Assembly: GCA_964016885.1 (NCBI GenBank)
Contig: OZ024757.1
Span: 5,084,001-5,148,000, forward strand
From: Eledone cirrhosa
Taxonomy: Eukaryota
Direction of reading: 5' to 3'
DNA: 64,000 nt
In this document: positions 1 through 64,000 of the stretch, piece after piece
Position numbering within the stretch: position 1 is the stretch's first letter
How the letters are laid out: every line of letters begins with the position of its first letter
The notes under the pieces: model-generated
Database searches by the model: none
What the model was told of the DNA's origin: nothing
The model's input: the letters and a program-made list of their open reading frames with translations, nothing else
Position numbers and translations under genes: made by a program

Positions 1-72
1 GATAGAACAACCCTCAACTCCAGGAGTATGTTGTGCAAGTGCTCCTTTCTTCCTTTTGCTCGCTTCTTTAAC

Positions 73-952
73 CTACAGGTTTATAAACAGAGAAGGCCCA
101 ATCACTCGGGCCATTTTTGCCACGTTCACCCACCTTTCAGTAAATTTACTGGGGTGCAGTACCTCTCTATCCACTCTGATTCTCCTTCTAAAGTGATACT
201 TAAAGAAGGGAATGAGTTGTTGTCCGGAGAGAAAGGCATCTGTCCTCAGTCCTCTTAATCTCGTCCACCATATAACTTCTTTCACCATAGCCACTGTACA
301 GAGGAAAACCGCCTCTCTTTCGTTTTTGAAAGAGGCTGGCGGTTTGATCCTTACTATGGACTCAGCAGTCAACTGGATTTGTGACATACGCGACAGCAGT
401 TGTTCTGCATAGTTCCACAGGTGGGTTACGACCGGGCAGTGTACAACTGCGTGCAGGACGGTTTCAATGTCCTGCGCGCATCTTGGACACGTCCTCTTTG
501 AAGGGTCCGTGCCTGTAGATCTTGTCACGAACCGGTAGAGCTTCTCGGTAGCACTGCCAGGCCAGGGACCTCTGGAAGTTGTCCATAGGTCCCGGGCGGA
601 AAGTCCTACCAAACAGACTGGTGAGCTCATCGTCTTCGACGCCCAGAGTCTCTCCGAGCACGTCGTTGCCCTCGTAACGTACAATCCCTCTATAGAATGT
701 CGAAGTGGAGTCTCCACTGATTGCTGTGCCTGCTTGCCAGAGGACTGTGAGCGCCTGAGCGCATTCAATGTGCCAGGTGCCCATCGTTTTCGGCATTTTC
801 TTGATCCAGGACAGCAGCTCCGTTAACGAGATGAGCTGCGGGAAAGCCTATCTCACAAACGGTGCCCACACCGTTTGGGGGTCGGTGAGGAATACCTGGA
901 TATGCTGCAGCCTTAGCGCATGTTTGCGCATCATCAGCCACGGCATTCCCAG
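73..952 (-). mobile_element. 3' fragment of a Tx1/L1-like non-LTR retrotransposon ORF2 (C-terminal zinc-binding region), frameshifted
   Basis: ORFs 73..768 and 464..796 together give FQRSLAW..REALPVRDKIYRHG and CPRC..DIETVLHAVVHC..LW, the zf-RVT-type C-terminus of L1/Tx1 ORF2. The fragment is cut off at (TAGA)n. Confidence 0.8.
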
Positions 953-953
953 C

Positions 954-993
<40 letters not shown>
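953..993. repeat. (TAGA)n microsatellite
   Basis: About 10 tandem TAGA units. Confidence 0.95.
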
Positions 994-995
<2 letters not shown>

Positions 996-1770
996 TGTAT
1001 ACTCGGTTTTGAATTTGTTTTTCAAGATTTGTTACCTGAAAACGGGTTGTAACAGATATTGTTATACTTTGGGAGGTCATGCTGCCAATAAAAACACACG
1101 CACTTGTTGGTTTAACTTCAATTTATTGGTATTATTATTCGGCTAGTTTAATAACCAGATAGTTGTTTAGTTGTTGATTGTCAAATATCTTTTGTCACAC
1201 ATTCTGTCACCTCCTCAGTGACTACTTTTGTAGTTATTTTGTGTCTCTTCTTTTTTTGTACTACACCAACTTGTTTTTGTGAAAATTTGAAATGAAATCC
1301 AGCAGCTGTGTAGTTTTATTGGCAGCAGGACCCTTGCAATGTATACCAATATGTATATGTCATCAACATGTATATATAGTAAGGAAAATGTGAAGTTTGG
1401 TGTAGATGTTAAAAGTTCCTTTATTAACAAAGCTGTGATACACATTATAATGACAATCATGGTCACATGATTGAACAATCATGTGACCACGTGATATCAT
1501 CAGACAGCAACTTTATGTAATAAGGTTACGTCTGTGAGGCAATCCAAAGACAAGGGAATGGACAGAAATGGTAAGGTTCGTAGATGTTTTCAGAAGGATA
1601 TGATGTGACATTCAAACATTGTCTGGACTGATGCTAAGCCACTGCCTCCCTGTTTATGTTTCAGATAGAGGTGGTCTATGTCACTGTTGATGTGGAAACT
1701 TCCAGAACCAGTTAGAAGTTTTAGGGCTTTAGTATTATGGCTCAGATCTCATCTTCAGTCAAGTAGTCAA

Positions 1771-1882
1771 TGATTGTTACCATTGTAATTTATTAGTCCC
1801 CAAATTTTTCGGACCACCTCCTAGATAATGTCTGGTAAATCCGAAATATTTAGGGACTGCTAAATTACTAAGGTAACAATCA
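1771..1882. mobile_element. Short imperfect hairpin, possible MITE relic
   Basis: tgattgttaccattgtaatttattagtccccaaatttttcgga is a near reverse complement of tccgaaatatttagggactgctaaattactaaggtaacaatca. Confidence 0.55.
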
Positions 1883-2020
1883 GTCATACTGGCCCTTTTA
1901 TTTTCTAATCCATCTCTCTCAATTCTCTTCTCACTTGTTACCTTGGTAACCCTAAGCCACTTACATTGAAGGGCTCCCTAAACAGACCCACCTTTCACTT
2001 TCATATTCTACAATGTATGA

Positions 2021-2419
2021 AGGTACATGGCTTTGTGGTTAGGGTATTTGTCTCATAATTCCCAGCAGTACATTGTGTCCTTGAGCAAGACATTTTATTT
2101 CACATAGCTCCAGTCCACTCAGCTGGTAAACATCAGTGGTACAGGGTAGCCCAAAAGTCACACAGGGGTCGCAACTGTTTATAATTATTTTATTTAATTA
2201 TTCATAAGTAAAGTAGAGGTGTGACAAGGATTGACAAGTGCAAAATAATTTCCATTATGTCCTTTAAGTTGTGTCAACATTTCATACATCAATCTGTACA
2301 ATTCAGGAAGTTAATAAAAACTAAAACCCCTGTATGACTTTTGGGCCACCCTGTACCTGTAATTCGAAAGACCAACTTTGTCACATTCTGTGTCATGCTG
2401 AATCTCCCTGAGAACTACG

Positions 2420-2422
<3 letters not shown>
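2021..2422 (+). mobile_element. Decayed tRNA-derived SINE interrupted by a MITE
   Basis: Head catggctttgtggttag and core gtccttgagcaagacattttatttcacat..ctccagt..actcagctg are shared with the SINE at 11846-12184. Confidence 0.7.
2142..2353. mobile_element. Tc1/mariner-type MITE (212 bp) with TA target-site duplication
   Basis: 28-bp TIRs CAGGGTAGCCCAAAAGTCACACAGGGGT / ACCCCTGTATGACTTTTGGGCCACCCTG, with TA at 2140-2141 and 2354-2355. Confidence 0.85.
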
Positions 2423-2459
<37 letters not shown>

Positions 2460-2493
2460 ATAATAATAAATTTGAAGACTAAAATCCAAATAA

Positions 2494-2525
<32 letters not shown>

Positions 2526-2533
<8 letters not shown>

Positions 2534-5500
2534 GATCGAGTATCGAAAAATCGGCGCACGAGTTCACGATAAACGAAATTCGATATGAGCGGCAGAGGGC
2601 TCAATAATTCAGATGAATCAGAGCTATAACTATCGTTAAAATACCGTCACATATAGAACAAGTCTACAATCAACCATACGATTTAAAATCGATAAAGGAA
2701 GATTCGGGCCAAACAGATAAAAAATATCAATAAAACAATACGTCAATAATTTAAATGAATGTAAAATCATACCCGGACCCACTAGAAAGGTGTTAAATCT
2801 AGCTTCATGGGTTTCTGTAAATCCTTAGACTGTACTCTATCAGCTCACATATAAATATAAAAGCCTACTAGAGTAAGTGGAACGGAGTTTACGTTATCAA
2901 CGAGTTTTTTCCTGGCGGCAGAGGAGTCAACTAGCGGTGAAAAACGCACATGGCATTAGACAAGGGAGATGACCCCTATATCCGCGAAAACAATTCGAGT
3001 GAATGTGGAAATACACATATCGAATTAGAGTGCTCAATAGACATGTTAAAATAAAACAAAAGCTATTCATCACTCAATAGAATCGACAAAAAATGAGCAA
3101 TAAAATTAACTGGTGGATAGCTATGTCCAGAGCTAAATATATTAGAAAGATCGAGTATCGAAAAATCGGCGCACGAGTTCACGATAAACGAAATTCGATA
3201 TGAGCGGCAGAGGGCTCAATAATTCAGATGAATCAGAGCTATAACTATCGTTAAAATACCGTCACATATAGAACAAGTCTACAATCAACCATACGATTTA
3301 AAATCGATAAAGGAAGATTCGGGCCAAACAGATAAAAAATATCAATAAAACAATACGTCAATAATTTAAATGAATGTAAAATCATACCCGGACCCACTAG
3401 AAAGGTGTTAAATCTAGCTTCATGGGTTTCTGTAAATCCTTAGACTGTACTCTATCAGCTCACATATAAATATAAAAGCCTACTAGAGTAAGTGGAACGG
3501 AGTTTACGTTATCAACGAGTTTTTTCCTGGCGGCAGAGGAGTCAACTAGCGGTGAAAAACGCACATGGCATTAGACAAGGGAGATGACCCCTATATCCGC
3601 GAAAACAATTCGAGTGAATGTGGAAATACACATATCGAATTAGAGTGCTCAATAGACATGTTAAAATAAAACAAAAGCTATTCATCACTCAATAGAATCG
3701 ACAAAAAATGAGCAATAAAATTAACTGGTGGATAGCTATGTCCAGAGCTAAATATATTAGAAAGATCGAGTATCGAAAAATCGGCGCACGAGTTCACGAT
3801 AAACGAAATTCGATATGAGCGGCAGAGGGCTCAATAATTCAGATGAATCAGAGCTATAACTATCGTTAAAATACCGTCACATATAGAACAAGTCTACAAT
3901 CAACCATACGATTTAAAATCGATAAAGGAAGATTCGGGCCAAACAGATAAAAAATATCAATAAAACAATACGTCAATAATTTAAATGAATGTAAAATCAT
4001 ACCCGGACCCACTAGAAAGGTGTTAAATCTAGCTTCATGGGTTTCTGTAAATCCTTAGACTGTACTCTATCAGCTCACATATAAATATAAAAGCCTACTA
4101 GAGTAAGTGGAACGGAGTTTACGTTATCAACGAGTTTTTTCCTGGCGGCAGAGGAGTCAACTAGCGGTGAAAAACGCACATGGCATTAGACAAGGGAGAT
4201 GACCCCTATATCCGCGAAAACAATTCGAGTGAATGTGGAAATACACATATCGAATTAGAGTGCTCAATAGACATGTTAAAATAAAACAAAAGCTATTCAT
4301 CACTCAATAGAATCGACAAAAAATGAGCAATAAAATTAACTGGTGGATAGCTATGTCCAGAGCTAAATATATTAGAAAGATCGAGTATCGAAAAATCGGC
4401 GCACGAGTTCACGATAAACGAAATTCGATATGAGCGGCAGAGGGCTCAATAATTCAGATGAATCAGAGCTATAACTATCGTTAAAATACCGTCACATATA
4501 GAACAAGTCTACAATCAACCATACGATTTAAAATCGATAAAGGAAGATTCGGGCCAAACAGATAAAAAATATCAATAAAACAATACGTCAATAATTTAAA
4601 TGAATGTAAAATCATACCCGGACCCACTAGAAAGGTGTTAAATCTAGCTTCATGGGTTTCTGTAAATCCTTAGACTGTACTCTATCAGCTCACATATAAA
4701 TATAAAAGCCTACTAGAGTAAGTGGAACGGAGTTTACGTTATCAACGAGTTTTTTCCTGGCGGCAGAGGAGTCAACTAGCGGTGAAAAACGCACATGGCA
4801 TTAGACAAGGGAGATGACCCCTATATCCGCGAAAACAATTCGAGTGAATGTGGAAATACACATATCGAATTAGAGTGCTCAATAGACATGTTAAAATAAA
4901 ACAAAAGCTATTCATCACTCAATAGAATCGACAAAAAATGAGCAATAAAATTAACTGGTGGATAGCTATGTCCAGAGCTAAATATATTAGAAAGATCGAG
5001 TATCGAAAAATCGGCGCACGAGTTCACGATAAACGAAATTCGATATGAGCGGCAGAGGGCTCAATAATTCAGATGAATCAGAGCTATAACTATCGTTAAA
5101 ATACCGTCACATATAGAACAAGTCTACAATCAACCATACGATTTAAAATCGATAAAGGAAGATTCGGGCCAAACAGATAAAAAATATCAATAAAACAATA
5201 CGTCAATAATTTAAATGAATGTAAAATCATACCCGGACCCACTAGAAAGGTGTTAAATCTAGCTTCATGGGTTTCTGTAAATCCTTAGACTGTACTCTAT
5301 CAGCTCACATATAAATATAAAAGCCTACTAGAGTAAGTGGAACGGAGTTTACGTTATCAACGAGTTTTTTCCTGGCGGCAGAGGAGTCAACTAGCGGTGA
5401 AAAACGCACATGGCATTAGACAAGGGAGATGACCCCTATATCCGCGAAAACAATTCGAGTGAATGTGGAAATACACATATCGAATTAGAGTGCTCAATAG

Positions 5501-7722
5501 ACATGTTAAAATAAAACAAAAGCTATTCATCACTCAATAGAATCGACAAAAAATGAGCAATAAAATTAACTGGTGGATAGCTATGTCCAGAGCTAAATAT
5601 ATTAGAAAGATCGAGTATCGAAAAATCGGCGCACGAGTTCACGATAAACGAAATTCGATATGAGCGGCAGAGGGCTCAATAATTCAGATGAATCAGAGCT
5701 ATAACTATCGTTAAAATACCGTCACATATAGAACAAGTCTACAATCAACCATACGATTTAAAATCGATAAAGGAAGATTCGGGCCAAACAGATAAAAAAT
5801 ATCAATAAAACAATACGTCAATAATTTAAATGAATGTAAAATCATACCCGGACCCACTAGAAAGGTGTTAAATCTAGCTTCATGGGTTTCTGTAAATCCT
5901 TAGACTGTACTCTATCAGCTCACATATAAATATAAAAGCCTACTAGAGTAAGTGGAACGGAGTTTACGTTATCAACGAGTTTTTTCCTGGCGGCAGAGGA
6001 GTCAACTAGCGGTGAAAAACGCACATGGCATTAGACAAGGGAGATGACCCCTATATCCGCGAAAACAATTCGAGTGAATGTGGAAATACACATATCGAAT
6101 TAGAGTGCTCAATAGACATGTTAAAATAAAACAAAAGCTATTCATCACTCAATAGAATCGACAAAAAATGAGCAATAAAATTAACTGGTGGATAGCTATG
6201 TCCAGAGCTAAATATATTAGAAAGATCGAGTATCGAAAAATCGGCGCACGAGTTCACGATAAACGAAATTCGATATGAGCGGCAGAGGGCTCAATAATTC
6301 AGATGAATCAGAGCTATAACTATCGTTAAAATACCGTCACATATAGAACAAGTCTACAATCAACCATACGATTTAAAATCGATAAAGGAAGATTCGGGCC
6401 AAACAGATAAAAAATATCAATAAAACAATACGTCAATAATTTAAATGAATGTAAAATCATACCCGGACCCACTAGAAAGGTGTTAAATCTAGCTTCATGG
6501 GTTTCTGTAAATCCTTAGACTGTACTCTATCAGCTCACATATAAATATAAAAGCCTACTAGAGTAAGTGGAACGGAGTTTACGTTATCAACGAGTTTTTT
6601 CCTGGCGGCAGAGGAGTCAACTAGCGGTGAAAAACGCACATGGCATTAGACAAGGGAGATGACCCCTATATCCGCGAAAACAATTCGAGTGAATGTGGAA
6701 ATACACATATCGAATTAGAGTGCTCAATAGACATGTTAAAATAAAACAAAAGCTATTCATCACTCAATAGAATCGACAAAAAATGAGCAATAAAATTAAC
6801 TGGTGGATAGCTATGTCCAGAGCTAAATATATTAGAAAGATCGAGTATCGAAAAATCGGCGCACGAGTTCACGATAAACGAAATTCGATATGAGCGGCAG
6901 AGGGCTCAATAATTCAGATGAATCAGAGCTATAACTATCGTTAAAATACCGTCACATATAGAACAAGTTTACAATCAACCATACGATTTAAAATCGATAA
7001 AGGAAGATTCGGGCCAAACAGATAAAAAATATCAATAAAACAATACGTCAATAATTTAAATGAATGTAAAATCATACCCGGACCCACTAGAAAGGTGTTA
7101 AATCTAGCTTCATGGGTTTCTGTAAATCCTTAGACTGTACTCTATCAGCTCACATATAAATATAAAAGCCTACTAGAGTAAGTGGAACGGAGTTTACGTT
7201 ATCAACGAGTTTTTTCCTGGCGGCAGAGGAGTCAACTAGCGGTGAAAAACGCACATGGCATTAGACAAGGGAGATGACCCCTATATCCGCGAAAACAATT
7301 CGAGTGAATGTGGAAATACACATATCGAATTAGAGTGCTCAATAGACATGTTAAAATAAAACAAAAGCTATTCATCACTCAATAGAATCGACAAAAAATG
7401 AGCAATAAAATTAACTGGTGGATAGCTATGTCCAGAGCTAAATATATTAGAAAGATCGAGTATCGAAAAATCGGCGCACGAGTTCACGATAAACGAAATT
7501 CGATATGAGCGGCAGAGGGCTCAATAATTCAGATGAATCAGAGCTATAACTATCGTTAAAATACCGTCACATATAGAACAAGTCTACAATCAACCATACG
7601 ATTTAAAATCGATAAAGGAAGATTCGGGCCAAACAGATAAAAAATATCAATAAAACAATACGTCAATAATTTAAATGAATGTAAAATCATACCCGGACCC
7701 ACTAGAAAGGTGTTAAATCTAG
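2526..7722 (-). repeat. Tandem array of a 615-bp unit (8 full copies plus a partial); retrozyme/Penelope-like concatemer candidate
   Basis: Units start at 2526, 3141, 3756, 4371, 4986, 5601, 6216, 6831 and 7446. Only one substitution was noticed (C>T at 6969). The left end abuts (TA)n. Strand is inferred from the HHR-like motif. Confidence 0.95.
2776..2843 (-). ncRNA. Variant hammerhead-like motif, one per 615-bp unit
   Basis: Minus strand reads CTGATAGA-GTA(c)AGTC taag GATT TAC-A-GAAA-CCCA(tgaag)CTAGA..TCTAG-TGGG-TC. Stem III and the GUC site are clean. The core has two extra A residues and stem I is weak. Confidence 0.5.
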
Positions 7723-8000
7723 TAAACTCCGTTCCACGTAAACTCCGTTCCACTTACTCTAGTAGGCTTTTATATTTATATGTGAGCTGATAGAGTACAG
7801 TCTAAGGATTTACAGAAACCCATGAAGCTAGATTTAACACCTTTCTAGTGGGTCCGGGTATGATTTTACATTCATTTAAATTATTGACGTATTGTTTTAT
7901 TGATATTTTTTATCTGTTTGGCCCGAATCTTCCTTTATCGATTTTAAATCGTATGGTTGATTGTAGACTTGTTCTATATGTGACGGTATTTTAACGATAG

Positions 8001-8001
<1 letters not shown>
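7723..8001 (+). repeat. Inverted partial copy of the 615-bp unit, ending in (TA)n
   Basis: Reverse complement of part of the unit, carrying the HHR-like motif at 7787-7854. The 16-mer gtaaactccgttccac is duplicated at the junction (7722-7753). Confidence 0.95.
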
Positions 8002-8035
<34 letters not shown>

Positions 8036-8156
8036 GTGTGTGTGTGTGTATGCGTATATTCATATATATATATATACACACACACATATATATATATATC
8101 TTCAGCTGTATACATACATGTATGTGACTTTTCTATATCTAACGATATACAGTATG

Positions 8157-8220
<64 letters not shown>

Positions 8221-8259
8221 GATATTAACAAATGGAAACTATATATATAAAACCATATC

Positions 8260-8324
8260 TATTTTATTATACATATTTCAAGGATACCATGTTAAATTAT
8301 GGTATGCTTTCATCAGACAAAATA
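8260..8324 (-). ncRNA. Type I hammerhead ribozyme motif
   Basis: Minus strand reads tattttgt-CTGATGA-aagcataccat/atggtatcctt-GAAA-tatgta-TA-ataaaata. Stem I is 8 bp (one G-A mismatch), stem II is 10/11 bp, and the core is canonical. Confidence 0.85.
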
Positions 8325-8749
8325 CAATATATACCAGTTTTATAAATAAATTTTAACATACCCTTTATATATATATATATTTTTTTTTTCTTCTCTCATT
8401 CCATGCTTGTCTTTGCTTAAATAATTACTTCTTCACAGAAATACTTTTTCAATTACAATCTATTTAAACAAACTAGGACCCTATATCGTCTTCTAAGTTT
8501 ATAAATCATTTAATTTTATTATAATTCACATTATCTTTATTTTATTTTAATAATACATTTAATAAAACTTTTTCGCACCCCTTAATAAATCGTTCGGTAT
8601 ATAAACCCTAAATAAATAGTATACTTAATTTCTATATCTGTAATCATAAACATCATCAATCATAAACCTCATCAATTTTTAATTTTTTAATTTAATTAAT
8701 TTTACAACCGTTATTCAGTAATTTTTCAGTGGTGACAGCGTTTTTCAGT

Positions 8750-8874
<125 letters not shown>

Positions 8875-9076
8875 TTCTCTTTCTCTCTCCTCCTTCCTTC
8901 TTATACTCTTGCTCCGTTATCCTCTCCTTCTTTTTTCCTCTCTTCCTCTTCCCTCCTTTTTTCCCCTTCCTTCCCTTTTTTCCAATCTTCTATATCCTTT
9001 TAAATTTATTTATCATATATTGACTAGATACTACCTTGTTCACAAGTGTTTTTCTAGGCATCATATCATGTCTCCC

Positions 9077-9147
9077 TATTTTATCTGATGAAAACGCAAA
9101 TATCGTCCCAGGATGATATTTGTTTGTGAAATGCGCATAATAAAATA
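9077..9147 (+). ncRNA. Type I hammerhead ribozyme motif
   Basis: tattttat-CTGATGA-aaacgcaaatatcgtcc ca ggatgatatttgtttgt-GAAA-tgcgca-TA-ataaaata. Stem I is a perfect 8 bp and stem III (ATGCGCAT) is palindromic. Predicted cut after 9139. Confidence 0.88.
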
Positions 9148-9180
9148 CATGGAACTTTTTTAACCATCTTTTAATTTCTT

Positions 9181-9261
<81 letters not shown>

Positions 9262-9292
9262 TATATATATATACAGTATATATATATATACA

Positions 9293-9337
<45 letters not shown>

Positions 9338-9371
9338 AAAGAATTGAGGTGTAACACACAAGTTATTATAT

Positions 9372-9755
9372 ATTGGTAAACGGAATAGAAAATGCTGACA
9401 AATAATTGTTCACAGTTGAAAAATGGTTTAATTAGGAATAAAAGAGTATTAGTGATTGTATGGGTTAGTATTCAGTTGTGGTTTTAAGTTTTTACCGGTT
9501 GCGCATTTCCAAATGCCCTTCAAAAACAATTCTGAGATAGAGTGTCCGTGTTGTTTGCTCTGATCAGAGCAAACAGCACGGACACTCTATCTCAAAATTA
9601 TTTTTGAAAAGCATTTAGAAATGCGCAACCGGTAAAAACTTAAAAACTTAAAACCACAACTGAATACTAACCCATACAATCACTAATACTCTTTTATTCG
9701 TAATTAAACCATTTTTCAACTGTGAACAATTTGTCAGCATTTTCTATTCCGTTTA

Positions 9756-9760
<5 letters not shown>
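9372..9760. repeat. Spacer-less foldback palindrome (~195-bp arms) between TA tracts
   Basis: Centre gctctga|tcagagc at 9563/9564. The arms differ by a few substitutions, an 8-bp duplication and a 3-bp indel. Confidence 0.95.
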
Positions 9761-9837
<77 letters not shown>

Positions 9838-10110
9838 GATGTTGTTTACTCGAGAGAAGGCTACGTTGGTATGGTCACGTGATGCGCATGAAAAGCGACA
9901 GCTGTATAGCAAAGTGCAGGGCAATAAAGATAGACGGTAGCCACGGAGTAGGCAGACCAAGAAAAACCTGGGACGAGCTGATAAATTCCGACCTCACACA
10001 CTTACACCTCTCCAAGACAGTGTCACTGGACCGAGAGCTTTGGCAGTACTCAGTAATAGAGAAGACCCGCCTTACCTAAATACAAAGTAAAACCTACTAC
10101 AGTCAGTAGG
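9838..10110 (+). mobile_element. RTE-clade LINE 3' fragment
   Basis: Encodes [25 protein letters not shown] and matches the 3' region of the RTE copies at 27.5 kb and 31.4 kb. Confidence 0.85.
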
Positions 10111-10136
10111 CATCTCTAACAAAATACAGCCCCGTT

Positions 10137-10436
10137 TTGAGTTCAATTGTGAGTTCAATTCTCAGACCGGGTGATGTGTTGTTTCCTTGAGCAAGACACT
10201 TTATTTCACATTGCTCCAGTTTACTCAGGTATAGAAATGAGATGATAGGGACTTGGGTCCCTATCATTCCACTGCAAAGTGGTCGTGGCGGTGCCACGGC
10301 AATAAAGCACCCAGCACTCACTGGAAATGAGGTTGGTGTTAGGAAGGGCATCCAGCTTTAGAAATCAAGCCAGAATCAGTTCCCGTCCCACCTTTGCAAG
10401 CAGGGAAAAGTGGACGTAAAATGAAATGATGATGAT
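10137..10436 (+). mobile_element. 5'-truncated SINE with RTE-derived tail
   Basis: Same sequence as the SINE at 11846-12184 in opposite orientation, with B-box gagttcaatt and a (TGA)n end. Confidence 0.8.
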
Positions 10437-10524
10437 ATATATAAAGTAGGACAGGTACATGTGTATATACTTGTGTGTGTGTTTGGGTGCTCTCTCTCTC
10501 TCGCTATATATATATATATCTATA

Positions 10525-10572
<48 letters not shown>

Positions 10573-11391
10573 TATATCAGTGGTTCCCAACCTTTTCTGC
10601 TACATGCCCCTCCTCAATCTATAATATATTTATGTTCCCTTTTAATATAAACACAAACTGAGACTTGTAAAACTAATATAAAGTAGAAATCCTTTAATGT
10701 ACTGGGGCCGATATTAACAAGATAATATATTGGAAGTGTTGCCCCAGCATGGCCTTAATCGAATGAACAACTAAAATAATAAAATGCTAGAAATAGCAGT
10801 CAAATACCAACAACAAGGCCCAAATCAACTGCACACCCACAAAATTTTTGTCTCGATTTTTGCGATTAAGTAAGACGAGAGTTATCTTTCTTGGCAAAAA
10901 CACCCGGGTTTGTTTACATTAAATTTTCTAGTTTAAAATATTTTCACTGATTTTAAGCCAAAGTTTTTTAATGGCTGCCACTTCCGGTTTGTGTTGTGCC
11001 TCTACAGGACAGCAGTAAACCTGCTAGAAATAGCAGTCATAGCAACATATTCACATATATTTATATATCAGGGATTCCCAACGAGGGGTACACGCCACAC
11101 TGGGGTCAATTTGAATATAATAGGGGTCAATTTGAAAGTTATATAATACGTTTGTTTTGACCACGGCTGCATCTTAGCTTTGTTTAAATAAAGGATCTCT
11201 ACTTTATATTACAATAATAACACTTTTACAAGGTTCTGTTTCTTTTTATATTAAAGGGGGACATAAACATATTTTAAATGTTGATATTTATTTATTTATG
11301 TCCTTCTTTCTGATGTTTACTAAACTCTAAACTCAGCATTTTTCTGTTGTTCTCTGGGATTCTAGCATATATATATATATATATATATATA

Positions 11392-11573
11392 TAGTATGAA
11401 TGAGATTCTACAGGACCAGAACTGTTTCATTCTTGAGAAATCATAAGGAATTTCTCAAGAATGAAACAGTTCTAGTCCTGTAGAATCTCATCTATACTAA
11501 AACTTTTATACTCTGCTATGTATTGAGTACCTTACTTACTGTGGTTACCTCCGATTCAACCCGGAATAACTTA

Positions 11574-11576
<3 letters not shown>
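11392..11576 (+). mobile_element. Short foldback element between (TA)n tracts, with a hammerhead-like 3' half
   Basis: Inverted repeat 11392-11441 / 11450-11499. The right arm reads attctt..aagaat-GAAAC-agttcta-GTC and is followed by gtattgagtac. Confidence 0.6.
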
Positions 11577-11640
<64 letters not shown>

Positions 11641-11845
11641 GTTTGTGTATATATATATTTACATATATATATATATGGCAGCCAACCTCACTTGCCACAG
11701 ACTCGAAAAAGCCGCCACTAATCTTGATCATTGAGGTTATAATTAAACTAAACTGCTTCCACTGGGCATCATAAGCTGATCGTGATCGTTGGAGACTGCT
11801 TTCTGCGCTGACCCTAAGATTAAAAGATATATATATATATATATA

Positions 11846-12184
11846 TCATCATCATTTCATTTTACGTCTGCTTTTTCCCTGCTTGCAAGGGTGGGATGGG
11901 AACTGATTCTGGCTCGATTTCTACAGCTGGATGCCCTTCCTAACACCAACCTCATTTACTGTGTGGGCTGGTGCTTTTTTTGCCGTGGCACCTCCACGAC
12001 CACTTTGCAGTGGAATGATGTGGACGCCAGTCCCTATCATCTCATTTCTACAGCTGAGTAAACTGGAGCAATGTGAGATAAAGTGTCTTGCTCAAAGACA
12101 CAACACATCACCTGGTCTGATAATTGAACTCACAACCTTTTGATTGCAAGGCCAATGCTCTAACCACTAAGCCATGTGCCTCCA
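11846..12184 (-). mobile_element. Full-length tRNA-derived SINE with RTE-type 3' tail
   Basis: Minus strand shows A-box TGGCTTAGTGG, B-box GAGTTCAATT, the core, gttaggaagggcatccagctgtagaaa shared with the RTE 3' UTR, and a (TGA)n tail. Confidence 0.85.
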
Positions 12185-12290
12185 TATGTATAATAAAATA
12201 AATATGGTTTTATAAATATAGTTTCCATTTATTAATATATTGTGTATTTACTCCACTAAACTGTTGAGTGCTTTATATCAGTTATAAAAA
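12185..12290 (+). mobile_element. 3' remnant of the hammerhead element family
   Basis: atatgtataataaaata (HHR 3' end) plus atatggttttata.atatagtttccattt matches the reverse complement of 8222-8276, followed by actgttgagtgctt. Confidence 0.7.
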
Positions 12291-12649
12291 AAATTAAGCT
12301 TGTTGAATCCCAAAATAGTTGTTGAAACAGCCACAGCTCAGCCGTCGGGGTCCTGAATATTTTCATATATATATATACGTATGAGTGTGTGTGTTTTGAG
12401 AATTAATAATTATATAAACAAGTTTGTAATGAAGAATTTATTTCTTATCAAAACTGTATAAACATGATATTATTTACAGTAAGTATAACAATAATAATGA
12501 TGGTTTCTAGTAAAGGTGGAAGGCCAGTAATTTGGGGGAGGGGAAAGTTGATTAAATCGAAGAGAGAAAGAAAGAAGAAACAGAACGGGAAGGAGAGAGG
12601 ATGGCAAGAGGTCCGGTGTCGCAGGAGAGAGGGGAGGGTGGTTGAGCTT

Positions 12650-13140
12650 TGAGTCTAGGGCAAGAGGTCAGAAATGCTGCGCCCCACGGATAAGACGGCA
12701 AAAGTATTCTCGCAGACGATGGCCAGAGATACCCAATGCAACAACCACCCAACCTCGCGGGGTTCCCTCCTCAGACGGGCCGGTGACGCTCCGATCTTGT
12801 GGAGGAGCTCGGCAGTACGGGGTCCAAGTACTCCTGGGGTCTCAACGTTGACTGGTGCAGAGAGGAAGGGGCCGGACAGTCCTCGGTATTTGTTTATTTT
12901 ACGTTCTTCTGCGAGGTGGGCTGCGATTCCGGGGTTTGTGACCGAAACGACTTGGAAACGAAGTTGGAGGCGGAGATTGTGTCGTAGCTGGTGGTGTCCC
13001 AGATGAGGGACCTACGTCCTTCGAATGGGAAGAGAGTGATTCCGTCGGGGCGCTTGCCATCTCCGGGACCTGTTGGCCCCAGTTGTGATGGGAAGCCAGC
13101 TGCGTCCAGGCTTCTTCTCAATATGTCGTTGAGAACGGCG
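12650..13140 (-). mobile_element. CRE-clade non-LTR retrotransposon C-terminal restriction-like endonuclease fragment
   Basis: LNDILRRSL..AGFPS..DGKRPDGITLFPF..LIWDTT..DT, then after a frameshift AEERKINKY..PVNVET.GVLG..VSLAI. This is a PD-(D/E)xK RLE signature. Confidence 0.8.
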
Positions 13141-13684
13141 AGTATCTATTAAATAATTATTTGAATATTGAAATTTTAGGTTTAACTACCTTTTAAACCA
13201 AATACATTAAGAAAGGCATGACCAACACCACATCATTTTTATTTCTATTTTGAAAGTAGGTTTATAAGTATTAAATTTCAGTAGCTTCTTATATCCTTCA
13301 TGGTGGTCTGGTGGGAGATACGAGAGATGGTGGAGGTTCTGGTCTGGGGTTCAATCCTGCTCAGGAGATACTCTAAGGGGGTTCATACTAAACTTCTTCA
13401 GTGTTTCTTATCTCTAGAGACAAATATATATACATAAGGTAATCTGGTAAAGTTGTTAGAACATCACATAGAATTCTTTGTAGTATTTTTTCCAGTTCTT
13501 TAATCTGAGTTCAACTTTACTTTTCTTCCATTCGGGGTTGATAATAAAGTACCAGTCAAATACTAGGGGTTAATTCTTCCTCTATATCTCTTTCTCACTC
13601 TCTGTCTGTTTTATTAAGACCTGGAGAGGAGATGTACTCTGCCAGGTTTTATAATGAGTTATGGAGTCATACCTGCCTGCAACA

Positions 13685-14535
13685 CCACTGTGTACTAAGT
13701 GTAGCATATTATATCCTTGTTCAGGGCCTTCCTGACATTACTGTGTACTAAGTGTAGCATATTATGTCCTTGTTCAGGGCCTTCCTGACATTACTGTGTA
13801 CTGAGTGTAGCATATTATATCCTTGTTCAGGGCCTTCCTAACATTACTGTCTACTGAGTGTAGATTTGGATATCCTTGTTCAGGGCCTTCCTGACATTAC
13901 TGTGTACTAAGTGTAGATTTGGATATCCTTGTTCAGGGCCTTCCTAACATTACTGTGTACTAAGTGTAGATTTGGATATCCTTGTTAAGGGCCTTCCTAA
14001 CATTACTGTGTACTAAGTGTAGATTTGGATATCCTTGTTCAGGGTCTTCCTGACATTACTGTGTACTAAGTGTAGATTTGGATATCCTTGTTCTGGGCCT
14101 TCCTAACATTACTGTGTACTAAGTGTAGCATATTATATCCTTGTTCAGAGCCTTTCTAACATTACTGTGTACTAAGTGTAGCATTTTATATACTTATTCT
14201 GGGCCTTTCTAACGTTACTGTGTACTGAGTGTAGATTTTAACATCCTTGTTCTTGGCCTTCCTAACACCACTGTGTTGTAAATATAGATGTTGATATCCT
14301 TGTTCAGGGCCTTCCTACCATTACTGTGTACTAAGTGTAGCATTTTATATCCTTGTTCAGGGCCTTTCTAATACCACTGTGTTCTAAGTGTAGATTTTGA
14401 TATCCTTGTTCTGGGCCTTCCTAACATTACTGTGTATTAAGAGTAACTTTCAACATTATCCTTGTTCTGAGCCTTCTTAACACCACTATGTATTAAGTGT
14501 AGCTTTAATATACTTGTTCAGGGCCTTCATAATAC
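13685..14535. repeat. Minisatellite, 53-54 bp unit, ~16 copies
   Basis: Unit cattactgtgtactaagtgtagatttggatatccttgttcagggccttcctaa. Confidence 0.95.
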
Positions 14536-14711
14536 CAGACTAGGTAATGTGTATATTATATTGTTGCAGGGGAACTAAGTATGTCCTTAAGGTCCTGTAA
14601 TGTACCCTAGTTGACCTTCATGGTAGCACCAGCCCTGTATAAAACTGTGATACTTTAAAGTTCAGTAATGTACCAATCTGATGTCTATACTCTAGCTGGT
14701 TGTCTGTCTCG

Positions 14712-15816
14712 CTGTACCCTGGGTGGCCCTATGTCTCCCTGAGGTCTGTACCCCAGGTGGCCCTATGTCTCCCTGAGGTCTGTACCCCAGGTGGCCCTAT
14801 GTCTTCCTGAGGTCTGTACCCTAGGTGGCTCTGTGTCTCTCTGAGGTCTGTACCCCAGGTGGCCCTATGTCTCCCTGAGGTCTGTACCCTAGGTAGCTCT
14901 GTGTCTCTCTAAGATCTGTACCCTAGGTGGCTCTGTGTCTCCCTGAGGTCTGTACCCTAGGTGGCCCTATGTCTCCCTGAGGTCTGTACCCTAGGTGGCT
15001 CTGTGTCTCTCTGAGGTCTGTACCCCAGGTGGCCCTATGTCTCCCTGAGGTCTGTACCCTAGGTGGCTCTGTGTCTCTCTAAGATCTGTACCCTAGGTGG
15101 CTCTGTGTCTCCCTGAGGTCTGTACCCTAGGTGGCCCTATGTCTCCCTGAGGTCTGTACCCTAGGTGGCTCTGTGTCTCTCTGAGGTCTGTACCCCAGGT
15201 GGCCCTATGTCTCCCTGAGGTCTGTACCCTAGGTAGCTCTGTGTCTCTCTAAGATCTGTACCCTAGGTGACAGGGTGTCTCTCTGAGGTCTGTACCCTAG
15301 GTAGCTCTGTGTCTCCCTGAGGTCTGTACCCTAGGTAGCTCTGTGTCTCTCTAAGATCTGTACCCTAGGTGGCCCTATGTCTCCCTGAGGTCTGTACCCT
15401 AGGTGACAGGGTGTCTCTCTGAGGTCTGTACCCTAGGTGGCTCTGTGTCTCTCTGAGGTCTGTACCCTAGGTGACAGGGTGTCTCTCTGAGGTCTGTACC
15501 CTAGGTGGCTCTGTGTCTCTCTGAGGTCTGTACCCTAGGTAGCTCTGTGTCTCTCTAAGATCTGTACCCTAGGTGACAGGGTGTCTCTCTGAGGTCTGTA
15601 CCCTAGGTGGCTCTGTGTCTCTCTGAGGTCTGTACCCTAGGTGGCTCCGTGTCTCTCTAAGGTCTGTACCCTAGGTGGCCCTATGTCTCCCTGAGGTCTG
15701 TACCCTAGGTGGCTCTGTGTCTCTCTGAGGTCTGTACCCTAGGTAGCTCTGTGTCTCTCTAACATCTGTACCCTAGGTGACAGGGTGTCTCTCTGAGGTC
15801 TGTACCCTAGGTAGCT
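14712..15816. repeat. Minisatellite, 34 bp unit, ~32 copies
   Basis: Unit ctgaggtctgtaccctaggtggctctgtgtctct with recurring variants. Confidence 0.95.
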
Positions 15817-15819
15817 GTA

Positions 15820-18800
15820 TATAAGGACTAGAACTCTTTAATTAGAATCAAATAGTAGTATATATGCAATATTTAATAGAGAAATTGCTTCAACAAGACT
15901 AAATTCATTAATATGAGGGGTATTAGTAGTTTATATGCCATATTTAATACATAAATGGCTTCTAAATGCAGAGAACTAATTTATTCGATGGAAATAGTAA
16001 TGTATATCCAATATTTAATACAGAGATGCCTTCTACAAGACTAAAAGTTATTAATATGAGGGGTATTAGTAGTACATATGCCATATTTAATACGCAAATT
16101 GCTTCTAAATGAAGAGATCTCTTTAATTCGATGGAAATATACTGTATATCCAATATTTAATACAGAACTGTCTTCTACAAAGCTAAAACTCATTTATATA
16201 AGGGGTATTAGTAGTGTATATGCCATATTTAATACAGAAATGGGTTCTAAAGGACTAGTACTCTTTAAATTGAATAAAATAGTAGTATATATGCAATATT
16301 TACTACAGAAATGCCTTCTAAAGGACTAAAACTCATTAATATGACGGTATTAGTAGATTATATAACATATTTAATACAGAAATGGCTTTTTAATTCGATG
16401 GAAATAGTAGTGTATATGCAATATTTAATACAGAAATAGCTTCTACAGGACTAAAACTAATTAATATGAGGGTTATTAGTAGTATATGTGCCATATTTAA
16501 TACAGAGATGGCTTCTAAATGGAGGGATCTCATTAATTCGATGGAAATAGTAGTGTATATACAATATTTAATACAGAAATGGCTTCTAAAGGACTAGAAC
16601 GCTTTAATTCGAATCAAATAGTAGTATATATCGTATATTTAATACAGAAACGTCTTCTACAGGATGACAACTAATATATTTGGAGGAAATAGAAGTATAT
16701 ATGTAATATTTAATACAGAAATAGCTTCTGCAGAGCTAGAAACCAGTATTTCGAAGGAAATAGTAGAGTATACACAATATTTAATACAGAAATGGCCTCT
16801 AAATTACTAGGACTCTTTAATTTGATGGAAATAGTAGAGTATATGCAATATTTAATAAATAAATGGCTTCTAAAGCAGTAGAACTCTTTAATTTAAAGGC
16901 TATTAGTAATATATATGCCATATTTAATACAGAAATGGCTTATAAAGCACTATAACTCTTTAATTTTAAGGAAATAGTACAGTATATGCAATATTCAATG
17001 CAGAAATCACTGTCAAAGGACTAGAACTAATATATTTGTAGTAAATAGTAGCATATATGTAATATTTAATACAGAAATTGCTTCTGAAGCACTAGAACTC
17101 TTTAATTTGAAGGATATTAATAGATTTTATGCAATATTTAATATGTAAATAGATTCCTCAGGGCTAGAACTCATTAATTCGAAAGAAATAGTAGTGTATA
17201 TGCAATATTTAATACAGAAATAACTTCTACAGGGCTGAAATTCATTAATATGAGGGGCATTAATACATTATATGCTATATTTAATACAGAAATTGCCTCT
17301 AAAAGACTAGAAACTTTCAATTTATAGGAAATAGTAGATTATATGCCACATGTAATAAATAAATGGTCTCTAAAGGAGTAAAGCTCATTAATTCGAAGGA
17401 AATAGTAGTATATATGCCATACGTAATAAAGAAATGGCTTCTACAGGACTAAAACTCATTGATTTGAAGGATATTAGTAGATTATATGCAACATTTAATA
17501 TAGAAATGGCTTCTAAAGGGCAAAAGCTCATTAATTCTAAGGAAATAGTACATTATATGCAATATTTAATATAGAAATGGCTTGTAAAGGACTAGAAATC
17601 ATTAACTTGAAGGATATTTGTAGATTATATGCCATATTTAATACAGAAATATTTAAGAAAGGAATGAATTCTAAGGGAGTAAAACTAATATAATTGTAGG
17701 AAATGCTAGTATATATGCCATATTTAATAAAGAAATGGCTTCTAAAGCAGTAGAACTTTTTAATTTGAAGGGTATTAGTAGATTATATGCCATATTTAAT
17801 ATGGAAATGGCTTCTAAAGGACTAAATCTCATTAATTCAAGGGAAATAATAATATATGTGCAATATTCAATACAGAAATTGCTTCTAAAGAATAGAACTC
17901 TTCGATTCAAAGGAAATAGTACAGTATATGCAATATTTAATAGGGAAACAACTTCAACAGAGCTAGAACCCATAAATTTGAAGGAAAAAGTAGAGTATAC
18001 ACAATATTTAATGCAGAAATGGCTTCTAAATGACTAGAACTTTTAATTCAAAGGAAATAGTACATTATATGCCATATTTAATATGGAAATGGCTTCTTAA
18101 GAATAAGAACTCTTTAATTTGTAGTAAATAGTAGTATGTATGCAATATTTAATACAGAAACGGCTTCTACAAGTCTAAAAGTCATTAATTTGAAGAGTAT
18201 TAGTAGATTATATGCCATATTTAATAGATAAATAGCTTCTACAGTGCTACAACTCATTAATTTGAACAAAATTGTAGTGTATATGCAATATTTAATACAG
18301 AAATGGCTTTTAGAGGGCTGAAACTCATTAACTTGAAGGGTATTATTAGATTATATGCTACATTTAATGCAGAAATGGCCTTCAGATGACTACAATGCCT
18401 CAATTCGAAAGAAATAGTAGAGTATATGCTATATTTAATAAGAAATGGCTTCTAAAAGAGTAAAATTAATATAATTTGAGGAAATAATAGTATATACGCC
18501 ATATTTAATACAGAAATGTCTTCTAAAGGACTAGAATGCTTTAATTTAAAGGGTATTAGTAGATTATATTCTATACTCAATACGGAAATGGCTTCTTAAG
18601 GACTAAAGCTCATTAATTTGAGGGAAATAGTAGTGTATGTGCAATATTTAATACAGAAATGGCTTCTAAAGGAATAGAACTCTTCAAGGAAATAGTATTT
18701 TATATGCAACATTTAATATAGAAATGGTTTCTAAAGGGCTAAATCTCATTAATTTGAAGGAAATAGTACATTATATGCAATATTTAATAGAGAAATGGCT

Positions 18801-19810
18801 TCTACAGGACGAAAACTCATTAATTCAAAGGATATTAGTAGATTATATGCCATATTTAATACAGAAATGGCTTCTAAAAGACTAGAACTCCACAATTCAA
18901 AGGAAATAGTAGTATATATGCCATATTTAATACGGAAATGGCTTCTAAAAGACTAGAACTCTTCAATTCAAAGGAAATAGTATTATATATGCCATATTTA
19001 ATACAGAAATGGCTGTCAAGAGACTAGAACGAATATATTTGTATATGTGCAATACTTAATTCAGAAAAGTCTAGAAAAGGACTAGAAATTTTAATTCAAA
19101 GGAAATAGTACATTATATGCCATATTTTATATGGAAATGGCTTCTTGAGGACAAGAACTTTTTTATTTGTTGTAAATAGTAGTATGAAAGCAATATTTAA
19201 TACAGAAATGGCTTCTACAGGACTAAAACTTTTTAATTTGAAGAGTATTAATAGATTATATGCAATATTTAATTCATAAATAGCTTTACAGTGCTACAAC
19301 TCATTAATTTGAACGAAATAGTAGTGTCTATGCAATATTTAATACAGAAATGGCCTCTAAATTACTAGAACTTTTCAATTCGAAGGAAATAGTAGATTAT
19401 ATGTCACATGTAATAAGGAAATTGCCTCTAAAGGAGTAAAGCTCATAAATTTGAGGGAAATAGTAGTGTATGTGCATTATTTACTTCGAATTAATGAGTT
19501 CTCGCCCTGTGGAATCTATTTACGTATTAAATATTGCATATAATCTATTAATATCCTTCAAATTAAAGAGTTCTAGTGCTTCAGAAGACATTACATATAT
19601 ACTACTATTTCGTGCAAATATATTAGTTCTAGTCCTTTGACAGCCATTTCTGTATTATATATTGCATATACTGTAATATTTCCTTAAAATTAAAGAGTTC
19701 TAGTGCTTTAGAAGCCATTTCTGTATTAAATATTGTGTATACTCTACTATTTCCTTTGAATAACTGGTTTCTAAGTCTTTGGAAGCTATTTCCGTATTAA
19801 ATATTACATA
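15820..19810. repeat. Diverged AT-rich satellite, ~71 bp unit, with the last ~325 bp inverted
   Basis: tatgcaatatttaatacagaaatggcttcta recurs about every 71 bp, and the orientation flips near 19486. Confidence 0.9.
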
Positions 19811-19811
19811 C

Positions 19812-22318
19812 AGTAAGGTGTTCTGGAAGTATGTTCACGCAAAGTAGAGGCCTCACTCTCCAGTTGGTCCTCTTCGCAATCCCCACACAAGCCAGGTTAC
19901 TGACGACCCCAAGGAATGCGCAGAGCTCATTGCTGAATGCTATGCAGGCATTTTCACTATTGAAGACCAGAGTGTACCATCTCCACCACCTATGACTCTG
20001 GACTCTATTACAACCATGGAATTTACACCTGCAATGCTGCGACGTCACCTGAAAAATAAACGCAACCATGCCTCTTCTGGTCTTGATGGTGTTACGTACC
20101 TGCTTCTTAAACGTGGTGGGTACTTCCTTCTACACCAGTTATCACGCTTCTTCCAATTCTGCCTGAACAACAGTGCTACTCCAGAACAGTGGAAAACTGC
20201 CAGTGTCATTCCTCTGTTCAAAAAGGGTGACCGCACATCACCTGTGAACTATCGTCCAGCCAGTCTTACCAGTTGCATCGCCAAACTGATGAAATCCTGT
20301 GTCAGAGAAACACTTTGGAACTTCTGGAGCACTCACAGTCTTATCCGGCCCTCGCAATTTGGATTTATCCCCAACTCCAGCTGCTGTGATCAACTTATAG
20401 AGTTTCTTGAGGACATCACCCGGATCACTGATGGAGGCTCATGGGTGGATGTTGTTTACCTTGACTTTGCGACGGCCTTCAATTCTGAGCCACACAAGAG
20501 GCTTATGGCAAAACTCTCTGCAATGGGTGTGAAGGATGATCTTTTTAACTGGTTGAAGTCCTTCATTCTCGGTCGAAGAGAGGTAGTCACGGTTCTAGGA
20601 CAGCATTCCTCACCATATGAGATGTCATCTGGTGTACCACAGGGATCTGTTCTTGGCCCCTTTTTGTTTGTGGCATATATTAATGACATAGATGCCAACT
20701 TAAGGAATGCCACAGTACTAAAGTATGCAGACGACATCAAGCTGTACCTTGAGATAAAAAGGACAGATCCTGAACACTATAGATCTTGTTTGCAGTCTGA
20801 CCTGGACACAATGCAACAATGGATCTCAGACTGGCAACTCAAGCTAGCTGTGAAAAAGTGCACCACCATGCATTTTGGGAGTAAAAACCCAGCGTCCACA
20901 TACTCCCTCCACAGCACTAATATCAAGAAGTCTTCTTGTGAACGTGACCTGGGCATTACGGTCAGCAGCGATTTGCGTTGGACGAGGCACGTCTCTAAAA
21001 TTGTCAAGAAGGCCGATGGTGTCTTAGCATCACTCAGCAAGACCTTTGTCAGCTGCTCTCCAGATATCTATTTAAGGCTGTATACAGCTATGGTGCAACC
21101 ACACTTAGAATTTGCATCACCAGTCTGGAACCCCTATTTTGCTCAGGACATTGACCGCCTGGAAACTGTTGAGAGACGTGCAACCAAGCGAATACCCTCC
21201 ATCAGGCATCTACCATACTCTGAGCGCCTTGCTTCCGTGGGCATGGATTCATTGAAGCTCCGACGCCTGGCAACTGACTTGGTAAACACCCACAAAATTG
21301 TTAACCATATTGTCAACAACAACCCTGAGTACCTTTTTGATTTCCATGTGTCTAACACACGTGGACATGCCCACAAAGTAAGAAAATAGCACAGTTCCCA
21401 TGACTTTCGGAAACATTTTTTCACGCTCAGAGTTGCTGAAGCATGGAACAAACTACCTGCATCAGTTGTTAGCTGTAGAGACACTGCATGCTTTAAAACC
21501 TCCATGGAACAAACTACCTGCATCAGTTGTTAGCTGTCGAGACACTGCATCCTTTAAAACCTCCATGGAACAAACTACCTGCATCAGTTGTTAGCTGTGG
21601 AGACACTGCATCCTTTAAAACCTCCATGGAACAAACTACCTGCATCAGTTGTTAGCTGTCGAGACACTGCATCCTTTAAAACCTCCATGGAACAAACTAC
21701 CTGCATCAGTTGTTAGCTGTGGAGACACTGCATCCTTTAAAACCTCCATGGAACAAACTACCTGCATCAGTTGTTAGCTGTGGAGACACTGCATCCTTTA
21801 AAACCTCCATGGAACAAACTACCTGCATCAGTTGTTAGCTGTGGAGACACTGCATCCTTTAAAACCTCCATGGAACAAACTACCTGCATCAGTTGTTAGT
21901 TGTGGAGACACTGCATCCTTTAAAACCTCCATGGAACAAACTACCTGCATCAGTTGTTAGCTGTCGAGACACTGCATCCTTTAAAACCTCCATGGAACAA
22001 ACTACCTGCATCAGTTGTTAGCTGTGGAGACACTGCATCCTTTAAAACCTCCATGGAACAAACTACCTGCATCACTTGTTAGCTGTGGAGACACTGCATC
22101 CTTTAAAACCTCCATGGAACAAACTACCTGCATCAGTTGTGAGCTGTCGAGACACTGCATCTTTTAAAGCCTCCATGCTTCCCGAGATCCGCCAACACTA
22201 CAGCTAACACATACACACATGTACTTCCCTGACATTTGTGTATTATTCTATGTACTATATTGACGAGTTGTGGTGCAGCTGAGCACTTTACACAATAATT
22301 TCATTATTATTATTATTA
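19812..22318 (+). mobile_element. 5'-truncated CR1/L2-group LINE (RT domain, ORF 19992..21389)
   Basis: NYRPASLTS, YLDF..AF, GVPQGSVLGP, YADD and ERDLG motifs. The 3' UTR ends in (ATT)n and the element is homologous to 37337-41660. Confidence 0.93.
21442..22177 (+). repeat. 61-bp x 12 tandem repeat amplified from the LINE ORF2 C-terminus
   Basis: catggaacaaactacctgcatcag... recurs at 21442+61n. The sister LINE has a single copy (37667-37731). Confidence 0.95.
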
Positions 22319-22414
22319 ATATGTCACATCCATTCCACCCTGTAAATATGAAACTGTTGCTCACATCAATTTATATGTATCTATATTATTGTTCAGTTGA
22401 ATAGGAGGGTAATT

Positions 22415-24855
22415 ATACATATATATATGTGTGTGTAGTGTATATATATAGACTGTATAGTGTATATATACATATATATATATGTGTAGTGTATATAGAC
22501 AGTATAGTGTATATATACAAATATATATGTGTGTAGTGTATATATATATAGACTGTATAGTGTATATATACATATATATATATATGTGTGTAGTGTATAT
22601 ATATAGACTGTATAGTGTATATATACATATATATATGTGTAGTGTATATAGACAGTATAGTGTATATATACAAATATATATGTGTGTAGTGTATATATAT
22701 ATATAGACTGTATAGTGTATATATACATATATATATATGTGTAGTGTATATAGACAGTATAGTGTATATATACATATATATATGTGTAGTGTATATATAT
22801 ATAGACTGTATAGTGTATATATACATATATATGTGTGTAGTGTATATATATATATAGACTGTATAGTGTATATATACATATATATATATGTGTGTAGTGT
22901 ATATATATAGACTGTATAGTGTATATATACATATATATATATATATGTAGTGTATATATATATAGACTGTATAGTGCATAAAGACATATATATATATATG
23001 TGTAGTGTATATATATATATATATGGACTGTATAGTGTATATATACATATATATATATGTAGTGTATATATATAGACTGTATAGTGCATATATACATATA
23101 TATATATATGTAGTGTATATATATATATAGACCGTATAGTGCATATATACATATATATATATATATATATATGTGTGTAGTGTATATATATATAGACTGT
23201 ATAGTGTATATATATATATATATGTGTGTAGTGTATATATATATATATAGACTGTATAGTGCATATATACATATATATATGTAGTGTATATATATAGACT
23301 GTATAGTGCATATATACGTATATATATATATATGTAGGGTATATATATAGACTGTATAGTGTATATATACATATATATATATATATATGTAGTGTATATA
23401 TATAGACTGTATAGTGCATATATACATATATATATGTGTGTAGTGTATATATATATAGACTGTATAGTGTATATATACATATATATATATGTGTGTAGTG
23501 TATATATATAGACTGTATAGTGTATATATACATATATATATATATATGTAGTGTATATATATATAGACTGTATAGTGCATATATACATATATATATATAT
23601 GTGTAGTGTATATATATATATATAGAGACTGTATAGTGTATATATACATATATATATATATGTAGTGTATATATATAGACTGTATAGTGCATATATACAT
23701 ATATATATGTGTGTAGTGTATATATATAGACTGTATAGTGTATATATACATATATATATATATGTAGTGTATATATATATAGACTGTATAGTGCATATAT
23801 ACATATATATATATATGTGTAGTGTATATATATATATATGGATTGTATAGTGTATATATACATATATATATATATATGTAGTGTATATATATATAGACCG
23901 TATAGTGTATATATACATATATATATATGTGTAGTGTATATATATATATAGACTGTTTAGTGTATATATACATATATATATATATATGTAGTGTATATAT
24001 ATATATATAGACTGTATAGTGCATATATACATATATATATATATGTAGTGTATATATATATATAGACTGTATAGTGCATATATACATATATATATATATA
24101 TATGTGTGTAGTGTATATATATATAGACTGTATAGTGTATATATATATATATATATGTGTGTAGTGTATATATATATATATATATAGACTGTATAGTGCA
24201 TATATACATATATATATGTAGTGTATATATATATAGACTGTATAGTGCATATATACATATATATATATATATATATACATATGTAGTGTATATATATAGA
24301 CTGTATAGTGTGTATATATATATATATATATATAGACTGTATAGTGCATATATACATATATATATATATATGTAGTGTATATATATAGACTGTATAGTGC
24401 ATATATACATATATATATGTGTGTAGTGTATATATATATATAGACTGTATAGTGTATATATACATATATATATATATATGTAGTATATATATATATATAT
24501 GTAGTGTATATATATATAGACTGTATAGTGTATATATACATATATATATATGTCTAGTGTATATATATATATAGACTGTATAGTGTATATATACATATAT
24601 ATATATATGTAGTGTATATATATATATAGACTGTATAGTGCATATATACATATATATATATGTAGTGTATATATATATATAGACTGTATAGTGCATATAT
24701 ACATATATATATATATATATGTGTGTAGTGTATATATATATAGACTGTATAGTGTATATATATATATATGTGTGTAGTGTATATATATATATAGACTGTA
24801 TAGTGCATATATACATATATATATGTAGTGTATATATATATAGACTGTATAGTGC

Positions 24856-24935
<80 letters not shown>

Positions 24936-25500
24936 TATATATATAGACTGTATAGTGTGTATATATATATATATATATATAGACTGTATAGTGCATATAT
25001 ACATATATATATATATATGTAGTGTATATATATAGACTGTATAGTGCATATATACATATATATATATATATGTAGTGTAGTGTATATATATATATAGACT
25101 GTATAGTGTATATATACATATATATATATATATGTAGTATATATATATATATGTAGTGTATATATATAGAGACTGTATAGTGTATATATACATATATATA
25201 TATGTGTAGTGTATATATATATATATAGACTGTATAGTGCATATATACATACATATAAATATATATGTGTAGTGTATATATATATAGACTGTATAGTGCA
25301 TATATACATACATACATATATATGTAGTGTATATATATATAAACTGTATAGTGCATATATGGATACATATATATATATATATGTAGTGTATATATATAGA
25401 CTGTATAGTGTATATATACATATATATATATATGTATATGTAGTGTATTTATATATAGACTGTATAGTGCATATATACATATATATATATATGTATATAT
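22415..25500. repeat. Compound (TA)n-based satellite: GACTGTATAGTG / CA / GTAGTG modules separated by variable (TA)n
   Basis: Direct observation. It explains the spurious Y/I-rich ORFs. Confidence 0.95.
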
Positions 25501-26024
25501 GAATAATATTGGTGATAGGAAGGGCATTCAGCTATTGAAAACCTGCTAGAAAACGGGTTGGGCGGACCTTTCTGCTGTGTAAAGGACATGACAATCACTT
25601 TAGTATTGGTGACACAACCAAATACACCCAGTAGTTGGTGTGACCATATGTAACTGAAAGGAGGACCCCAACCCCACCTTGGTCTTTGAAGACAACCTGT
25701 CTAACCCTTGCTAGCAGGGAAACTGGACATTAAATGATGATGAGCTGTGACATCACTGAGGTCAAGCTGTTTCAGCCATTCCTTTGGACAGTATTCTATA
25801 TGGTCTATATATATTGGACAATATGAAATATCATGTATATAGAAGTTTTGACAACATTATATATACATATGTACACACACACTGACAAACATGTATATTT
25901 ATATACAATGTTCGGCTGAAGAGGTCATAGGCTGACCAAGTTACTCTCATGGAATGAGACAATGTATACACACAAATATATGCTTATATATATGTATACA
26001 AATACATATATATTTTATAGTGAA

Positions 26025-28074
26025 TTATTATAGATTACTAAATGAGGAGAATGCATGGGAAGAAGAGACCCTACCTCAAGTAGACTCTATAGAGGGGCCA
26101 ACAGTACAAGTCAGCAGCAGCGTAGTAAGTAAGGCAATCAAAAATATGAAGATGGGGAAGGCAACCGGTCCATCGGGTATAGCTGCCGAGATGCTGAAGG
26201 CATCTGGGTCTGTAGGTCACACTATAACCACACGTATTGTTAACCAGGTAATACTAGAAGGTGTCATACCAAAAGATTGGTGCAGTAGCATCATTGTCAA
26301 CTGCTACAAAGGTAAAGGTGATGCACTAGATCTAGGAAACTATAGAGGTATAAAGCTGATGGACCAGGTCATGAAAGTAACAGAAAGAGTTATATCATAG
26401 TTGATTAGGGACCGGGTGAAACTAGATGAGATGCAATTTGGGTTTGTACTAGGAAGAGACACCACTGATGCCCTTTTCCTTGTCAGGCAGTTACAGGAAA
26501 AGTACCTAGCTAAAAATAAGCCACTCTACCTGGCATTCGTCGATTTCGAGAAAGCTTTTGACAGAGTTCCACGTGCTGTAATCTGGTGGGCTCTTAGAAA
26601 ACTAGGAGTAGATGAATGGCTTGTGAAAGCCTTACAAGCCATGTATAGGGGAGCAGTCAGCAAAGTTATGATTAAAAATGAGTATAGCGAGGAATTTAGC
26701 GTACAGGTTGGTTTCCACCAGGGCTCTGTTCTTAGCCCTCTCCTGTTCATCATAGTCCTGCAGGCAATAACGGAGGAGTTTAAGACTGGATGCCCATGGG
26801 AACTCCTGTATGCTGATGACCTCGCACTTATAGCTGAATCTATGGTAGAACTAGAGAAGAAATTCCAAACTTGGAAGCAGGGACTAGAAAGAAAGGGTCA
26901 CAAAGTCAACATGACAAAGACTAAGGTCCTTGTAAGTAGACGAGAAAACAGGACCCAGATCCCCTCAGGGAAATGGCCTTGCTCAGTATGTAGGAAAGGT
27001 GTAGGTAGGAACTCCATTCTCTGCCCCAAATGCAAACAATGGGTACACAAGAGATGTAGCGGGATCTCAGGAAGCTTAATTAAGAATGTAGGCTTCACAT
27101 ACAGTAACTGTGCTGGGACAGCAAGCAGCAAACAGCCACAGGAAACAAGTACCACCAATCTCTGGGAGGGCCCTGTAGAAACAGTAGACAGCTTCTGCTA
27201 CCTAGGTGACCGAATTAGCAGCGGAGGTGGGTGTTCAGAAAGTACAATAACTAGGGTAAGAACGGGATGGAAGAAGTTCAGGGAACTACTGCCACTGCTA
27301 GCTGCAAAAGGCTTCTCCCTCAAAATGAAAGGCAGACTGTATGATGCGTGTATCCGAACAGCGATGTTGCATGGTAGTGAGACCTGGGTGCTGAAGGCAG
27401 AAGACTTACATAGATTAGAAAGTAACGAAGCCTGCATGCTCTGATGGATGTGTAATAGTAATATACACGAACGATAAAGCATAAATGAATTGAGAGAGAG
27501 ACTGAGCATAAGAGGAATCAAATGCTGTGTGCAGGAGAGGCGGTTGCGTTGGTATGGACATGTGATGCGTATGAAGGATGACAGCTGCATAAAAAGGTGC
27601 AGAGCACTAGAAGTCAATGGAAACTGCGGGGTGGGGAGACCCAAGAAGACCTGGGATGAGGTGATAAAAGCCGACCTTACCCAATTACACCTCTCAAAGG
27701 TGATGACACACGACCGTGACCTCTGGCGTCACGCAGTAATACAGAGTACCCGATCTCCCATGGGTACATGCTGAAGCATATAGACAATATGCCCCCACAC
27801 CCTCCCACTGCAAGGTGGTCGTGGAGGTGTCACAGCAAAAAAGCACCCAGCCCACACTGTAAAGTGGACGTGTAGGCGCCACGGAAAAAGCACCCAGCAC
27901 TCACTGTAAATGAGATTGGTGTTAGGAAGGGCATCCAGCTGTAGAAATGAAGCCAAAATCAGTTCCTGTATGAGCAAGGCATGGTCAGCCGACCAGACAC
28001 TGCCCACAACAGGACAACCCATCTAACCCAAGCTAGCATGGAAGAACGGACGTAAAACGGTGATGATGATGATG
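26025..28074 (+). mobile_element. 5'-truncated RTE (BovB-like) LINE with in-frame stops and AGTGAA TSD
   Basis: NYRGIKL, FVDFEKAFD, HQGSVLSP, LLYADD, a PHD-like insert (CSVC..C..C..WVHKRC) and a (TGA)n tail. AGTGAA lies at 26019-26024 and 28075-28080, and the paralogous empty site is near 32267. Confidence 0.93.
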
Positions 28075-28239
28075 AGTGAAGTCATACAGCATATCGCAAT
28101 ATCATGTTTTCAATTCTCAGCTTTGGAGGTACATTGTGTCCTGAAGCAAGACACATCATTCCACATGTCTCTAATCCCCACAGCTGGAAAATACAAGTAT
28201 CAGCTTTAGTTGGAGGTTTAGCATGAGTTGGATCATTCC

Positions 28240-28490
28240 CTGCCTCCAACCTTTTCACTTCGGCCTCAAACCCAGGCTTTACTACCTGCAATAGAGAGAA
28301 GAGGAAGATAGTTAAATACCGGGGCCTGAAAAACCACTTCCTCTTTGTCCCCACACTGCTGATTTCCTTCTCAAAATTAGAAAGACAGCAGCCCCCTTGA
28401 GGAAGGAGTCCCATGAGGTGGGGTGTATGTTGTAGTGGGTGTCTCTGGCTATTCTCTGTGGTAACACCTTTGTCATTTTGTCTGTAGTGT
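28240..28490 (+). mobile_element. CRE-type RLE C-terminal remnant (duplicated at 32430-32670)
   Basis: KRKIVKYRGL..FLFVP and WVSLAILCGNTF, similar to 12650-12950. Confidence 0.65.
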
Positions 28491-28770
28491 GGGGCTGAAT
28501 CACAGCTCAGACTGAAATATGAAGTCTGTCCCTCTCCCATTATTTTCATTGCGTGATTTGTTTTTTTTTTCCATTACTTAAATATTTTATTACCTTTAAT
28601 GTGTTTTGTTTTAATATGAACAGTTATGTAAAATAATGTTATTTATGCAAATCGGAATAAAGACGACCAATCTTGCCTCAAGTGGGACAATTCCTGTCTA
28701 AACCCATGCTAGCGTGGAAGATAGATATTAAACGATGATGATGATGATATATATATATTCAAGAGAGTAG

Positions 28771-31700
28771 GTGGAGGGGTGTGTGGGTATAAACAATGCT
28801 ATAAACTTTTCTGGGTGGAGAATGACAATGGGCTGGCTTGTTTTAGCAGAGAAATGGGTAGATAAGGTAATTACCGTAAATAGAGTGATTGACAGAATAA
28901 TTAAAATAAGTCCAGGCCTAAATAGAACAACTATGACAATAATATCCGCTTATGCACCCCAATCTGGTCTACCTGACGTAATAAAAGACAGGTTCTATGA
29001 TTTGCTAATGCTCACTTCCTCCCAAATAACAAACAGCGACTACATAATTATTGCTGGTGACCTAAATGGTCACATTGGACAACATAGAGATGGCTATGAT
29101 GGAATCCATGGAGGCTATGGGTTTGGTACTAGAATTGAGGAAGGCTCCAGAATCCTGGAATTCTGTGACGCTAATAACCTAACTATCTGTAACACAAACT
29201 TCAAAAAACGAGACAATGACTTGATCACCTGTAGATCAGGGGAACATGCCAGCCAGATATATTATAACCTTACTAGAAGGTGTGACAGTGTCTGTTGTAA
29301 ACACTAAGTCCCTCCCCTGTGAAGAATGCACCTCCCAACGTGACCTCACAGTCAGGACTAGACGTACTCGATGACAGAGGAGGACTACCTTGAGGAGAAG
29401 GATATGGAAGTTGAAGGACCTCATAGCCAGTAACAAAATTAAAAGCATATTAGTTAATGCTTTTGACAGTAAAGAGGTGCAATTAGAGACATACAATATA
29501 GAGGAACAGTGGGTATTCTTGAAAGTTAACCTACCGAAGGCGACAGATGAAATCTGTTGCTGGAGCAGACCTATAGGCAGGAGGAGAGTAACTTGGTGGT
29601 GGAACAGTAAGGTGGAGGAGTCAATCAGGGCCAAAAGCAGGCTTGGAAAGTATGGGGGAAGTAGAGAACACTATCAAGTGGCCAGAAGGGAAGCTAGGAG
29701 ACAAGTGTACCTTGCAAGGAGGGAAGCAGAGGATAGAAAGTTCAAGCATATTCTACAACGTGAGGACCAAAAACGTGAGGTGTTCAGGATCGCTAAACAA
29801 AGTGTCAAGGAAATCCATGATTTTGTCAGGGAGAAGTGTGTCCGTAATGATGATGATGGTGTACTTGCCCTCACTGATACTGATAAGAAGGTAGCTTGGA
29901 AGTTTCACTACAAGAGACTACTAAATGAGGAGAATAAATGGGAAAAAGATAGTCTACCCCAAATTGATCCAATAGAGGGACCAGCGGTGCAAGTTAATGG
30001 TAGTATAGTAAGTAAGGCAATCAAAGATATGAAGATGGGCAAGGCAGCTGGGCCTTCAGAGATAGTTGTTGAGATGTTGAAAGCATCTGGAATGGTGGGA
30101 CATGCTATGGTCACCCAGATAGTAAACCAAGTAATACACAATGGGGTCATACCAGATGACTGGCGTAGAAGCATCATCATTAAATGCTACAAGGGTAAAG
30201 GGGATGCTCTAGATAGGGGAAACTATAGAATCATTAAGTTAGTTGACCAGGTCATGAAGGTCACAGAAAAAGTTATTACACAACTAATCAGAGACCAAAT
30301 TGATCTAGATGAAATGTAGTTTGGGTTCGTGGCAGGTAAAAGTACCACAGATGCTTTTTTTCCTTGTACAGCAACTACAATAGAAGTAGCTAAAAGTAAA
30401 CCCCTACTTAGCTTTTGTTGACTTGGAGAAAGCCTTTGACAGAATCCCCCACTCCAGTATCTGGTGGGCCCTTAGAAAAGTAGGAGGAGATGAATGGCTT
30501 GTGAGAGCTATACAAGCCATGTATAAAGAAACAGTCAGCAATGTTAGAATTAACAATGAATATAGTGTAATAGTAGGTGTTCAGCAAGGCCCCATCCTTA
30601 GCTTCCTCCTGTTTATTATTGCCATTCAGGCTATAACCGAAGGGTTTAAGACCAGCAGCCCATGGGAACTTCTATATGCAGATGATCTAACTCTCATAGC
30701 TGAATCTATGGCTGAACTAGAGAAGAAATTCCAAAAATGGAGGCATGAATGAAAAGGCCTTAAAGTTAACTTGTCTAAGACTAAAGGTCTAGTATGTAGA
30801 AAAGAAAATAGGGCACTGGTGCCATGCTCAGTGTGTAGGAAAGGAGTAGGTAGAAATTCCGTTCTATGTCCCAAATGCAAACTATGGGTACATAAAAGAT
30901 GTAGTGAGATCACAGGTAAGCTATCTAAGAATGTAGATTTTATATGTGGCCGATGCTCATGTGAAATAAGCAGCAAGTACCCACAGGATACTAGCACCTT
31001 CTACTGCCCAGATAGTTCTATAGAAATAGTGGACGCTTTCCGTTGCCTGGGTGACAAAATCAGCGGTGGTGGAGGGTGCTCTGAAAGTGTAGTAGTCTGA
31101 GTTAGAACAGGATGGAAAAAGTTCAGAGAGCTAATACCGCTGCTAGACACAAAAAGTTTCTCTCTAAAAATGAAAGGCAGATTGTATGATGCGTGCATAT
31201 GAACAACAATGTTACATGGCAGTGAGACATGGGCATTGTGTGCAGAGGACCTGCACAGATTGGAAAGGAACAAAGCATGCATGCTACATTGGACGTGTAA
31301 TTGTAATATACATAAATGGCAAAACATAAACGAACTAAGTGATAATTAGGAATAAGAGGGATCAGATGCTGTTTACTTGAGAGAAGACTACGTTGGTATG
31401 GTCATGTGATGCGCATGAAAGATAACAGCTTTATAAAAAATGTGCAGGGTGATCAAAATTGATTGAAGTTATGGAGTAGGTAGATCCAGAAAAACCTGCG
31501 ACGACATAAAATCCAACTTTGCACACTTACACCTCTCTTAGACAATGTCACTGGATCGAGATCTTTGGCCCCACACAGTAACAGAGAAGACCTGCCTTCC
31601 CTACGTGCAAAGTTAACCTACAGTCAGTAGGCCACTCATAACCAAATATACACCCAACCCACAACCCCTACTCTATCCTCCTCCTCACACCAACACCACC

Positions 31701-31962
31701 CTGTCTCTGTAAAGTTATGTTGGTACTACAACATCCAGTCCAAACTAAAGAGGTCATGTAGGTGTCATGATGAAAAGACTCCCAGTTCACACTGGAAATG
31801 TGGTTGGTGTTAGGAAGGGCATCCAGCTGTAGAAAACCTGCCAGATACAGTCCTATACGAGCGAGACATGGTCACCCTATCAATCTTGCTTGAAGTAGGA
31901 CAATTCCCGTCTAACCCATGCTAGCGTTGAAGATAGACGTTAAATGATAACGATGATGATGA
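28771..31962 (+). mobile_element. Decayed RTE LINE (APE endonuclease + RT)
   Basis: IISAYAPQ, AGDLNGHIG, WWWN, NYR.IKL and LLYADD motifs, many stops/frameshifts, and a (TGA)n tail. Confidence 0.92.
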
Positions 31963-31984
31963 TATATAGTGTATATAATAGTTG

Positions 31985-32955
31985 TAATGTCACTGGTGCT
32001 GATCTATTATCAGCCTTTCCCTTGGACAACATGACATATAGTCTATATATATTGGACAATATTATATATAGTGTATATGTGGTGTATATAGTAGTTGTGA
32101 CAATATTCTATATACATATGTACACACACACTGACAAACATGTATATACATATAGAAGGGTCGGATGAGAAGTTCATAGACTGACCAAGTTACTCTCATG
32201 GAATGAGACAATGTATACACACAAATATATACTATATATATGTATACAAACACATATATATTGTATAGTGAAGTCATACATCATATGGTAATATCATGTT
32301 TTCAATTGTCAGTTAGGGAGGTACATTGTGTCCTTAAGCAAGACACATCATTCCACATGTCCCTAATCTCCACAGCTGAAAAAGACAAGTATCAGCTTTA
32401 TTTGGAGGTTTAGCATGGGTTGGATCATTCTCTGCCTCCAACATTTTCCCTGCAGCCACAAACCCAGGCTTTACTACCTGTAATAGAGAGAAGAGGGAGA
32501 TAGTTAAATACTGGGGCCTGACAAACCACTTCCTCTTTGTCCCCACACTGCTGATTTCCTTCTCAAAAATTAGAAAGACAGCAGCCCCCTTGAGGAAGTA
32601 GTCCCATGAGGTGGGGTGTATGTTGTAGTGGGCGACTCTGGCTATTCTCTGTGGTAACACCTTTGTCATCGTCGGACGCCAAGCTTTGTAGCATAGAGTT
32701 ACCTCCCTTTATGATCTGAGTTCCAGGGTTAACTTTGCCTTTCATCCTTACGAGGTCGATAAAATAAAGTACCAGTAATACACTGGGATAATTGCTGGCC
32801 TTGTGCCAAAAGTAGAAACAATTATTTTCGTTGCTTGATTCGTTTTTTCTTTTTTTTCCATTACTTAAATATTTTATTACCTTTAATAATGTGTTTTGGT
32901 TTAATATGAACAGTTATATAACATTAATAACGTTATTTATTCAAATCTGAATAAA
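31985..32955 (+). repeat. Local duplication paralogous to 25745-26024 + 28081-28660
   Basis: Colinear similarity on both sides of the RTE insertion. Confidence 0.85.
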
Positions 32956-33353
32956 GTACTAGCATATATATTGAACGTATGAATCTAAACTATAATAAAA
33001 GGAGGAGCGCGGGACTGCTTACGGTTTATAATTGTTTAACCCATTAGTAAAATAAGTTGGATAACTTTGAATAAATAATGAATGAATATTACATAATTTA
33101 TCTACTAAATTTCGTGGTTGTTGATTAAATATATTTTGTTTGTTTAAAAATTCACTTCTTTAAAATTTCTGAAATGTCTACACTTCCGGTTGGCCATCAC
33201 TTCAATAAACTATTAATTTTCTGTCACTAATTTTCTCCTAATGCAGTTTATATATAATATCGTCTTTTTTAATGTATCATGGATTACGTTACTGATTACA
33301 TAAGACAGAGTAACACAGTCTTCGTTCAATGTCTGTGTATTATATATTGTCAA

Positions 33354-33541
33354 GGCGGTGGATTGGCAGTATTGGTAGAGGGTCGGACGCCATGCTTTGA
33401 CGCATAGAGTTACGGCCCTTGCCATTCTGAGTTCAAATCCCGCCGAGGTTAACTTATCCTTTCATCCTTACGGGGTCGATAAAATAACGTACCAGTAATA
33501 CACTGGGTATTTTGCTGGCCTTGTGCCTAACGTAGAAACAA
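33354..33541 (+). mobile_element. tRNA-derived SINE (second family) with a ~14-bp TSD
   Basis: A-box tggcagtattgg and B-box gagttcaaatcc. TSD is ttata(t/c)attgtcaa at 33340-33353 and 33542-33555. The SINE is absent from the paralog near 35685. Confidence 0.85.
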
Positions 33542-34618
33542 TTATACATTGTCAATTATGATTTTATTTGATGTATCATATCTACATGTATATATATACT
33601 TGCGTATAATATCAATATACACACTACACATGCTAGCAGAAAACCACCCAAAGGTAGCATGTGTAGTGTGTATATTGATATTACACGCAGGTATATATAT
33701 ACATGTATCATATATACCTGCGTATAATATCGATATACACACTACACATGCTACCTTCGGGTGGTTTTCTGCTAGTTCATATAACGGAAGTTGTTTCTGA
33801 ATGTATTAAATTATGTGGGGGACATTTAAGCCATGACACCGGTGTCAACTGGACGGTGAAATATTACCATTTATATCTGCTCCATTGTTACAACTTAAAC
33901 CTCATCTAATTTCATCTTTTATGGTGATTATTTCATATTAAGGTGGACGTTAATGTTTGTAAATAACATAAGGTGACTTATTTACCTTATAGTTGTTGTT
34001 TTAGCACCTGTATTATTAAATATTGAAGGGGTTGTTCAACATTTTACAGGACAGGAAAATATTATTTTAATCAGAAATCATTGAACATTTAGTTTTTACT
34101 AACTTTTCTTGACTTTATATTTGGTCTTGACAACTAAAGTACGTATTATTTCGTTTTCCACCACAACACAAACATTGTGAACTTTTCTATCTGAAGTGAA
34201 ATATATTGATTTATTACAACACCTACACACATATTTCCACACACACATCTATTTCTCTCTCTCATACCTGCACACTGTATGTCTCTATATATATATATAT
34301 GTATATATATTAACCTTCATCTTTTGAAATTATGGATATTAATTCTCTTGTCACCTGAACTGTCCTCAATAACAAGAACCTTAACTATAGAAGTCTTATT
34401 CGACTGTTTTATGAGCTGAGGATTTTATTGATCTTCTCACCTTAACAAAAATAAAAGATACACACACACACACACACACACACAGACATATATATATTAG
34501 CACTTGCTTTTTCTTCTTCCAAGATCAGTCTTACGCTTTCATACATCTTATTACTTTACCAACTGAATGCTACATTTCTTAATATATGAGTGGAAATGGT
34601 GAGATTCCTTTATGAAAT

Positions 34619-35146
34619 ATGTCTGAATATAGCTGTGAGATTTGCAGGAAAACTTTCTCTTCAAAACTGAAACTATCCTCACACGAGAAAATACACAGAG
34701 AAAAACCCTTTCACTGTGAAATATGTCGGAAATCTTTTACTAATAATTCTGCTCTTGTCATCCACATACGGAGTCACACTGGTGAAAATCCCTTCCACTG
34801 TGAAATATGTGGGAAATCTTTTACTAATAATTCTGCTCTTGTCGTCCACATACGGAGTCACACTGGTGAAAAACCCTTCCACTGTGAAATATGTGGGAAA
34901 TCCTTTTATCGTAGTTCTTATCTTTTACAACACAAAAGAACACACACTGGTGAAAGACCCTTCCATTGTGAAATATGTGGTAAATCTTTTTCTCAGAGTT
35001 CTCAACTTGTACGTCACAAAAGAACACACAGTGGTGAAAGACCTTATTCATGTAAAATATGAGGTAAATCTTTCACTGAGAATTCATCACTGGTTGTTCA
35101 CCTACGTAGTCAACACTTGCGGTAAACCCCATCACTGTGAAATATG
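34619..35146 (+). pseudogene. C2H2 zinc-finger array: 5 intact fingers (ORF 34619..35062), then a finger broken by TGA and a frameshift
   Basis: CEICGKSF..L..H.R.HTGEKP repeats. Homology continues past the stop as CKI*GKSFTENSSLVVHLRS. It could be a truncated live gene. Confidence 0.8.
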
Positions 35147-35317
35147 ATAGACACAAATATATAGACACACTTTGGAAGGCAGAATATAAAATATAAAACA
35201 TAGATCAGATGTCTCAGGATGTCCAGCTGGAGATTAGTGATCTCAGGAATGCCATGGCAGATCGTGACATCTAAAAAAGAAGAGTAGAATTGTTCTGGCC
35301 AATCCACCTGACCTAAT

Positions 35318-35780
35318 AAATCTAAACTATAATTAAGTAAGGAGCATGGGACTGCGTTCAGTTTATAATTTTTTATCCCATTAGTAAAATAAGTTGCATT
35401 ACTTTGAATAAATAATGAATGAATATTACATAAGTTATCTACTAAATTTCGTGGATGTTGATTAAATATATTTTGTTTATTTAAAGATTCCCTTTAAAAT
35501 TTCTGAAATGTCAACACTTCCGGTTAGCCATCGCTTAAATAAACATTCATATATTTCCGTCACTAATTTTCTCCTAATGCAGTTTATATATAATATCGTC
35601 TTTTTTAATGTATCATGGATTTTGTTACTGATTACATAAGACAGTGTAACACAGTCTTTGTTCAATTTCTATGTATTATATATTGTCAATTACAATTTTA
35701 TTTGATGTATCATAGCTACATGTATATATATATACCTGTGTAAAATATAAATATACACACTACACATGCTAGCAGAAAAT
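35318..35780 (+). repeat. Direct duplicate of 32983-33645 (minus the SINE), flanking the ZNF
   Basis: Colinear match from aatctaaactataa through cacttccggt to catgctagcagaaaa. Confidence 0.85.
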
Positions 35781-35947
35781 AATAATAATATTAATATATT
35801 TTGATGAACATTTATTATGTTGAAATATGTTGGAAATTATTCTCTGAGAGTTTGTATTGTAATTAACAAATACACCCTGTAGAAAGTACCCCTTCATATT
35901 ATTTGTCATTAAGGGCTCTTACAGAGACATAATCTCATTTCATTGTT

Positions 35948-36315
35948 GAGGGTGGTGGATTTGCAGAATCAGTAGAGTGTCAGATGATATGCATTGTGTC
36001 ATAAAGTTACAGCCCTTTATGTTATGGGTTTAAATCATGCCATGGTCAACTTTGACTTTCATCCATTCAAGGTTGATAAAAAACAGTAACAGTAATGCAC
36101 TGGTCCTGATTTAATTGGCATTCCCCTTTCTCTTCATATTGCTGGCCTTGAGTCAAAAGCAGAAACATTTATTTAAAGTCTATAAAACAATAAATAGAAT
36201 GTTTTCTGCCATATTTATCCTGGTTCTCTGCTCTGAGTTTAAATCCTGCTGAGGTCAACTTTCTGTCCTCCATTCAAGGTTGATAAAAAACAATACCAGT
36301 CTACCACTGGGGTCT
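35948..36315 (+). mobile_element. Two decayed SINE copies of the 33354 family
   Basis: ggtcaacttt..catccattcaaggttgataaaaaa..accagt motif occurs twice. Confidence 0.65.
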
Positions 36316-37336
36316 GTTCTTCCTCTCTATATTTCTATCTCACTTCCTTCCTCTTATTCTCTCTCCTTCTCTGGAAGAAATCAACTGTTCAAACTTGGAG
36401 AGAGAAGGGCTCCACCAAGCTTCAAATGTCCAGTGACACCCCTATGACTACATCATTTAAAAAAAAAAAAACGTTCATGTGTTTATTTAGTAAACCTTAA
36501 CTGGTTTATATTTATATTTATGACAAAATATCCACATGTGTAAATAAAAATAATTGCATAATTTTAATATTTGTTGGATGGTACTTTCATGACAGTTGAC
36601 ATTTTGACTTTTTAAAAAAATAATTCACATTTGAAAATACTTTACAACTTTCTTCTCTTTTTCTTCAGCCATTTATTTCTGAGAGGGTTGTAGGGGGTAG
36701 AGTCCTCACACCCCTTGTAGGTCCTATGTGTGTAAAATTTCCTCTTTACATTACACACACAACAACACATCAACCTGCACACACACACACCACATCAAAA
36801 GACCAAAACACACCACCACAACACACCACATACCACACCACAACACATACAAACCAGGTAGTTATACCAACCCAGTATCCTGATTTTAGTGTTTTTTTGT
36901 AATAAATCTCAACATCTCAGTTCTTACCAAGTGGAGTGGAACTCATCAGATTGGACCAAGGAAACAATGTTTCCATTGGTCTTTCCAATTGATGATAGTG
37001 TATATATTTATTTGCGTTGTGTTGCCAAACAATGTCAAAAGCCATTGACCTGCATCTTTGGTCAAGAAGGCCACTGGAGCGTCACTCAGAGAAGCTGATA
37101 CAGCAGCCAGCTTGACAGCCGTTATAGGTAGCACCAACAATTATCACTACCATTAACAAGAGGAAGGCAACGACAGAAACAGTGAAAATAACAACGACCC
37201 CGCATCTTCGGTTAAAGAAGGCGTTCGAGCCCCAGCAGCCAGCCTGGCAGCCCGAATAGGTTGCAGTTTCAACTACCACCTACATCAACAAGAGGAAGGC
37301 AGCTACAGCAGGGGTGACATTAACAACAACAACATA

Positions 37337-40300
37337 TAATAATAATAATAATAATAATAATGAAATTATTGTGTACAGTGCTCAAGTGCACTACAACTCA
37401 TCAAAGGTGCATGTATAGTACATAGAATAATGTACAAATGTCAGGAAAATGAACAGTGTACGAGTCATGATATAATAACAATAACAATAATGAAATATTG
37501 TGTACAGTGCCCAGGTGCACCACAACTCATCAAAAAAGTGCATGTACAGTACATAGGGCAATGCACAAACATCAGTAAAATGAACAGTGCACGAGTCATG
37601 ATACACACATGTGTGCATGTGTATGGAAGGGGTACATCAGGTGTAGTTTTGGCGTATTTCGCGAAGCATGAGTGTCTTAAAGGATGCAGTGTCTCGGCAG
37701 CTAACAATTGACGCAGGCAGTTTGTTCCATGCTTCAGCAACTCTGAGCGTGAAAAAATGTCTACGAAAGTCATGGGAGCTGTGCTGTTTTCTGATCTTGT
37801 AGGCATGTCCACGTGTGTTAGACACATGGAGATCAAAGAGGCGCTCAGGGTTGCAATTGGCCATATGGTTAATAACTTTGTGGGTATTTACCAAGTCCAT
37901 TGCCAGACGTCGGAGCTTCAATGAATCCATGCCCAGGGAAGCAAGGCATTCAGAGTATGGTAGGTGTCTGATGGAGGGTATGCGCTTGGTTGCACGTCTC
38001 TGAACAGTTTCCAGGAGGTCAATGTTCTGAGCAAGATAGGGGTTCCAGACTGAAGATGCGAATTCCAAGTGTGGTCGTACCATAGCTGTATACAGTTTTA
38101 AATAGATGGCTGGAGAGCGGCTAACAAAGGTCTTGCTGAGTGATGCCAATACACCCTCGGCCTTCTTGACAATCTTAGAGACATGCTTTGTCCAACGCAA
38201 ATCGTTGCTGACAGTAATGCCCAGGTCACGTTCACAAGAGGACTTTTTGATGTCAGTGTTGTGGAGGGAGTATGTGGACGCTGCATTTTTCCTTCCAAAA
38301 TGCATGGTGGTACACTTGTCCACAGCCAGCTTCAGTTGCCAGTCTGTGATCCATTGCTGCATTGTGTCCAGGTCTGATTGTAGGAAAGAGTTGTAAATTT
38401 CAGGATCAGTCCTTTTGATTTCAAGGTATAGCTTGATGTCATCTGCATATTTTAGTACCGTGGCATTCTGTAAGTTGGCATCTATGTCGTTAATATATGC
38501 CACAAACAAAAGAGGACCAAGGACAGATCCCTGTGGTACACCAGATGACATCTCATATGGTGAAGAATGCTGTCCTAGAACCGTGACTACTTCTTTTCGG
38601 CTGAGAATGAAGGATTTCAACCAGTCGAAAAGATCATCCCTCACACCCATTGCAGAGAGTTTTGCCATAAGTCTTTTGTGTGGCACAGAATTAAAAGCCT
38701 TAGCAAAGTCAAGGTAAACAACATCCACCCATGAGCCGCTGTCAGTGATCCGGGTGATGTCCTCAAGGAACTCGATAAGCTGATCACAGCAGCTGGAGTT
38801 AGGGATAAATCCAAACTGTGAGAGCTCCAGAAGTTCCAAAGTGTTTCTCTGACACAGGATTCCATCAGTTTGGCCATACAGCTAGTAAGACTGACTGGAC
38901 GATAGTTGACAGGTGACATGCGGTTGCCCTTTTTGAACAGGGAAATGACACTGGCAGTTTTCCACTGCTCCGGAGTAGCACCATTGTTGAGACAGTATTG
39001 AAAGAAGAAAGAAAGCTGGCGCAAAAGGAAATACCCGCCATGTTTGAGAAGCAGGTATGTCACACCATCAAGACCAGGGGAGGCATAGTTGCGCTTATTC
39101 TTAAGGTGACGTCGCAACATTGCAGGTGTAAATTCCATTGTTGTTATGGAATTTGATGTTAGAGATGGTACATTCTGGTTTTCAACAGTAAAAATATTTA
39201 CTGCGCATTATTTGGGATCGTCAGTGATCTGGCTTGTGTGGGGATTGCAAAGAGGACCAACTGGAGAGTGAGGTCTCTGCTTTGAATGAACATATTTCCA
39301 GAACACCTTATTGTCAGGATTGGTTGCTATGCACTGTTCAAATTCAAGCACTGCCTTCTTTGTCACTTGCTTGAGATGGTTAGAAGATTTATTCCGCTTT
39401 TTTCTGTTGTCATCTGATCTATGCAGTTTATATTCCCGTTCAGCGTTCCGACGTTCTTTCCTGGCAAGTCGGACCGCTGAAGTTTCCCAAATTGCACTTT
39501 TGGGGTGGTTATTTTTCCGCTTACGTGGCACCGATGCTACACACGCTATCCATATTGAGTCCAGGATGCTCTGGAGTATAGTGTTCACATCTCCAGAGTT
39601 ATACATCTCATGCCAGTTTGGGCGCTGTAGCTCAGTGCAGTACAAGTTCCAATCCGCCCTCTTCCAATCAAAGCAAGCAGATTGGAGATGGCTCTGGATT
39701 TTGTTGCTGCCCTCAAGTACCAGATTGGCAATGATCGTAGCATGATCAGAGTCGCCTAGAGGTTCCTCAGTAGTACAACTGATAACCACTTCAGGAGTAG
39801 TGGTAAAGATCAGGTCCAAAGTGTTGTTACCTCTTGTTGGAGAGGTGACTACTTGTGACCAGTTTGAGTCCAGCACTAGTTCAAGGAAATCGTTTGCACC
39901 TTGTGGCCAACGAAAGGTTTCCCAATCGATCTCAGGATGATTGAAGTCACCTGCAATAAACACATAAGTGGCTGTTTTCTTGGCAGCGACTCTTAGGATA
40001 TCGCAAACCTGTGTGTCCTGATGGTAGTTTGAGGGGCGATAAACAACACCAAGCAGAAGTGTTGACATGGTCATAGGTATGTCACAGAAAAAAACTTCTT
40101 CCTGTGATTCGTTCAAATCAACGCAAGGAATTATCGAAAAGTTTGAACGAACGTAGACCATCACACCACCACCACGGCGATTAATGCGGTCCTTGCGGAA
40201 AGGGTTGTACCCAGTAATGCTGAAAACCCCATCACAGAGTAAGGAATGTGCCCATGTTTCTGTGACTGTGATGAAGTCAGGGTCGATGCTTCTGACGTAG

Positions 40301-41660
40301 GAGTCAAACAGATGTATCTTGTTGCATAAAAATGCGAGCATTTAAGGACAACAATTTGTACCCTGCTTATAGTTTATGATGGTGTGTAGAGGGTGGCAGG
40401 TTGTTCTGGTTTAGTTTCCCAGAGTTGTTGCAGTTTTTTTTCATTGCTAGTTATTGTGGGTAGAGCACACTCAGACCTGCTGGTATCTCTCTTCCACGTT
40501 TCACCAGCCTTAACAAACCTCTAGATCTGCCCATCATCACGCAGACTAAAACTTTCATGTTGTGCTTAGTTCCGATTCAAGGAAGCTGCAGCACGTAGCT
40601 TTCGACGTACATGGGGTAGTAGGCCTGGGTGTGTTCAGAAGGTAATCCGATTTTCACTCCCAGCTTTAACAGAGGCCAGATGGTATGATATTGCCTCAGC
40701 GGGGTCCGAAAAAGACAGCCTGATGAGTTTAGTTTTGGACGAGGTCGACCAAGGCGGAGAGCACCCTTTGGGGGAACACAGCCTAGGTCTTTGGCTGAGC
40801 TGGCAGCAAATGCCTGAAGATCAGCTTTGTCCTCTGGTACCCCAATGGCAATTACTTCATGGGTAGCAGATTCCGCAGTCTTCTCAGTGTGCTCAGATGC
40901 GGCAAGAGGTACAGGGAGATTCTTTAGCAAGGCATTCCGATAAGACCCCTCATTGTGGGGTCCTACCCGAATGCTTGCCTTTATTCCTATTACTTCCCTT
41001 CTTAAAGCAGAAATCATTGGTTGCAATTCTGCAAAATCTGTACTGGTCGGTTGTTGTTGTTTGCTGCTGTTGTTGTTGTTATTGTTGGTGGTGGTGGTGG
41101 TGGTGGTGGTGATGATGATGATGTTCCTCCACAGGAATGGTAGGGGAAGACTCAGCCGCCGGTTGTTGGTGTCGAGATGTACTGGGAGTGGAAGACATGG
41201 GTTGTTGTTGTTTCTGATGTTATCCCACAGGAATAGCAGCAGAAGCCAGTGTCATAGGTTTTTGCAGTTGTTCAGTAACAATGGTGGAGGGAGATACAGT
41301 CATCGGTTGCTGTTGTTGTTGTTGTTGTTTTTCAATAACATTAGTGGAGGCAGGCATACAGTCCAGGCACTGAAAGGACCAAGATTTTAGCTGGACCATC
41401 TCCCAGATTCCATCCATCATAGCATTATGATGTCTCTTTTTTTGGCCTGGGATCCTCCGGAAGCCTGTGGCGCATTGAAGGCAGACATAGATGTGCCAGG
41501 TTCCACATTCGACCCAGCGATTACGGAACGAGTTTTAGGGTTCCGTACAGATATGGCAGATGTGATTTTCTGGGCAATGTTCTATTTTGGGACATCGACC
41601 GGTTTTGTTGCAAATTTCACCGATGGATATCACCATGGCAATTTTGTTATTTCTACCCAT
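37337..41660 (-). mobile_element. Near full-length CR1/L2-group LINE: ORF1 (PHD-like, polyQ) and ORF2 (APE + RT), disrupted
   Basis: ORF1 remnants CHIC..WVECG..CLQC..W..FQCLDC. APE 39208..40341 (VTETW, GGGV, GDFN, LDL, SDH). RT 37637..39138 (GVPQGS, YADD). 3' UTR duplication and (ATT)n tail. Confidence 0.93.
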
Positions 41661-42482
41661 CCGTAGAAAAACACAGAATGTAAACAATATAGGTTTAGTG
41701 CACTTGATTACGATAGAAATAAAATGTCTGTTTTTTTTGTTTTGTTTTTTTTTTGTGTATTTTGTTTCCGTTTTCCTAAATGTTGTGTGTGTACAGAAGA
41801 GTCTGTGCATGTAAACAAATAAATATGCTGCGTAAGTTAAATGAAACGTACTGTAGAAGGCAACAGTTTATTAACAGCGAAATAACGTTTTTTTTTGGTT
41901 TTTTTTTCCGCTGATACTGCTTCTTTATAATAAACTTTCAATAATATTTTTTTTTTCAAATTATTAACTTTCAGCTGCTACTATATATATATATATATAA
42001 TTAAAAGGTGTATGTGGGTTAGAAGCGAAGTCAATGTTAAGAAATATTTTACCAATGTAAATTGGTAAACTTGGCCGGTTTTCTCCCACGAAATAGTGTG
42101 GTTTCTTTTCACGTGTGTGTATATGCATATGGTATATATCTGTATATAAATCTGTGTGTATATTGTTGTTTATATGTTTTGTGGAGTACTTACTGCGATC
42201 CTTAAGGGATGTAGTGATTTGTTTTGTTTTTTTTCCTTTTTTCCACGTCCCTGTCCACACGTGGTTTGTTGGGGGAAAATCAAGTCAAATTCTATATACT
42301 TCGTTAAGATAATTCTATCTTGAAACTGGTACTAGTTGTCAGGGAACAGTCAAAGTAATTGTAATAATGAATATTGTAATCCATCTGACATGTGTTTAAA
42401 GGGCAGTTTTTGGTGAAAATATTATATTTTGTTTGGTCAAGACGTGGTCAAGCAACCTTCCTTGTCGCCATTTTGGCCGGCT

Positions 42483-45400
42483 ATATTGTAGTGTGTTGTG
42501 ATATATTGTAGTGTGGTGTGATATATTGTAGTGTGGTGTGGTATATTGTAGTGTGATGTGGCATATTGAAGTGTGGTGTGGTATATTGTATTGTAGTGTG
42601 ATATAGTGTAGTGTGGTGTGATATATTTTAGTGTGGTGTGGTATATTGTAGTGTAGTGTAATATATTGTTGTGTGGTGTGGTATTTTGTAGTGTGTTTTG
42701 ATATAGTGTAGTGTAATATAGTGTACTGTGGTGTGGTATAGTGTAGTCTGGTGTGATATATCGTAGTGTGGTGTGGTATATGGTAGTATGGTGTGATATA
42801 CTGTAGTGTGCTGTGATATATAGTAGTGTGATGTGATATAGTGTAGTGTGGTGTGGTATATTGTAGTGTGGTGTATTGTAGTGTGATGTGGTATATTGAA
42901 GTGTGGTGTGTTATAGTGTAGTGTGGTGTGATATATTGTAGTGCGGTGTAGTATATTGTAGTGTAGTTTGGTATATTGTAGTGTGGTGTTGCATATTTTA
43001 GTGAGGTGTGGGATGTGGTAGTGTGATGTGATATAGTGTAGTGTCGTGTGGTATTTTGTAGTGTGTTGTGATATAGTGTAGTGTAGTGTGGTGTCGAATA
43101 GTGTAGTCTGGTGTGATATATGGTAGTGGTGCGGTATATTCTAGTGTGGTGTGATATACTGTAGTGTGGTGTGATATATTGTAGTGTGGTATGGTATATT
43201 GTAGTGTGGTGTAGTATATTTTAGTGAGGTGTGGTATGTGGTAGTGTGTTGTGATATAGTATAGTTTGGTGTGATATATTGTAGTGCGGTGTGATATAGT
43301 GTAGTGTGATGTGATATATTGTAGGGTGGTGTGATATATTGTAGTGTGGTGTGGTATAGTGTAGTGTGGTGTGATATATTGTAGTGTAGTGTGATGAGAT
43401 ATAGTGTAGTGTGGTGTGGTATATTGTAGTGGGATGTGATATATTGTAGTGTATTGTGATATAGTATAGTTTGGTGTGATATAGTGTAGTGCGGTGTGAT
43501 ATAGTGTAGTGTGATGTGATATATTGTAGTGCGGTGTGATATATTGTAGTGTGGTGTGGTATAGTGTAGTGTGATGTGAAATATTGTAGTAGTTGTGATA
43601 TAGTCTAATGTGATATATTGTAGTGTGATATATTGTAGCGTGGTGTTATATATTGTAGTCTGGTGTGATATACTGAAATGTGGTGTGATATATTATAGTG
43701 TGGTGTGATATATTGTAGTATGGTGACGTATATTGTAGTGTGGTGTGATATATTGTAGTGTGGTGTGGTATATTGTAGTGTGGTTTGATATATTGTAATG
43801 TGGAGTGGAATATTGTATTGTGGTGAGATATAATGTAGCGTGGTGTGATATAGTGTTGTGTGGTGTGGTATACGTAGTGTGGCGTGGCATATTGTAGTGT
43901 GGTGTGGTATAATGTAGTGTGATGTGAAATAATGTATTGTGGTCTGCTATATTGTAGTGTGGTATATTGTAGTGTGGTGTAGTATATTGTAGTGTGGTTT
44001 GATATATTGTATTGTGGTGTGGTATATTGTAGTGCGATGTAGTATATTTTAGTGTGGGGTAGTATATTTTAGTGTGATGCGGTGTGGTGTGGCATATTGT
44101 AATGTCGTGTGATATATTGTAGTGTGGTATTGTATATTGTAGTGTGGTGAAGTATATTGTATTGTGGTGTGATATAGTTTAGTGTGGTGTGGTATAGTGT
44201 AGTGTGGTGTGGTATATTGTAGTGTGGTGTGATATATTGTGGTGTGGTGTTGTATATTGTAGTGTGATGTAGCATATCGTAGTGTGGTGTGGTATATTGT
44301 AGTGTGGTGTGGTATATTGTCGTGCGATGTATTATAGTGTAGTGCAGCGTGATATATTGTAGTGTGGTGTGATATATTGTAGTGTGGTGTGGTATATTGT
44401 AGTGTGGTGTGATATAGTGTAGTGTGGTGTGGTATACTGTAATGTGGTGTGGTGGGCTATATGGTAGTGTGGTGTGACATATTGTAGTGTGGTGTGGTAT
44501 ATTCTAGTGTGATGGGGTATATTGTGGGTGTGGTGTGCTATACAGTATTATGGTGTTATATAGTGTAGTGTGGTGTGGTATATTGTAGTGTGGTGTGGTA
44601 AATTGTAGTGTGGTGTGGTATATAGTAGTGTGGTGTTATATAGTGTAGTGTGGTGAGATATATTGTACTGTGGTGTGGTATAGTGAAGTGTGCTGCGATA
44701 TTGTAGTGTGATGTGGTATATTGTGGGTGTGGTGTGCTATATAGCAGTATGGTGTTATATAGTGTAGTGTGGTGTGGTATATTGTAGTGTGGTGTGGTGT
44801 GGTATAGTGAAGTGTGCTGTGATATATTTTAGTGTGGTGTGGTATAGAGTAGTGTGATGTGAAATAATGTATTGTGGTCTACTATATTATAGTGTGGTAT
44901 ATTGTAGTATGTTGCGATATATTGTAGTGTGGTTTGGTGTATTGTAATGTCGTGTGGTATATTGTAGTCTGATATATTGTAGTGTGGTATCTTGTAGTGT
45001 GTTCTGATATATTGTAGTGTGGTATGGTATATTGTAGTGTGGTGTAGTATATTGTAGTGTGGTGTCGCATATTTTAGTGAGGTGTGGTATGTGGTAGTGT
45101 GATGTGATATAGTGTAGTGTGGTGTGGTATACTGTAGTGTGGTGTGATATAGTGTACTGTAGTGTGATATATTGTAGCGTGATGGGATATATTGTAGTGT
45201 GGTGTGATATAGTGTAGTGTGGTGTGATAAATGGCTGTGTGGTGTGTCTTGGTGTAGTGTGGTGTGATTTAGTGTAGTGTGGTGTGGTATAATGTAGTGT
45301 CGTGTGATATACTGTAGTGTGGCGTGATATCTAGTATTGTGATGTGATACAGTGTAGTGTGGTGTGGTATATTGTAGTGGGATGTGGTATATTGTAGTGT

Positions 45401-48400
45401 GTTGTGATATAGTAGAGTTTGGTGTGATATACTGTAGTGCGGTGTGATATAGTGTAGTGTGATGTGATATATTGTAGTGCGGTGTGATATATTGTAGTGT
45501 GGTGTGGTATAGTGTAGTGTGGTGTGATATATTGTAGTGTAGTGTGATATAGTGTAGTGTGATGTGAAATATTGTAGTAGTTGTGATATAGTCTAATGTG
45601 GTATATTGTAGTGTGATATATTGTAGCCTGGTGTTATATATTGTAGTCTGGTGTGATATACTGAAATGTGGTGTGATATATTCTAGTGTGGTGTGATATA
45701 TTGTAGTATGGTGTGGTATATTGTAGTGTGGTTTGATATGTTGTAATGTGGAGTAGAATATTGTATTGTGGTGAGATATAATGTAGTGTGGTGTGATATA
45801 GTGTTGTGTGGTGTGGTATACGTAGTGTGGTGTGGTATATTGTAGTGTGGTGTGGTATAATGTAGTGTGATGTGAAATAATGTATTGTGGTCTGCTATAT
45901 TGTAGTGTGGTATATTGTAGTGTGGTGTAGCATATTGTAGTGTATTGATATATTGTATTGTAGTTTGGTATATTGTAGTGCGATGTAGTATATTTTAGTG
46001 TGGGGTAGTATATTTTAGTGTGGTGTGGTGTGGTGTGGCATATTGTAGTGTGATGTGGCATATTGCAGTGTGGTGTGGTATATTGTAGGGCGGTGTGCTA
46101 TATTGTCGTGCGATGTGATATAGTGTAGTTCAGCGTGATATATTGTAGTGTGGTGTGATATATTGTAGTGTGGTGTGGTATATTGTAGTGTGGTGTGATA
46201 TAGTGTAGTGTGGTGTGGTATACTGTAATGTGGTGTGGTGGGCTATATGGTAGTGTGGTGTGATATATTGTAGTGTGATGTGGTATATTGTGGGTGTGGT
46301 ATACTGTACCTGTTGTAGTATATTGTAGTGTGGTGTGGTATATTGTAGTGTGATGTGGTATATTGTGGGTGTGGTGTGCTATATAGTAGTATGATGTTAT
46401 ATAGTGTAGTGTGGTGTGGTATATTGTAGTGTGGTGTGGTATAGTGAAGTGTGATGTGATATATTTTAGTGTGATGTGATATAGTGTAGAGTGATGTGAT
46501 ATATTGTAGTAGGTTGTAATACAATGTAGTGTGGTATATTGTAGTGTGGTGTGGTATATAGTAGTGTGGTGTTATATAGTGTAGTGTGGTGTGATATATT
46601 GTACTGTGGTGTGGTATAGTGAAGTGTGCTGTGATATAGTGTAGTGTGATGTGATATATGTTGTGTGATGTGATATATTGTAGTAGGTTGTGATATAGCG
46701 TAGTGTGGTATATTGTAGTGTGGTGTGATATATTGTAGTGTAGTTTGGTATATTGTAGTGTGGTGTGATATATTGTAGTGTGGTGTGATATATTGTAGTG
46801 TGGTGTGGTATAGTGTGATGTGTTGTGGTATATTATAGTGTGCTGTGATATATTGTAGTTTGGTGTATTATTTTGTAGTGTGATGTGGTATATTGTAGTG
46901 GGATATGGTATATTGTAGTGTGTTGTGATATAGTATAGTTTGGTGTGATATATTGTAGTGCGGTGTGATATAGTGTAGTGTGATGTGATATATTGTAGTG
47001 TGGTGTGATATATTGTATTGTGGTGTGGTATACTGTAGTGTGGTGTGGTATATTGTAGTGTCGCATGGTATAGTGTAGTGTGATGTGAAATAATGTATTG
47101 TGGTTCTGCTATATTGTAGTGTGTTGTAGTATATTGTAGTGTGGTGTGGTATAGTGTAGTGTGGTTTGGTATATTGTAGTGTGATGTGGTATATTGTAGT
47201 GTAGTGTAGTATATTGTAGTGTGGAGTGGTATATTGTAGTGTGGTGTGATATATCGTAGTGTGGTGTGGTATATTGTAGTGTGGTGTGATATATTGTAGT
47301 GTGATGTGAAATAATGTATTGGGGTTCTGCTCTATTGTAGTGTGGTATATTGTAGTGTGGTCTAGTATATTGTAGTGTGGTGTGTTATATTGTAGTGTGG
47401 TGTGATATATTGTAGTGTGGTGTGGTATATTGTAGTGTGATATATTGTATTGTGCTATATTGTAGTGTGGTGTGATATATTGAAGTGTGGTATGGTATAT
47501 TGTAGTGTGGTGTAGTATATTGTAGTGTGGTGTAGTATATTGTAGTGTGGTGTTATATAGTGTCGTGTGGTGTGGTATAGTGTAGTGTGTTGTAGTATAT
47601 TGTAGTATGGTGTGATATATTGTTGTGTGGTGTGATATATTGTAGTGTGGTGTGGTATAGTGTAGTGTGATGTGGCACAATGCAGTGTGGTGTGGTATAT
47701 TGTAGTGTGGTGTGATATAGTGTAGTGTGTTGTGATATATTTTACTGTGGTGTGGTATATTGTAGTGTAGTGTAATATTATGTAATGTGGTGTGGTATAG
47801 TGTAGTGTGGTGTGATACAGTGTAGTGTAGTGTAATATAGTGTAGTGTGGTGTGGTATAGTGTACTGTGTTGTGATATATGGTAGTGTGATGTGCTATAT
47901 TGTAGTGTGGTGTGATATACTGTAGTATGTTGTGTTATATTGTAGTGTGATATCATATACTGTAGTGTGGTGTGATACATAGTAGTGTCATGTGATATAG
48001 TGTAGTGTGGTGTGGTATACTGTAGTGTGGTGTTATATAGTGTAGTGTGGTGTTATATATTGTAGCGTGGTGTGGTATATTGTAGTGTGTTGTGATACAG
48101 TGTAGTGTAGTGTAATATAGTGTAGTGTTGTGTGGTATAGTGTAGTGTGGTGTGATATATGGTAGTGTGATGTGCTATATTGTAGTGTGGTGTGATATAC
48201 TGTAGTATGGTGTGTTATATTGTAGTGTGATATCATATACTGTAGTGTGGTGTGATATATAGTAGTGTCATGTGATATAGTGTAGTGTGGTGTGGTATAC
48301 TGTAGTGTGGTGTTATATAGTGTAGCGTGGTGTGGTATATTGTAGTGTGTTGTGATATAGTGTAGTGTAGTGTAATATATTGTAGTGTGGTGTGGTATAA

Positions 48401-51400
48401 TGTAGTGTGGTGTGATATATGGTCGTGTGGTGTAATATATTGTAGTGTGGTGTGGTATATTGTAGTGTGATGTGGTATATTGTAGTTTGATGTTGTATAT
48501 TGTAGTGTGGTGTGATAGAGTCTAGTGTGTTGTGATATGTTGTAGTGTGGCGAGATATCTTGTAGTGTGGTGTGTTATAGTGTAGTGTGGTGTGAAATAA
48601 TGTATTGTGGTACTGCTATATTATAGTGTGTTGCAGTATATTGTAGTTTCGTGTGGTATAGTGTAGTGTGGAGTGGAATATTGTAGTGTGGTGTGATATA
48701 TTGTAGTGTGGTGTGGTATATTGTAGTGTAGTGTGATATATTGTAGTGTGGTGTGATATATTGTAGTGTGGTGTGGTATACTGTAATGTGGTGTGGTATA
48801 TTATAGGGTGGTGTGATATATTGTGATTTGGTGTAGTATTTTGTAGTTTGATGTGGTATATTGTAGTGTGGTGTGGTATAGTGTAGTGCGATGTGAAATA
48901 ATGCGTTGGGGTTCTGCTATATTGTAGTGTGTTGTAGTATATTGTAGTGTGGTGCGATATATTGTAGTGTGGTGTGATATAGTGTTGTGTGGTGTGGTAT
49001 ATTGTAGTGTGGTGTGGTATATTGTAGTGTGGTGTGATATATTGTAGTGTGGTCTGATATAGTGTAGTGTGGTGTGGTATATTGTAGTGTGATATATTGT
49101 ATTGTGCTATATTGAAGTGTGGTATGTTATATTGTAGTGTGGTGTAGTATATTGTAGTGTGGTGTAGTATATTGTAGTGTGGTGTTATATAGTGTCGTGT
49201 GGTTTGGTATAGTGTAGTGTGTTGTGGTATATTGTAGTGTGGTGTGATATAGTGTTGTGTGGTGTGGTATATTATAGTGTGGTGTGGTATATTGTAGTGT
49301 GTTGTGATATATTGTAGTGTGGTGTGATATATTGTAGTGTGGTGTGGTATATTGCAGTGTGATGTGGCATAATGCAGTGTGGTGTGGTATATTGTAGTGG
49401 GGTTTGGTGTATTGTAGTGTGCTATGATATAGTGTGGTGCGGTGTGATATATTGTAGTGTGCTATGATATAGTGTGGTGCGGTGTGATATATTGTAGTGT
49501 GGTGTGGTATATTGTAGTGTGGTGTGGTATATTGTAGTGTGATGTGGTATATTGTAGTTTGATGTTGTATATTGTAGTGTGGTGTGATAGAGTGTAGTGT
49601 GTTGTGATATATTGTAGTGTGGCGAGATATCTTGTAGTGTGGTGTGTTATAGTGTAGTGTGGTGTGATATATTGTAGTGTGGTGTGGTATATTGCAGTGT
49701 GATGTGGCATAATGCAGTGTGGTGTGGTATATTGTAGTGGGGTTTGGTGTATTGTAGTGTGCTATGATATAGTGTGGTGCGGTGTGATATATTGTAGTGT
49801 GCTACCATATAGTGTGGTGCGGTGTGATATATTGTAGTGTGGTGTGGTATATTGTAGTGTGATATATTGTATTGTGCTATATTGTAGTGTGGTGTGATAT
49901 ATTGAAGTGTGGTATGGTATATTGTAGTGTGGTGTAGTATATTGTAGTGTGGTGTAGTATATTGTAGTGTTATAAAGTGTCGTGTGGTTTGGTATAGTGT
50001 AGTGTGTTGTGGTATATTGTAGTGTGGTGTGATATAGTGTTGTGTGGTGTGGTATATTATAGTGTGGTGTGGTATATTGTAGTGTGTTGTGATATATTGT
50101 AGTGTGGTGTGATATATTGTAGTGAGGTGTGGTATATTGCAGTGTGATGTGGCATAATGCAGTGTGGTGTGGTATATTGTAGTGGGGTTTGGTGTATTGT
50201 AGTGTGCTATGATATAGTGTGGTGCGGTGTGATATATTGTAGTGTGCTATGATATAGTGTGGTGCGGTGTGATATATTGTAGTGTGGTGTGGTATATTGT
50301 AGTGTGATGTGGTATATTGTAGTTTGATGTTGTATATTGTAGTATGGTGTGATAGAGTGTAGTGTGTTATGATATATTGTAGTGTGGCGAGATATCTTGT
50401 AGTGTGGTGTGTTATAGTGTAGTGTGGTGTGATATATTGTAGTGTGGTGTGGTATATTGCAGTGTGATGTGGCATAATGCAGTGTGGTGTGGTATATTGT
50501 AGTGGGGTTTGGTGTATTGTAGTGTGCTATGATATAGTGTGGTGCGGTGTGATATATTGTAGTGTGCTATGATATAGGGTGGTGCGGTGTGATATATTGT
50601 AGTGTGGTGTGGTATATTGTAGTGTGATGTGGTATATTGTAGTTTGATGTTGTATATTGTAGTGTGGTGTGATAGAGTGTAGTGTGTCGTGATATATTGT
50701 AGTGTGGCGAGATATCTTGTAGTGTGGTGTGTTATAGTGTAGTGTGGTGTGATATATTGTAGTGTGGTGTGGTATACTGTGGTGGGATGTACTGTAATGT
50801 GGTGTGGTATAGTCTAGTGTGGTATATTGTAGTGTTGTGTGGCATATTATAGAGAGGTGTGGTATATGGTAGTGTGATGTGATATAGTGTAGTTTGGTGT
50901 GGTATATTGTAGTGTGGTGTGATATAGTGTAGCGTGTTGTGATATATTTTACTGTGGTGTGGTATACTGTAGTGTAGTTTAATATAGTATAGTGTGGTGT
51001 GGTATATTGTAGTGTGTTGTGATACAGTGTAGCGTAGTGTAATATAGTCTAGTATGGTGAGGTATAGTGTTATGTGGTGTGATATATGGTAGTGTGATGT
51101 GCTATATTGTAGTGTGGTGTGATATACTGTAGTGTGGTGTGATATATAGTAGTGTTATGTGATATAGTGTAGTGTGCTGTGGTATACTGTAGTGTGGTGT
51201 TATATAGTGTTGTGTGGTGTGGTATATTATAGTGTGGTGTGGTATATTGTAGTGTGTTGTGATATATTGTAGTGTGGTGTGATATATTGTAGTGAGGTGT
51301 GGTATATTGCAGTGTGATGTGGCATAATGCAGTGTGGTGTGGTATATTGTAGTGGGGTTTGGTGTATTGTAGTGTGCTATGATATAGTGTGGTGCGGTGT

Positions 51401-54400
51401 GATATATTGTAGTGTGCTATGATATAGTGTGGTGCGGTGTGATATATTGTAGTGTGGTGTGGTATATTGTAGTGTGATGTGGTATATTGTAGTTTGATGT
51501 TGTATATTGTAGTATGGTGTGATAGAGTGTAGTGTGTTATGATATATTGTAGTGTGGCGAGATATCTTGTAGTGTGGTGTGTTATAGTGTAGTGTGGTGT
51601 GATATATTGTAGTGTGGTGTGGTATATTGCAGTGTGATGTGGCATAATGCAGTGTGGTGTGGTATATTGTAGTGGGGTTTGGTGTATTGTAGTGTGCTAT
51701 GATATAGTGTGGTGCGGTGTGATATATTGTAGTGTGCTATGATATAGGGTGGTGCGGTGTGATATATTGTAGTGTGGTGTGGTATATTGTAGTGTGATGT
51801 GGTATATTGTAGTTTGATGTTGTATATTGTAGTGTGGTGTGATAGAGTGTAGTGTGTCGTGATATATTGTAGTGTGGCGAGATATCTTGTAGTGTGGTGT
51901 GTTATAGTGTAGTGTGGTGTGATATATTGTAGTGTGGTGTGGTATACTGTGGTGGGATGTACTGTAATGTGGTGTGGTATAGTCTAGTGTGGTATATTGT
52001 AGTGTTGTGTGGCATATTATAGAGAGGTGTGGTATATGGTAGTGTGATGTGATATAGTGTAGTTTGGTGTGGTATATTGTAGTGTGGTGTGATATAGTGT
52101 AGCGTGTTGTGATATATTTTACTGTGGTGTGGTATACTGTAGTGTAGTTTAATATAGTATAGTGTGGTGTGGTATATTGTAGTGTGTTGTGATACAGTGT
52201 AGCGTAGTGTAATATAGTCTAGTATGGTGAGGTATAGTGTTATGTGGTGTGATATATGGTAGTGTGATGTGCTATATTGTAGTGTGGTGTGATATACTGT
52301 AGTGTGGTGTGATATATAGTAGTGTTATGTGATATAGTGTAGTGTGCTGTGGTATACTGTAGTGTGGTGTTATATAGTGTAGTGAGTTGTGATATATTTT
52401 AGTTTGGTGTGGTATATTGTAGTGTGTTGTGATATAGTGTAGTGTAGTGTAAAATATTGTAGTGTGGTGTGGTATAATGTAGTGCGGTGTGATATATGGT
52501 AGTGTGGTGTAATATATTGTAGTGTGGTGTGGTATATTGTAGTGTGATGTGTTATATTGTAGTTTGATGTTGTATATTGTAGTGTGGTGTGATAGAGTGT
52601 AGTGTGTTGTGATATATTGTAGTGTGGCGAGATATCTTGTAGTGTGGTGTGTTATAGTGTAGTGTGGTGTGATATATTGTCGTGTGATGTGAAATAATAT
52701 ATTGTGGTACTGCTATGTTGTAGTGTGTTGTAGTATATTGTAGTGTGGTGTGGTATATTATAGTGTGGTGTGATATATTGTGGTTTGGTGTAGTATTTTG
52801 TAGTTTGATGTGGTATATTGTAGTGCGGTGTGGTATATTGTAGTGTGGTGTGATCTATTGTAATGTGGAGTTATATATTGTATTGTGGTGTGGTATACTG
52901 TAGTGTAGTGTGGTATATTGTAGTGTCGTGTGGTATAGTGTAGTGTGATGTGAAATAATGTATTGGGGTTCTGCTATATTGTAGTGTGGTATATTGTAGT
53001 GTGTTGTAGTATATTGTAGTGTGGTGCGATATATTGTAATATGGTTTGGTATATTGTAGTGTGATGTGGTATATTGTAGTGTGGTGTAGTATATTGTAGT
53101 GTGGTGTACTATATTGTAGTGTGGTCTGATATAGTGTAGTGTGGTGTGGTATATTGTAGTGTGATATATTGTATTGTGCTATATTGTAGTGTGGTGTGAT
53201 ATATTGAAGTGTGGTATGGTATATTGTAGTGTGGTGTAGTATATTATAGTGTGGTGTATATTGTAATGTGGTGTTATATAGTGTCGTGTGGTGTGGTATA
53301 GTGTAGTGTGTTGTGGTATATTGTAGTGTGGTGTGATATAGTGATGTGTGGTGTGGTATATTGTAGTGGATGTGGTATATTGTAGTGTGGTGTGATATAT
53401 TGTAGTGTGGTGTGATATATTGTAATGTGGTGTGGTATATTGCAGTGTGATGTGGCATAATGCAGTGTGGTGTGGTATATTGTAGTAGGGTTTGGTGTAT
53501 TGTAGTGTGCTATGATATAGTGTGGTGCGGTGTGATATATTGTAGTGTGGTGTGATATAGTGTAGTGTGTTGTGATATATTGTAGTTTGGTGTGGTATAT
53601 TGTAGTGTGGTGTGATATAGTGTAGTGTGTTGTGATATATTTTAATGTGGTGTGGTATATTGTAGTGTAGTGTAATATAGTGTAGTGTGGTGTGGTATAT
53701 TGTAGTGTGTTGTGATACAGTGTAGTGTAGTGTAATACAGTGTAGTGTGGTGTGTTATAGTGTAGTGTGGTGTGATATATGGTAGTGTGATGTACTATAT
53801 TCTAGTGTGGTGTGATATACTGTAGTATGGTGTGTTATATTGTAGTGTGATGTCATAAACTGTAGCGTGGTGTGATATATAGTAGTTTCATGTGATATAG
53901 TGTAGTGTGGTGTGGTATACTGTAATATAGTGTAGTGAGTTGTGATATATTTTAGTTTGGTGTGGTATATTGTAGTATAGTTTAATATAGTGTAGCGTGG
54001 TGTGGTATATTGTAGTGTGTTGTGATATAGTGTAGTGTAGTGTAATATAGTGTAGTGCGGTGTGGTATAATGTAGTGTGGTGTGATATATGGTAGTGTGT
54101 TGTAATATATTGTAGTGTGGTGTGATATACTGTAGTGTGGTTTGATATATTGTAGTGTGATGTCATATACTGTAGTGTGGTGTGATATATAGTACTGTAA
54201 TGTGATATATTGTAGTGTGGTGTGGTATATTGTAGTGTGATGTGGTATATTGTAGTTTGATGTTGTATATTGTAGTGTGGTGTGATAGAGTGTAGTGTTA
54301 GTGATATATTGTAGTGTGGCGAGATATCTTGTAGTGTGGTGTGTTATAGTGTAGTGTTGTGTGATATGTTGTAGTGTGGTGTGGTATACTGTGGTGGGAT

Positions 54401-57293
54401 GTACTGTAATGTGGTGTCGTATAGTCTAGTGTGGTGTGGTATATTGTAGTGTTGTGTGGCATATTATAGAGAGGTGTGGTATATGGTAGTGTGATGTGAT
54501 ATAGTGTAGTGTGGTCTGGAATACTGTAGTGTGGTGTCATATAGTGTAGTGTAGTGTGATATATTGTAACGTGGTGGGATATATTGTAGTTTGGTGTGAT
54601 ATAGTGTAGTGTGGTGTGATATATTGAAGTGTGTTGTGGTATGTTGTAGTGTGGTGTGATTTAGTGTAGTGTGGTGTGGTATATTGTAGTGTGGTGTGAT
54701 ATATTGTAGTGTGGTCTGATATATAGTAGTGTGATGTGATATAGTGTAGTGTGGTGTGGTATAATGTAGTGTGATTTGGTCTATTGTAGTGTGTTGTGAT
54801 ATAGTGTAGTTTGGTGTGATATAGTGTAGAGTGATGTGGCATAATGTAGTGTGGTGTGTTATATTGTAGTGTGGTGTGACATATTGTAGTGTGGTGTGAT
54901 ATAGTGTAGTGTGGTGTGGTATACTGTAATGTGGTTTGGTGGGATATATTGTGGTGTGGTGTGACATATTGTAGTGTGGGTGGTATATTGTAGTGTTCTG
55001 TGGTATATTGTAGTGTGATGTGGTATAGTGTAGTGTAGTATATTGTAGTGTGATGCGGTATATTGTAGTGTGGGGTGATATATTGTAGTTTGGTGTGGTA
55101 TATTGTAGAGTAGTGTAATATAGTGTAGTGTGGTATATAGTAGTGTGGTGTTATATAGTGTAGTGTGGTGTGATATATTTTAGTGTGTTGTGGTATAGTG
55201 AAGTGTGGTGTGGTATATTGTAGTGTGGTGTGATATATTGTAGTGTGGTGTGATATATAGTAGTGTGATGTGATATATTGTAGTGTGGTGTGGTATATTG
55301 GTGTGATATGGTATATTGTAGTGTGTTGTGGTATATTGTAGTGTGATGTCATATACTGTAGCGTGGTGTGATATATAGTAGTTTCATGTGATATAGTGTA
55401 GTGTGGTGTGGTATACTGTAATGTGGTGTTATATAGTGTAGTGAGTTGTGATATATTTTAGTTTGGTGTGGTATATTGTAGTATAGATTAATATAGTGTA
55501 GCGTGGTGTGGTATATTGTAGTGTGTTGTGATATTGTGTAGTGTAGTGTAATATAGTGTAGTGCGGTGTGGTATAATCTAGTGTGGTGTGATATATGGTA
55601 GTGTGTTGTAATATATTGTAGTGTGGTGTGATATACTGTAGTGGGGTTTGATATATTGTAGTGTGATGTCATATACTGTAGTGTGGTGTGATATATAGTA
55701 CTGTGATGTGATATATTGTAGTGTGGTGTGGTATATTGTAGTGTGATGTGGTATATTGTAGTTTGATGTTGTATATTGTAGTGTGGTGTGATAGAGTGTA
55801 GGGTTAGTGATATATTGTAGTGTGGCGAGATATCTTGTAGTGTGGTGTGTTATAGTGTAGTGTGGTGTGATATATTGTAGTGTGGTGTGGTATATAGTGG
55901 TGGGATGTACTGTAATGTGGTGTGGTATAGTCTAGTGTTTTATATTGTAGTGTTGTGTGGCATATTATAGAGAGGTGTGGTATATGGTAGTGTGATGTGA
56001 AATAGTGTAGTGTGGTGTGGAATACTGTAGTGTGGTGTCATATAGTGTAGTGTAGTGTGATATATTGTAACGTGGTGGGATATATTGTAGTTTGGTGTGA
56101 TATAATGTAGTGTGGTGTGATATATTGAAGTGTGTTGTGGTATGTTGTAGTGTGGTGTGATTTAGTGTAGTGTGGTGTGGTATATTGTAGTGTGGTGTGA
56201 TATATTGTAGTGTGGTCTGATATATAGTAGTGTGATGTGATATAGTGTAGTGTGGTGTGGTATAATGTAGTGTGATTTGGTCTATTGTAGTGTGTTGTGA
56301 TATAGTGTAGTTTGGTGTGATATAGTGTAGTGTGATGTGGCATAATGTAGTGTGGTGTGTCATATTGTAGTGTGGTGTGACATATTGTAGTGTGGTGTGA
56401 TATAGTGTAGTGTGGTGTGGTATACTATAATGTGGTTTGGTGGGATATATTGTGGTGTGGTGTGACATATTGTAGTGTGGGTGATATATTGTAGTGTTCT
56501 GTGGTATATTGTAGTGTGATGTGGTATAGTGTAGTGTAGTATATTGTAGTGTGATGTGGTATATTGTAGTGTGGGGTGATATATTGTAGTTTGGTGTGGT
56601 ATATTGTAGAGTAGTGTGGTATAGTGTAGTGTGGTATATAGTAGTGTTGTGGCATAGTCAAGTGTGGTGTGGTATATTGTAGTGTGGTGTGATATATTGT
56701 AGTGTGGTGTGATATATAGTAGTGTGGTGTGATATATTGTAGTGTGGTGTGATATATAGTAGTGTGATGTGATATATTGTAGTGTGGTGTGGTATATTGG
56801 TGTGATGTGGTATATTGTAGTGTGTTGTGGTATATTGTAGTGTGGTGTGATATACTGTAGTGCGGTGTGGTATAGTGTAGTGTGATGTGATATACTGTAG
56901 TGTGGTGTGATATAGTGAAATGTGGTGTCCGTATATAGTAGTGTGATGTGATATAGTGTAGTGTGGTGTCGTATATTGTAGTGTGCTGTTGTATAGTGTA
57001 GTGTGGTGTTGTATAGTGTAGTGTGGTGTGGTATATTGTAATGTGGTGAGCTATATAGTAGTGTAGTGTAATATAGTGTAGTGCGATGTGGCATATCGTA
57101 GTGTGATGTGATATAGTGTAGTGTGGTATATTTTAGTATGGTGTGGTATATTGTAGTATTTTGTGATATATTGTAGTGTGATGTGATATATTGTAGTGTG
57201 GTGTGGTATATTGTTGTATGATGTGATTGAGTGTAGTGTGGTATATTGTAGTTTGATGTCATATAGTGTAGTGTGATGTGATATAGTGTAGTA
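42483..57293. repeat. ~14.8-kb pentamer-based satellite (20-bp consensus ATATT GTAGT GTGGT GTGRT)
   Basis: Direct observation, with strong G/T strand bias and higher-order duplications. Confidence 0.97.
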
Positions 57294-57589
57294 GGTTGTC
57301 GTGTATCTGATCTTGATGAAGCCTGTGTTTTGTTTACATTGTATATTGTGGAACATTTGTTTCTGTAAATATGTATAACATACACCTCTTCATGTCAAGA
57401 TTGTTTTTTCCTATTTGGGACTTGGTACTCAGAAGGTCTGTTCTGGAATGTTCTGGTCGGAATCTCTCTGTTAGCGTTTGTATATTTTTGTGTGTGAGTC
57501 TCTGTGTGTGTCTGTCTGTGTGTATGTAAGGGTGTATTTATATATATGTGTGTGTTTTCTTTAAGATATTCCCTTTTCGAGGGCGGGTA

Positions 57590-58472
57590 AAATTCCCGAG
57601 ATCCATGGACGAGTTCTCTCCAGCGGTCTCTGTCCCTCATTATCGCTGCCATGTCCTGCATCTCCAACAGACCAGTGTCTGTCCTTAGGGCATCAACATA
57701 CGTTAACCTTGATCTTCCACTTCCAGTGTGTCCATGTAGGGGCTCCCACAGGAGCACTGAGTGCAATGTCAATTCTGGATGCCGGTGAACATGTCCAGCT
57801 AACCTCAGTCTCCTCTGTGTCCCTTTTGAGCTGACTTTTGAGAGTCTCCCATACACCTCTGAGTTTTTCATCCTCAGAGTATACTGATTAATGTTCAGAG
57901 CCATCATCAGTATTCTCGTGTAGCACCCATCCACCATCTGAGTGCGTTTCTTGGTCAGTGTCCAAGTGTCAGACCCGTACAGCAGCACAGACTCCACTAC
58001 AGCAATTAAGAAGCGGATTTTCTTGTCTTTAAGAAGGTCAGCCTCCGACACCGATCTCAAGCTGTGGCACGGCGCCCAGGCTTTGCTCTTCCTCTCAACC
58101 ACATCATCTTCTGTATTCCCAATCTTTGCTCCCAAATACAGGAAGTCCTCAACCAATTCCAGCGGCTTCCCGCCTACATTAGTAATCCCCTCTGGCTTCT
58201 CAACATTCTCTACCAGATATTTTGTTTTAGTCTCATTCATTCTCAGCCCCACACTCATCAACACAGTCTCAACCTCCATCATCAAATACTCTGCCTCCTT
58301 CACTGTATTTGTCACTGAAACATTTTCGTCGGCAAATTCAGCATCCGATACCTTTTTCGCCCTAACTCTCCTGCTCTGAGCCGGTGCTACAGTAAAGCCA
58401 GAGTCCTGGTGTTTCTCCAGTGCAAGGCGCATATAATAGTCCACTACGATGATAAAAAGGTAGGGAGCCAAT
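57590..58472 (-). mobile_element. RTE-group LINE RT 3' fragment (different family)
   Basis: APYLFIIVVDY, EFADE, FLYLG, VESVLLYGSDTWTL, RRLRLAGHVHRH. Confidence 0.88.
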
Positions 58473-59216
58473 GTAAGATATATTTACCTATATACATCGA
58501 AAGTGTGTTCCATATTAACAGTGGAGCATGGTAAAAACATCTATTCTCGGTGAAAGCAAACGCAAAGAAAGACGGAGGAACCGGAAGCGAAAGAGGGGTA
58601 GAAGGCAGAAGTGGTGACTACGAAGGATATAGAGAGAGAAAGAGGAGGAGAGAAAGGAAGTTAATACAGGGTGACACAACGCAAGTCTAACCAGAACTAA
58701 TAAACAAGAGAGATCGATAAAGAGAAAGGGAGAGGGAGACAGGGGGAGAGAAAGAGAGAGGAGAAGGAGTTGATCCAAAAGAGTGATAGGATATAGGTCC
58801 GACCAGGAAAAACAAACCAAGCGAGATAGAGAGGGTGGAGAGGAGGTCACAGCAGTAAATACAAAAATATGGATTGAGAGAGATGTTGCTGTGTGGTTAC
58901 TGATAACGCGTGTTAGTAAGGCGACACAAACAAGAGATAAACAGTTTCCCTTCATCAGTTGTCTACAACGTGTCACAGATGTTTCAGCGCATTATAGACA
59001 TTACATCTATCCGTAGCACGCCCATAGACTTTTATATATCAAAAAGCCATGAGGGAAAGAAGTGATGGCGAAGAGAGAGAAATAAAGAAAAAAAAAGAAA
59101 AAAGGAAAATAAAGGAGAGAAATAAAGGAAAAAAAGTAGAAAACATACCGATAGGAGGGGCAAACACAGGACAGTGGTACATGTAAGTAGTAACCAATAT
59201 ATATATATACCGCACT

Positions 59217-59774
59217 ATGCTCCGCCTCTTCCGACGCCTCCAGTCCGCCTCCTCCACCTCCACCATCTTCCTATGCCCACCCCTCCCCTCATTCAAACAC
59301 GCGCGTAATCACCGCTCCCTCCTCGTCCACAGCTCTCTAGCACACCCGCCCCCGGTTCCCTTCCCTGCTCTAGACCTCGTTGCCACACCTGCCCCCCCCC
59401 AGATCACCAACACCACCACCTTCCAGCGTCCCAACGGCCACTCTTTCTCTGTCCGGCATGCCTTCCGCTGCACCTCCTCCAACCTCGTCTATGGACTTCG
59501 CTACACAGAGTGCAGCGCAACCTACGTCGGACAGACTGGACGTCGCCTGGCGGATAGGTTCACTGAGCACCTTGGAGATATCCGTCTCGGCGGGAGTTCC
59601 CTCATCGCCCGCCACTTTGGTTCCCCTGGACATTCCGCCCACCACCTCACAGTCTGCGGCCTGATCCAATGCCATGGGACCCCCGCCACCCGCCTCACGG
59701 TCGAGCAACACACCATCTTCACCCTACAGATCCACATACCCCCCGGCCTGAACTCGCCACCCCTCTTCCTTTAG
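59217..59774 (+). mobile_element. Penelope-like element GIY-YIG endonuclease fragment
   Basis: FRCTSSNLVY..C..TYVGQTGRRLADRFTEHL..IARHF..E..I..L..P.GLN. It starts just after a (TA)n tract. Confidence 0.88.
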
Positions 59775-60030
59775 CATTCGACCCCCTCCACTTATATTAC
59801 TCCCCTTCCCTCACATCATCACAGATACACTCCCTCTCCACCACTCCACCCACCACCACCCCTACACGCCTCGCACCATTTCACCACTTGTTTCTTTTAA
59901 TTTTAATTTTTTTACTCTCCAAAAAATTCCTTTTCCTCCCATTTCTCGCCCCACCTATTTTTAACTAATATTTTTAATGTATTTCCATCACTCCCCCACA
60001 CACCCTCGGAACCCTCTTCCTGCCCACTTT

Positions 60031-60066
60031 TCTCCTGATGAAGGGCTTATGCCCGAAACGTCGTCC
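60031..60066 (+). ncRNA. Minimal Penelope-type hammerhead motif in the 3' pseudo-LTR
   Basis: CTGATGA-a-GGGC ttat GCCC-GAAAC-GTC with palindromic ACGT stem III. Stem I is poor. AATAAA follows at 60095. Confidence 0.75.
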
Positions 60067-60103
60067 CCCAACCCCCACTCTCAAGCGTGAAACTAATAAA
60101 TTT

Positions 60104-60283
60104 TTCTACTTTAGGCACAAGGCCAGCAATTACCCAGTACATTACTGGTACTTTATTTTATCGACCCCGTAAGGATGAAAGGCAAAGTCAACCTCGGCGG
60201 GATTTGAACTCAGATCGTAAAGGGACGTAACTCTGCTAGAAACTATGGCGTCCAACCCTCTACCGATACTGCCAATTCACCAA
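60104..60283 (-). mobile_element. tRNA-derived SINE (33354 family)
   Basis: Reverse complement matches 33354-33541. Confidence 0.85.
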
Positions 60284-60453
60284 CATTTGTACTGCCTCTT
60301 CGCTTCCACGTTTTTTTGTTTTGTTTACTGTCGCAACTTGAAAAAAAAAACATATATTTATATATATATATATATAACGAAGGAAATGTGGTAAGGAACC
60401 AGGTGGACCATAACGCACCAAAGTACTCAATACTTGGGGTAGTAGAGTGGGTA

Positions 60454-60557
60454 ATAGGAACCAGTAAGACCCCGACGGCTGAGCTCAAGCCGTTTCGACG
60501 GCTAATTAGCCGTCGAAACGGCTTGAGCTCAGCCGTCGGGGTCTTACTGGTTCCTAT
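60454..60557. repeat. Perfect 104-bp palindrome made of two hammerhead 3' halves
   Basis: Centre ctaa|ttag. Each strand reads gacggct aatt agccgtc-GAAA-cggct tgagctc agccg-TC. Confidence 0.9.
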
Positions 60558-60670
60558 ATATATATATATATATATATTTAAAAGTTAAACAAGGTTCAAT
60601 GAATACATCAAAGAATGAGTTTTACAATAGATTGGAAGCACTCAACAGTGAGGTTTTCCAGAGTTATTAA

Positions 60671-62034
60671 TATTAATTCAAAATATTAACAAAATAGATA
60701 TTCTTGTGATCAATTATATTTTATTATACATATTTCAGAGGTACTAAGTTAAGTTCAACAGTAGGTCCTCGTTAGATAAAATAAGATGATGCATGACATA
60801 CCCTTACATAGTAGACGGTTAAGATTCAGTCATGGTAGTGATTAACTTATGACAAAACTCAATATTTATACCCTAATATTGAGAACGTGATAACATAATA
60901 AAAACAATAGAGAGGTTGCGTGTAATAGAGCTTAAGAAATACATGGCATCAATATAACAGTTATAAATGTTTTTATTTTCAAAAACTACTGGAGAAAGAG
61001 GAGGGAAAGGAAAGCATAGAGGAAGAAATAGCTGATGTGATAATATATATAGTAGGTGGCTTGAAAAAACAGATGAAAGATGATTAAAGAGAGAGCGAGA
61101 CAAAGGGGAGTAATTTATGTTCAAGTTTATATATGCAACACATGTCCAAATTAATATCGTTGCCGGTTAATTTTCAAAATATTTAATTTAAGTTATTTCA
61201 GAGTAATGAATAATATTTTAGGTTTTAAAAGTTAATAGGTATTTGTATTAATATTATAATTATGTTTTATTTCTAAAATTCAAATTTTATGAAAACAAAT
61301 TTAAAGGATTTACGAAACACGAGAAAGAAAATATATATATAATGTTTTTATATCTTCACGAAGGTAATCTTTACCAAAATTATTTATAATATTGACAACA
61401 GTTTATATAATATAATTTATAAAATAATTATAGTTATAATTATTAAAGAATTTATTGTTAAATAGTTTGAGTGCCTAAAGTATCAACCGGCCTTATAACT
61501 AAACTTAAAGAGTCCGAATTTTTAAAATATACAAAGATTATAGTTTATTATTTGTTTATAATTGAGGTGATACCTTTCAAATATATATAATATAATATAA
61601 TGCAATAATGCAATATAGTAAATAAGTTACTGCAAATATTGTTCAAGCCACCTACTAAATATATTATCACATCAACTGTTTCTTCCTCTATGCTTTCCTT
61701 TCCCTCCTCTTTCTCCAGTAGTTTAAAAAAAAATGTTATAACAGTTATATTGATGCCATGTATTTCTTAAGCTCTATTACACGCACCCTCTCTATTGTTT
61801 GTATTATGTTATCTCATGTTCTCAATATTAGGTTATAAATAGTGAGTTTTGTCATAAGTTAATCACTACCATGACTGAATCTTAACCATCTACTATGTCA
61901 GGGTATGTCATGCATCATATTATTTTATCTGATGAGGACGTACTGTTGAACTTAACTCAGTACCTCTGAAATATGTATAATAAAATATAATTGATCACAA
62001 GAATATCTATTTTGTTAATATTTTGAATTAATAT
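60671..62034. mobile_element. Inverted-repeat element: ~395-bp arms (60671-61065 / 61642-62034), each carrying a hammerhead
   Basis: The arms are diverged reverse complements with (TA)n on both outer sides. The left HHR (~60717-60783, minus) has a mutated core, CTAACGA. Confidence 0.88.
61921..61987 (+). ncRNA. Type I hammerhead ribozyme motif
   Basis: tattttat-CTGATGA-ggacgtactg..cagtacctct-GAAA-tatgta-TA-ataaaata. Predicted cut after 61979. Confidence 0.88.
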
Positions 62035-62445
62035 ATATATATATATATGCATATAAACAGAAAATGATGAACAAACAAAACACACTTATCAACATTATTT
62101 ATTCTTTACATAATGTTTCATACATAATCTAACACAGTGAATTTTAAAATAAATAAATAAATGTATAAATATATTTAAAATGTGTGGAAGTATTAATGAA
62201 TTTTATCTTCCATTTGTCGATATCTCGACTCCCTTCTCTTTCAATCTCTCGCTCCCTCTCTCTTTCTATCTACCCTTCACAACCCCTCCCACTCATTCAC
62301 TCTGGTGATTGATGTTGATGAAAGTAGGAGAGTGTGGAATGGTGTTCATGCTATCTTTCACAGAAACTCAAATGAAATTATGTATATTGTTAACGATGGA
62401 AGGGATCGAATGATTTCAATCAGATGAAATGCTTTGAAAACGCTA

Positions 62446-62539
62446 AATATATCTGAGGACCCTGCGAATGTAGAGTCAGGTTGGATCTATAATAGATCCT
62501 GCCTTGAGCTGATCATCGGAGAAACATATGTAATATGTT
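62446..62539 (+). ncRNA. Type I hammerhead motif with long stem II
   Basis: aatatat-CTGAGGA-[61 nt including the hairpin ggatctat/atagatcc]-GAAA-catatg-TA-atatgtt, with palindromic stem III ACATATGT. Confidence 0.72.
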
Positions 62540-63109
62540 AACAAAATGTGTTTTGATGCATCACTGATTCCTCGTTATCTATAATATATATATATATATA
62601 CACGAAAGGGTCAACAAACGTACCCCCCCAAAACAAGGTGCATCCCTTACTTTAGCAATCATCATCTGGTTTGCCAGCACTGTGGTCATAGTTGGAAAGA
62701 ACAAACAAAATGTAGGTAAGGAACTCCAAGAGGAACTGAAGCACGATTGTAAGGAGAGAAGTAAACAAGAACATGTAAAGAAGGAAAAATAAAAATAGAT
62801 ATAAAGAAAACAGATTTTTTAAAAAGTGAAAATAAAGGGGTAGGAAGGGGTGTATAGGTCGAGGATGGCAAGTGTGTATAGCAGTGGGTGGAGGCGAAGA
62901 GAAAGGTTGGGGAAGATAGAAAATGAGAGTCTGGGCAGGGATGGTGGAAGGTAAGGTGTATGTGTAGAAGAGGTCGATGGTATCATGAGGTAAAGATAAA
63001 GCTGGAGCGAGAGTAAAATGGTAATGAGGAAGTGAAATGGCAGTGTGGCACACGCAACCGGAAGTAGTGGTCGTTTCGGGAGAGTGGGAGCAGAGGGTGG
63101 TGTTGGAAG

Positions 63110-64000
63110 GACGGGGGGTGACGGGTATGAGGGGTTTTGTGGGGGTGGAGCGTGGAGGGTGACGCGTGTGGGGGTTAAGTGGGGGTGGAGCGTGGGGGTG
63201 ACGAGTGTGGGGGTAAAGTGTGGGTTAAGTGGGGGTTAAGTGGGAGTAGATAGGGGGGTGCCGGGTGTGAGGTGTTAAGTGGGGGCTTAAGTGGGAGTGG
63301 AGGGGGGTACAGGGGAGAGGGGTTAAGTGTGGGTGTGTGGTAGGTGGTGAGGGTGTAAGTGGGGGTGGATGGGTGGGGCTACTGGGTGTGAGGGGTTAAG
63401 TGTGGGTGAGGGTAGGGGCGACGGATGTGAGGGTTAAGTTGGGGTGGATGGTGGGGGATTAAGTGGGGCTGGGGGATGGGGGATCACGTGGGGGTGTGGG
63501 TGGAGGGGTGGTGGTGCGGGGGGGGTTACGTGGGGGTGTAGGGGTGAGGTAGGTGATAGGGGTTAGTTGGGTGGCGATGTGTGGGTGTGTGTGAGTAGAG
63601 GTTAGTATTAGTTTAGGGGAAGGGGAAGGTATGGGTGGTAGGGTGGCGGTGGAGGGGTGGGGGTTAGATGTGTGAGGGGTTAAGTGGGGGTGTAGGGGTT
63701 TAATGGGGTTTGTTGGGTAGAGGCTAGTTGGGTGGCGATGTGTGGGTGTGTGTGAGTAGAGGTTAGTATTAGTTTAGGGGAAGGGGAAGGTATGGGTGTT
63801 GGGGCGGTGTGGAGGGGTAGGGGTGACGGGTGTGAGGGGTTAACTAGGGTGTAGGGGTGGGGTAGGTGTTAAGGGGGTTAGTTGGGTGGAGGTTAGTTGG
63901 GTGGCGAGGTGTAGGTGTGTGTGAGTAGAGGTTAGTATTAGTTTAGGGGAAGGGGAAGGTATGGGTGGTGGGAACGTGTTGGTAGGGTGGGGGCGAAGGT
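63110..64000 (+). repeat. G-rich low-complexity region with GGGTTA-like words and three ~75-bp repeats
   Basis: Many G3-G7 runs. tagttgggtggcga..gtttaggggaaggggaaggtatgggt occurs near 63563, 63725 and 63894. Confidence 0.85.

Follow-up and report, generated by a model that had tools for sequence, protein, structure and literature searches.

The window analysed here, a stretch of 64,000 nucleotides from contig OZ024757.1 of Eledone cirrhosa (assembly GCA_964016885.1), carries at 2522..8001 an array of tandem units consisting of a long main arm and a short inverted arm, which meet head to head between two tracts of (TA)n. Its features, in window positions, are the following.

2499..2526, no strand: (TA)n target at the fixed end, where the final bases of the tract overlap the unit-initial ATATAT; the same junction occurs at 742 places in the genome
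2522..7722, plus strand: main arm, 8.46 head-to-tail copies of a 615-bp unit (8 full units and 281 nt)
2596..2624, minus strand: subterminal hairpin GCUCU-stem-AUNGAGCNCU, unit positions 75-103, recurring every 615 bp
2705..2843, minus strand: structured core, unit positions 184-322, recurring in each unit; not a canonical hammerhead
3029..3063, minus strand: second, degenerate GCUCU...GAGCACU copy, near the 5' part of the unit
6969, plus strand: the sole substitution of the main arm, C>T, in unit 8 at position 143
7722..7753, no strand: head-to-head joint of both arms, with a 16-nt tandem duplication that belongs to the inverted arm
7736..8001, minus strand: inverted arm of 266 bp, unit positions 108-373, starting from the opposite (TA)n flank at a recurrent second start site
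8001..8028, no strand: (TA)n tract at the far end

The main arm keeps a period of 615 and stops abruptly at unit position 281. The near-identical 615-bp units, the (TA)n on both sides, the abrupt end within a unit and the inverted terminal piece reported in the preliminary description were all confirmed in the window, with a single substitution in the whole arm of 8.46 copies. The unit is non-coding, its longest stop-free frames being shorter than 80 codons; one frame resembling a Penelope C-terminal motif was dropped because it is not kept across subfamilies. We infer that the plus strand of the main arm is the cDNA, growing from 2522, and that the minus strand has the RNA sense. Run X1, the kind of which was guessed, contained one matching contig of 158 nt at a depth of 2.2, which is evidence neither for nor against expression.

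A search for dispersed arrays across the genome established that the unit is not restricted to this locus: at least 742 scattered insertions have exactly the same fixed-end junction in (TA)n (control, 0). All 37 scored places (538 candidates) carry the unit at ∼99-100% identity, and the array is thus not a product of chance. Head-to-tail chains reach 26.6 copies, and older subfamilies are also present in the genome. The expectation of permuted endpoints in (TA)n held for one end only. Far ends are compatible with a uniform spread over the unit (KS p 0.64; 106 ends, a set that leaves out the gap-ended L094 and L334, and L107), but the other end is fixed, with 36 of 37 arrays having it within unit positions 1-5 and 742 places showing the exact junction. 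A subset of 19 of the 106 clusters at unit positions 227-263, an AU-rich stretch, against ∼6 expected, and (TA)n adjoins 48 of 70 far ends, a count that omits seven loci whose far end lies beyond the fetched stretch. Arrays of the young group average 5.5 units per stop and extend to 26.6 units; eight of 40 arrays have at least 10 units, the long arrays being the young ones, and sampled older subfamilies have 1-2 units. A fixed 3' end, variable 5' truncation, a (TA)n target, tandem or partial-tandem insertions and an inverted 5' piece without a terminal tail are all Penelope-like traits of this family, and the Hydra and Naiad clades of these elements are described as preferring (TA)n microsatellite targets in the consulted parts of PMC8557442.

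The inverted arm of the window exemplifies a recurrent arrangement. A second start at unit positions 108-112 was found in 14 places (L357, from another subfamily, and L362, with no alignment, were not judged among them), and at eight of these the fetched flank includes an opposite arm that it meets head to head. Arms joined in this way mostly share their variants, where variants exist. The second start of the window's own inverted arm lies 5 nt from the subterminal hairpin, and the same inversion geometry is seen in L267, a copy of an autonomous Hydra-type element.

This hairpin, close to the fixed end, is common to the unit and to the 3' ends of Hydra-clade Penelope-like elements, including an autonomous one in the same genome, and it likely acts as the binding signal for the reverse transcriptase (RT). 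It folds better on the minus strand (−8.0 vs −4.3 kcal/mol on the plus strand), where G-U pairs occur. In other families the same hairpin is found 37-46 nt before (TA)n, in one case with a 556-aa RT and GIY-YIG frame, and the combination of hairpin and (TA)n gave 4,900 forward-strand matches in the genome against 64 for the control. L269 was assigned to the clade from motifs compared by eye and from its RT plus GIY-YIG architecture, Pfam and PDB having given no RT match. Beyond the ∼25-nt hairpin, the unit and the Hydra-type elements have no alignable sequence, and Hydra-type copies lie ∼4-8% apart from each other, the youngest arrays being identical; we therefore do not equate these copies with the actual partner. 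A very abundant Hydra-type family ending in (ATT)n was rejected as partner, with no 3'-end hairpin in 30 loci and no sequence in common, and a comparison with Naiad using four short unit words gave no relevant match in the published supplement.

The preliminary description had also proposed one type I hammerhead ribozyme per unit, and this did not hold. CUGANGA has no occurrence on either strand of the unit, a search for the core plus helix II gave no match in seven units (this unit and those of six other subfamilies) while recovering the positive control L165, and Rfam returned no ribozyme at its gathering score or at E-values up to 10. What is conserved in place of the hammerhead is a covarying RNA structure, with three covarying helices and GAAAC...GUC. 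Its order is CUGAUAGA (2836-2843), GAAA, a helix ACCC/GGGU closing an inner 5-bp helix (2771-2817) and C, followed by a helix CGGGU/RCCCG with its 3' arm at 2705-2709. The minus strand reads CUGAUAGA...GAAAC...GUC, the right half of a hammerhead core only, and the helix that follows GUC is formed with an arm lying downstream, which with the missing CUGANGA core led us to reject type I. The minus strand folds better than shuffled sequences (z −2.9 linear, −3.1 circular) and the plus strand less well (z −2.1 linear, −1.4 circular). RNAalifold gave a weak consensus of −4.15 kcal/mol on a 26-row full-length alignment, owing to rows that are partial and out of register. The GUC site holds 2 of the 106 far ends.

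Three other readings of the core were rejected. A type II hammerhead lacks CUGANGA after the downstream helix in every subfamily. A kissing interaction of the inner loop with the AGG segment upstream was tried on 21 representatives, and their matched pairs did not outperform permuted (p 0.65) or letter-shuffled ones (p 0.78), and for back-splicing at AG|GU a donor-like GURRGN word follows the core with no conserved AG before it, as judged by eye. HDV-like, hairpin, twister and pistol ribozymes had no Rfam match, and a comparison by eye with their consensus cores gave no consistent fit. No tRNA, 5S or SRP match was found in the unit when SINE heads were sought with Rfam.

The variants carried by the arrays, all called from one assembly with no reads, are informative about the template. 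Haplotypes common to all units of an array number 17 in 31 arrays, and arrays differ from one another by a mean of 7.6 per unit. Changes confined to a single unit number 63 in 438 units of 54 arrays, or 2.4e-4 per base; LINE RTs copying circular RNA in vitro make 1.75-2.8e-4 errors per base according to the consulted portion of PMC11331410. These single-unit changes are strand-biased (14 A>G, no T>C; p 0.0017), and 494 of 501 unit-unit junctions are identical. In eight of the 54 arrays there are mosaic sites, single positions that several units miscopy, frequently late and not always with the same outcome. Three of the eight stop no more than 6 nt from their own mosaic site (L095, 308 vs 309; L112/L368, 371 vs 368; L381, 267 vs 273), giving a binomial p of ∼5e-4 for a distance that was chosen post hoc, and the remaining five stop elsewhere. 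Two arrays have 160A>G, each in a different unit, showing that error hot spots exist too. Several mosaic changes consist of a replacement by A, or of a one-base deletion, facing a purine of the template, and so resemble the outcome of depurination, a lesion more frequent in DNA. Together, the array-wide variants, the rare and strand-biased single-unit changes and the mosaic sites point to one template molecule that was read repeatedly. They also support the original proposal of a single recent insertion in which one unit-length template, the minus strand, was copied repeatedly.

The array is thus probably one insertion of a non-coding family with a fixed (TA)n end and a random far end, likely copied by a Hydra-clade Penelope-like RT/GIY-YIG endonuclease that circled one unit-length template, most likely a circular RNA. 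Such an RNA would arise if the minus strand were transcribed and the transcript trimmed to one unit and closed into a circle, perhaps at the structure with the conserved GAAAC...GUC; given the negative Rfam and CUGANGA searches, circularisation is left without a canonical ribozyme as its explanation. The protein would then bind the GCUCU hairpin, nick (TA)n and start cDNA inside the RNA, ∼70 nt 3' of the hairpin. Strand-displacing synthesis could circle the template from less than one to ∼27 times, stopping randomly or at a damaged base. In a minority of cases, the other target strand may prime a second cDNA just 5' of the hairpin, so that the arms join head to head as in the window. With age, recombination probably reduces arrays to 1-2 units.

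A circular RNA template is what the sequence evidence would favour, yet the same enzyme could have copied a linear one, either a terminally redundant RNA (unit plus ∼105 nt) or a multimer, by jumping back to the 3' part each round. This would need no ribozyme or ligase and would account for array-wide haplotypes and mosaic sites if each jump stayed on the same molecule; L049 and L052 both have 600C>T in their third unit, which fits copying of a linear multimer, several old B and C copies stop ∼105 nt into the second unit, and contigs of runs X4 and X6 end at window position 2628. We nevertheless regard a linear template as rather unlikely, as just 4 of the 106 far ends lie at 103-113 despite 5.5 units per stop and a 26.6-unit maximum, and the jumps would have to succeed ∼99% of the time and leave no scar at the 494 identical junctions. 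Copying of a DNA circle from a fixed origin, whether of Helitron type or excised from an array, is quite improbable. Rolling-circle DNA transposons likewise have one fixed and one free end, with concatemers, and the mosaic changes resemble abasic-site bypass. However, Helitrons begin with 5'-TC, possess a conserved 3' hairpin and CTRR end and insert between A and T; the unit has no 5'-TC start, and its CTAA end (lost in subfamily B) and hairpin are not kept across subfamilies. The subterminal hairpin, moreover, is found in an RT-encoding element too, its fold is more stable on the minus strand, with G-U pairs, and head-to-head arms from two start sites fit Penelope-like insertions.

Two further explanations were weighed. 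Growth of arrays from insertions of 1-2 units by unequal crossover or gene conversion, as in satellites, has been suggested for retrozyme arrays (10.64898/2026.07.22.740005, in the part consulted), would give variants throughout an array and might spread a variant to several of its units. It is a very improbable origin here: the long arrays are the young ones and sampled older subfamilies have 1-2 units, the 63 changes are each limited to one unit, the older 4-unit array L106 keeps eight non-fixed changes with no homogenisation, and neither mixed outcomes at one site nor strand bias nor ends at an array's own mosaic site are predicted. Near-identical tandem units are also difficult to assemble, and L094 and L334 are among the arrays adjoining gaps. 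That copy numbers and mosaic sites stem from assembly or polishing artefacts is nonetheless scarcely credible, as each array has its own haplotype, flanks and end phase, the tail-to-head junction is present in contigs of five of seven public runs (at least one of which may be the source sample), and such errors are not expected to be strand-biased relative to the element.

The family can be compared with several known systems. Metazoan non-LTR retrozymes, in the accessible portions of PMC7229834 and 10.64898/2026.07.22.740005, are likewise non-coding, AT-rich, dispersed tandem units of a few hundred bp, occur as dimers to long multimers with one structured strand, and have been proposed to move as circular RNA via Penelope-like proteins. 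The present family shares with them dispersed, non-coding tandem units within ∼50-970 bp, and at 615 nt it is not large for the class, as had been thought, published units measuring 51-972 bp in the latter source. Unlike retrozymes, neither the 615-bp unit nor the six other subfamily units have a type I hammerhead, and its first placement among non-LTR retrozymes as defined is consequently not supported; the fixed start, second start, target preference and single-template signature mapped here have no equivalent report in those portions. Hydra-clade Penelope-like elements (PMC8557442, in part) resemble the family in (TA)n targeting, fixed 3' end, 5' truncation and inverted 5' piece, and the GCUCU...GAGCACU hairpin ends three published Hydra consensus sequences, which account for three of the four supplement matches of two 10-mers. 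The 615-bp family differs in lacking an ORF and a canonical hammerhead, in forming exact multimers that reach 27 units, and in a hairpin-to-end distance of 63-82 nt rather than 37-46 nt.

Chlamys non-autonomous elements such as MRC1 come from a green alga, belong to another clade and use another target repeat, and the sections of PMC8557442 that were available describe for MRC1 no circular template or conserved internal structure. Closer in some respects is the Anolis Poseidon element PAc, which in vitro initiates internally at two sites, uses an AT-rich target, extends both strands and can dispense with its hammerhead for insertion (PMC11167929, in part); unlike the present family, it is autonomous and linear, with start sites a short tail apart rather than ∼108 nt apart on opposite target strands. 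In Roll-Seq concatemers, a change present in the template shows up in every repeat and an RT error in a single one, at ∼1-3e-4 per base (PMC11331410, again in part), though this is a laboratory method, and the equivalent pattern here sits in chromosomal insertions. We describe these as non-autonomous Penelope-like (retrozyme-like) elements, for which the genome itself provides unusually direct evidence of rolling-circle copying.

It is conceivable, though doubtful, that they form an old and still active circular-RNA lineage that traded the hammerhead for a previously undescribed self-processing structure (GAAAC...GUC with three covarying helices), in which a Hydra-clade RT writes every array in one rolling-circle run, at most 16 kb long, each array being a pass-by-pass record of one RNA, including the damage that stopped the enzyme. 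The available literature leaves unsettled both the origin of tandem retrozyme-like arrays, by rolling-circle reverse transcription or DNA expansion, and the way in which Penelope-like elements make tandem and inverted insertions. Here, hundreds of very young events make the start site, the second start on the opposite strand, the error spectrum per pass and the stops at miscopied sites readable from sequence. The hairpin common to Hydra-clade elements offers a concrete cis signal, and the 615-nt unit a minimal substrate, for an in vitro system that could also serve to insert long concatemers in a site-targeted manner. Should the core cleave itself, the cut being predicted after GUC at window position 2776, it would represent either a new ribozyme or a very distant variant of the hammerhead, and the class as a whole would escape surveys based on the hammerhead.

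The window array consists of two opposed arms, with (TA)n adjoining it at either end. Unit positions are counted from the fixed (TA)n end, and the minus strand is taken as the inferred RNA sense.

Features of the window array
2522–7722, plus strand: main arm, period 615 bp, 8 full units plus 281 nt
Between the main and inverted arms, no strand: arm–arm joint, a 16-nt duplication
7736–8001, minus strand: inverted arm, equal to unit positions 108–373

Together with the single substitution found in the main arm, at 6969, these coordinates bear out the preliminary description of a near-identical 615-bp concatemer with (TA)n on both sides and an inverted end piece. The unit holds no long reading frame, and an Rfam search with it returned no match. 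Left of the array, a 42-bp fragment between two (TA)n tracts (2457–2498) probably derives from a different (TA)n-associated repeat, since similar sequence flanks a copy of the older subfamily B at locus L083.

The window also contains other repeats. A near-palindrome of 424 bp is bounded by (TA)n tracts (9334–9757; self reverse-complement ratio 0.84); by eye its sequence equals the 5′ portion of an element with a hairpin end at locus L245, which makes it likely to be a different family inserted head to head. A 14.8-kb array of 748 copies of a 20-bp unit, with extreme G/C skew (about 0.87), occupies 42482–57292, and a minisatellite cluster (periods 53, 34, 71, 61 and 55 bp) lies at 13687–25500. 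C2H2 zinc-finger repeats with an 84-bp period, apparently frameshifted, were seen at 34616–35147 (minus strand), along with fragments of several LINE-type reverse transcriptase (RT) frames and one GIY-YIG at 73–847 (−), 19848–21389 (+), 25936–30752 (+), 37637–40341 (−) and 59187–59771 (+).

Searching the 3.0 Gb genome with the unit gave 538 candidates, and all 37 that were scored were arrays or partial arrays of about 99–100% identity. Genome-wide, the exact internal unit–unit junction occurred 1,422 times (control 0) and the exact junction of (TA)n with the unit start 742 times (control 0). The dispersal of arrays in (TA)n anticipated in the preliminary description is thus real, but the permuted endpoints hold only for the far end; the start lay at unit position 1–5 within (TA)n in 36 of 37 arrays. 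Far-end positions were consistent with a uniform spread (106 ends, KS p 0.64); unit positions 227–263 were over-represented (19 of the 106, about 6 expected), and (TA)n adjoined 48 of 70 far ends. One young haplotype group comprises 99 insertions; among 40 of them, sampled in list order, 14 were shorter than one unit, nine had 1–3 units, nine had 3–10 and eight had at least 10. The longest arrays measured reached 26.6 and 22.4 units. Older relatives have units of 565–627 bp and the same fixed end, and their sampled copies hold one or two units. Subfamilies B and C share about 70% identity, and mean column identity across a 26-row alignment of the family was 56%.

Older subfamilies
B: 3,592 candidates
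C: 1,873 candidates
D: 644 matches

Mobilisation of the family by a Penelope-like element, with a single template behind each array, is quite probable. Among the 31 arrays with at least three full units, to which the haplotype comparison was confined, there were 17 array-wide haplotypes, differing from one another by a mean of 7.6 positions per unit. Changes confined to single units numbered 63 in 438 units of 54 arrays, a rate of 2.4e-4 per base that also contains later mutation and assembly error; it falls within the 1.75–2.8e-4 errors given for LINE RTs on circular RNA in the available text of PMC11331410. On the plus strand these changes included 14 A>G against no T>C (p 0.0017), and 26 wobble-type transitions against 5 (p 0.002). 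As mutation after insertion should be symmetric, the changes probably date from the copying of the minus strand. We lean towards a covalent RNA circle as the template. Unit–unit junctions were identical in 494 of 501 cases, five of the seven exceptions being one older variant; the arrays at L049 and L052 both carry 600C>T in their third unit, which counts against a purely monomeric circle. In the public sequencing run X3, the whole unit appeared as one wrap-around contig (645-base record, depth 12.8, four variants of a known haplotype), which is no evidence for a circle because tandem DNA collapses likewise and the kind of run is off record.

Eight of the 54 arrays (L095, L106, L112, L114, L313, L375, L376 and L381) have one site that differs in several units. 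In the array covered by L112, L276 and L368, the first 19 units are unaltered at position 368, six of the last eight passes are altered there, and the end of the array lies at 371. At L095, position 309 is altered in units 5, 9, 10, 12 and 13, once with an adjacent change, and the array stops at 308; at L381, position 273 is altered in units 2–4 and the array ends at 267. At L375, position 210 is correct in no pass, with three outcomes in four passes. Three of the eight mosaic arrays thus end within 6 nt of their own site (binomial p about 5e-4, for a window picked post hoc), and the other five end elsewhere. A variant spreading between units at the DNA level would predict neither mixed outcomes at one site nor a stop at that site; we infer that a mosaic site reflects one damaged template base, misread pass after pass and finally blocking. 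L376 additionally shows poly-A stuttering at position 204 confined to passes 4 and 5 and, at position 352, a G restricted to passes 2 and 3, which is the allele of other haplotypes unaccompanied by their other variants.

The inverted arm marks a second site at which copying began. (TA)n is joined to unit position 108–112 at 14 places in the genome; an opposite-strand arm follows within the fetched flank at eight of them, the window included, four lack one there and two could not be judged. Concatemers also occur in the second arm (2.3 units at L350), and where variants exist the arms mostly have them in common (44 shared against 6 arm-only entries at L349). Penelope-like elements are described as having inverted 5′ pieces without a tail in the accessible part of PMC8557442. 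According to the available text of PMC11167929, a Penelope-like enzyme in vitro cuts AT-rich DNA, extends both strands and uses two start sites inside its own RNA, the hammerhead being dispensable for insertion. Internal initiation would let a circle, having no 3′ end, serve as a template with a fixed start.

In most of the family's terminal copies a minus-strand hairpin, GCUCU-stem-AUNGAGCNCU, precedes the (TA)n end by 63–82 nt; it folds better on this strand than on the plus strand. Two of its 10-mers gave four matches in the accessible supplement of PMC8557442, three of them at the ends of consensus sequences of Hydra, a clade of Penelope-like elements. Other families of this genome have the hairpin 37–46 nt before (TA)n; hairpin plus (TA)n gave 4,900 forward-strand matches against 64 in the control, reverse-strand counts being inflated through multiple counting. 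One of these, an autonomous Hydra-type family (L267–L272, L207–L236; 3,453 candidates), has a 3′ untranslated region of roughly 1.3 kb, the subterminal hairpin, a canonical hammerhead core upstream of the hairpin and a (TA)n end. Its 556-aa frame has RT and GIY-YIG features and, by eye, the CxCx5C linker that PMC8557442, in the portion available, ascribes to the Hydra clade; the protein also resembles, by eye, a published octopus Hydra-clade sequence, which suggests a cephalopod-type host. The inverted 5′ piece of the L267 copy begins 3–4 nt before the hairpin, and that of the window array 5 nt before. Beyond the hairpin nothing alignable was found between the unit and the Hydra-type elements, Pfam and PDB searches of the frame gave no RT match, and the copies are about 4–8% apart; the family therefore appears to be a relative of the mobilising partner rather than the proven partner. 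A second, very abundant Hydra-type family (L177–L206) ends in (ATT)n without the hairpin and shares 42% identity with the first across the RT region; its endonuclease query gave 56,499 candidates, related families counted in.

The type I hammerhead per unit proposed in the preliminary description did not hold up. CUGANGA is absent from the unit, the upstream word varying across subfamilies as C-N-G-A-Y-R-G, and the fold is excluded because the strand after GUC pairs with a downstream arm. A scan for the core plus helix II found none in seven units of subfamilies A (that of the window array), B and D, and detected the control hammerhead in a neighbouring 470-bp element. What is conserved is GAAA, a helix ACCC/GGGU, an inner 5-bp helix, one C, and a helix CGGGU/RCCCG with the downstream arm. 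This pattern gave 5,710 matches against 4 in the control; its words were partly chosen by the search pattern itself, and the same words predominate in D copies retrieved via the 3′ hairpin alone. Over 18 rows 95.7% of cells pair, which 0 of 500 shuffles reached, part of the two-sided change being a one-column register shift of A and C rows; in true register, three of the five inner pairs differ in both bases from one subfamily to another. In a single distant copy, L237, both outer helices are changed on both sides (ACUC/GAGU and CAGGU/ACCUG), with GAAAC and GUC kept. Judged from sequence, the core is best guessed to be a processing or protein-binding module, and self-cleavage seems rather unlikely.

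The 470-bp tandem element (L165:1392–2200; G000:C1, about 22,611,790–22,612,600) is flanked by (TA)n on either side and holds fewer than two units, each with a canonical hammerhead (Rfam HH9, E 2e-4); its circular fold has a z of −17, and an incomplete GCUCU...AUAGAG hairpin is present too. The genome therefore also harbours a true non-LTR retrozyme. Within the window, two further canonical hammerhead cores, each with helix II, lie in related short repeat fragments, at 61929–61971 (+) and at 8276–8316 (−), the latter 275 bp from the array.

In the literature covered, mainly open-access papers, we found no published account of this 615-bp family, nor of evidence from mosaic sites in genomic arrays. 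The available text of an octopus repeat annotation (PMC13282606) reports active Penelope-like and unknown families and does not describe such arrays. Non-autonomous Chlamys elements form head-to-tail multimers, as set out in the accessible part of PMC8557442. A 2026 preprint (10.64898/2026.07.22.740005), in its available sections, derives non-LTR retrozymes, with units of 51–972 bp, from Penelope-like termini and favours later array expansion by unequal crossover. Non-LTR retrozymes produce circular RNAs and are defined, in the available accounts, by a type I hammerhead in each unit (PMC7229834; PMC7761336). The 615-bp family is without one and so falls outside that definition, yet it works like a retrozyme or a non-autonomous Penelope-like element.
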